This document shows, piece after piece, positions 1-64,000 of a DNA stretch of 64,000 nt. The DNA comes from Selaginella moellendorffii (Eukaryota > Plantae > Lycopodiophyta). Each line of letters opens with the position of its first letter. Position 1 is the first letter of the stretch. A model generated the notes under the pieces. That model was not told where the DNA came from. It worked only from the letters and a program-made list of their open reading frames with translations, and ran no database searches. Location of the stretch: the NCBI RefSeq assembly GCF_000143415.4, contig NW_003314287.1, positions 270,203 to 334,202 of the forward strand, read 5' to 3'. Made by a program: the position numbers and the translations under genes.

Positions 1-659
1 GATTATTTATATTGGAGACGATGAACGTTTCCAATGCTTGTGACGTGCACAATTTTTTATTCTAATGAAATACGACTAATTGTTAAGTATGGATTGGACC
101 CGAGGATGAAGAAGATGCCATGAGAGCATATCATTGAGACTGCTGTATGTCCGTTACATGGGAGCTGCAGCATTGATAGATCCTAAAACTTAACGACTCA
201 CCTTGTTAGAGTCTAGATGCTTGAGACTGAAGGAAGAACTTTAAGTTGTGGTGATTGCATGCTTAAGGTGGGGTTCGGCCAGGAACTTCTTTGGAGTAAT
301 GGACCCTCCCAGAACACGCAACAAAGAACAACTGGATTTGAATTATATTTCTCTAGCAAAGTTTTAGAGGTTACCAGAAATTCTAGCAGCTTGCTGAGAA
401 GCCACAAAACCCATGGCTGTAGCTAAATCCCAGAGATTCTCTTGCTGGAAATTAATCAAAACCAAGCTAAATCAAAAGTGGAATGTTAAACGCTAAGCCA
501 TTGGCAGCAGGCGATCTGGCGACCTGAAAATTACATTTGTATCTCATCGTCAACGCCGTTTGCCTCTCTTAAAAGTCACAATTACAAATTAATTACACTC
601 CGTACGGCTCCCGCCTTCGTCTCCTCTCAACTGCAGGCAAGCCTCTCGTCCAGGACCTT

Positions 660-1133
660 TGCATCCATTTCGTCACTCCCCAATACCAAGGCGATCATCC
701 AAGGCATCCTGGAGACGAAAAGGAGAGGTAGGAGACGCGGACTCGCTGCTGTGCCACGAATTCATGCTGGACGTGAACGATCCAAACGTTGCTTCATAGC
801 CATGGAGCACGATCACCAGGGGTTGATCATGGCATTGCAAGATGGATCAAGAGGAGATCGACAGCGAAGTGGTTTTCCGCTCCGTCAACCTGGACGTGGA
901 GGTGAGGAGAAAATGGCCGAGCTTTTGCTGTTATTGGGTCCCGTTCTTGCGCATGGAAGCAACGCTGTTCTTGGGATCGAAGTCGTCAGTGAGCTGAGCC
1001 AGCAGGGATTGAACAGATGCGAGTTGGAATTCCACCTGTGGGCGAAGTCATCCAAGCGCCCGATTCTACTATCGGTTTCTATTCATAGGACAATGTCGTA
1101 CGATCGCGTCGAAAACATGCCCGGCTATATATA
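660..1133 (+). pseudogene. Deleted/frameshifted paralog fragment of the unknown ORF at 8650-9663, in the opposite orientation
   Basis: Peptide blocks AIIQGI, DADSLLCHEFM, DVNDPNV, EHDHQGL, NLDVEVR and LAHGSNAVLGIEVVSELSQQGLNRCELEFHLWAKSSK match the 8650-9663 protein. They are spread over several frames with internal deletions. Confidence 0.8.
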
Positions 1134-1499
1134 GTCGCTTCTTTTAACCTAGGTTGCTGTTTAAGGTGAGGAGCTGACTACGGTTATTGCACATGTAAAA
1201 AGAACTTTCAGCTGGCATCTGGCAGACCCAAGCAAGAGTCTGCCATTCTCTGTGACGCCCTGCGAGTTCGATGCCGATACATTTAGGCACAGCAATCCTT
1301 AGTTTGTGACGATTGCCACTGGGCGATTGGATTTATCTCCAGGATCGACCAGCGGGCGATAGTTTTCAGGGACATGAGCCGCTTCCATTCTTACAAAGAT
1401 GGAGCGTGCTCTTGCAACGATCACTGGTAGAAGTCGAGCGCTAACGTTAACGCGCCAGTTTTTAAATTTGAAACTAAGCATAGTTTTTATGCTTCCAAC

Positions 1500-5110
<3,611 letters not shown>

Positions 5111-5349
5111 GTTTTTGTTCTGAACATCATTTTTAATTCAAAAAAGTGGTACTTCGATATAATACTATTAATAAATTGTACACTAAACATGGAAGTATTT
5201 GTTTTTTTTCTCTATCTTGATTTTGTTGATTTGATTGTTGATTCAATCAACAAAGAATATTACCTTGTTGATTTGATTTGAAATTAAAAATACCACTACA
5301 TTTAGCTTTCTCCAATTCAATCTTCCAGAGTATCATGGATTCCTCCTTT

Positions 5350-6206
5350 CACTTATCTTCTTCAGCTTGGAAATTTTGTTCAAGTTCGAGAGCAAAATCA
5401 ATGTCCTCCTCCATTGCCTCTGTCTGCTCCTCCTAAGAATCCCCCTCAAGCATGAGACCCTCATTGTCCACATTCTTTTGGAGGATTTGGCTTGTTTCCC
5501 CATTGCCAATTTGAATTTCTACCAAGCTTTCTTTGTGTTCTGTCCACTCAAATGTGAGATCTAGCATCTCCTTATCATCGACATCCTCCAGATTTGACAA
5601 TAAAATTTTAGTCATCTCTTTGTCACTCACTTTAATTTCTGCCACCTCAAGGAACACAAGAGGGATGTGTTCCTCCTTGTTTAGAACTTCATTCTCCTCA
5701 ACCAATGCCATGATTCTAGCCACCTCCAAGTCATCCATGTCAAGATCTTCCTTGTCCTCCACCTGGATCACCGCCCCAGCTTTATTAGCCTATTGACCAC
5801 TCTGCTTCACTGCACTTTCATGGACCAGCAAACCCTTTTTTATCTCATCTTCAACTGGAGTGTGTTTGAGCTTTTTATTTTCATGTGCCATGTCGACTTT
5901 TTGAATGATGTTTGATCTTGGCCGTTTCATGTAGGTTGGTCTTGTTTTTCCACCATAGGTGAATTTTTTCTTGCACAGACTACAGCAATATCTTGGCTGG
6001 CCAATGTTATCATTGTTAAAGTAATTGAAGCTGCTGCACTCACCATGATTGCACTTTGTACAAATTAGGTACTGTTTTAAGTACGTCTTCAGCTCATCCA
6101 CACTTCCAAACTTGAGGCCACTCTATTAGGAGGATGAGGACCAAAACAGTGGGTAGTTTTGGAGGAGATAAGGCTCTTTTTACACCTTGCTGTTCTTGTT
6201 TGGCAT
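5350..6206 (-). pseudogene. Degenerate Dof-like C4 zinc-finger gene with an acidic C-terminal tail
   Basis: CTKC-x22-CSLC containing FNYFNNDNIGQPRY and followed by FTYGGKTR resembles the Dof domain (CPRC...KFCYYNNY...QPRHFCKTC...WTxGG.LR). ORFs 5790-6101 and 5433-5771 are in the same frame as an ATG at 6206, separated only by TAG/TAA stops. Confidence 0.55.
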
Positions 6207-7484
6207 CACTGCTAGCTTCTCTGCTGAAAGGACAACTGAAAACCTAAAATATTTCCTTTTTTACAAGCTTAAGGGATGAAATGAAGTTTTGAGTAAAAGG
6301 AGTTTTATTAAACATCATTTAATTTCCACCCTTATATCTAGATGCCAGTAGCGAACAGAAGAAGATGATGCTCATGAAGTTGCCATATTTGGAGAAGAGG
6401 GTACATCTTGCTGCTTTTGTTTGTTCCAAAAGATTAATGCTTTGAGTGAAAATCTAGTTATAAGCTCCCCGGCTCAAGCTCCGAGAAGGCCAGAGCGAAA
6501 GCAAGTAGGATCTGGACCAGAGTATTGTCAAACTGCTCAAGAACAAGCTTCCAAAACGAGGTCCCTTCCGGCTTCTGCAACTCGTTCCAGCCATACCTGA
6601 TCCTCTTCTTGTTGACAGCATCAAGGTTCAATCCTTTGCTTATATGTCCACGTCAAAATAATCCGCGACAACTTCCACAATGCAGGATAAGATGGACGCG
6701 AACGGCTCAACACTCTTGGGTTTGGAATCCTGGCAACAAAGTTTCAGTCGAAAACACACGAGAAATTCTTTCTTACATATTTTCCAGGAAGAATTAATGG
6801 AGGACTTATTTTCTCAACGACATCCACAGCTCCTTTCTTCATCTTCATTGTTACAACAGCGAACGCTTCTTGGCCTTTGCATTAAAACTCTCATTTTAAA
6901 ACAAGAAAAAAGCTATGTATCTTCACAACTTACATGTTTTTCTAAAGCGACCACAGAAAAGTTCCTCTTAGAATCATTGAAAACGCCTTTGTTCTTCGAT
7001 CGATGGCCACAACAGTGAAGGCCCCTCAATCCTGTGACGAATTCATCAAAGTCCAGCCTATGGAATGCTAAGTACGCTCTTTCTTGGCACGATCCATGAA
7101 GAATTCCTCCTTGCAGCTTTTTCCTCCCACTTATCACTCGCTTCCTGCGACCAACGAAGAAACACCAGCATCAAAATACAATGCCGCGAGAGAAATCTAC
7201 CTCTATCCAAGATCCTCGCCTGGAAATCGTCACAGCATCGCAGCGCAATCCGGCATTGTGCTCGGCAGTGGCGAAGCACGGCTCCGAATAGCAGCGAATA
7301 TCTCGAGTGAAGCAGCGACATTCCAGAGAAACGCGATCGATTGCAGATGAGCGCCGCGAGAGCATCGATTCTCTCCTCGTCGCCCTAGCTGCGCTAGAAG
7401 ATCCTGCTGACAAACGACTAGAGTTCTGTCACGTAGGACCGCCCCGTGTCTGTTGGCACTTGGCAAACATCTATCGTAATTATG

Positions 7485-8160
7485 GGGGTTAGAAGACTGT
7501 ATCAATGGCAGGTACGATAACTGTTTGTGATTTTAGTGTCTACTTACAAGAAACTACAGGTTGATTGTCTACGCCTTGATGGAGTTTTGGATGGTAAAAG
7601 TCTTGTTTGCTGTGCCTCAACAAGGTGCTTGAGATTTCTTATTTAGTTTTCTTTTATGGTAATCCTTAAAACTTTTGACAGTCCAGGCGAGAGCAGAATT
7701 TTGATGTTAAAAAGAGTGCTAGTGACAGGGAAAATGGCAATGCTGGTTTTACCATATGTCATGTTGTGTTCTGAGAAGGTATGCTTGGTTTTGTTTTGTC
7801 AAAACGTCAACTGGTTTTTACTTTGCTAGACAGAGCATTTTACTGGAACATGTTGTGTCCGTGGATATTTTGGGACTCACGGGAGTACTCCAGATACTTC
7901 ACTTGCAGTTCGTACCATCAAAAGAGAACTCACTCATCAATAAGCTGGTAGAGGACGGGCGGCTGTCCGAACTAGCAGTCGTAGTTATAGATGAGCTTCA
8001 TATGGTATGTATATTGACATCCCAATATCTTTCTTATAGCAGTCTGGTGCAGGTTGGAGATAAAGAGAGGTTGTTTGCTAGAACTAAGCTACGGTATGTG
8101 GCCGGTAAAGGTGGCTATGAAAGCAGGGTATTGCAACCTTTTTATTCAAGTCTTACAAGG
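7485..8160 (+). pseudogene. TEB: Second partial POLQ/TEBICHI helicase copy (DEAH-box region), related to ~2181-2830
   Basis: Near-identical nucleotide sequence, including introns, to 2181-2830. Encodes [28 protein letters not shown] and [11 protein letters not shown]. Confidence 0.9.
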
Positions 8161-8649
8161 TTTCTGGCAACCTCTTCTTGAGATTGTTGTTGGTCACCAT
8201 GCTTGCGAATGGCCTGCAGAAGAAGTCCGACGGAGGTTAAACGCTGCAAGAGCGTGCCTGGAGAACGAAGCCAAGATGTTTGCCGGTAGATTATGGAAAT
8301 AGAAACATTCGAATATGTATTTGCGAAAATCCTTGCTTGGAAGTTCCATGTCTTGTTTTGCATTTGTTGTGTGCGGAGAGTACGTATATATCAAGAGCAC
8401 CCAATTCTTCAAATCGACGGGCTCTTCTCCTTTAACTTATCGAAGAAGGAGCTTCCGACCACCTCAAATGCAAGAGGCCTCTCCGGAAGCTTTTGAGGAA
8501 CACCCGTCCCATCCTCGAGCATTATGGATCGCTCACAACCATCAGCGCTCTTTCAGGTGTGATCGTCGCATTTTCTCTCTCTCGGCTAAGGTTTATTTCG
8601 AACAGGAAAGTCTCAAACAACTTTAAAGCTTCTATGCTTTCTTCTAACG

Positions 8650-9663
8650 TTACCACTCATCCTCATCTCCGAAGCGTTTCCAGCCCAGAATGGACCAAGC
8701 CATCTCAAACTCCGAACTATTGCGAGGTAAGCTCGACGTGATCACCTTCACGAGCTTCTTCAAGGTGGCGTACGACATTGTGTCGCAGCTCATAGATCCT
8801 GTGCGTGGAAACCGATAGTAGAACACGACGGCGCTCTTGAAATCAGTCACCAGCTGCAAAAACGGGAGCTTGGACGACCTCGCCCACAGGTAGAATTCCA
8901 ACTCGCATCTGTTCAATCCCTGCCGGCTCAGCTCACTGACGACCTCGATCCCAAGAACAGGGTCGCTTCCATGCGCAAGAACGGCCGAGCTCTTGCTCCT
9001 CACCTCCACGTCCAAGTTGATCGCACGGAAAACCTCCACTTTGCTGTCGATCTCCTCCGGATCCAGCCACCGGTATGACGACTGTGGCAAAAGTTGAGAG
9101 ATCTCGCGCACAATCTCGTGGGCTTGAGCTCGAGGGAGGTGACGATTGATGTAGAGCTCTTCTTCTTCTTGCGTCATCAAGCCCTGGTGATCGTGCTCCT
9201 TGTCGATGGCGACGACGTTTGGATCGTTCACGTCCAAATGGTAGCGAAAGACGAGCATGAATTTGTGGCACAGCAGCGAGTCCGCGTCGATCCTACCTCT
9301 GCAAATCCCGGACAGCTTCGCCATCCAAGCCGGCTCCTTCTCGTGCTTGATGCCTTGGATGATCGCCGCATTTTGCCGCGTCTTGGCGTCGGGGAGCGAG
9401 GCGATGGCGTCGAAATGGATACAGCCGAGCTCCTCGATCAGCTCGTCCCAAGTGAGGGACGAGAGGCCCGTCCTGTAGTTGAGAGGGAGAGGATGGAAAA
9501 CCTCTTCGCGTTGAGACGAAGGCGAGAGCCGGAGGGAGAGCTCCGCGGGATCTAAGCCGCCTAAACACCGGGCGATGGCGAGCAGATCCAGCTTACCATT
9601 GCAAAGAGGAATACGAACACCCAAGCCTTCCTCGCCGTCCCGCCGAAACCAGCGCAGGTCCAT
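8650..9663 (-). CDS. Intronless hypothetical protein (~337 aa); possible small header domain plus PD-(D/E)xK/Crinkler-REase-like C-terminal fold
   Basis: Long uninterrupted GC-rich ORF with ATG at 9663 and an AAACCCTA motif just upstream. A degenerate paralog lies at 660-1133. The fold assignment is pattern-based inference only. Confidence 0.6.
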   Translation of the reverse strand: MDLRWFRRDGEEGLGVRIPLCNGKLDLLAIARCLGGLDPAELSLRLSPSSQREEVFHPLPLNYRTGLSSLTWDELIEELGCIHFDAIASLPDAKTRQNAAIIQGIKHEKEPAWMAKLSGICRGRIDADSLLCHKFMLVFRYHLDVNDPNVVAIDKEHDHQGLMTQEEEELYINRHLPRAQAHEIVREISQLLPQSSYRWLDPEEIDSKVEVFRAINLDVEVRSKSSAVLAHGSDPVLGIEVVSELSRQGLNRCELEFYLWARSSKLPFLQLVTDFKSAVVFYYRFPRTGSMSCDTMSYATLKKLVKVITSSLPRNSSEFEMAWSILGWKRFGDEDEW

Positions 9664-10195
9664 AGCCACTTGTAAAACCCTAAACTCGCAGAGATAAGTT
9701 TAGGGAGTTAAAAAATTTCTCTGTAAATTAAAATGGTTATTCCTTGAGATACCTTATTTCTAATCAATATTAATCCATGACCTTAGTTTTTACAATGATA
9801 AATAAACATGGGAAATGGAAGACACAACATTGATCTACAAGAGCTAAGCTAGTGTGTGTGGATCCAATGCACAAACTTTGGAAAATATTATCATATCTTG
9901 GAATGCATATGTCCAGTTAGCAAATGAATCCATATCCATGTACGAGATATTTTCACTTCGAGACTGTTTCATTTGGACATAGTTGGCATGTACACCAGTC
10001 AATTGACCCCATCAGTCAAACATAAACACGACATGTTGCGCTGGAGAAGCAGTAAACTGCGTGTGCATAGCAGTCTTTACTTGGACTCGGCCTCCATACT
10101 TTAAATCGAGACCACTCTGGCAGCATCACAGTGAAGCATTTCAAGTGAAAGAAGAGATACAAGAAAAGAAATCAGTTTACATTTCTAGATAAACG

Positions 10196-10369
10196 ATGTT
10201 GATCATGGAGAGCAAGTCACAGCTGATGCTTTTGGCCATGTTTGTGACAGTCCTCCTGGTTGGAGTGGACGTTGGTGGCATCGCAAATGCAGCAGCTCAG
10301 AAGCAATGCAAATCTGGATGGAATTGGGACAGCCAAAAGTGCAATGCCCCAAAGGATGGTACTTGTTAG
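10196..10369 (+). pseudogene. Small secreted cysteine-containing peptide ORF truncated by an LTR insertion
   Basis: MLIMESKSQLMLLAMFVTVLLVGVDVGGIANAAAQKQCKSGWNWDSQKCNAPKDGTC*: a hydrophobic signal-like N-terminus followed by Cys residues. The last codon and stop (TGT TAG) are the first bases of the LTR at 10364. Confidence 0.5.
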
Positions 10370-11212
10370 GTGCTAACTTTGACCACATGGTCAACGTTGG
10401 TCAAAGGGAGGCTCAAGGGTAAGGCATGTTAGGGTAAAGGACTTAACCTACCTTAGTGCTCACAATGGAGCGGTGGCGCAATGGAACTTTTGAGGTAGCT
10501 CAGGGGTGGTTGGGTGGTGAGGAACCTCAAAAGGAGGTGTAGTGTAATTTAAGAAGATTATATCTTTGTCTTTTTGTGCCAGATCATAACATTGGTATTA
10601 GAGGAGGAGGTTGCGATGGCTGACCAAGCTGAATGCTGGAATCCCATTGTCAATGGTGGTGTTGATAATGGTGCCAATGGAGCTGTGGAGATTTAGACTA
10701 TTCAAGATGTTATTTATGAACTGTAAGCCCTTAATTAAAATTAGCAAGAGATGCAAGACGAGATGCATGGCATGATGGATACCATGTGTGGGCGTGTTGA
10801 GGCACTCAAGGCTGGACGTGGTAGCACTCCAAGTAAACCTTTCTTGGTAGATCGACTTAAGATTCCAACATTTTTCGGTGATGGTGGTATGGATGAGTGT
10901 TTTGCTTGGCTAGCCAATATGAAAAAGACCTTGGCTATTAGGGAAACTCTGGGTGTAGAGGCTTTAATGGCTATTCCAATGGTTTTGCGTGATAAGGGTC
11001 TTCGGTGGTGGAATTAGTTTGAGGAGTCTTGTGTTGTGAATAAAAAACCACTAGTGTCTACCATGGATGAGTTTGAGGCTGCTTTCCATTTATGTTTTGC
11101 CCCTCACTACGATGTGGAGAATGCTCGCACAAAACTTTGACATTTCTAGAAAGAACGCTCGGGGACTATATTAAGAAGCTTACTCACTTGATTAGCCGTG
11201 TTCCAACGAAGG

Positions 11213-13020
11213 TGTAAACGACTAATTTTTCCATTCTACTTTAGTCACTAAACCACACCTCTGACCATTTGGAGGAGTCTCTCTCACAACCTCCATAAGT
11301 CTTATTTCGGACTTGGGCTTGCTAGCCTCGAGAATGGCATCCCCACCACTCAACCTTTGCACATGGTCCAAGTGCTCCACGTGTCCGATCCCATGACCGA
11401 CACCCCAAAGTACCATTGACATAGCCGTCTATTACGCTAAGGCCATGCCCCTTTACCTTGGTCACACCGGTGGTCTAACACCACCTGCATCATAGTCCCA
11501 TCTCTCAAGGATTGGGCCATCTGTCCATGAGTGATCATTCTAGATCCACTCCTTAGTATCCTTAGGATGCCCACAAATATGGGGAATAGCCTTCCCCAAT
11601 ATCCCTTTAACAGTCCCCACCAAGATCCTTTTCTGTCCATGGCCGTGATCACCTACACTGCCACTGGATCAAGGCCCACAGGCCCGACTACTAAGTCCCA
11701 CTGTCCTCTAGGACTTCCTTACCACATGACCGTGTCATTGGTCACCACACCAGAGGATCATTGCTCTTCCTTTCCATAGTTTGGGACTTTGGGACAGCAT
11801 TTCGGAACACTGTAGCTCTAAGCGGGCCTCTTGGGTACTCTCCCCACCTTCCGTCTTTGGGTGCTCTAGCCATGGGCTTAGAGCGAGGTTCCGTTGAGCC
11901 ACGCCAGGTATCCAAGTAGGTAGTGCCACCCGCACTTGGATTGGGAGCATCGACCATTCGATCTCCCGGGGGAACTAGAGCCAGCTCTTGAACACTTCCA
12001 CTTATTGGTCCGTATTCACTCTAGTCTTGGACTTCCCAGTGGGCAGCTCATCACCCAACACTGGGTATAGCCTTTTTGGGCCAAACTGGCCTTTCCTGGC
12101 CAAACTAGCTCCATTGCAGTCCTCCCCCTTACTATACTTTTGGAGCTCACCAAACCCCCCAGGGTCTGGGAGACGAACGCTTTGGGCTTTCACCCTCTCA
12201 GACTCGAACTCAGACTCGGACTCGGATTCAGACTCAGACTCAGACTCAGACTCGGACTCGGGCTCGGGCTTGGTCTCGGCCTTGGCCTCGGTCTCGGTCT
12301 CGGTCCCGGTCCCAGTCTCGGTCTCGGTCTCGGTCTCGGTCTCAGTCTTGGTCTTGGTCTCGGTCTCAGTCCTGGTCTCAATCTCGACCTCGGACTCCAT
12401 CTCGGGTCCTTCTTGGACTCCATCTTGGACTCCATCTCGGACTCCGTCTCGGTCCATCTCGGACTCCATCTCGGGTCCATCTCGGACTCCGTCTTGGTCC
12501 ATCTTGGACTCCATCTCGGGTCCATCTCGGACTTCATCTTGGGTCCATCTCGGACTCCATCTCGGGTCCATCTCGAACTCCATCTCGGGTCCAGCTCGGA
12601 CTCCATCTCGGACTCCACCTCGGGTCCACCTCAGACTCCATCTCGGACTCCATCTCGGGTCCATCTCGGACTCCATCTTAGACTCCATCTCGGACTCCAT
12701 CTCGGGTACATCTCGGACTCCATCTCAGACTCCACCTTGGGTCCACCTTGGACTCCATCTCGAACTCCATCTCGGGTCCATCTCGGACACTTCCACGTGT
12801 CATGTGTTAGTCCTTTTTGGGTCCCTTTTTGGAGCCTTGTTTATTGGTTGCCTTGTGCTCGCTCCTCGAGCACTTTGTTGGGAGTTCCACTCCCGCTCTC
12901 GACCTTCCAAGTCGGAGCTTTTAGTCCAAACGTGTTATGCTCGTTTGGCTTTCGCCTTGGCCACTACCACGTGGCACCCTTCTGGCTCCACTTTGGGGCC
13001 TAGGGATTTTGTGTCTCACA
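11213..13020. mobile_element. Solo LTR (~1808 bp) nested in gag
   Basis: TGTAAAC...CTCACA termini with flanks GAAGG / AAAGG (5-bp TSD, one mismatch). Removing it rejoins the gag frame. Shares the motif ACTATACTTTTGGA...GGGAGACG.ACGCTTTGGGCTTTCACCC and a hexamer array with 25245-26832. Confidence 0.8.
12197..12790. repeat. Compound hexamer/12-mer tandem array (ACTCRG, TCTCGG, GGACTCCATCTC) inside the solo LTR
   Basis: Directly visible periodicity. It generates the low-complexity ORFs in several frames. Confidence 0.9.
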
Positions 13021-13924
13021 AAAGGATCCAGATAAGAACAAGTCCTACTTCATTGATGGCCTTCATAGTAAGAGCATGTAGCAACACTTGTGTCATTCTT
13101 AGCCTATAAAGAGTTTGGAGGAGCTCTTTGATGCGGCTCATTGACTTGACAATGACAAGCACAAGTCTCGCAAACGTTCGCGGAATCCTTCTGTCGAGAA
13201 TCATCATGATGCTTGTCATAGACACAAGGATGGGAACAAGCATCACAAATTGAAGTCTGTTCAAATAAAGTGGCACCATAGTGGCCACCGTTACTATGCT
13301 TCAGAGCACGATGAATGCTAGTACCACGCACGTCTTCAAGTACCTTACAGGCAATTTTCTATCAAAGCTTGTTTCTAGCATCTAGCATTGGTTGTTCTAA
13401 CACTTTCAAGAAGGTGAATATCCATGCAGGAGCAACCAAAGTTTACACGAATCACTGTCAAGCTTAGGTCGACGTGAGAGATGTGGCTGAGGCACACATT
13501 CTCGTGCACGAGGGGCCTAGCCCTTGTGTTGAGCTCTTTTTGGACTATCCAATCTCGAGAAAGTGAGTGATTAAAAGACCAATGTCTAGCTTTGTTTTGA
13601 CAATCCTGATCTTTTTTTGTTCTCTTTTGCATCTCCTTTGAATACTTGAACCAAGAAGCAGAGAATGAAAAGACATTGTCACGAACCCTTTTGTTAACAG
13701 TGACGTGTTTCCAGAGAGACGTATCTTGTTTTTTCATAGTTTTCTTTCATAGCTTTGGAACACAGGATGTGTTTCCGCTTATGGAGTTCCATCATATCAA
13801 GGTTTTTGTGGTGCTTAGAATTTATATGGTCTTCATTCTTATTCCAGTATCAGGAAATAGGATGAGGCTATGTTTATAAAGTTCTCTCTCGTATCTTGGT
13901 GAGTTGGCTTTTTACTTTCAATTG

Positions 13925-14300
13925 CCACAGGCTTGCTTAAAGTTATCCAGCTTCCAGGTTACCATGAAAACGTAGTGAGCTTGGTTCGAGAATGAATTTC
14001 TGTATATCCACATGGAGCTGTAGAACATTCACGAAGAAAACACTGACCGAGGTGACGTCTCAAGTAAGTATATTCTTTTCTTAGTTTCTCATGACTGCAT
14101 GGCAGCTCTTATAAATGCACGGCCTCGTTCACGACGTGAAGCCCGACAACATCTACATCAACGAAGGCGTCTACAAGATTGGCGACTTTGGCCTCTGGCG
14201 AGGATGGCGACTCGAGATATCTCCAGTATCAAGCCATCCACCAGCTCTTCTTCCGAGCTTGATCAACTCTCCGATGCATCCACAAATCGAGCTCTTTGAG
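13925..14300 (+). pseudogene. WEE1: WEE1-like protein kinase fragment
   Basis: GYHENVV...WFENEFLYIHMEL* and HDVKPDNIYINEGVYKIGDFG match plant WEE1 kinase subdomains. Heavily deleted, with stops. Confidence 0.75.
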
Positions 14301-14339
14301 AGGAAAAAACCTTCTTGGTCGCAGGAACACTAAATTAAA

Positions 14340-15290
14340 CTTTATTGGCATGCAACCTGGATAAAACACCATGAAGTATCCAGTCGATCATATCCTTGCA
14401 ATGGATAACAAGTGGTATCTGAACAAGTCCCTCAAGAAAGAGATATTCTCAGTGGAGTTTCCACCATGGTACCCGTAAAGTGTCAACCAAAGCTGGAAAT
14501 TAAGTGCCTCCAAGTTACGTGGATTGAAAGCTTACAAGAAGAAGCTTGAAGAGGCTCAGCAATTCATCCAGCTCCCACTCTCCACCAAGCTCTGGCTGTC
14601 AATGAGCTCGTAGTGGCTGCCGATCTTCAGGACTTCCAGGCTCTTTGATTGGACACTGAGGGAGATGTCCAGTAAGAAGTGACCAACTTCGAAGGTGGAG
14701 TATCGAGGAAAATTTCATAAGTGCTCAAAATGGTGTCCTGCCATGTCCCAGCAAGGTGAAGCTCTTGAGGCTCCTGCTCGACACCGTGAGGCGGGCCCTG
14801 GACACAACCTCAAAATCCTTGACGTTGAGCCGACATTCGCATTGGCCTCTGGTGGCATGAAGAGTGAGAATCAGAGACTCCACAGGCGCCGAGGAGCGAT
14901 TCACTAACATGTAGGCTGCTGTAGAATCCCCCGATAATGTGGAGGCTCTCGAGCGTGCCCATGCAGGACACCAAGTCCAGAAAAGTGCCCCAGCAGAATC
15001 CCCAATCTACTTGACTGAATGTGCACACGCAAACCAGATACCTAGAGACATTTATTTGACTTTTATTTGCTTCAAACATTTTACTTCCCCATAGAAACAC
15101 CATTTGGTCTTGAATTGTTTTTGGCTCAAGCATTTTAACTTGAGGCAGCCTGCGGTGGAGCAGAGCAAAGATGATCCTTGTCCCCACAGAGAAGAAGTGG
15201 TACTTGTGGTAGAGCTCCCGCCAGCGCTTGCACACGAGAGTGCAGCACGTTGGGGTCGGCCAAATGAAAGCACAAAATCTAGTCACAAAG
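14340..15290 (-). pseudogene. Probable F-box/LRR gene remnant
   Basis: TLVCKRWREL resembles the C-terminal end of an F-box, and is followed by Leu-rich fragments (LESLHI, LEVLKI). No intact ORF. Confidence 0.4.
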
Positions 15291-15544
15291 AGGAGGGTTA
15301 GGCTGTATTCTTTGTACAATTTGCCTTTTTTTCTTATTTAAATATGTGGTCAAAGGGTTTTAAGAGGGTATATATTGATAGGTAAGATGAAGAATTAAAG
15401 AGTGGGCATTGCGGAAAAGAGTTACATGGAATACTTTTTTGTGAATGTTTTTAGCAATTGTGATGTTATAAAGAGTCTAAAATATAGAATTGTTCATATT
15501 AGATTATATATCAATTAAAAAACTTACAAAAAGGGCTCTTACAT

Positions 15545-16320
15545 ATGTTAAAATGTTCCATAGCTATGAAGGTGATGCGGTTGCCAAGTTTTGCTTGGCA
15601 AACATGCTCACTACCCTAGCCAAGAGTATTGTGGAAGGAGGCAAGAGTGCGAGAGAAGCTTTGGAGGAAGTGTTTATAGACATGGACGAGCGCTTGCTAG
15701 CTGCTGGGACTGATTGTGGCCTAGCGAAGACCAAGATGGGGTTTGAGGAAGAGATTGATTGCGACGATGGCAAGGAGGAGGAGGAGGAGGAGAAAGAGGT
15801 TGGATCGGGCAGCACAGCGGTGGTGGCGCTCGTCTAGGCGCAGCAGAGGTCTCTGGTGGTAGCAAGCGTGGGGGACTCTCGTGTGATCTTGTCTGAAAAG
15901 GGGAGGGCAGTGGAGCTGGCTCGAGCTCATGAGCCCAAGGACCCCAAGGAGAGGTCCCGGATAGAGGCAGCAGGCGGGAAGATAATGCCCAATGGATCGC
16001 TTAGGGATGTGCTAGAATGGTGCACGCTTGCAATGTCACAATCCATTGGCAAGCTCAAGGGCGATTCCAGGCTTGCTGCAGACAAGCAGATCGTGATTGC
16101 TGTTCTGGAGGTTGTAGAGATGAGCTCACAAGCGACGACGATTTTCTAGTGTTGAGCTCGGATGGAATCTGGATGGAGGTGATTGTTGACTTTGTAGCGA
16201 GCCAGGTGAGAAAGGAAGTTGAATTGGAGGAAATATGCAAGGTTTGATCCAAAAGGTGGATGCCAACGACAACATGTCCATTGTCATCCTCAACCTTGCA
16301 AAAAGTGCTTACTAAGACAA
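15545..16320 (+). pseudogene. Protein phosphatase 2C pseudogene (intronless)
   Basis: AVAKFC, GSGSTAVVALV*, VASVGDSRVILS, ERSRIEAAGG, DDFLVLSSDGIW and DNMSIVIL. Stop at 15835-15837 and a frameshift near 16120. Confidence 0.85.
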
Positions 16321-16568
16321 CCATCTGCTAAGGTCATTTGATAGATTGATTGAAATTGGTGATTTTTTCAAACATTGTAACTTTTATGGTGATAAAAACC
16401 TTAAATTTTGCATGTGCATAATGATTTTCCGGTTTAGGAAAAACAATGCTCAAGAAGTTAATTCCAGCAAAAAAATAATATTGCTCTTGTAAGTTAGATT
16501 TTGTCAAAAAGTATCCTTTGTTCTTTTGACCCTTCAGTGATTTCCGGAAGAACCCTAATAAACACCCA

Positions 16569-17000
16569 TCACTGCTGGAGCTGCTGCTCGTATTGGGGCG
16601 GCTGCGTCGTCGGCGGAGCCGCTTGGGCGGCGCTGCCAGCCACGGCAGAATCCGCATAGTACTCCTGCCGCTTCACATTGACCCCAAATTCCCTCAGCGC
16701 CGCGGCCAGATCGTCGCTGGTGAGCACAATCCGCCCGCCGTGCTTGGGATCCTTGGCGCTACCGCCCGAGGAGGGGGCCGCGGCGGCCGATTTGCTGCGG
16801 ACCTTGCTGTGCTGGAGCGCGTCCGACGCTACCTCGGACACGAATTTCTGCGTCGCCACAGCCACCAGGCGCGTGAGGCGCGAGTCGTGCGCCTGGAATC
16901 CCCCCGCGGCCAAGTAGTACTCCACCAGCTCCTCCGGAATCGCGGGAATGTAGTCGTCCAGCGTCGCCAGGAAATCCACTAGCATCGCATCGTCCGCCAT
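16569..17000 (-). CDS. TAF10: TFIID subunit 10 (TAF10), intronless
   Basis: LVDFLATLDDYIPAIPEELVEYYL...DSRLTRLVAVATQKFVSEVASDALQ...RIVLTSDDLAAALREFGVNVKRQEYYAD is the TAF10 histone-fold signature. Confidence 0.93.
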   Translation of the reverse strand: MADDAMLVDFLATLDDYIPAIPEELVEYYLAAGGFQAHDSRLTRLVAVATQKFVSEVASDALQHSKVRSKSAAAAPSSGGSAKDPKHGGRIVLTSDDLAAALREFGVNVKRQEYYADSAVAGSAAQAAPPTTQPPQYEQQLQQ

Positions 17001-17202
17001 GGAAAACACTAAACCCCCTCCGCTCGAGCAAAATAAAATGTTTGGGTAATATTCCCCGCCATCTTGAAGTATATTCTGTCAACTCTTGCTGCAAGTATAT
17101 TCTGTTAGAGTTTTGAAAGAACAGGATATTCTACGACAAATGCTATGAAAAGGGATATTCCGTCTGCTTTAACTCTTAAAAAATAGTATGGAAAAATATA
17201 CT

Positions 17203-20200
17203 TCATCGAGCGAATGAAGCCCTTAGTTGTGGCGTTTTGCTGGAGTTTTCCACCATTTCCAGCTCCACCTCTCCGTTTTCTCGCATTGCGTATTTCCAAG
17301 CCCACGATCGTGAGCTCTCTGGCAATCGCTCTAGTGTACAAGAAAATCCTGTAGAAGGAACTTCTAGAGTTTAGAGCTCTCGTATCTCAAAACTTTGGAG
17401 AGTTTTTACCTGTTGGTCCTGATCGTCTTACTCGCATCTTGTGTCCGTCTGGTACTTCAAAGACGTGGGAGCCCTGCAGCATTACAAGGTTCGTTCGTTT
17501 CTCGCTAAGAAAAAGATGAGGCTTGCCTTTATAACAACGTCCGAGGCATCGAACTCCGAGCAGCCTTTGAGGATGATCTTAAGAGACTCGTGGCGGCTCA
17601 CTTTGTTCTGCCAGTACACGTTGGTGGAGCACTTCCAGTCGATTCCTTGGTTGGAAACTTGGACATTGTGGAAGCGACACCTCCCCAACCTGAAAAGCTT
17701 GCCTCAGTGATTGTTTGACGTGACCGAGGAAAGCTTTTACCCCTCGCCGTAGTGAAGTATGCCATCCTTTACGGTTCCCATGATATTTTCCGCCTCTACC
17801 ACCAAGCTACCACTTACCTGCAAGTAACAAAAGTTAAGTTATTCTTTGAAGTGTAAATTTGACAATGCTTACATCGACATTGGTCCATGAAAGTTCTGAG
17901 ATTTCTAACTGCACCTCTGATCCTTTTCGGATGGACCCGCCATAAATCTGCGAGACAAGTCTTTTTAGTTTAGCCTCTGAGAGAGACAACAAGAAAGCAA
18001 GCAGTGTTACCTTTTGACGAAAGATGTTCCACAATGGGCCGATAGCTGGATGTAGAAGAGCAATGAATGGAGGGCCTGTGTCAATGTAGCATTGATTTGA
18101 TTCCATCTGCATGTTCACAAGCGTGTTGAGAAGAACAGAAAGTCCTGTTTGTCTCACCTCGTCTATCGCCACTCCACAAGACGTCAGAAGGTCAAACGCA
18201 TTCCTCATAATATCAAGAAATGACCCGTCTGGTGTCTGTCGAGGAAAGAAGCATGATAACACTTCTTTAAGAAATACGAGTGTACCTGGTGGAGTGTTTG
18301 ATCGTCGAGTTTCCTGCGCCTCTTTGCCGAAGATGTTACCTTTCTTCGTTGATTGTAAATAATAAAGGTGTCGAGATTATCTGATTAAAAGCAATGTAAA
18401 ATCTTCAAATTAGACGTCGGATTGTTTCTACCGTGATCAATGGACGTCAATTGATGCTGATAATGGTTTTGGAGTGAGTCCGCAATGTTTTGCATTGTGC
18501 ACTCGATTCTTCCTGCACGAATACTGTTCAAGAGAACTCTTAATAAACGTAGAGAGAAACCTCAACTCAAACCTTTGATCTACACCGTAGCTGTCCGTAA
18601 ACGTAACAGGCTTCTTCAAGTTCATTATCATCCCAGGCAAAGAAGCACAGTCATTGCGTGATGCCACCTCTTCAACTGACTCAAGGTCCACGAAAAGAAC
18701 ATTTGTGTTTGCAGGAAACCTGGCTTGCATGCTGTAAAAGAAAGGCAAGTTAAAACCGATGCTGAGCAAAATCATACATATTTCTTGCCTGCCAGTTGAA
18801 ACTGGGACATCTGCAATACCAAGCCTACTAAACTCGGTGTATTCGATGCATGTTGTGCCATATCTCCAGCGGCCATCTTCCGTTTTGCTCTCCATCAGCA
18901 CGTTGACACCTTCGGCGGCACCAACTTTGCGGTCACAAGACGCAAAACCAAATTTCTGTTGACAAGCTTGCTTAACCTCCATATCGAAAACGAAAACGTA
19001 AAAGTACCTTGTTTTGATGCAAACCAACACCTGCCAAAGCTAGAAGAGTAACATCAGTAGCTGCAACTGGATTGCTGCACGGAATATATGGTCAAAATCT
19101 AAAAGAAACGCAAGATAGATACCTTATTTGACGTACCACAGCAGCTTTCCGGTTTTTGTCATAAAACCATTTGAATAATTCTGAATCTTTAGCCAACTTC
19201 CAAATGACTCCATGGCCGCCTGGCTTTAGCATCGGATCCAACGGACCTCTCACGACCCATTGGACGTTTTCTGCAGCTATTGTGGGCACCAAAGGCTGAA
19301 ATTTGTGTAATGTGAATCTCTAGCACTAGACAAGAAGATTTCTCACCTGTTCAAAGAGCTGAAAATTATCTCTTCCTCTGCCAAACCATCTGTGACTTTC
19401 GAGTAAGTCTTTTACTCTCTCGTTATTCCGTTTTGCTGCACTCGTCATGATTGCCACCGGAGTGATCACCTGTGAGCCATATAGCTTAAAGTGGAAGAAT
19501 TCTCGAGCCTGTAGGAACAGGAAGTGAATTAGCTCCACATCAATTCAAGGTAGGCTAGAACCTGTAAGTCGCGTATGAGGCCTTCCAACAAAGTCCGACC
19601 ACAATATGGCAGCATTGCCACAGGAAGGCTTTCACCAGTCACGTCGTCGACAAGTCCCAAGCGGTCACCAGCTCCACCTAGAGGATAAATTTCTCCAATT
19701 TCTGCCAAGCGCTGCAGCATAATATGGCTAAGCCAAAACCTTCAGAAAGAAAAACAAGCGCTTACTTTCACGCCCCAGCCAGCTGCTTGAGTTGCAAAAT
19801 CAGTGTCTTTTGAAAGATCTTTTCCTTCTGGGACGTGATAAAATGACTGTTGAGCACTGCGTGTCGCCGAAAATCCAATCTCCCCAGTTTCGGACGAGCG
19901 TATCAGCTCCATCCCGGCCAACTGGTACCTAGACAGCAAAGTCACAGTTAGCCAAGACAATCTTACGAGTTTCACCGTGACTTACCCAACAATGCCGCCT
20001 ATACAATCGTAAAACCGCTCCAGAGAATCCAACACTCTCACAAAGCTCTTGAGCTTCGGCAAAACCTCGCGCTCATCCGGCTCTCCACGCCGGCGTTTTC
20101 TCTGCAACTCTGCCGTGACGTCCAAACTCAATGGCCACTGTATCAACTCTGAGGAAGGCTTCGCATCTTCAAAGGACTCTATAAGCTGTGTCATAAGCTG

Positions 20201-20815
20201 GAGCGTTCCCATCAATACACTCTTCTCCGATCCATTCACGAAGCTCATACCACCAAGGCCATTGCAACCATTGAGAATTTTCCTGTGATCGTCGGCGACA
20301 CCACCACCCTCGTCTTCCAAACCAAGGATATGTCCCTGCCCGATCGCCACAAGGCACTTGAGCAAGTAGAGCTCATAGTCCCCAAGCTTTCTCATCGCCA
20401 CAGCCACCACCTCATTGCAAAGAGAGCCCTGTTGGAACGAGAACACTGCCTGGACGCGAGGAAGGCTCCCGACGAGAAGACATCTCTCCCTCAAGCTCTT
20501 ACACGCCTTTAGCCTCGCCTTTAAATCCGTTAGCCTCTCCAGCTCCTCCTCCAGCCTCCAATTCTTGCGCGACAGTGAAGAAGAACCCTTGCCGCCGTTA
20601 CACACGGCGTTCTTCTCCGAGATCGGCGAGAGCGTCCGGCATTTGGACACCAGCTTCCTGTGCGAGCGGAAATTTCTTGATCGCGATCCATCCCTGTCCA
20701 GAATCACACTCTCCGGCCGCGGCCGCAGCAAGAGAGAGGTCTCCAGCGATCCACAGAGCTCCGTGACGACCGCATTGCCGTGGAACGACCGCTTGGCCGA
20801 TGTGAGAGCTTCCAT
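17203..20815 (-). CDS. UGP3: Chloroplast UDP-glucose pyrophosphorylase 3 (sulfolipid synthesis), multi-exon
   Basis: FYDCIGGIVGYQ, IYPLGGAGDRLGLVD, LPYCGRTLLEGLIRDLQARE, TPVAIMTSAAK, KPGGHGVIWKLA and FPANTNVLFVDL, with a transit-peptide-like N-terminus. The last exon ends SWAWKY...RASFAR* at 17203. Confidence 0.9.
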
Positions 20816-23062
20816 ACGGCCGCTGGAGAAGAATCAAGGTTTCAGTACCTGGAATTCTCTACAGACAATCTCATCCTCGAATGAACTGGCGATAGACCCG
20901 AGACCTACACCTGGAGAGGGGACTAAACCCTAGGTTACGCTAACCTTGTTCGTTAGGGGATTCGTATATACCAGACATCCATCCTCGCATATACCTTATC
21001 CGGATAAGCGCGCCTATTAAGATGCAAACCCTTTATAAAGAAGAATGAATGTTTAGTTCTAAATAAATATTTAGATGTAAGAAATCAACTTCTATATAGA
21101 ATCAACCAAGTTGGCAAAAAATTAATTTATAATTATATTCTATTTTGTGTATTTTTAAGATTTTAATATTTTATGAGTGAGAATTTTAAAAAAATTTTGG
21201 AGATTAATAACGCTTAAGAAACTTTTCATTTCTTGAAAACTTGTTCAATTTGTAACTCTTTTCTATCAAATAATAATAATATATATTTACAAACTGGTGA
21301 AGTATCATAGTCATAATATACCTAATTGTTTGCTATTTTAAAAGATATTATTTTTAAAATATAAAAATTATTATCAATATTTTTAATGATAATTAAAATT
21401 AAAAATAACATAATTTTTGCTTAATTTTAATTTATTATTTTAATATATATTTATTTAAATATATTAATTATAATGTGTTTTTACATTTTAACATCTTTAA
21501 TATTTTATATATATATTTTATCAATCTTATAAGTATAAAATGTAATATTAATAAAATATTAATTATCTTCTATGTTATAGTATAGAAGATTTGTAAATAC
21601 ATATATGTATATACATATGTTACCTGGCTAGGTAATAGACTAATTATAGTACTATAACATATAGACTAGGAATTAAATCTGGTCCATCCATTTTTGTATA
21701 TAAACAGATCTAAACTTCAATTAATATACCTATTTTTTACATTCATGAAGGAGAGAAGCATTGCAATTTATACATAAAAGACAAAGCTTTTTAGCAATGC
21801 TTTGCTCTAGTGGTTAGGATTGTGTTTTTTGTTCTTATTTCTTCATTCTCTTTTAGATCTAGATATATTAACTCTTTGCTAGAATTCTAATTATCATTGT
21901 ACTTAGATCTACTCTTTCTTCCATGCCATCATCAATCAAGAAGTATATAACTTGAAGCTACTAATGTTACTTTATCAGATTGAACTTTTGTGGGGTGTGA
22001 TTATATTGATGTCACACCCATCTTTTGTGTGTTGCCATTTCCAATTTCCATGGGACGTGATTACACAGTTTGTCTTCTTCTTAGTGTTTTGTCATCTTTT
22101 TGATATGGAATGTAATCATGACATCGATTGACGAGCTATGAATAATGTAGTTTAATTTTTGGGAAATGTTTAAGGATCAAGTTTGTGGGATTAAAAGCTC
22201 AAATGGATTCCATATCATTTTGACATTATCGAGTCCTCATAGTAATTTAGATGTTAAATATGTGCATGAAGTTGAGAATTTTACTTTTGTTTTATTAGTT
22301 AAGTTTTTGATCAATTTTGGTGTTAAGTATTTCCCTGTTCCATGAGTTTGTCTTCTATAATTGTTTTTCCTTATCTTTTCTTATTTTTTCCTTTTTGCCT
22401 TGACATTTCTAAAAAAAATTCTTTAGAAGCAAGGGGTAGAAGGGATGGATTAGAGTCCAACCCCAACCATGGAGTGAGAGCAAGTTATAGTGCATATGGT
22501 TTTCACCTTCTATCCTATGATGGTTTATCATAAAATAACTAAAAAATATAACTTAAACCCTTTATGTGCCATATGCCACATGTCTAAGAACAGTAGAGTG
22601 AAACCTAAATTTTAAGGCTTTGGGCCACTAAATGAAAAAACAGAGCTAAATTCTTAAGCATGGAACTAAGGAGTGGAAGTATTAGAGTACAGAGCAACTC
22701 CTAAGTATACAACCCAAAGAGTAAAGGGACAAGAGCATTCCAAAACTCAATGAAATCTAACACCATAGACTAAATATAGCTAAATGATATTAACAGAGAT
22801 GGAAATGATATGCAAACATGGAAAAACCATATAAGTCAAATAATATAATCCTCTGTAACACTATTCGGTAAAGCAAGTTCATCATTGATAAATATTCATT
22901 GAGTGAAGCAAGTGTCAAAAATCCTCGATGAAGTTTACAAATAATCATTAATCACAAAACAACTAATAATCACTTTTTAACTTGCCTTTCACAAAACCCA
23001 AACACAAAACTCATATCATTGAGTCATATATTTATCCAACAAAAAGGTAACACCCTAGGTAC

Positions 23063-23208
23063 AAGATATAGGAATATGAATAAGCATAAACTAAGTGATT
23101 ACTCAAATTCAATTGTACAACAATTACTCCACCAAAAGATATAGGAATATGAATAAGCATAAACTAAGTGATTACTCAAATTCAATTGTACAACAATTAC
23201 TTCACCAA
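23063..23208. repeat. 73-bp tandem duplication (2 copies)
   Basis: AAGATATAGGAATATGAATAAGC...CAATTACT.CACCAA repeated at 23063 and 23136. Confidence 0.9.
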
Positions 23209-24841
23209 CATGTATACCCAATATCTTTGAGTATGCATTAAAGAGGTTAGCTATATATGATTAACACTCAATCGCAACTAAAGTGAAGACCATGACATAA
23301 ACTTATATTGGTATACAACCTCTTAATAAACAAAGCTATAGTACAAGTGCTAACATCTCAACCTCAAACAATTAAGTTGGATATCACCATCCTTAACTAC
23401 GGCACAAGGCAACTAAAACCAAATCAAAATCAGTGAGAGCTCACTACTCTCATAGAGTCTAATAAAATGAAAAATGCAATTTGCCACCAAATACAATGCT
23501 ATAAAGGAAAGGTACAAGGGTCACTTTTCTAAAAAAGTGCAATAGCCATTTTTCTACACCAACTTGAAACATTATTCAACTCAATTATCTTAGCCCCAAA
23601 AGTTAGCATCCCTTTTGGGTCGCATCATACAAACTATTTACTAATGTCTAAGCTAACTAAAATCAACTTTAACCTTTTCACTAGTTTATATTGGCTTATG
23701 AAAATAGAATGGTTTTTGAGCAAAATGATAAATAGATCAACCATTGAAAAAGTTTAAGAAAAATTGTGGAAAATTTTTCCATTTTAGAGAAAGAATAACT
23801 TTTAGTCTAGAAATATAAATTCTCATAACTCAACCAACTTCCTCCTACCAACAACTTTATATAGGTTCACCCTAACATAAATTTTCATGACCCAACAGTA
23901 TGTCTAATCATTGAACATCTTACCCATATTTTTTATATCTAATACTGACATCTGTAAAATGCAAATAAATACCCAAAACTTGATCATAAAGATTACATCT
24001 TCAGATATCCATATTGCATTAACACTCTTTTTCAATCACTCTCAAGATCTAATGTAAAACCAAAACATTAATAAAAAAAATTGACATGGAAAATCAAGTT
24101 CTAAAGAAAATTCCTTATCACTCAATATAACAATGCCACTTCCATTAGCACAAGTGCTAACAAAGTTAATGCTTTAACTACATACCTTTTCCATCCAACA
24201 ACCTACTTTATGTGCTAACAGATTTATCAACAAGCTATAGCAAATAAATGCCATAGCCTTTTCCATCACTAAATTCCCAAGGAACCAAGGTATCAACTCA
24301 AACTTAATATAATAAATCATTATTGAGAATTAAGTCAAAACTACTTCAATGTTATTACTTGCAAGTAGATTAGTTTTACTATCAACCACTTTGGGGTTAA
24401 TTATTATTTAATTAAGCAACTTCGTAAACACATTACTCACAATCATATGGATATGATATAGAAATCATAATAACTTAATCATCAATCGAGCAACACCATG
24501 AGCAATACCCATGTCACTACTACAAGGTTTATATGAGTATCAAATGCTAACCCAATTTAACAAAATACAACATAAATGTCATACCCCACCAATATAGATT
24601 TATAACATCCAATATTACTAAATTTGTTTATAACATAGATAGGCTCATACCACACTTTTTCCGACTAAACTCAAAACTAATTTAACATCAAGTTATTCAA
24701 GGAACAATAGCAAAGTTCCCTAGAAAAGCATTGAGCATTGTAACTAGAGTTATCAATAAGAAGCCTAGACAAAATGGTTTAGTGCTTCATTGTTATCCAT
24801 TCCATAATTCACCACTTGTAAAACCATTATAACCAACATGC

Positions 24842-25038
24842 TGTAAACACTCATGAGTTTGGACTTCCCGGGAGGTCACCCAGCCCAGTACTATTCAAAC
24901 CCAAGAACGTTTAACCCCAAATATCCCAAGACCCTTAACCGATTGGAAAAGGGGGTGCACTCTTGTTCATGGGCCCTTTCCCTCTATATTTGAACCCCTA
25001 TGGATCGTCTCTCAAGTCGTTCTCTTTGGTTGCTTACA
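24842..25038 (-). repeat. 3' LTR (197 bp) with 5S rRNA-derived domain at ~24861-24916
   Basis: Minus strand GTTAAACGTTCTTGGGTTTGAATAGTACTGGGCTGGGTGACCTCCCGGGAAGTCC aligns to the 3' half of plant 5S rRNA (A-box, IE, C-box). Confidence 0.92.
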
Positions 25039-25244
25039 ATCCACCACGCTTCCCTGCAAGTTCACGCCCTCGTGAACGGAAGCTGAGAGCCGCAGCTCTC
25101 CCGAGAGCCCCGCTCTCTTGACACCCTACCCCTCGGGTCGAGCCCAGTGGGAGCAAACTGGACCAGCCAGATGTCAATCAACATATGGTGTGATTCCCTT
25201 AGCCAACCAACAGAGTCGGACCTGAGACCGCTCCGATACCAAAT

Positions 25245-26832
25245 TGTAAGCCACAAATTTTTCTTTTCCAATTTGCCAGCTTACCTCGTCTATCCGACCA
25301 ACTCTGCCTTGGCTTGTGCTAAGTTCCCTCGCCAAGGTTCTAGCCTATGGTACCAGCTCCTACTTGGTCCTACTTGGTTTCAGCTACTCACTGCACGAGC
25401 AACGGAGTGTTAGCCATCCATCTACGGATTCCCAAATCTCTCCCAATCCCCCTCCCCGGGTTAGACTAGACTTAAGGTTTGGCTACACTCCCCGCAGGCA
25501 CAAGCAGCCAAGCACACCAAGCCTCCAGATTCCTAACACCTCTTGGTACCACAAGACTTGATCATGGAACCCTCTAAATCCCAAGCCTTGGGTGCAGCAC
25601 TTGCTTCGGGACCTCGGGGCGAAACACCGTGGCCTAACGGCTCGGTATGGGTACCTCTACCCCCGCACTTCCATCCCGAAGGGAAGGCCCAAGCCCCCGG
25701 AAGGGCGAGGACCAATGAGCCACAAGGTACTCAAGTGGGGCACCACTCCACCTGAGCCGGGAGCACCGCAGTCGGTTTCCCTTTCGGGAGTGGGAGCTGC
25801 TCTTGAGCACTTCCTTGGATGGCCCCTCTGGCACCAGCCAAGTCCATGCTCACTCCCACCCAAGGCCCCTCGGTCCCAGTCTCAACCTCAAGTCGGTTTG
25901 GAAGCCCAACTAGAGAGTCCCTTCAAAACTAGTTCCTAGACCTCACTATCCCTACTATACTTTTGGAAGCCCTTGCAGCCCCCCCCCCCCCCCGGGAGAC
26001 GCACGCTTTGGGCTTTCACCCCTTGACCCGTATTAGTATTTGGACTTAGTCTCTGGCTCGATCTCGGACCCGATTTCGGATCCGACTTCGGATTTGGTCT
26101 CGGACTCGATTTCGGACTCGATCTCGGACCCGATCTCGGACCCGACCTCGGACTCGACCTCGGACTCGGTCTCGGACCCGATTTCGGATCTCGGACTCCG
26201 TCTCGAACTCGGTCTCGAACTCGGACTCAAACTCGGTCCCCGAGTCGGTCTCGGACTCGATTCCGGACTCTATCTCGAACTCGGTCCTAGAGTCGGTCTT
26301 GGACTCGATCCTCGACTTGGTCCCATCCGATGAACTCTTTGTCATTTCGGTCAAGCTTTTGGGGATCCTTTAGCCTACGACATCTCGAGGAGTCGGTTCC
26401 TTACAACTCCACCACCCATAGAAGAAGTTTGATGCCCACATCGAACGTCTCGTTTTATCCTACGACTTGTTGACCATGTCTCCGGGGGCATCCCCCCACT
26501 TAGCGGTGTGCCTAAGTTAGCCTCCCCGGCCAAGAGCCCATGACAACGGAATATAGGTGTCCCTATACTCCTCACCTCACCACGCCCTAGTATGGGGTCG
26601 GGACTTGAACCCAGCCTTGCTTTACTAGGGGGTTGGGACTCGAACCCAACCTCCATAGAATACGTCTACGGATTCGACATCCCCGCGGGGAGTCGGGCGT
26701 AATGCCCTACGCCTGGTCGACCTATCCAACCCATGCTAATTAGCTTACCTTTGGCGCGCCTTCGGGTCCCAACATATGCCACTTGCTCAACTTTGCAAAT
26801 TGATATTTTTAATTGAATTTTGCATAAGTACA
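25245..26832 (-). repeat. Internal long LTR (~1588 bp) of the chromovirus moiety, with a hexamer array at ~26040-26330
   Basis: TGTA...TACA termini. It directly follows the chromodomain and is directly followed by a PBS. Shares motif order with the solo LTR at 11213-13020. No clear PPT at its 5' side. Confidence 0.65.
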
Positions 26833-27190
26833 TAGAGTTCTGCCTTGCAGAAATTCCTCCACTAGATCTCGCGCGTTCACTAGGTTCTCCTCCGGTTCCC
26901 ATGTTGCTTCGCAGTGTGGAAATCCTTTCCACTTCACATGGAACTCTCTCACCTCGCGTCCTTGTCGCTTGCTCTTGCGTGCATTGAGGATGGCCTCGAC
27001 TTCGTATTCCTCTTCCCCTTGGATAACCTCAGGTAAAGGTCTCACTTGGTCCTTGCGAAGCGGATCCTCAAAGTACGGCTTGAGTAAATTCACGTGGAAC
27101 ACTGGGTGCATCTTCCCCATCTCTCGAGGAAGTCGGAGTCGGTAAGCCACTTTACCGATTCGTGCCTCAATCTCGTAAGGCCCTGCGAAC

Positions 27191-27242
27191 CTGCTTAAGG
27201 AACTCAAGATCAATTCATTTACAGGAATACATGCATCTTTAC
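27191..27242 (-). other. Putative spliceosomal intron 2 in integrase (52 nt)
   Basis: CAA AG|GTAAAG...TTAAGCAG|G TTC GCA GGG CCT TAC. Removal restores KLTQRFAGPY (GPY/F motif). Confidence 0.8.
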
Positions 27243-27660
27243 CTTTGGGTCAACTTTCGGCTGATCCCACTTGCTAGTCTGAGGTTCTTGGTGTTCAGCC
27301 ACACCTTCTCCCCAGCTTGGAACTCTACATCCCGACGCTTCTGGTTCGCGTATTTGGTTTGCCTTTGTTGAGCCCGTTCCAAGGAATCCCTCACTAGATT
27401 CCAAATGCTAAGTCTTTCCGCCGTGAATGCCTCCACTGCGGGCAACTCTCCATGATACTCGGCCACGCCGAGTTCCACAGGACCTTCAATAGCTCGCCCA
27501 TTGATGACTTCCCATGGACTCACCCCGATACTCGAATGTGGTGAGTTGTTATAACACATTTCCGCAAGTCCCAAATGACTTACCCAATCGGTCTGGTCTC
27601 CCGAGACATAGCATCGCAAATAATCCTCCAGCTGCCTATTCACCCTTTCCGTTTGTCCGT

Positions 27661-27706
27661 CTGTCAAGAAGTGTTAGTGCCAACAACTTGACTCAATACC
27701 CCATAC
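27661..27706 (-). other. Putative spliceosomal intron 1 in integrase (46 nt)
   Basis: CAG ACA G|GTATGG...CACTAAC...TGACAG|AC GGA CAA, with a CTAAC branch point. Removal restores YHPQTDGQTERVN. Confidence 0.8.
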
Positions 27707-29982
27707 CTGTCTGTGGGTGATAGGCTGTGCTGAATTTCAACTTGGTGCGATACTGTTCCAGGAGAGTCCTCCAGAACCTACTGGTGAAGATCTTATCTCG
27801 ATCTGAGATGATCTCTTCTGGTCTTCCCCGCACTCGAACCACTTGTTCGAAGAACAGCTTTGCCACACCTTCCGCATCCACCTCCGTTGTGGTGGGTATG
27901 AAATGTGCCATTTTCGAAAATCGGTCCACCACCACGAATATCGCATCAAACCCCTTGCTTGGGGGGAGTCCCGTGATGAAGTCTATCGTAAGACATTTCC
28001 ACGGGCGATCTGGAATTGGGATGCTTTGCAACAAGCCCCCACTAGCCTTAGTCACGGCTTTTACCTGCTGACATGTTGGATATGTCTTTACATAGTCTTG
28101 GACGTCCTTAGCCATATCTGGCCAATGGTACTTCCTTTTGAGTAAGCCCATCGTCTTGGGCACTCCACCGTGTCCCGCAAGAGGTCCATCATGACACTCT
28201 TCTAAGGCCACCTTCCTTAGTTCCCCTTCTGGAACATACACCCTCGTTTGCTTGTAATAAATGAGTCCGTTACGTTCCGCATAGCCCGTTTTCTCTTCCG
28301 TTGGCAGCTCACCTCTCTGGTGAGCTTCCCGCGCCTCTAGATTCCTCAGCAACACTTCCTATGCTAGACCATCATTCTCATATGCTGTCCGCACATCGTC
28401 CCAGAAGGTTGCTGTTGCGCTGGATATTGCCAACCTCAAGCTCGCTTTTCGACTTAGCGCATCCGCCACGATGTTGCTCTTCCCAGGCTTGTACAGAATT
28501 TCGCAATCAAACTCGGCCAAGGCATTGGCCCACCGACCTTGTTTCCCTCTTAGGTCGGGCTGTGACAAGAAGTGTTTCGTTGCCACATTGTCCGTGTAAA
28601 CCTTGAAGTGTCTCCCAAGGTAGTGTCGCCACTCCTTGAGCGCCTTGACCACCGCAAACAATTCCTTCTCGTGGGCAGGCCACTTCCGTTGAGCCTTGTC
28701 CAGCTTCTTCGAGAAGAACGCTACCGGATGGTTGTCTTGCTTCAAAACTGCGCCCAATGCAAAGTCCGAAGCATCCGTTTCTACCTCAAAGTCCTTACCA
28801 AAGTCTGGTAATGCCAATACGGGAGCTTTCCTCAACTTCCCTTTTAGGTGGACGAATGCCGCCTCGCATTCCGCTGACCACACCATCTTCCCTTTTCCTG
28901 TTTGGTCCGTTAAGGGCAGGGCTACTCTCGAATAGTGTCTGATAAACTTTCGATAGTAGTTGCATAGCCCCAGGAATGCCCTCAACTCGTGTACATTGGA
29001 TGGTCGCTCCCATTCCTAGATCGCTTGGACCTTCTCCGGGTCCACCTTGAGCCCGTCCTGGCCCACCACATGCCCGAGAAACTTTACCTCTTGTTGAGCA
29101 AAGTCACATTTGCTCTCTTTAGCATACAGCTTGTGTTCCCTTAGTTTCTCAAACACCTTCGCCAAGTGTTCGGCATGCTCCTCTAGCGTCTCGCTATAGA
29201 TCAGGATGTCATCGATATAGACGACCACGAAGTGATCCAGATAGGGTACAAAGATGTGGTTCATTAGCGCCGAAAACGTTGCCGGCGCATTACATAGCCC
29301 GAAGGGCATCACCAGAAACTCAAAGCTCCCAGACCTCGTTCGACAGGTTGTCTTCTCGACATCTTCCTCGGCTACCCTGATCTAGTAGTATCCTGACCTT
29401 AGGTCAATCCTCGAGAAGTATTTTGCCTTTCCCAACCTATCGAACAGGTCTTCAATCCTTGGCAAAGGGTACTTGTTCTTCTTTGTATACTTGTTGAGCA
29501 ACCGGTAGTCTATGCACATGCGCATAGATCCATTTTTCTTTTTCACAAATAACACCGGCGCCCCATACGGCGACTTGCTCAACCTAACATACCCTTTGCC
29601 CACCAACTCCTCTAGTTGGCACTTGAGCTCCTTGAGTTCTTTTTCGTTCAAACGATAAGGGGGACGAACCACTGCCTCAGCACCCTCGACCAGTTCAATC
29701 TTATGTTCTATCGGTCGTGCTGGGGGTAGCCCTGCCGGTAGCTCCTCCGGCATGGTATCCTGGAATTGGTCCAACACCCGCTGGATCACTAAAGGTACTT
29801 CTTCCATTCCTGTCTTTTTGTCACTCTTCACCGAGAGTAAGCACAAAAAGGCTGCCTTAGTTCCTTTAGTGAGTTGTCCTCTCGTGGACACCAGGTTTAA
29901 GCAGGAATCTTTGGCCTTGCCATCTCCCAGCAATTCGCCTCTATCCTTCGCTAGAATTGAGGAAGAGGCTCCGATACCAAAT

Positions 29983-30179
29983 TGTAAACACTCATGAGTT
30001 TGGACTTCCCGGGAGGTCACCCAGCCCAGTACTATTCAAACCCAAGGACGCTTAACCCCAAATATCCCAAGACCCTTAACCGATTGGAAAAAGGGGTGCA
30101 CTGTTATTCATGGGCCCTTTCCCTCTATATTTGAACCCCTATGGATCGTCTCTCAAGTCGTTCTCTTTGGTTGCTTACA
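29983..30179 (-). repeat. 5' LTR (197 bp) with 5S rRNA-derived domain at ~30002-30057
   Basis: Minus strand GTTAAGCGTCCTTGGGTTTGAATAGTACTGGGCTGGGTGACCTCCCGGGAAGTCC, followed by the PBS. Confidence 0.92.
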
Positions 30180-33053
30180 CATGCATCAAGGTAGGGACTC
30201 TTGATTGCATGATGTGAACATAAGCAATAAATTCATACTTCGTTACTAAATCATCTTTCAAAGAAAAAAAGATGATTTGACCAAACCTCAAACTTACATT
30301 CACATTGTTTTCAGTTCAATCTAAGAAAAGTTTATGAGAGAGCATAGGCAATGACTATTTGAACCAATAGACTAATCCCTATAGTCTTGATTGATCCACT
30401 TATAATTATTATTATGAATTTCCATTGCAATGGATTCCAAGCTTTCATTTTCTACATCTTTCAACTGTGTAAAAATATTTTTTGCAAAACCCTTTTCGTA
30501 TTGGAAATCAATTTTTGCAAACTATAGTCTTTACTCCACCAAACCCTACACCTATTTAGGACTTTCATACATGCTTAGAAAGGATCCACTAGTGCCATGT
30601 TAAATAGCTATGGACTAGTCTATTTGCCACTATTAGCAAACTTAGGGAAGGTTTACTAAATATGGAATGACGCTAGATTGTGAATTTAGGCATAGAACAA
30701 ACACTATTGTGTTCAGGACAATATTTACATTCTGTAGATATGCCAAATTATCAAATCTAAACACTTTCCAAATAGCAATTAAGAATTAATATAAGATGCA
30801 TAATAGCAAAGGGTTTGGCAAACATGGTAAACTATCATCTAGCAAATATTGATGAACCAAACTCAATATCACTGGGTTCCCAATATTAACAAGTTCAAGT
30901 CAACAATATAAATTTCTCATCACTATGTCAAATATGCTTGACTAAATAACAACTTAAGATTTCTTTCCTTAGTGCCCTTTCAGTTTAAGTGCACATTTGA
31001 TGACTAATTTCTCAACCTTAGGCAAAGACTGATAAAGGGTCTAACAATACCAACCTTCAGTCGTCGTGGCAGTAAGGAAAGAATATCTTAAAGAACTAGC
31101 TGATAGGTAATTTTCAATACACATAATCACATTTACAACATGAACAAATACAGTAGTGAAGCAAGAATGAATGATATAAATCATGAAGTGAAGATGAGCA
31201 TAATAAGTTTGAATAAAACATTCAGCCCTAATGTAGTGAAGTCAAATGAATGCAATGATAGAGTGAGGTTGGTGAAATGAGAATGAATGCAATGTGTCTG
31301 AATAGAACTAATGCTTCAAAACATTTTTTTTCCTTTAAGGAGGGGTAAAAAAGATATGAAAGACAAATTGAATGAGTCTGATTTTCTATATGCAATGTTA
31401 GACAAAGATAAAGAAGTAAATTCTACTTACAGTTATGAGTTTGAGTTAATAGTGATTTCGGAGAATTATCGGCAGGCAAACTTATAATACAAAGTATATC
31501 ATTTATTGCAATGGCATTTCATGGACTATAGTAATTCCCAAAATCCTTTACTTTGATTCAAAATTATAACTTGAAAGTTAGTTTAAACATTTGGCAGTTG
31601 TATATGAAGTGGTTTATTAAGATTTTGTAGTCAATTGATATATATGTCATGGCTTTGGGTTTTATTTTAATCACGGTTATCAATAGCTTTGTTAGTGGTT
31701 TTATAAGATCTTTAAATTTTTGTGGTAGTTTATAATTTCCTAACAAAAGCTTTAAATTTTCAATTGATTTATAGTTATTATTTCTTCATCCTCCAAAGGG
31801 GAGGATGGTGTAAAATTTGTAAATACATATATTACCTTAGCTAGGTAATACACTAATTATAGTACTATAATATATAAACCATCCATTTGGGATTAAATTT
31901 AATCTATCCATTATTGTATATAAGTAGAGGTCTAAACCTAAATTGATATACTTATTCCTATATCTTTATAAGTGGAAATATACCATTATATTGTTATATA
32001 TCTTCTTATAACATTCAATGAATTTATTAATTAATACAAACAATATAATCACCCTTAAAAAATTAAATTTATTACTTTTATAATATTTTTATTTTAGAAC
32101 TTTAAGAGTGGAAGAAATTTAAGACATTTTGAATGCATATTATTAAAATTAACCATTCATTTAATTATTGATGAATGTTTGCATTCTAAATTAAAGACAA
32201 TGTAACATATTTTACTGTAATATTTCCGATTGACTTCTTGAGGATAGAAACTTATTGTTCCTGAAAGACTTTTGGTCTTCTACTCTTCTGTGAGTTCCTC
32301 AATTTGATAAATATATTCGATATATATATTTAATAAATATATATATAAATAAATGTTATTGCTTATAAATGATGAACCACATCATAATTATTAAATTTAT
32401 TTTCTCTTAATAAATTTAACTAAATAGTTGCGAAGCAGAGCCTTCACCCGCTCCACCTCCTCCTCCTCCTCTCTCCTCCTCTTCTGATCCGCCATGAATT
32501 ATAAAAACTTATTCTTAAATTGAGATTTTTAAATGGTTTTCAACTGAAATTCTAAATGTTCACTTGTTGTAAATAAAAAATAGTGAAAATACTCTATGCA
32601 TCTTGTGGTGTTTTAGATTCTGGGAGACCAAGGCAACATACATCAGGCTGCTGTGAAACCTAAACCCTCAACAGCTAAGTTGACAGATAATATCCAACTT
32701 GTCCATTTCTTTTCTGGTCTTCTCCTGAACTTTACAAAGAAATACCTTTATTGGAGCCTTCCCATGCGGTTGTTTCCTTGCAGTAGATCCCTTCCCACAC
32801 AGCCAATGTGGATCTTCATCCCAGCAAAGAGCAAAGTGATCCAAGGTAAGAAAACCCGTCACTAGTAACTAGAGTATCTTTTACCCAAACGTCCCTGATA
32901 TCTAAGAGAATGGATGAAAGCGAATGGAAGAAATGGATCTTGGATACACAAGGAGATCTTGGTTAATAGAGACACGCAACAAACATAAATACTAAGACCA
33001 TTTGCATTTCTGCTTTGAGCGCTTTAAACAAAATGATAAGATTCTTTTACTTG

Positions 33054-35626
<2,573 letters not shown>

Positions 35627-35811
35627 AGCCAAACAGGGAGATTTAAACCCTTTTTAGTCAAACGAACGATCACGATAGAGCCAATCGAACGGTCAGTTTT
35701 AAAAAAGAATGACGGTTATGATCAAAGATAGTCGTCACAAAAATTAGGGTTTTTATTTTGAGGGTTTCTCTGCTCGCTGGCAATGCTGCTGGGATTCTAA
35801 TAGGCGATCCG

Positions 35812-37679
35812 ATGGAAGAGAAGCCGTCCGGCAGCGGCAGCGGCAGCGATGGCGGGATCGAGGAGCCGCTGCTCAAGGACAGTGAGGCGAAAGGAACTCA
35901 CGAGGATCACGAGGATGAGACGGGTAAGGCACCGATCGAAGAGCAGGGTTTCAGGGGCTACAACTATGGCGCCAGGCCATACAGGGACATCGCATTCGCG
36001 ATCGTGTTCATCCTCGCGGCTCTAGCTACGCTTGGATTCGGCATTTTCGCAATCGTCCACCACAATTCCGATTTCCAGTGGTCGGAGCCGGCTCACTATC
36101 TTCGCAACCAGAGCCGATGCACGGTCGCCCATTCCAATCCCTCCGCGAAGCTGGATTTCCTTCTAAGTCACCCGGGCAGGATCTCGTCGTGGAGAACGCT
36201 TGCGAGCGTTGTTCTTCCGGAGAGAGTGTCCAGCAGCCACGGCTTTGCGGTGGCACTCATCTCCTCCCTCGCCGTCACTCTCGTGCTGAGCGTTCCAATC
36301 GTTCTAGCTCTCGTCTGGCTGCTCCGCCACTACACCAAAGAGATTGTTTACGTGAGCCTCCCTCTCTTCATCCTCTTCCCCGTGGCTCTCAACATCCTTT
36401 GGTTCGTGGCTTGCGCCAAAGACAGCGAGTGCCAAGACAGCGTCAGTCTCCCCGTTCGCATCTTGTTCTTCGTCTTCATCTTCGCCTTCTGTGCGATCAT
36501 AGTCTGGATCATCTTCGCCAACTTTGCTCGCGTTGAGCTCACCGTGAGAGTCATCACCACAGCGTCCGAGGCTCTTTACAGGAATCTCTCGCTGTTGCTA
36601 GTGGTTCCCAGTTTGTCGCTGGTACTGCTTGTCTTCTACGTCCCTGCCGCGTTCTTCCTGGTCTTCTCTTACATGAATGGGAAGTATGTCCCCAATGCTG
36701 ATTTGAGAGATCGACCTGAGCTTCCCTGCGGCAGAGGCACGAGTCGGGAGTGCTGCGAGTGGAACGTTGAGAGCTGGGTTCCCGCTTACATGATTTTGGC
36801 TGCTTTGTTTGTTCTCTGGGCGACTTGTGTAGTTGCACAAGCTAAAGTTTACACCATTAGTGGTACCATCAGTCAATGGTACTTTGCAGAGGTTGATACG
36901 CACACGATTGGAGCTATGAGAAGATCGCTTGGGTAAGCTACGCTCTCTTTTCTTTTTTGTTAGAAGGAAAAGTTGATGGAACTTCTTTCTTTGTGCTTTC
37001 AGGCAAGCATTTAGTTCCTCGTTCGGGACTATATGCTTCTCGGGCTTGATCTTTGCGTTTGTGCGTCTCATTCGCAATGTGGTGGACACTGCCAAGGACA
37101 GCCAGGAAGGTGAGGGTCTGGCTATGTCTTTCCTGCGCTGTTGCTACGAGTGGCTACTCCAAGCCATTGAATTTGTCACCAAGTTCACGGTCGACTTCGC
37201 TGCGATCACTGGAGAAGGCTTTTGTTCGTCTGCTGCAAGAACCTACGAGCTTTTGAAACGCAATCTTCTGTCGACGGTGTTTGTGGAGGTGATTTCCACC
37301 AGGCTCCTCGGTGGCGTGATGGTTGTAGTCTCGATCATCTACGCAGTTGCAGTAAGTCTATCGAGGTTTTTCTCTGTTCGTAATTGTCTGAGTGTTTTAT
37401 CCACAGGTTTGGGGTATTCTACTTGGTACTACCAGTCTTGACAGCGGTATCTACATTGTCACTGTGCTATCCGGCGCTTTGCTACTGCTGATACTCTCCA
37501 TTTATATCGCGATCATGAACATCATCGTCGACACTGTTTACATCTGCTATGCAATGGACAAAGACCGAGGCGTGGTCTCCAAGCCAGAAGCTCATGACGT
37601 CTACGTTCTTCTTCCGGTATCGCAAGACGAGAGAGCCTCCTTGGCTGTTCCACAGAGCAAAGACGACTCCCCCGTCTGA
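35812..37679 (+). CDS. Choline transporter-like (CTL/SLC44) membrane protein; exons 35812-36932, 37003-37351, 37407-37679
   Basis: Multiple TM segments; RPYRDIAF, YTISGTISQWYF, SSFGTICFSGL, FAAITGEGFCSSAARTYELLKRN and IVDTVYICYAMDKD. Confidence 0.88.
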
Positions 37680-37800
37680 GCTAAATTGGACATGTACGTA
37701 TTGTGTATTATCTTGGCTTGTTCTCGCTAAAGGTTTTCAGGATTTCGCTATTGCTTTGGAGGAACGAACAAAAAGAAAAAAAAGAAAAACGTATCGGTAA

Positions 37801-38826
37801 CTAGTCCTCCTCGTTGTCTAGTCGTGCTATGTACTGATCATAAAACTTTGCTGCGTTTTCCAGGTCTCTCAGCTCCGTGTAGCAGTCCGCAATCGCTCCC
37901 AGAGCCTCAGTGTATCCACTGTGCTCGCCGGAGAGATGGGCGATGGTGAGCACCATGCTATGGTGCTTTATGGCCTCTCGAAACTTCCCTTGTCTCTGGC
38001 AAGAAGCTCCTGCAAGGTACACACGAAGTTTCTCTCAGTGATTCGCTGCAAGGTCGCAGGAAGAAAAATCAAAAGAGGTGGCGGAAGAGAAGTTTACCGA
38101 GGCCTCGAGCAGCTTTCTTCTGCTCGACGCGATCGTTGAGTTCCTTGGCGAGAGCCATCGCCTTTTGGAACTCGTCAAAGGCGGCCTGTGGATTCTTCTC
38201 GCGGAGGAACCTCTTGCCGCCTCTCAAGCGCTTGGTGAGCTCCTGCTTGGTGGGATCGAGCGCGGTGGCCTGTGGAAGATCTTGCGAGCGGCCCAGAGTA
38301 GCGGGGGCATACGTGAGACTCGGCGCATACGTCTCCACCTGGTACTGTCTCCTCATCTTTGCAAAGATTTGCCGCAGCTGGCCATTGATCTTCTCCACTT
38401 CGAGCTTGCGCTGCCTGGCCAGAGTCCCTGCAAGGAAAGTGGAAATCAAGCTGGTTTTCTTCTCGAGAGCTAAAGAGTTATTTTTTTTCTTTCTCTTTGG
38501 ATACCTCCCACTGCGGCACCAACGAGAGCCACTGCCTGGAGCACGCAGGCTATGGCGATGACAGTGTAGGCGTTGTTATCGCCAAAGCTCAAGCACAGGG
38601 AAGAGGGATCATCGGCAGCAGCCAGCGCGAGGCCGGGGTTTAAATTCGCGAGGGCGAATGCCGCGAATGTGAGTGGAATTCCAATTCGCAGCTCCTGCTT
38701 GGAGAGACATTGCTTCTTTTCTTTCGTTACCTTGCATTTTGTGGTGGCAATCCCCTCTTTGGCTCCTTTGTCCCAGCGAGGGATTGGAGAGATTGGACAC
38801 AGTGCCAGGGAAGAAGCCACACTCAT
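37801..38826 (-). CDS. FLU: FLUORESCENT IN BLUE LIGHT-like plastid TPR protein (3 exons)
   Basis: TM segment followed by GTLARQRKLEVEKINGQLRQI, ETYAPSLTYAP, EQKKAARGLGASCQRQGKFREAIKHHSMVL and TEALGAIADCYTEL. Confidence 0.9.
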
Positions 38827-40799
38827 GACGGATAAACCCTAAATCTCTGAAGAATGTTAAAAAAGGGTAAAGTTTTTCGTTTTTTTTTTAACTAGTTGAG
38901 TCATATTTTACTTTAGTAAGACCAAAAACTAAAACCTAAAGATATTTTATTTAGTAAGATAAATCTTGAAGAACCTTTATCAGGGATCAAACAATGATTC
39001 TTCAAATATGGAAAGCTATCTCACATAGTAACAGAACACGATATTTAAGAAATGGTACAGTTTGATAAATGTGAGCTTTCAAAGTATATTTCTTGAATAA
39101 ATCTTCCCCGTGCAATTCGACCCAACTGATCAAAGACATTTGTGGGGTCTTCTTTAGAGAAATCCCAACCTGGAGCACTGTCTATCCATTCAGTATGCCA
39201 AATCAAGCTCTACAAAAGCTTCATATCCCATCCTTCACAAAAGTATAGCACTTTGCTGCCCATTGCTCTTGGATGCCATTTATCATCAAGTATCCAACCT
39301 ATAGGCAGTGCTATCCCCTTCCAAATCCCCAGACTTGAATCATATATATAATCCATATGAAATTCTAACCAACAAATCCAATAGCTTTGGTTGTTTGGAT
39401 GTGGTTACAAAGTTAAAAGGTGGCCTTGAAATACCCTTTCGTTCAGTGAGAGGATTCAACACCTCATACTCTTCCCAAAGTTAACATGTGAATCCATGGT
39501 GTAGAAGTAGGTATAATACTGCTAAGTAAACCAAATTACATGGCTTATTGTTACCACTAAACGAAGACTCTACCTAAAAGGTTTCCAAGAGGTGCGAACT
39601 CAAGAAACAGAAAATTGGTTGGTCAAAACCTCAAAAACGAAGAGTAGGATTTTCTCTCCCTTCTAAAGTCAAAAGCTGGCCTTTGAGGACTTTTCTTGAT
39701 GCATTGGGCTCTTTTTTCTAGGATAGAATTTAAAGAATTTTACAAATTCAAAACCATTCTTTCAAGTGTTTTGCCACTCTAAAAAAGGCTTAAACCCTAA
39801 ATGTCTTGCTGCATGATAGGAACTTCCTACGAGTTAGAGGAAAGAGGAAGATCAGAAGAGCTGTGTTACTGCCTTACTAACATATGTAACACCCAGCCGA
39901 AGCCTGTTCGCCTCTTCATGCCAACGATAGCGACAGATGTGGAAAAGTGAGGCAGCAATGATCAATTGGGAGGAATGGCACACTGAAGACATTGCCACCA
40001 CGCCTCAACATGTAAGCCTTCGTTTCCCCCAAGTAAAAATCTGAAGTAATTTTTCTCCTCGTGAGAGAGGGGAACTAAAGAACTCAGAAGAAAGATCACC
40101 TAATGAAAGAAAAGAAATAAGAGCAAACATAGAAAACTTGCAATTAGCCATCCTTTGGAAGGTACCTTCTTTTGCCTTTATCATATCTGTGCTTGTCTTC
40201 GATTATTGTGTTTGAGGCTTGTATGCATGTCTAGATCCCTGTGCTGTTGAGGTATAATGTTTGATGTTTGAGGTGGTGTCCCCATGACTGCACATAGATC
40301 ACAAGAAAACACTAGTGTTTGGCGAGCTAAGAGAAAAATACTTCAGATTTTAACCTGATGATCAATCAAGGGTAAGATTAAAAGTTGTTATTTCTTATAT
40401 TTAGAATAGTGGATTTTTGAATGAAGCAAGACAAGACAGATATAAAGAAAGATATCTTGCAAAGGATGGAGCAGAATCTACTTCCTCAGTAACACTGATC
40501 TTTCTCTTTCGAAGTACAAATACTAGACTTAATTTTCTACTCTTCAAGCCTTTTTTTTAGGGCAACGATTTTTGGCAAAACGCTTGAAAGAATGTAGAAT
40601 TCTTTACATTCTATCCAGCCAGAGCTAGAAAAAAGAGCCCAATGCAAGCAGCCCGAGTCATATAAGGAAAGCACCGAGTAATGTATGGGCACAAATCTGG
40701 CTGTTCGTTTTTGAGCTTTTGAAGCACAGATTCTCAGAATATTTCCACGTTTAGTAGTAAATTTTCTGGTTTAGGTTAAGTTTCTCAGGCTACCTACTT

Positions 40800-41700
40800 C
40801 TACAAAAGAGTGGACTGCCATGGATTTACTGTCCAATTGTCTCTATGGTTGTGGCAAGAGCTATTTGCTAGGTATGTATACTTTCAATTCTTTCTTCATG
40901 TTGACAAAATTATCTTTTGGATTGATAAGGTTATTCATGTGTTGTTGTAAGTGCTCATGGAGTGACCACCCAGGAGTTCTCCACAGCAGTGACGAAAGCA
41001 GTGGATACAATCTGTGCTAAAAGCTTATGAGGCATCAGCGTTTCAAGGTAATGAAGAACCTGAAGAAACAGAAAAATAGTGGGTAAAAAACTCAAAAACA
41101 AACAGTAAGGGTAGTTATTGTGAAGTCAAAAGTTGGCCTTTGCTCCAAGGCATCTCCATGCAGTTTTCTCAATATCTCTTTGATACGAAGAACACCGAGA
41201 GTAATATGTTGACAAGAAACTTACTAAGAAAGTGAACATAAAGCTTTCAAGAACTAGGTAATGTATGGAGAAACTGCATAGCGAACTCCTGCAGTTTCAA
41301 TCTCGAAGAATGCCACCTTACAAAGTCTTCTAGCACAGATACAATCTGAAAGTAAAAGAGAATATTACTTTGTAAACGAGTGTAAGATCTACCTTGGAAT
41401 TTTAAATGTCTTTCAAGATTAGATCCCAAACAGTTGTCGGAGATATCTTGCAAGATTTGGTTCTTTTTTTCTAGCTCTGGCTGGATAGAAGAGGTAATTA
41501 GTTTTTCTCCACAGAAATGAGCTTGGCTCCAGCATCGTGGTTTTCAAACGAAGACAAAGAAAAAAGAATTTCTAGTTGACAAACAGACATACCAGCAAAG
41601 CATTCTGCCACTCACAAGCCACTCGACAAATCTACATGCACACAGCGAAATCATCAGAAGTTCTACAAAAGTTTTCGATCTAACCTCAGCTCGTTTCAAA
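40800..41700 (-). pseudogene. Shredded partial duplicate of the neighbouring Rab3GAP gene
   Basis: 40975-41150 matches 44088-44285; 41305-41340 matches ~44420 (VLEDFVRWHS); 41385-41520 matches 45425-45560; 41600-41660 matches 46815-46895. Collinear, with large deletions. Confidence 0.85.
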
Positions 41701-42685
41701 TAATATGACATATTTCGTGCCCTACGTGGCAGACTGTCGTTTCGCTCGCGCGAGGAACTCGAGAGGATCGGCCGCAGCCGCGGGTTGAGAAAGATCCGTT
41801 GGCCGGTACTGTCTAAGTATCGTAACGCCCAGCCAACCTCTTGGAGCGAGCCCAGCAGAGCTCATATAGGAATTGCCAGGAAGTGGGAAAGCTTGCGCTG
41901 GGCGATGGTTCTGGTTTCCTTACATTTACCAAGGGTGGTAGTGTTGATACAACTTCTTCTGCATAGATTGCTTGCGGCCAGTGTGCCATTCCTGCTGGTG
42001 ACAAAATCACAAACAAAATCAAGAATGCTTTGAGTATGAAGGAAATTTGTTTTAAAAAAATCAGATTATTATAGGATTACTAAAGTAAGTCTAAGTTTTA
42101 AAATACATTCTAGGATATTCCTTCATTTAATTTCTCTAATTTATTTTTTGGTTTTGCTTAAGCAAATCTGTATGGTAGTGAATATACCTGAAATATGCTT
42201 AGATACTCTAGGATATTCTACAATCTAACGGTTATTAATCATTTAGATTAATTTTATATTTATAATTTATAAATATGTTTATAATTTATAAACTTTCCTA
42301 AACACTTCTTAGCATATTCTAGTTTATTCTACCATAATCTTATGTTTATAAATTATAAACTTTCATTTGATCAATTAAATTAATAAATACTACTAAGCAA
42401 ACCAAGCGTATTATTAATTTCATTAAAAATCATTAGTTTAATTTTGACCAATATTGAATTATTGACCCTTGACTGTAGCTCTAACGGTGCCGCAAAATCA
42501 AAGGAAGATTCAAGCTTTGAAAGTGAACCGAAACTTCCCTCTTCTTGTCTCAGGTCAGGTTTGAAACACTATAAAAACCTCATGCTTTGATATGATCAAT
42601 AAACCCAAGGGAATTTGTAGCAAGCTCCACTCCTAGTTTTCTGCAGTCACTTGTAAGTTTTCTGCTAGGCTTCTCCTGCTCTGAA

Positions 42686-42925
42686 ATGGCGATATCAAGG
42701 ATGGTTTATGTGGTTGTGATCTTGGCCGTGCTCCTCCTGTTTCTTCATGGCACTGCTGCTGCCAGGCCCTTCCAGTCTGTGAGCACAGTGGATTCAAAAC
42801 CACCAAGCAGAGGAAAACATTCTCCAGCCATTTCATCAGGATCACCAGGAATTATCAATAGTAATGGAAAAGCAGGAAGAACACCACCAGCAACAAAGGA
42901 AAGAAAACCAGCATATAACAACTAA
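42686..42925 (+). CDS. Small secreted peptide precursor (79 aa)
   Basis: Signal peptide MAISRMVYVVVILAVLLLFLHGTAAA|RP, a Ser/Pro/Gly-rich Cys-free body, and TATAAAA at ~42570. Confidence 0.7.
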   Translation: MAISRMVYVVVILAVLLLFLHGTAAARPFQSVSTVDSKPPSRGKHSPAISSGSPGIINSNGKAGRTPPATKERKPAYNN

Positions 42926-43347
42926 ATGCATCTCAAAGGCCATGCTAAATCATAATTTTGAATCTAACATTTTTATCACTAGCTACTGTACAATTGCCAA
43001 AAGCAGAGAAACTTCTTCTCCTGCAATGCAAACAGCAATGGCTTTCATGAGGCAGCTTCAAGGCCCTTGAAGAAACTATAGAGAAATCAGCAGAATTTTG
43101 TCATGGTTATTTGTTGACGTAAATGTGAATCCACATTTTATCACCGCCCGCGTAGAACTTTACCATCCTCTAATTCACCGACCATTGACCATAGACATTG
43201 TTATAATTGACCACGAGCATTGACCACAACTGTTGAAAGCAAGTTTTCCTGTGACACTACCAACACATTGTATGTGCTCTATAACATGTAGATGGGTATT
43301 TCTTCGTTTTTATCTTAGTACGATAGTATTCACAAGCTTCGTAAGTG

Positions 43348-46300
43348 TTAGTCGTGGGAAGTGGAGGACAGGGCGATTTGCAAATCGTCCGCTGTTCCAC
43401 ACGCAAACATTCGATGAGAGCAGCCTCGTTTTGGGGCCGAGGAGCTGGAGCTGGAGCTCCTCTTGGTCTTGTTCTTGCTGCCACCGCCACCGCCGCCGCC
43501 ATAGACAGCTTCCTTCTCGTAGCAAGTCAAGAGCACGTCCCTGTAGAGGGGCTCGTGCCCGTTTAAGAAGTTGCCCATTCGCAAGCTCTCCTCCCACGTC
43601 TCGCTCACGCTCTGCGAGCTAAACAGCTTTTCCGCTACCATCTCTCGGTCCCTGTATGAGAGCAAGGGCGCTGATGATGATGCTACTCCCTGGCAAAGGA
43701 AAACAATGGTCAGCTGAGAACTTTGACAAGAACATAGCTTCGGATTTGCGTTTGTTTGTCTACCTCTGTGCAGCGAAAGATCGAACTCAGCAGCGACTCC
43801 GACGCCTCTGGTAGCTTTTGACGCAACGACGCAGCTTCCGCAACCGCATCCTCGAGTTTCTCGAACGCAGCACACAGTTGCTTTAAGTCTCGCTCCCATT
43901 CGCTCATGTGGTGCTGCGCGTCCTTGTCTAGAAAACAAAACAGAGAACACTGAGCTGTCTAGTGGAAACATTCATAAGAAGACTCTACCTTGGATGGAAA
44001 GGCTTCCGAGAGGTGCTAAGGCCGCTGCCATTATCGCGTAGAACTCGTCAAAACGTTCAACCACAGGCTGGAGTTTGCATCCGGGAGTTCTCCACAGCAC
44101 GTCCGTGGCAGCGACGAAAGCAGTGGATACAATCTGTGCTAAAAGCTGATGAGGCTTCAGCGTTTCAAGGTAATGAAGAACCTGAAGAAACAGAAAAACT
44201 GTGGGTAAAAAGCTCAAAAGCGAACGGTAAGATAGTTACCTTCTCTCCCTCCCTTGTGAAGTCAAAAATTGGCCTTTGCTCCGAGGCAGGAGTTGGCTCT
44301 GCAGTTTCCCATATTTGCGCCCATACATTACCCGGTTCTCCCATTCGTCTCGAAAGCTTTCCTTTTGCTTTCTTAGTCTTTGAATCCGAGCCGTCGTCTT
44401 CAATCCAATCTCGAGGAGAGTGCCACCTTACAAAGTCTTCTAGCACAGCACCTGGATTTGCCGCCTTAAAAGCAGCCATATCTGATCATTCACAATACAA
44501 TGAGAATGCAGTCTGCAACAAAAAAGAGCAAGCACACCTGAAGCTAGAATATCACTTTGTAAGCGAATTCGGGCAGCTTTACCCTGTGTGAGTTCCAACC
44601 TGAGCACTTGAAACACTAAAACTTCATTATACTTACACTAGGAGAGTTCTCTAGAGCTACCAGTGCGTGTTCCCGTTCCTCTAACATGTCCTCAGTCATA
44701 ATTGGCGGAGTCTAGCAGCAGAAAATAACATAAGTCCCTGGAAAACAACGTGTGTGGCACTTACCTGGGTCATAGGCACATGGAGAGGCTTATTCGAGCT
44801 TGACAAAACTGAATTGCCAAACGGTCCCGCTGAGCCTTTCCTGTGTTCGTTATTAAAGAACAAGTCTATATTCATGTTGTCATCTACGCTGGATAATTTG
44901 GTCTTTTTTGAGCTCGAGGATAGCTCTGCATCACTACTTCCCGTCTCCTACAATGCAATTGCGTTAGAGAGACATTGTTCAAGGATGTGCTGACACAGCC
45001 TCACCTTTCTAGCTGATGTTTCTCCCTTAGCGTCATCAGAAGCTTTTCTTAGTTTGATACACGTTGCGAGCTAAAATGTTAAGGACAAGATTAACACTTG
45101 GAAGAAAAAAGTTCATGAGCTTACCATCTGCAGCTTCTGTTGGCTTAAGCAAGTCGAGAAATCCGGAGTTTCGTCAGCTAAAGTTCTTGGCAACAGTTGC
45201 CGCTCCTCCCAACACCAATTCACTTCTCGTAAAAACTCAATCCAGAGTTGAGCAATAGCTCGGATGTTGCAATCGCCAAACCATAACACATGTAGACAAA
45301 AACGACCAAACAGCGAATCCGGTGGTGCTGCTTTGATCATACGAGCACTTTCATTGGCGTATCCAAAAGCCTTAGGCGCTGGTATAAGACCAAAAAAGTT
45401 TTTCAGAAAGTCGCTTTCAAACTGTAAGATCTACCTTGGAAAAATATGTCTTTCAAAATTCGATCTAGAACAGTAGTCGGAGGTACCTTGCAAGACTGTA
45501 CATTCTTTTCTAGCTCAGGCTTAGTCACTGGATAGAGGGTAATTAGCTTTTTCTCCATACAGCTGGTAGAAAAAAACGAGCTTACCATTTACAAAATCTT
45601 CCATAAATTCCGTTTCTTTCGAGAAAACAAATGCCTTAACTAGTCGTCTCAATCTCCCAGTGAAACCAGATGCTTCATCTCCATTCTCGTGTCTGTAACG
45701 TGGATTTCAGAGAAGTCAACTCGTTTGTAAGTCTCACGTACCGAGTAAGAAGCGGTCTTAGCATCCAGCGGTCTGCATCGAATGTAGAGGCATTCTCAAA
45801 CTCCGCCATCTCGAAAGAGTTCGACACATACCTGCTTCTCCAAACAGCAATCAGCTCGAAACCTGCATAGAAGACACCAAATTATAGCGACAGCGATGAC
45901 GGAAATTTTCATGCCTTTTACAGGATCTTCCACGGAGTGCCACTCGGCCCACTGAAAGTTATCATCCCACAGGGATGTGTCGACCATTTCACTGTCTTGG
46001 CCGTCTCCTTGTTCTCCTGCGAGTGGTCCGTGTTCGAATAAATAATGCGAAGTTGCATATGTTAGTCTCATGGTGAATCCCAGCCCCGGTACGTCTTCTA
46101 CAGCACCCTTCAATAATCAACGCTACAGAAGATGAAAAACTTGAATTGAAACACTAAACATGCGCAAAAGCAAGCATACCAGTTTGGACATGAACAAGTC
46201 GTACAGTCCCTCCAGGTGCATTAGCTTTATTGGTACCTGTCTCCCAATCCTGTCAGCTTCAAATTTTATCGACGAAAGGCCTTCCAAGCTTTCGATTCCC

Positions 46301-47034
46301 ATGTACGCTTTCCGGGTTGGATCGTGCACGGGTACAAAAACAGGCCACGAGCTGAAAACACAGAGCATAATCAACCGAACGAACAACAAAAAGTAAAGAG
46401 CGACAGACCTTCCACAGTTTGATAATGCAATCGAGACTGTGCTCAGCAGCATGGTTGCCTCCGGAGCATCAAGAAGAACGCCACTCAAACTGACCGGCGC
46501 GATCAGCTGGAAAAAAAAGCAACCAAGGAATGAAGTTTCAATGCGTGAAAGAACACACTCACCACAAAATCGTGCACTCCAAACCAGAGCTGCAAATGAT
46601 GTAAGCCCTCTTGCCAGTCTTCCGCTCCATGTCTACTACTTCTTTCACCGAAGAAGAACTCGAGGCGATAGTTTTTCTGTCCCTGTGAAATTTCCGTGTG
46701 CACAGAGTATAAATCCAAAAGATCCTCCACACGCTTAGCTCCAGCATCCTGGTTTTCATACGAAGTAAAAGGGAAAAAATTCCAGCTTCATCGACGAAAT
46801 TCCTACCAGCAATGCATTCTTTCCAGCGTTCTGCCACTCCAGGCACGCCGACTCCACAGCTGCGATGAATCTACACGCACACAGCGAAATCATCAACAGC
46901 CCTACAAGAATCCTCGACCAAACCTCTCCCACGACGACGACACAGTGAAGTCCTTGAATCCGTCGAGCTAATCGCAAACAATGTGAGCACTTCGGTACGA
47001 TCGAGCACACGCATACCTCCTCCGCGTCCTCCAT
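43348..47034 (-). CDS. Rab3 GTPase-activating protein catalytic subunit, multi-exon
   Basis: DFTVSSSWERFI, HHLQLWFGV, VPVHDPTRKAY, IKAAPPDSLF, AQLWIEFLREV, MAAFKAANPGAVLEDFVRWHSPRDW and IFDFTREGEKVLHYL. Confidence 0.92.
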
Positions 47035-47181
47035 TTCTGTGCGCCCTAGCTGCCCTAAAAGGAAAAAAATAAAATGGTTTAAGGAGTTTCGCTGGAACCC
47101 TAAATTTAAAATGCGCTAGAACCCTAAAACTCCTGCCACGTGGCATCTTCGTTCGTTTCGCGAAAGCTCATTCCCCACTGC

Positions 47182-47898
47182 ATGACAGCACTCGCGCCAC
47201 GGGAAGAACTCGCGCGAGGGTTCGATTGGCCAGAGCTGCGGCTCGGGAATGATCCGGAACAGCCGCGGCGCTGCGAAATTCCTTCTTGGATCCACGATTT
47301 CGCGTGCACCGCCTACTTCGATGCCTGTTCGTGCTCCCGGTGCGGGTGGACAAGATATTTCTGCATCGACTGCTCTCGGGAAATGTGCGATTCGTGCCGC
47401 TGCGCCCACGCGATGGAGCATCGGTTCATCCAGGTTCGAGTTTTGTTTTTTTTTCTTTCGCTCGCCAGGAGCTGATGGTTTTTTCTTGCGATCCAGGTGC
47501 GCCGGGCGTCGCATCGCGATTGTGTAGACCTTAATGACGCGGGCGATCACCTCGAAACGAGGGGAATCCAAACGTATACAAACAACCACAAGCCGATCAT
47601 CTTTCTCCGCGGCAAACCCAGATCAGATGGAGAGGCCAGGAGCACTCGCGGTTGGAAAAAGCCTTGTCTTGGCTGTGGGAAGAGCTATCTGTCGGCAGAA
47701 GCTAAGTTCTGCTCGATTACCTGCAAGGTATTCCTTCGATTTCCCCTTAGCACTTTCTCCAGACTACTGTCGTTCTTCATGTCTAGATTTCTTTCCTTCT
47801 TCTTTCTCTTTGGCCTGAGATAGCGTTTGATCTTGCTATGTTTCTTCCCCTCTTTCGGCCTTTAGATAGATGGATTCTTTGGACGGCATTCTTCTTAG
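47182..47898 (+). CDS. PLATZ-family zinc-dependent DNA-binding protein; exons 47182-47433, 47497-47727, 47866-47898
   Basis: YFCIDC...CDSC...H...HRFIQ|VRRASHRDCV...RGIQTYTNNHKPIIFL...CLGC...KFCSITCK follows the PLATZ pattern. Confidence 0.85.
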
Positions 47899-49315
47899 TT
47901 GATCCGATGTTGCTCGGTTCTTTGATTCTAATGCTCTCTTTTCTGGCACATACATCCACCCACGCCTTGCCGCAAAAGGGTCCATAGGAGGAAGGGAATT
48001 CCCCACAGAGCACCAATGTAGATAGAGCTCATGTCCATGGAGCTTGATGGAGTGACTAGGGTACCCAGGTTTCATAACTGTTACAAAAGGAAGATTCTTA
48101 AATCTCAAACTTGATTGACGAAAGATAATTAACACAAGGTTGACAAAGTCTGAATTTTACATTAGAATATGCCATGAAAATTAGAGCAATCCATATGGGT
48201 GTGACCTTCATCTTACCACCACGCTCTACAAAGTTCTAAAAATATAGTAAAGATAGTGAAGTTTAAGAACCATCAACTGTCACTGTGGAGATAATATCTA
48301 TCAATATCATATTGTAAACATTAATGTTTGATTGGGAAAAGATTCGAACCCGACGCCAACTCCTAACGGTAAACCAGACTCCATGTGGCATCCGGCGTGG
48401 AGTGCTGACGTGTCAAGCACGTTGGATACCACTGTTGAGAGACTTTGGCCGGCCGTTCTTTTCGTCTTGGATTTGACGCCCCGGGGGGCCTTTCTTCTCT
48501 CTTCCGCCATGCTTCTAGGGTTCCGGGAGGCGACGGGGCAAGAACAGCGCATCCCCCATGGATCGATTGATTCGCTCAGGTACGGATGGCGAGCTCGGCG
48601 CTTCGCTGCATTCTCTGGCAATCTCTGGGAAGATTCTGTAGTAATCTGACAGGATTCTCTGGGTGTCTCGATGGAATCTTAGGTTCTTTGCGATGCTCGG
48701 TTCTTGATCCGCAACTTGCGATTGCAGCTCCATCGAGGTGAGAGATTCCATTCCTCCGCAAACGATGCCTATTGGATGATTTCTTGCTTTCTTTGTGTCA
48801 CGTATTGGACAAATTTTTTTTTTTCTCTTCTCGTGAGTCGTGGTATTGTGTGATTCATAGCTTGCACAGGACAAGATTTTTCGTCTTTTGCAGTCGTCTT
48901 GTCATGCTTCGGTGCCAAGTTGCTGACTTGCTGTTCATTAGGACAAAACCATAGCTCGATGATCTTTTGATCTTTCTTTCTTCCATGGTTCATGGATTCT
49001 TTGCTTCTTCTTCTGTTGCTGTGATGGCTTGACTTGTCGATTGTTTTTCCTGTTGTTAAGTGCTTAGCGAAGCAAGCGACTTTGGCTTTTTTCGTTTCTT
49101 TTTTTTTTCTCCGTGTATATCACTCTGGTTTTTTTTTTCTTCGTTCAGTTCATGTGTCCTAATGCATTAGTGCCGTGTTGCAGGCGCATATATTTTGGAG
49201 ATTGGTAGGACCTTCTGACAAGACAGCACCAATGCATTGTGGACGCTCATCAAACTCTGGCAGCAACGATTCTAGTCGCCCTAGGAGAAGAAAAGCAGGC
49301 GAGGACTCGTGAGTG

Positions 49316-50560
49316 ATGGAGGAAAGACAGGCCAGGGGGCGAAACTTTGCGAGAAAGTTCCTGGGCTTTATGTCCTCCAAGAGAAAGCGAGATGAAGAAA
49401 AGAAGCGGATGGATCTGTGGAAAGCTATGCGAGATTCTAGCGTGGAAAGACTAGCTGCGGTCATTGCCTCGGCAAGAACGGAATTTGGCGATCAGCTCGA
49501 CGATCTATGCTCAGATGCGGAAGGCGTCCTGCAGAGGTTACTCCGAGAAGGCAGAGCAACAGGTACTCACAGAAAGATTACGCTAAGGGAGAGATTGTTA
49601 CTAGCGGATATAGAGGCGAGTAGTCAACAGCAGCCATTACTGCCGCAAGAAACGTCCACCGCAGTACCGAGAGAGAATTGCTCCGGGAACTCGGAGATTG
49701 TACCAGCAGCAACAGCAGCAGATGCTCCTCCGGTGATCCAAGCCGTGCTGACTTTAGTGAGGCCGGCATCCACGACCGAGATCCAGCAGCAGTCCAATCC
49801 AGAAGTCGCCGGAGGAGAAGGGGCTTCTTTAGCCGCACAGCCGCTGTCGGGAAATCAAAACACGACCAGTGGAAGAAGACTTCTCAGTGCACTGCTCTGG
49901 GAGGAGCGCAACTTAGATGGTCCGGATCAGGGGCTGACGGAGGGATGGGTCGCATTTGGCGTCACTGCTCCGATCCACTTCGACCACTCGAGGAGCCAGT
50001 CCGTGGCCAGCGAGCTGAACAGGGTCGGCTTCCACCGCCCGAGCGCATCACTGGACGCTCCACCGGAAGCAGCAGCAGCAGCAGCAGCGGCGGCGGCGGC
50101 AGCGGCAGCTCCCACTCGGAGTTTAAGTTCGTTCATGACTTCCACGCCGAGTTCTCGAGACGCTAGTACCGCCACAGTTCCCGAGACTCCAATGCGGGTG
50201 TCTCTCATGTCCTTGCTCCGGGAGGCCGAGGAGGGAGGAAGCGGGATCATCTTCATGAACAGGCAAATGATAGACAGGAACAGTGGTGGCGGTGGCGGTG
50301 GCGGTGCTGGCGGCGTAGCTTTCGAGTCCCCGGCCAAGGAAGCCACAGGACTTACAGGAGGAGGAGGATCAAACGTAGTAACAGGGGACGGGATAACGAT
50401 GGAACAGACGTGCTGCGTTTGTATGGGACGCCAAAAGGGGGCGGCCTTCATACCGTGCGGCCATACCTTTTGTAGGAGGTGTTGTAAAGAGCTCCAGCAA
50501 GCAAGAGGGAGCTGTCCACTTTGCAACAAGGAGATAAGCGACGTCCTCAATCTTTACTGA
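49316..50560 (+). CDS. C-terminal RING-HC E3 ubiquitin ligase
   Basis: CCVCMGRQKGAAFIPCGHTFCRRC...CPLCNKEISDVLNLY, with RVSLMSLL and ITLRERL motifs. Single coding exon. Confidence 0.9.
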   Translation: MEERQARGRNFARKFLGFMSSKRKRDEEKKRMDLWKAMRDSSVERLAAVIASARTEFGDQLDDLCSDAEGVLQRLLREGRATGTHRKITLRERLLLADIEASSQQQPLLPQETSTAVPRENCSGNSEIVPAATAADAPPVIQAVLTLVRPASTTEIQQQSNPEVAGGEGASLAAQPLSGNQNTTSGRRLLSALLWEERNLDGPDQGLTEGWVAFGVTAPIHFDHSRSQSVASELNRVGFHRPSASLDAPPEAAAAAAAAAAAAAAPTRSLSSFMTSTPSSRDASTATVPETPMRVSLMSLLREAEEGGSGIIFMNRQMIDRNSGGGGGGGAGGVAFESPAKEATGLTGGGGSNVVTGDGITMEQTCCVCMGRQKGAAFIPCGHTFCRRCCKELQQARGSCPLCNKEISDVLNLY

Positions 50561-51018
50561 GCGATGGTGGTAAGCTTTTGGAGCTCTTGTTTTTTTTCTC
50601 TTGATCTTTGCTCTAGCTTGTGATAGATCAAACCAAGGCCTGGGCCTTGGTTTGAATGGAGGATTGAATGGAGGAGGATTGAATGATCGAAGTCATTCTT
50701 TTGGCAACGGTTTCGATTTCTCGCTCGAGCTGGACTGAGACGATGGGTGTCAAAAGACGCGAAAGCTCCGTACTACTGTTGGTCCTCGAGCCTGGGAGTC
50801 TCGACGGTGGTGATTCTGCCACGTTTCAGAAACCAACGGCCAGGATGTCGTGATTAGAATGTGATTTAAAACTTTCGTGCTGTGCTTCCCCATAACAAAT
50901 GCGAGAAGAATCAGACTCATAGATCCTTTTCTTTGCTTGAAAGTTTTGGCTCGCGCCCTTGTAGCTACGAGAATTGCCTAGGGTTCTTGATCAGGTGATT
51001 GCCCTCTCTGGTTAGGAG

Positions 51019-54000
51019 ATGGAGATGGAGGCGCCCGAGAGCGGCGGATATGTGGAGCTCTTCGTGCGGAATATCAGCTACCAGGCAAGCGTCGAGCAAT
51101 TCGTGGAATTTCTTGAGGGCGTGGTCGGGCGCGAGAGTGTGATTTCTTGCGAGCTGCTCAGCAACGACAATGGCCGCTCCAAAGGCCGGGCGATCGTCAA
51201 GCTTTCGACGGAACACGCCGCGGTGGTGCTGCATAGAGCTGGGCTGGGCCTGCGATTCGCTGGAAGAAAACTCGTGGCCAATGTAAGCAACAGGGTCCAG
51301 CACAACCCGCAGCATCCAAATGCCCGGGCAGGGAGCGCGAAGCTCTACTGTGGGAATTTGGCCGAGGATCAAACGGTGGAGTATCTGTGGTGCTCGTCCC
51401 AAGCCAAGGCCGAGTTTTTCTTCTCGGACCCTGTCAAGGTGGAGCTTCTTGTCGACGGCGACTACAAAATGGAGATCATATCAAGCAGCATTGCCTCGCT
51501 CGAGAGCTGTAAGATCTCTCCCGAGAATTCTCCAGGCCTCGTGTTCCAGGTAATCTTTCTAACTTCGACTCAAAGATTTTCTTCGCTGTCTTTCACTTTT
51601 TCTTTCCAGCTCTATTATCCTCCTCGCGTCTACAAGCGACTCGAAAACTCCTGCAGCATTTTCTCATACTCCAGAGCAGATATCTGCGACGACTATCTCT
51701 GGGCTCGTGCCACCGATTTTACTCCTGACAGTGCACTTGGCCAGTCGGTGGTGTTCTGCCTCGAGCTCCCGGATTCTTCCCAAGACGAGCTACGCAAGAT
51801 CATCCAGAAGTTTAATGACTACAACTTGGGCGACTATCCTCCTCGCTTCAGACGAATGGTGTTGAGGAGAGGCCAGCCTTTTTCAGTCCGTCAGCTAGCC
51901 GTGCCGGTTCTCAGCTCGACCTGTGGATTTGATCTTCCTTTGGAGGTGGAGTTCAAGGTAAACTATTTGATCCAAAATGGCCACGTCAGTCCAGCAGGTC
52001 TTACACGTGAGTTCTTCGGCTTGCTATCCGAGAACACGCCAGCATGGTGCCTCTCGGCTTTGAGCAATCTCGAAAGGTGCGAAAAAACGTGCCTAAATCC
52101 CGCAAGTCAGATCCGAAACTATATGAGGACCAGCAACAGAAGACGCGAGAGGTATCTTGGGGCTGTAGCCGCGGATGAAAGCCAGATATATGTCAAGCGT
52201 TTGCTCGTCACTCCTCTCAAAGTCTACTTCCTCGGACCTGAGCTCGAGGAGTCGAATCGCGTGACAAGGCATTTTTCTCACAAGCTCGACAACTTTCTCC
52301 GCGTCACTTTCGTCGACGAGGACTTTGATTCGCTCAACTCTTATGTTCTCAGCTCGAGCAGGGGAAGGACGAAGACTGAAGTCTACTATCGGCTGCTGGC
52401 TATCCTACGGCTCGGCATAAAGCTCTGCGGCAAAGACTTCCAGTTTCTGGCCTTTTCAGCGAGCCAGTTGCGTGAGAATTCGCTCTGGATGTTTGCGGAC
52501 GACGACGAGGTTACCGGCGAGTACATTAGGCAATGGATGGGTGACTTCCTCTCGATCAGAAACGTGGCAAAGTGCGCAGCAAGGATGGGCCAGAGCTTCT
52601 CTACTTCAACTCGTACTTTGGACGTGCCTCGGGGAGAAGTCCGTCAGCTAAGCGACGTAGAAACCTTCACCATGGACGGTCATAAGTATTGCTTCTCGGA
52701 CGGGATAGGGACCATCTCGAGAGAGTTTGCGACTCGAGTCGCGAGAAGATGTCGTGCAAGCACCGTCCCTTCGGCATTCCAGATCAGGTATGGAGGCTAC
52801 AAAGGCGTTGTCGCTGTGGATCCGGCCTCTTGTTTCAAGTTATCGCTACGACCAAGTATGTCCAAGTTTCCGTCCGAGCAAACTACTCTGGACGTTCTGG
52901 AGAAGACGCGCTACATTCCGTCCTATCTAAACCGCGAGATTATCTCCCTGCTTTCGACACTGGAAGTCCCTGACGGAGTCTTTGAGCGAATGCAAGCGCA
53001 CCAAGTAGAGCTTCTCGACAGGATGCTGCTGGACTCGGCAGCTACTTACGACGTTCTCAGAGTTTTATACGCTGGAGAGTGCCACAAGCTGCTGGTCTCA
53101 ATGGTGCTCGCTGGTTTCAGTCCGGTCACTGAGCCTTACATGAGAAGCTTGCTACAAGCTTTCAGAGCGGCGCAGCTGCTATCTCTCGAGAAGAAGTCTC
53201 GTATCTTCGTTCCAAAAGGAAGGCTACTTATGGGGTGCTTGGACGAGCAGCGAGTGCTTCGGTATGGACAGTGCTTTGTGCAAGTCTCGCCACTACAGGG
53301 TGTGCCGGTGGAAGAAGAGATTCACTGTGACAGGGGAGTTACTGCCAGGAACCAAGCTTTTGTGGTGACAGGATCTGTGGTGGTCGCAAAGAATCCATGC
53401 CTTCATCCAGGAGACGTGCTAGTACTCGAAGCGGTTGATGTTCCGGAGCTTCACCACATGGTCGATTGCATTGTTTTCCCTCAACAAGGACCACGGTCAG
53501 TTCTCGTTTCTGTTGTCATATCAGTTCTCTGTGTGCTACTTTTACAGGCCCCATCCAAACGAGTGCTCGGGAAGTGATCTCGACGGCGACCAGTACTTCG
53601 TGAGCTGGGATAGCGCACTTATCCCTCCAAAGCGACATCCACCGATGAATTACGAAGCCCCGCCTGCCGTGGAACTGGATCACTCCGTAAGGCTTGAGGT
53701 AATTTTGCTGGAAAAATGTTTGTCCAGCAGTCTATCCCGTGGTTTACGTTCTCAGGAGATTCAAGAGTTTTTTGTGAACTGGATAACGAGCGACAGCCTC
53801 GGAGTGATAGCACACGCCCACCTCGCTCTCTCGGACTGGTCAGACTTGCAAGCCCGCGATCCAAAGTGCATGGAGCTGGCGAGGCTCTACTCGGTAGCAG
53901 TCGATTTCCCAAAGACCGGAGTTCCAGCCGTTATGCCACCGGAGCTTCGGCCCGAGCAGTATCCCGACTTCATGGAGAAACGGAACAAGAGGACATACAT

Positions 54001-54508
54001 ATCCACACGCGTTATCGGAAAGCTCTACAGATCCATCCGAGAAAGCCACAGGGACACCAACACGAGCCCTCTGGTGTCCGAGCGTTCATTCGACCAGCAA
54101 TACGATCGGGCGCTCGTCGTCCAGGGGTACCAGAGTCACCTGGAAGAGGCAAAGTTCTTCAAGGAGTGCTACGACAGCAAGCTGACGAGCATTCTCAATC
54201 ACTACAAAGTTAGCGAGGCCGAGATTATGAGTGGAAGCGTCCGGAGTTTGGCGAGGTACTCGAGGAGGAGGCAGGGCGACGCCATGGCTCGAGTGGTGCT
54301 GGCTGCCAAGGCTCTGGTGAAGGAAGCTCGGGGATGGTTTGACGATGGTGGCGAGATCACTGAGAACGAGGCCTGTGCCAAGGCTTTTGCGTGGTATCAC
54401 GTAACTTATCATCCGGAAGCCAGGAAGAAGAGTGATCTCCTGAGTTTTCCATGGGTGGTCTCCGACAAGCTTGTGGCGATTAAAAAGAGGAACTCCGCGA
54501 GATCATAA
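51019..54508 (+). CDS. RNA-dependent RNA polymerase, RDR-alpha (RDR1/RDR2-like); introns 51550-51609, 53496-53547, 53699-53755
   Basis: N-terminal RRM; SNRVTRHF, FLAFSASQLR, KCAARMGQSFS, YCFSDGIG, SAFQIRYGGYKG, KNPCLHPGD, catalytic SGSDLDGD, AVDFPKTG and WYHVTYHP. Confidence 0.95.
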
Positions 54509-54728
54509 TATTTTAACTTTTATTTAGATAAACGAAATGCTTACTAAAAAATTGGATTTTTTTTAAATTAGGGTTTTGTGATATATCAATATATTATATT
54601 TATTCAGTAAAATGCATTGCATTTTAACCCGTTAGGTTCAGAAAACACAAACTATGCTTCCTTAAATACTAAAGTGTTTGCCAGCCTGGTCATCTGTAAT
54701 GGCCTATTTCTGTAAACACCAAGTTCAA

Positions 54729-55790
54729 ATGAAAGCCATCAATGTTGTTGTGTTCTTTTTAGTTGTATGCTTTCAATTGTCACAAGCTGCTTGATCCAAT
54801 TCTAATGAAAATTGTGGTGTTATTCAAGGATTGCTTATCTTTGGAGATTCAGCTCTAGATGCTGGGCAAAACACTTACATTCTGGGCTCTAGGATTATGA
54901 GTGCTGTTCTGCCATATGGGAAATTGTACTTTGACGGTCGTTGGACACATGGTTACACAATAGGGGATTTTCTTGCTCAGGCATTTGGGCTTCTGTTGTT
55001 TCTGCCATACCTCCAACCTGGAACCAACTTTAGTAGTGGTGTCAACTTTGCATCTGCTGGAGCAGGTTTGTTGGATGAAACAAATACTCATCAAGTAAAC
55101 TTTTATATAGATTCTCATGGTGTAGAAAAGATACTAATACTTCTTTTGTATTAGGGAGTTGTTTCCATGAAGCAATAGCTGCACCAGTTCTGCAATGTCA
55201 TAGATGGGTATAAAAGGGTTAGAGGAGCAGACTCTACTATTGAGTTCTTGAAGAACTCATTAATTATGTTTAGTATGGGAGTGAATGATATAACTAATGT
55301 TATACTTGGAAACTTACTACTCTTTTAAGAGATGTTGAATACTTACTTTCATGCAATCTTAAGTTATGTTATGATTGAATATTTGTAATGTTTAGATTTG
55401 CAAGAGATTTATAATTAAGGTATTAAATATATCCTCCTCTTTTTGGCATTACCATTAGGATGCATTCCAAATTTGAGATTTCTTTTAGCACAAAATGAAA
55501 ATATAAACTTAACTCCAAAGGGTTGCATAAGTGGTATTAACATTCTTATCAATTACTATAATGCCTAGATTCAAAATCTTGCAATCAAAATTCACAATGA
55601 CTACCACACTTTAAACATTGTGACATTGAACCCAACAACTACTGTCTTAATTGTCTTGAACAACCCTGACATATATGGTAAACTTGATTGATTTTTTGCT
55701 TTTCTCTTTTTGATATAATTCAATGATCTCAAGTTTTAAAGATGCAAAAAAAGCATGTTGTGGCAGTGGTTCATTTAATGCAATAGAGCT
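54729..55790 (+). pseudogene. GDSL esterase/lipase pseudogene
   Basis: Signal peptide, FGDSALDAG, PYLQPG and GVNFASAGAG. Premature stops and AT-rich decay downstream (ACCGSG remnant at ~55755). Confidence 0.85.
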
Positions 55791-56186
55791 TTATACTAAT
55801 GTTGATAAACATGATTGGAAGCCAAATCACAAAAATAAATACTAACAATCTGTCTTTGACAACAATAAATTTACTGAAGTTAGGAACTAAATGATGTTGA
55901 GGAATTTTTTGTATAAATCTTGCCATAACAAAGCCTAATAACCTTAATTTCTTCCTCTTTAGATTTACAATCCCCAAACCCGCCACCAAAGCCTTAGAAA
56001 GAGTTTAGTGAATTATTTAAAATAAATATAAATACATCATTTTGTACAGTATAATTTTCTTAAAATAAACGTTGAATTAAACAATTAATAGTTTGACAAA
56101 ATGATGACATGATTTTCAACTATGACTTGTAGAAACTACACGTAACCTCGAATCTCGACTTCATGCATTAGCAGAATTCCAATCCA

Positions 56187-64000: not shown

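Follow-up and report, generated by a model that had tools for sequence, protein, structure and literature searches.

Within the 64-kb stretch of Selaginella moellendorffii DNA analysed here (the window), an element of 5338 bp is best read, on balance, as a decayed chimera, in which a 600-bp TRIM with 5S-like LTRs carries a chromovirus interior lacking gag and protease together with a whole 1.6-kb chromovirus LTR, and which reverse transcriptase likely produced by switching between co-packaged RNAs.

Structure of the element and its 5S-like LTRs

A host gene assigns the window to Selaginella moellendorffii. The element occupies positions 24842-30179 on the minus strand and is bounded by 197-bp LTRs and a CATGC target-site duplication (TSD). 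Its order on that strand is 5S-LTR, primer-binding site (PBS), RT-RNaseH-integrase-chromodomain, 1.6-kb LTR, the LTR-PBS junction once more, a 191-bp TRIM interior, polypurine tract (PPT) and 5S-LTR, with the following features:

24837-24841: left copy of the TSD, CATGC on the plus strand, identical to 30180-30184
24842-25038, minus strand: 3' 5S-LTR, 197 nt, TG..CA, identified as a direct-repeat family
24851-24971, minus strand: 5S-rRNA-like core of the 3' LTR (Rfam RF00001 and box motif)
25039-25229, minus strand: TRIM interior, 191 nt, non-coding (sequence and contigs of sets X15 and X17)
25039-25057, minus strand: PPT-like purine-rich tract of ~19 nt adjoining the 3' LTR, at the end of the TRIM interior
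25230-25249, minus strand: second 20-nt junction copy, with long-LTR tip TTACA, spacer ATT and PBS, TGGTATCGGAGC (PBS 25230-25241)
25245-26832, minus strand: internal long chromovirus LTR, 1588 nt (3' end shown by contigs, 5' edge inferred)
26812-27190, minus strand: pol exon 3, SH3-like integrase part and chromodomain (Pfam SH3_Tf2-1, Chromo)
27191-27242, minus strand: mini-intron 2, 52 nt, GT..AG (sequence and contigs)
27243-27660, minus strand: pol exon 2, middle of the integrase (frame arithmetic)
27661-27706, minus strand: mini-intron 1, 46 nt, GT..AG, with CTAAC near its 3' end (sequence and contigs)
27707-29920, minus strand: pol exon 1, protease-region tail, RT, RNase H, integrase zinc finger and core
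29915-29920, minus strand: breakpoint of the gag-protease deletion, inside a 6-nt microhomology (contig departures)
29921-29967, minus strand: chromovirus leader, 47 nt (the same leader follows long LTR and PBS in other copies)
29968-29987, minus strand: first 20-nt junction copy, with 5S-LTR tip TTACA, spacer ATT and PBS, TGGTATCGGAGC (PBS 29968-29979)
29983-30179, minus strand: 5' 5S-LTR, 197 nt (repeat, Rfam, box motif)
29992-30112, minus strand: 5S-like core of the 5' LTR (Rfam RF00001 and box motif, 2 mismatches)
30180-30184: right copy of the TSD, CATGC, identical to 24837-24841

Pairwise comparison of the outer 5S-LTRs gave 192 of 197 identical positions without gaps, and the last 8 bases of both are a variant private to the window copy. 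The 20-base repeat is 100% identical between 25230-25249 and 29968-29987, and cutting out 25250-29987 (5338 - 4738) leaves a 600-bp TRIM (197 + 206 + 197). These LTRs, the TSD, the 20-base repeat, pol and the 600-bp arithmetic had all been described in the earlier note, and each was found where it had been placed. A repeat search detected no further copy of the TRIM interior within the 64-kb window. Within the long LTR, 12-nt units repeat in tandem over ~26057-26322 and a run of G lies near 25985-26000. The 5' edge of this LTR at 26832 is set only by a TG start beside the end of the chromodomain frame.

The Rfam 5S_rRNA model matched both LTRs over model positions 1-120 with 31.9 bits (3' LTR) and 28.4 bits (E-values 0.0011 and 0.0087), below the gathering score of 38, and no 5S_rRNA is listed for the element at Rfam gathering thresholds. 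The published Cassandra motif, box A and box C 18 nt apart, was recovered from both LTRs at exactly that spacing, the 5' LTR showing 2 mismatches and the 3' LTR showing 3, with 1-2 departures in each box; it was absent elsewhere in the 64 kb, its chance expectation was 0.02 per window, and 0 of 100 shuffles produced two matches. The 5S likeness of the LTRs noted earlier is real and covers a full-length core, but it is weak, with a score under Rfam gathering. A T-run lies ~20 nt into the core (T5 in the 5' LTR, T4 in the 3' LTR), and all 9 RNA reads over the LTR in set X22 ran in one direction. The 5S-like core may act as a pol III promoter, with transcription ending at the T-run, as in Cassandra. 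The PBS adjoining the 5' LTR matches the Cassandra PBS TGGTATCAGAGC at 11 of 12 positions (G for A at position 8), and the exact 12-mer is present in loose ends of other copies (X22, X4 and X17).

Cassandra elements, as Kalendar reportedly described them in 2008, are TRIMs of ferns and angiosperms with 5S-LTRs and a pol III promoter. The plain form of the present element is likewise short and non-coding, at 600 bp against a range of 563-860 bp published in PMC7215508 and PMC10853983, and has in common with Cassandra a sense-oriented 5S-like core within both LTRs, an 18-nt interval between box A and box C, an initiator-Met tRNA PBS beginning 12 nt past that core (8 nt in ferns) and a 5-bp TSD. 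The T-run ~20 nt into the core lies near the 18-bp R given for Cassandra by Kojima 2024 (PMC10886601). The element differs in its LTR of just 197 bp, in a 5S match below the Rfam threshold, in the 1-2 departures of each box from the published motif and in its host, a lycophyte, whereas PMC7215508 and PMC10853983 report Cassandra from monocots, dicots and ferns. The likeness was compared in the 5S part alone, and the LTRs may reflect an independent 5S capture, as for Ajax.

Two parent families and the decay of the window copy

Public contigs contained both stand-alone TRIM junctions and long-LTR chromovirus junctions, in agreement with the earlier reading of the element as a fusion of two families. 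Thirty loose ends of set X1 at 25230 led from the long-LTR tip through the PBS into the leader, with 28 of 30 letters like 29938-29967 (by eye), and set X4 supplied the mirror case, in which record 21 and a loose end at 29987 led from the leader through the PBS to the long-LTR tip. Leader contigs arriving from the PBS side ran into the long-LTR tip and not the 5S-LTR (X1 and X4 loose ends at 29987). Because the long-LTR tip is followed by PBS and chromovirus leader in other copies, the chromovirus has long LTRs of its own, and 25245-26832 does serve as a terminal LTR elsewhere in public contigs, a point on which the earlier note had staked its interpretation. For the chromovirus family two long LTRs were accordingly found, with tip, PBS and leader in X1, X2 and X4 contigs and the PPT side in the window; the window copy carries one long LTR only. 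The 5S-LTR tip was followed by PBS and TRIM interior in loose ends at 25244 in X15 (4) and X17 (5), and the 5S-LTR also led to the TRIM interior in one X1 joint (25217>29999) and in 6 of 9 X22 RNA reads. Other copies thus form a plain TRIM (<~1 kb, two short LTRs, PBS, PPT), although the window copy itself is coding.

Both families are very abundant (X1 gave 88,216 contigs, with similar depth over both bins) and both occur in RNA-like runs (X15 records 13 and 14; X17; X22). This abundance of both parent forms in public contigs showed that the long LTR genuinely belongs to the chromovirus. Canonical TRIM copies have the tip GCTTACA followed by TTTGGTATC[A/G]GAGC, and the chromovirus LTR has the tip GGCTTACA followed by ATTTGGTATCGGAGC, so that the canonical forms differ at one spacer base and, in many copies, also by A versus G in the PBS. 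At 30179, 38 loose ends of X1 represented empty-site paralogues in which the element was replaced by sequence 25/30 like the left flank 24806-24835 (by eye), showing that the insertion lies in a repeated site. The near-identical outer LTRs with their common private 8-base tip, the perfect 5-bp TSD and the paralogous empty sites together indicated a single insertion.

These junctions also bear on a different history, in which a chromovirus lineage possesses 5S-LTRs natively and the 600-bp TRIM is a deletion derivative formed between duplicated PBS-bearing sequences. Gao 2016 (PMC4717578) proposed for rice OsajLTRA10/OsajRetroS10 that the TRIM is a deletion derivative of a coding element. Large elements are described there that are coding, have the LTRs of a TRIM and show, at the breakpoint, a duplicated 25-bp sequence containing the PBS; so is SmoLTRA4, a 4,373-bp gypsy element of Selaginella with TRIM LTRs. 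OsajLTRA10/OsajRetroS10 and SmoLTRA4/SmoRetroS4, the latter from the same species as the present chimera, resemble it in placing TRIM LTRs round a coding interior and in the PBS-bearing repeat that flanks the extra DNA. As presented by Gao 2016, however, these elements have no foreign internal LTR and no 5S in their LTRs and are read as TRIM parents, and SmoLTRA4/SmoRetroS4 is a different family with LTRs of 104 bp versus 197 bp here. Since the interior of the window copy contains a complete foreign LTR, the joint between 5S-LTR and leader is absent among the pieces listed, and the leader reached from the PBS side leads to the long-LTR tip, we consider a native coding element highly improbable.

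Five of the six stop-to-stop pol pieces matched Pfam RVT_1, RT_RNaseH(_2), Integrase_H2C2, rve, SH3_Tf2-1 and Chromo, giving RT, RNase H and integrase in order and then a C-terminal chromodomain, as in a chromovirus. The frame runs a short way into the long LTR, where it stops at a TAA. The integrase is split by two GT..AG inserts of 46 nt and 52 nt, whose excision brings the three pol pieces into a single frame; in public contigs both were skipped exactly in X15 record 13, whereas mini-intron 2 was retained in X4 record 24 and mini-intron 1 in X17 record 18 and X4 record 27. At the positions that we take to form the aromatic cage, the residues of the chromodomain are Y, W and F. Non-seed-plant chromoviruses share the RT-RH-INT-chromodomain order and a tRNA-type PBS, and aromatic-cage residues are reported for their clades, in excerpts of Neumann 2019 (PMC6317226) and Novikova 2010 (PMC2864245) that mention no mini-introns for them. 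Tcn1 mostly self-primes, and the tRNA PBS here argues against it.

The earlier note had further proposed the element as a candidate autonomous partner of the TRIM, and this part of its interpretation fails for the window copy, which is interrupted by the two mini-introns and is not autonomous because gag and protease are lost (a Pfam search of the pol pieces found neither) and pol exon 1 has three in-frame TAG stops (29382-29384, 29016-29018 and 28359-28361). At the gag-protease gap, leader-side contigs departed from the window at 29915 and pol-side contigs at 29920, both kinds being seen in X1, X2, X4, X15 and X17. The leader contains an ATG (29921-29923) that does not share the reading frame of pol. 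Protein searches returned no intact gag-pol relative, the best identities being 60% and 53%. Only the chromovirus family, not the window copy, can be the candidate autonomous partner.

Origin of the chimeric junctions

No listed contig crossed the chimeric 5' junction at 29988-29990 (0/24 among the pieces listed, with 4,728 further pieces outside that list), a 5S-LTR joined to the chromovirus leader was not found among the pieces listed, and depth dipped at 29988-29990 in X1, X2 and X4. Since no listed contig bridges this junction, the chimera looks single-copy and is seen in the assembly alone; it looks not to have amplified, with no sign of spread. The junction left uncrossed by every listed X1, X2 and X4 contig, and a best DNA run containing just 0.64 of the sampled words of the stretch, are what would be expected had the assembly, at the 20-base repeat, wrongly routed a plain TRIM locus into and out of a chromovirus copy. 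We regard such an artefact as very unlikely, because it needs two matched false joins at a repeat far below the overlap accepted by any assembler, the window contains no N, the structure is precisely what reverse transcription would produce, contigs of high-copy repeats are short, and a hole in coverage proves nothing.

In the template switch that we favour, minus-strand DNA primed on TRIM RNA would copy the 5S-LTR, PPT and TRIM interior up to the PBS, where its PBS-complementary end, instead of stopping, would pair with a chromovirus RNA packed alongside, at the near-identical PBS of the latter. Copying would then proceed through U5-R and, after the usual R-to-R jump, through U3, PPT, pol and leader until it reached the PBS of the chromovirus, at which TRIM plus-strand strong-stop DNA (5S-LTR and PBS) would anneal and complete a chimeric DNA of the order 5S-LTR-PBS-chromovirus interior-long LTR-PBS-TRIM interior-5S-LTR. 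An integrase would insert this DNA with a 5-bp duplication, and the gag-protease deletion at the 6-base microhomology would have come from another switch or been lost afterwards. Sabot and Schulman 2007 (PMC1950507) recognise a switch between co-packaged RNAs by an internal LTR together with a TSD and outer LTRs that are near-identical, and their complexes likewise have three LTRs, with one TSD round the whole. In those complexes both partners belong to a single family (Angela, Squiq or Opie) and are linked through R, whereas the present element unites, at the PBS, a TRIM with a chromovirus whose LTRs are unrelated to those of the TRIM. Tandem arrays, formed by 5 of 8 Selaginella TRIM subfamilies in Gao 2016 (PMC4717578), are the homologous version of the same product.

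The same order, with the TRIM's TSD kept, is predicted exactly if a crossover in the shared 20 bases brought a 1-LTR circle of the chromovirus into a resident 600-bp TRIM, or converted that TRIM from a chromovirus copy in tandem, in which case the families need share only that sequence and not a particle. The exchange points do fall within the 20-nt identity, LTR elements are well known to give rise to extrachromosomal 1-LTR circles and to LTR-interior-LTR copies in tandem, and tandem TRIMs are recorded for Selaginella. We nevertheless judge DNA recombination rather unlikely, if a serious contender: 20 bases are very short for homologous recombination in plants, the gag-protease deletion still requires a second event, and the features that Sabot and Schulman 2007 treat as diagnostic are all present, though compatible with a circle crossover. 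Because DNA crossing over within these 20 bases would yield an identical sequence and TSD, co-packaging is unproven; we infer it, together with the template switch.

A candidate helper for the TRIM

The chromovirus family, we infer, mobilises the TRIM, and the matched LTR tips and PBS favour this reading. On the other side, many plant LTR elements have an initiator-Met PBS and TG..CA tips, and only ~7 of the 20 shared bases are informative. Helenus and Ajax ('TRIMp3', Kojima 2024, PMC10886601) are likewise TRIMs with an LTR derived from a small-RNA gene, Helenus-1_SMo being from the same species, and their helper was inferred from PBS type, TSD length and common interior sequence. Helenus LTRs are tRNA-derived, however, Ajax comes from nemerteans only, and neither is tied to a helper by a physical chimera (PMC10886601).

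It is possible, and we propose it only tentatively, that the chimera is the fossil of one particle that packed the RNAs of a 5S-LTR TRIM and a chromovirus. If so, this abundant chromovirus would be the first autonomous family named as mobiliser of a Cassandra-type TRIM, Cassandra-type elements would be moved back to lycophytes, and the helper would be an odd one, unable to make integrase and chromodomain unless two mini-introns are spliced out. A co-packaged origin would thus point to the chromovirus family as the long-sought helper of these tiny non-coding TRIMs.

Architecture and setting of the chimeric element

The element joins a TRIM, a 600-bp non-coding element bounded by 197-bp LTRs with a 5S-rRNA-like core (5S-LTRs), to the interior and one long LTR of a chromovirus. 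Its parts, read 5' to 3' along the minus strand, are as follows.

Features of the element
30179-29983, minus: 5' 5S-LTR, 197 nt
29979-29968, minus: 12-nt PBS TGGTATCGGAGC, preceded by the spacer ATT (3 nt)
29967-29921, minus: leader, 47 nt
to 26812, minus: pol frame, with protease-region tail, RT, RNase H, integrase zinc finger and core, SH3-like part and chromodomain
26832-25245, minus: long LTR, a 1588-nt TG..CA block with a 12-nt tandem array
25244-25230, minus: second spacer and PBS, identical to the first
between second PBS and 3' 5S-LTR, minus: TRIM interior, 191 nt, non-coding, with a purine-rich tract at its end
25038-24842, minus: 3' 5S-LTR, 197 nt
24837-24841 and 30180-30184: CATGC target duplication, on both sides of the whole element

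The earlier note had described this order, the repeats, the target duplication and a 600-bp remainder, and its description was correct in sequence: 25230-25249 and 29968-29987 shared 20 identical bases, and removing one 20-base repeat with the intervening DNA left 600 bp. Pfam matches were obtained in 5 of the 6 stop-to-stop pieces of the pol frame, and the outer LTRs differed at 5/197 positions, every one within the 5S-like core. GC content was 52% in the element versus 34-36% in the surrounding AT-rich DNA, and blastn and tblastn found no further copy of the TRIM, the long LTR or pol within the window. We conclude that the element is a genuine, well-formed structure in which two separate, abundant families are joined.

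We placed Logan contigs of coded public sequencing runs on 24600-30400 (88,216 from X1, possibly DNA; 621 from X4; 23 from X15 and 315 from X17, both RNA by guess only) and, in a second placement, on 29860-30060 (2,450 from X1, 2,283 from X2, 17 contigs from X4 and 9 raw RNA reads from X22). At 30179, 38 loose ends of X1, that is, contig parts leaving the window sequence, continued not into the element but into a stretch matching the left flank 24806-24835 at 25 of 30 letters. They represent paralogous sites that lack the element and have only one CATGC, and the element inserted into repeated sequence. The AT-rich flanks 24600-24841 and 30180-30400 are repeated in the genome, with X1 depths of 54,178 and 223,036.

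Contig depth around the chimeric 5' junction (left bin; bin 29986-29992; right bin)
X1: 168,531; 69,719; 372,482
X2: 6,149; 1,813; 10,157
X4: 59.7; 30.5; 71.7

The chimeric 5' junction at 29988-29990 was crossed by none of the 24 pieces listed (X1, X2 and X4 contigs and X22 raw RNA; 4,728 further pieces lay outside this list). Together with the fall in depth in bin 29986-29992, this indicated that the chimera is not a multi-copy family, and the window chimera is defective and apparently unique. A single-copy junction would be invisible at the depths of X1, X2 and X4, and the coverage hole was counted neither for nor against the assembly. Mis-assembly at the 20-base repeat is very improbable, as it needs two matched false joins there and the chimera is built exactly as a product of reverse transcription would be.

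Close to the element lie an RNA-dependent RNA polymerase gene (RDR-type, two long frames), a xyloglucan fucosyltransferase-like gene, a RING-finger gene and a choline-transporter-like gene, at 51016-54508, 56172-57779, 49313-50560 and 35722-36936; the 535-aa frame at 56172-57779 showed 99% identity to a fucosyltransferase of Selaginella moellendorffii. A full-length U6 spliceosomal RNA gene occupies 59326-59428 on the minus strand (110.3 bits), and a tRNA scan found no tRNA gene in the window. A tandem array at 12197-12788 (12-nt unit CTCGGACTCCAT, ~35 copies) was 68-70% alike to the long-LTR array at 26057-26322 and may be what is left of a related LTR; both strands carry long open frames at 11979-13109. 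At 23063-23208, a 73-nt unit is present in two tandem copies of 98% identity.

Parent families and the 5S likeness of the LTRs

Past 25230, contigs with the long-LTR tip and PBS went on into sequence that agreed, by eye, with the leader (29938-29967) at 28 of 30 letters (30 loose ends of X1). Past 29987, contigs with the leader and PBS went on into the long-LTR tip, both in X1 and in X4 (record 21 and its loose end, 14/15 alike). These continuations in both directions indicated that long LTR, PBS and leader form the normal 5' end of the chromovirus, so that the case considered in the earlier note, of a long LTR never found terminal elsewhere, does not hold in X1 and X4. Plain TRIMs likewise exist apart from the chimera. 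Contigs with the TRIM interior and PBS ran beyond 25244 into the 5S-LTR tip (four in X15, five in X17), one X1 contig linked 25217 to 29999 across 38 letters of other sequence, and in 6 of the 9 X22 RNA reads the 5S-LTR was followed by an exact TGGTATCAGAGC and then by the first part of the TRIM interior.

Both families were very highly and comparably abundant, and both were present in the RNA-like runs. Summed contig depth in X17 (RNA-like) was 48,199 over the TRIM interior (24988-25181) versus ~5 over pol (26900-29800), and in X1 (DNA-like) about equal over the two intervals; this may point to very abundant TRIM RNA, although contig depth is a poor measure.

The last 8 bases of both 5S-LTRs, TGTTTACA (24842-24849 and 29983-29990), were private to the window copy. 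Other TRIM copies (contigs of X1, X2, X4, X15, X17 and X22) left the window sequence at 29991 and 24850 and ended in GCTTACA, an exact inverted repeat of the LTR start TGTAAGC that also matches the long-LTR tip.

At gathering thresholds, Rfam reported only the U6 gene in the window and no 5S match. With E-value thresholds, both LTRs matched positions 1-120 of the 5S_rRNA model at 31.9 and 28.4 bits (gathering score 38), the box C half being well preserved and the 5' half loose. Using the box A-18 nt-box C motif of Cassandra as printed in the available text of Kalendar 2020 (PMC7215508), we found matches in both LTRs (2 mismatches in one, 3 in the other; chance expectation 0.02) and no further match in the window. 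The 5S-like core is in sense orientation and ends 9 nt short of the LTR tip and 12 nt from the PBS, compared with 8 nt in fern Cassandra in the same text; a T5 or T4 run ~20 nt inside the core is close to the 18-bp terminal repeat of Cassandra RNA in the part of Kojima 2024 (PMC10886601) at hand. A 26-base LTR word gave 0 matches in a metagenome scan. From these sequence features we file the TRIM as Cassandra-like.

Defects and putative introns of the chromovirus part

The earlier note had called the element a candidate autonomous partner. The window copy cannot be autonomous: gag and protease were absent in a Pfam search of its stop-to-stop pieces, pol contains three in-frame TAG stops (29382-29384, 29016-29018 and 28359-28361), and the leader ATG is out of frame with pol. 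Gag-protease is deleted in the window copy: among contigs of other copies, those entering through the leader part from the window sequence at 29915, those entering through pol do so at 29920, and the two kinds have the intervening 6 bases in common. At two of the stops, TAG presumably replaces Q of the motifs GYHQIR and IQ.W, and the stops are probably C-to-T decay at CAG. Differences between the window copy and other copies were mostly transitions (188 of the 235 change kinds listed for X1). Reading TAG as a sense codon, suggested by all three stops being TAG, was dropped, since C-to-T change at CAG suffices and the window's host frames are long under the standard code.

Two GT..AG inserts interrupt the integrase on the minus strand.

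Inserts in the integrase
27661-27706, minus: GT..AG insert, 46 nt
27191-27242, minus: GT..AG insert, 52 nt

By coordinate arithmetic, removing both brings the three pol pieces into one frame through to the chromodomain. A 2,500-nt X15 contig aligned to 29459-27707, 27660-27241 and 27188-26862 in a gapless record, skipping both inserts exactly, and contigs of X4 (records 24 and 27) and X17 (record 18) retained the inserts. Depth in X15 was zero on both flanks of the element, which suggests that this run is RNA. If so, production of the integrase tail and chromodomain in the chromovirus family depends on splicing out two mini-introns, and the genomic RNA that is copied is unspliced. No mention of integrase mini-introns was found in the accessible portions of the literature on such elements. 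Two protein searches for longer relatives gave best identities of 60% and 53%, and no full-length gag-pol of the chromovirus family was seen.

Origin of the chimera and its bearing on the TRIM helper

With one step added, the established scheme of reverse transcription in retroviruses yields the observed order, and we lean towards a template switch between co-packaged TRIM and chromovirus RNAs. Minus-strand DNA primed on the TRIM RNA would extend to the TRIM PBS, and its end would then anneal to the chromovirus RNA, a second template with an almost identical PBS. Copying of U5-R, an R-to-R jump and copying of U3, PPT, pol and leader as far as the chromovirus PBS would follow, where TRIM plus-strand strong-stop DNA would anneal. 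The predicted product, 5S-LTR-PBS-leader-pol-PPT-long LTR-PBS-TRIM interior-PPT-5S-LTR, would have identical outer LTRs and enter the genome by one integration. Elements with a target duplication, near-identical outer LTRs and an internal LTR, features that our chimera shares, are ascribed to a switch between co-packaged RNAs in the text available of Sabot and Schulman 2007 (PMC1950507). Tandem TRIMs, reported for 5/8 Selaginella subfamilies in the portion of Gao 2016 (PMC4717578) at hand, would be the homologous version of the proposed switch product.

If a resident TRIM had instead crossed over, as DNA, with a 1-LTR circle or a tandem copy within the shared 20 bases, the identical sequence would result, with the target duplication kept; we regard this as possible, though less likely, and the sequence of one copy cannot separate an RNA-level from a DNA-level origin. 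Nesting of a whole chromovirus in a TRIM, followed by deletion, was rejected, since it would demand additional steps on top of that PBS identity.

Which family mobilises the TRIM, that is, acts as its helper, is a related question, for which the chromovirus is a good lead and not a demonstration. The link is favoured by the physical fusion of the two, by the match of canonical tips and PBS (TRIM GCTTACA / TTTGGTATC[A/G]GAGC versus chromovirus GGCTTACA / ATTTGGTATCGGAGC), by the comparable, very high abundance of both families and by the occurrence of both in RNA-like runs. Three points count against the link: many elements have an initiator-Met PBS and TG..CA tips, which leaves only ~7 of the 20 shared bases informative; protein searches showed no intact gag-pol of the chromovirus family; and there is a single chimera. 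Because the host genome is small and sequenced, the helper question is testable. In the text seen of Kalendar 2020 (PMC7215508), Cassandra has '(unknown) autonomous retrotransposon partners', and the accessible part of Kojima 2024 (PMC10886601) gives no indication of which autonomous family mobilises it. According to the available text of Gao 2016 (PMC4717578), TRIMs have large coding relatives in which a PBS-bearing sequence is duplicated; that of Maiwald 2024 (PMC10853983) reports coding remains in no Cassandra. The fusion of a Cassandra-like TRIM to an abundant chromovirus family, expressed to judge from the RNA-like runs, supplies a concrete helper candidate.

In the same portions of these papers, Cassandra is placed in monocots, dicots and ferns, not gymnosperms (Maiwald 2024, PMC10853983), 8 TRIM subfamilies are given for Selaginella, with 5S sequence in no TRIM besides Cassandra (Gao 2016, PMC4717578), and only the tRNA-derived Helenus-1_SMo is named for Selaginella (Kojima 2024, PMC10886601). 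We found no report of a 5S-LTR TRIM in Selaginella in the accessible literature on Cassandra and Selaginella retrotransposons, Repbase and subscription papers aside. Our results suggest that 5S-LTR TRIMs occur in lycophytes, beyond the published range of monocots, dicots and ferns; either their origin would then reach back to the base of the vascular plants, or 5S sequence would have been captured independently a second time.

Follow-up and report, generated by a model that had tools for sequence, protein, structure and literature searches.

Intron-like inserts in the integrase of a high-copy Ty3/gypsy chromovirus family of Selaginella moellendorffii and their probable role in dividing genome from message

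Two short GT-AG inserts interrupt the integrase of a Ty3/gypsy chromovirus copy in the window (the whole 64,000-nt stretch of DNA analysed here). They are present in diverged genomic copies and are removed exactly in RNA-type contigs, and the frame restored by their removal carries a codon-position bias. We consider it probable that these inserts are spliceosomal-type introns common to a high-copy chromovirus family, which likely packages unspliced RNA; its full integrase-chromodomain protein would then be made from spliced mRNA.

Anatomy of the element and its two inserts

A Pfam scan of six pieces recovered pol on the minus strand, with the order RT-RNase H-integrase and a C-terminal chromodomain that define a Ty3/gypsy chromovirus (Table 1). 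This copy is a dead fragment: no gag or protease domain was found in it with Pfam, pol exon 1 contains three in-frame TAG codons (29382, 29016 and 28359), and the 5′ end of that exon is deleted, with other copies diverging at ~29920 (a loose end at 29920 in 23 DNA contigs). Compared with an intact element, which has gag, protease and two LTRs of its own, it retains a single own LTR, whose 5′ edge was inferred from the polypurine tract and the TG, no second copy being present. This LTR contains a 15-G tract at 25979-25993. No second integrase copy was found within the 64-kb window. Another stretch with 12-bp tandem repeats lies at ~11300-12850 on the minus strand, is 68-70% like the gypsy LTR and has no pol nearby; it is probably a solo LTR of a related family.

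Table 1. Coordinates of the chromovirus copy, its introns and the surrounding Cassandra-type element in the window
Feature	Position	Strand	Description	Basis
Pol exon 1	27707..29975	-	RT, RNase H, integrase zinc finger and most of the core	Pfam RVT_1, RT_RNaseH, Integrase_H2C2, rve
Intron A	27661..27706	-	46 nt, GT-AG, phase 1	Exact joint 27660/27707 in X15, X19; retained in X16, X18
Exon 2	27243..27660	-	418 nt; end of integrase core with catalytic Glu, and linker; 106-codon ATG ORF (318 nt)	
Intron B	27191..27242	-	52 nt, GT-AG, phase 2	Exact joint in X15, X16, X19
Exon 3	26809..27190	-	SH3_Tf2-1 (E 2.8e-16) and Chromo (E 2.7e-16) to stop; 103-codon (309 nt) ATG ORF	Pfam
Polypurine-rich tract	26406..26417	-	Precedes the gypsy element's own LTR	
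Gypsy element's own LTR	25245..26405	-	~1.16 kb (about 1161 nt), TG...CA, 12-bp tandem repeats	
Left Cassandra-type LTR	29983..30179	-	197 nt, 5S rRNA-like stretch	Rfam 5S_rRNA E 0.0093, below gathering score
Primer-binding site	29968..29979	-	After left Cassandra LTR; presumably tRNA-Met type	
Second primer-binding site and short non-coding Cassandra internal region	25039..25241	-		
Second Cassandra-type LTR	24842..25038	-	197 nt	Rfam 5S_rRNA E 0.0011, below gathering score

The sequence-only reading had described an integrase frame broken at exactly two places by GT...AG inserts of 46 and 52 nt. Both inserts lie where it had placed them, and the count of two holds for the integrase; it does not hold for pol, given the three TAG codons upstream. 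On the minus strand, intron A reads GTATGG...TTGACAG (27706-27661) and intron B GTAAAG...TAAGCAG (27242-27191). Each has a length of 3n+1, in agreement with the claim that neither is a multiple of three, and each carries an in-frame stop (TGA at 27693-27695 in A and TAA at 27239-27241 in B). Intron A splits the Asp codon of HPQT-D-GQTE, four codons upstream of the catalytic Glu, and intron B falls in the GPY/F (SH3_Tf2-1) region, so placed that the flanks YHPQT / GQTERVN around A and KLTQR / FAGPY around B occupy three different frames. Retention of A leads to a stop four codons on, ahead of the catalytic Glu of the D,D(35)E triad, as expected from the proposal that unspliced RNA gives no working integrase. 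The CTAAC branch-point-like motif reported for the 46-nt insert was located at 27677-27673; intron B contains no branch-point match of the CTAAC kind.

The inserts resemble host introns, as had been proposed from their sizes. Eleven introns were called in the neighbouring host gene, which we take to be phytoene-desaturase-like, and ten of them measure 48-62 nt and one 88 nt; the GC content of A (0.43) and B (0.35) compares with 0.29-0.48 in these host introns. The same gene has a GC-AG intron at 33380-33333 (minus strand). Candidate GT..AG pairs are common near each break (8 at A and 18 at B), so that the sequence alone is suggestive and it is the exact joints in RNA-type contigs that settle the question. 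GACAG is duplicated at A, as previously noted, and allows a 5-nt slide, and AGGT is duplicated at B with a 4-nt slide. Neither intron folds better than its shuffles (z -0.29 and 0.73; with flanks -1.94 and -1.41), and thus no structured packaging signal is evident in them.

The element likely belongs to SM1-Galahad, an assignment set by anatomy and not by sequence. This S. moellendorffii family was described with hundreds of copies and no intact single ORF (Novikov et al., 2012; PMC3350952, section 2.1). Its LTR exceeds 1 kb, has TG..CA ends and carries a poly-G tract of 11-25; its ORF1 of 1295 residues ends in core integrase, and its downstream ORFs measure 316 bp and, for the final one, which carries the chromodomain, 309 bp (PMC3350952). 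The LTR analysed here (about 1161 nt, 15 G), the two short ORFs of 318 and 309 nt, the end of ORF1 in core integrase and the high copy number all match that description. The published account presents three separate ORFs, whereas here the breaks between them appear as spliced introns; in the main text of PMC3350952, "intron" and "splic" have 0 occurrences. Together, SM1-Galahad ORF1 and exons 2-3 amount to about 1557 residues, against 1577 in SM2-Galahad, an intron-free single-ORF sister in the same genome (PMC3350952). Splicing likely explains the published "missing chromodomain" and "no intact copy" of the family.

Retention in genomic DNA and removal in RNA-type contigs

Eight of 24 listed runs were aligned to the window: one of three presumed-DNA runs (X1), four presumed-RNA contig sets and three raw RNA runs. 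In X1, 96,608 contigs match the element, with a summed depth near 1e6. Depth is flat and shows no dip in the intron bins (985,085 over B; 921,402 and 990,203 over A; 925,773-1,166,216 in neighbouring bins). By contrast, the eight long single contigs listed for this run have a depth of 108-159, which marks the element as high-copy and is not a copy count. The whole of intron A is contained in a contig ~86% identical to the window, and two further contigs extend over most of B and show no large gap, so that the proposed comparison of copies found the inserts in diverged ones. The sole pol indel among 12 listed of 14 in X1 falls inside intron A, the introns being 3% of pol. Skips of A or B are not among the 15 listed of 294 X1 joints (lowest listed depth 284; some joints uncounted), and the remaining joints could still conceal a small number of DNA copies without introns.

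The sequence-only reading had left room for inserts unique to this copy, with the 46-nt insert as a repair or transposon footprint. That both inserts are such scars, private to this dead copy, is very improbable: they are common to diverged DNA copies and, by ORF pattern, to the published three-ORF consensus, and RNA-type contigs show their exact removal. In favour of scars are the flanking GACAG and AGGT duplications and the deleted, stop-bearing state of the copy; the duplications may explain the introns' origin and not their present nature.

Transcript evidence comes from four contig sets of four studies (X15, X16, X18 and X19; 9 records) whose run type is presumed RNA; the contigs are unitigs and may be mosaics. 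The spliced junctions that had been proposed as a check are present as exact joints in contigs of three of these four runs for intron B and of two for intron A, with ends that read CT..AC on the plus strand. In X15 a single 2500-nt contig, the only one of that run aligned to the element, lacks both introns, and in X19 all contigs covering the sites are spliced. The X16 contig is half-spliced, with B removed and A read through, and the X18 contigs run through A and enter B from both sides. Since the presumed-RNA contigs are only ~96-99% identical to the window, they derive from other copies. Integrase depth in the raw RNA runs X22-X24 (~12% read) is at most 1.2 per strand, with almost no pol cover and no joint listed there. 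The half-spliced X16 contig (depth 59) continues 5′ into unrelated sequence beyond window position 27740, and transcription of this fragment of the family likely starts there from an adjacent promoter. In their GT..AG ends, their host-like size and composition, their presence in genomic DNA and absence from homologous coding sequence, and their exact removal in these presumed transcripts, A and B have the properties of U2-type introns.

At the listed exon-2 sites, the A-spliced X15 sequence differs from the A-keeping X18 at 4 positions and from the A-spliced X19 at 13, and the B-spliced X16 differs from the B-keeping window at 3. By these counts the sequences without an intron do not group by lineage, as expected from splicing of RNA and not from a subfamily that lacks introns. 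In the spliced frame, 16 of the 24 differing sites of exons 2-3 fall at third codon positions (p 0.0009), as do 15 of 16 in exon 1 and, when two sequences that both carry intron A are compared, 10 of 15 (p 0.0085); this test covers 40 listed of 48 sites and counts positions, not synonymous changes. The coding sequence behind the premature stop is thus likely under selection in intron-bearing lineages, and selection there means that splicing is needed.

These results bear on the idea that intron-free master copies in DNA produce the "spliced" contigs, the insert-bearing majority being defective passengers moved in trans. We hold this to be improbable. The run types are presumed, 15 of 294 DNA joints are listed, and the intron-free sister SM2-Galahad resides in the same genome (PMC3350952), all of which leave it some room. 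Against it, the insert-free contigs are 96-99% like the window and nearer to insert-bearing sequences than to each other, a half-spliced form exists in X16, the third-position bias lies downstream of a premature stop in insert-bearing sequences, and the ends are exact GT-AG at both sites.

Origin of the introns and a possible division of RNA

Most relatives of the integrase are uninterrupted at the two sites. The 12-residue HP..ER.N motif is unbroken in 76 of 81 homologous proteins, and the 10-residue spacing of K-L-x-x-R-F-x-G-P-F is the commonest length class (36 of 64 matching homologues), the same that KLTQR/FAGPY shows without its insert. The window's break coincides exactly with the homologue position, and unbroken homologues have the same spacing, in keeping with the claim that removal of the inserts restores both motifs with no residue gained or lost. 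Among 83 related loci (~43-53% identity), site A is unbroken in 81 and site B in 63; at B, 18 others have no match and 2 match partially through small frameshifts, and inspection of both partial relatives revealed no intron. Loci unscored at the sites are mostly too short or too decayed. The proposed look at homologues elsewhere yielded 83 related loci in which no intron was seen at either site.

Among protein matches from a collection without the family's own short ORFs, none exceeded 58% identity and none was a further split form; the searches covered exon 2 (81 matches among longer proteins and 1 among similar lengths), the N-part of the integrase (best 120 of 2387) and a HMMER search (best 150 of 11,403). 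A search of metagenome contigs for the exact junction pattern gave no match. With related loci unbroken at A (81/83) and B (63/83), the simplest reading is that the introns were gained in this lineage. Intron-generating elements insert with a co-opted splice site, and the GACAG and AGGT duplications would fit a gain of this kind; each intron may have begun as a small insertion into an AG|GT-like site.

Copying through RNA is classically recognised by the loss of introns, and LTR elements normally lose theirs. For the retention seen here, the reading that we lean towards is that a lineage that gained two ordinary, host-sized introns in its integrase spread to hundreds of copies by actively barring spliced RNA from its particles, splicing acting as a switch between genome and integrase mRNA, and unspliced RNA giving a catalytically dead integrase stub without a chromodomain. 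The unspliced RNA would serve as the packaged, reverse-transcribed genome and would encode a Gag-Pol that ends four codons into intron A, lacking the catalytic Glu, SH3 and chromodomain; its products would be Gag, RT and an integrase stub. The spliced mRNA would yield about 1557 residues, including a working integrase-chromodomain. We infer a packaging bias that largely excludes spliced RNA from particles, because otherwise intron-free, fully coding progeny would take over, and separate RNA pools as in BARE would be the simplest route to such exclusion. With the spliced mRNA as the sole source of full integrase and kept out of packaging, the splice rate would limit integrase relative to Gag and RT.

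The introns might instead be real and have no sorting or regulatory role, tolerated as spliceable and persisting as most transcripts, packaged ones included, stay unspliced. Several observations suit such passive retention: intron A is kept in contigs of two of the four runs and the X18 contigs reach into B, neither intron has a special structure, and the pyrimidine tract of intron A is weak (T 0.33), with the CTAAC of that intron close to the acceptor. We nevertheless judge it unlikely, as the doubly spliced X15 contig and the spliced covering contigs of X19 indicate that splicing can dominate the steady-state pool. Packaging of that pool predicts that intron-free autonomous copies pile up, whereas copies ~14% diverged still bear introns and no DNA skip occurs among the best-supported X1 joints.

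The use of splicing proposed here has partial parallels in known systems. Ogre elements (Ty3/gypsy, Tat clade; pea and Medicago) contain an intron in gag-pol, and splicing of some transcripts yields the full polyprotein; the single intron of this non-chromovirus, about 274 bp long, separates Gag-PR from RT (PMC6317226, PMC4408406, PMC12786077). The present family is similar in that the intron is kept in DNA and splicing of a subset of transcripts allows a whole polyprotein. It differs in that two host-sized introns cut the integrase, one of them beside the active site, while RT and RNase H are still encoded unspliced; its chromodomain and the position of its introns also separate it from Ogre as these sources portray it.

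In a review from 2025, the plant cases of splicing are given as Ogre, EVD and BARE1 (PMC12786077). In the Ty1/copia elements EVD and BARE1, splicing yields Gag only and full Pol comes from unspliced RNA (PMC5580714); in BARE, capped and polyadenylated RNA is translated and a separate uncapped pool is packaged (PMC3735527). As described there, splicing balances Gag against Pol, unspliced RNA is the genome and BARE has separate pools, which recalls the arrangement proposed here, whereas the intron of those elements is coding and the introns here are non-coding, with splicing needed for full integrase. Foamy viruses likewise make their Pol enzymes from spliced mRNA and keep an unspliced genome (PMC7828637); in that account the subgenomic splice removes gag, and there is no non-coding intron in the integrase. 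Penelope-like elements are not LTR elements, and have neither a DDE integrase nor particle-based copying. They share with this family the retention of spliceosomal introns (PMC4209133).

The accessible text of PMC2864245, PMC7175516, PMC2678813, PMC10886601 and PMC4717578 holds no case of introns inside integrase, and no earlier report of an LTR element with integrase introns was found in the literature searched, Repbase and most subscription journals lying outside it. Two host-type introns in integrase, kept family-wide, thus appear unreported, whereas the logic of splicing to make Pol is known; the family would apply the logic of Ogre at a different position. To succeed while holding on to two introns that are spliced efficiently, a family would have to separate the RNA that serves as genome from the RNA that serves as message. 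The introns mark each RNA or cDNA molecule with a natural barcode that reveals its pool, so that the packaging choice of plant LTR elements becomes readable by sequencing alone. The intron gain in this family is also one that can be dated and set against a sister family without introns, and ORF-based searches will misclass active elements of this type as dead.

The surrounding Cassandra element and other features of the window

The gypsy copy sits inside a Cassandra element, recognised as such by its short 5S-like LTRs, its short non-coding interior and a 5-bp target duplication that flanks the whole unit. The two 197-nt LTRs differ at 5 of 197 nt (2.5%). Their 5S match and the separate 1.16-kb LTR rule out these repeats as the LTRs of the gypsy element. 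In the region 24837-30184 (minus strand), a Cassandra element with 5S sequence and a deleted gypsy element thus form a chimera, present as one copy. Both Cassandra/gypsy junctions share a 20-nt motif comprising an LTR end and primer site, which suggests that the chimera may have formed by a template switch or by crossover with a one-LTR circle.

PMC10886601 states that Cassandra has no known autonomous partner; this one chimeric copy provides a lead and hints that the gypsy family shares particles with Cassandra. The plain Cassandra form, with a joint at 25244/29991 that skips the gypsy part, occurs in DNA contigs and also in raw RNA, with 36 reads from three runs; its presence in RNA indicates that Cassandra is transcribed. 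Four X1 DNA contigs join both flanks at 24835/30179, as at an empty site, and reflect either a polymorphic insertion or a flank that is itself a repeat.

Elsewhere in the window, two duplications occur with host-like gene pieces, one direct (2181-2752 / 7485-8126, about 5.3 kb apart) and one inverted (734-1065 / 8860-9288, about 8 kb apart). The interval 40986-44288 contains repeat pairs 3.1 kb apart together with short inverted repeats, and is perhaps another mobile element.
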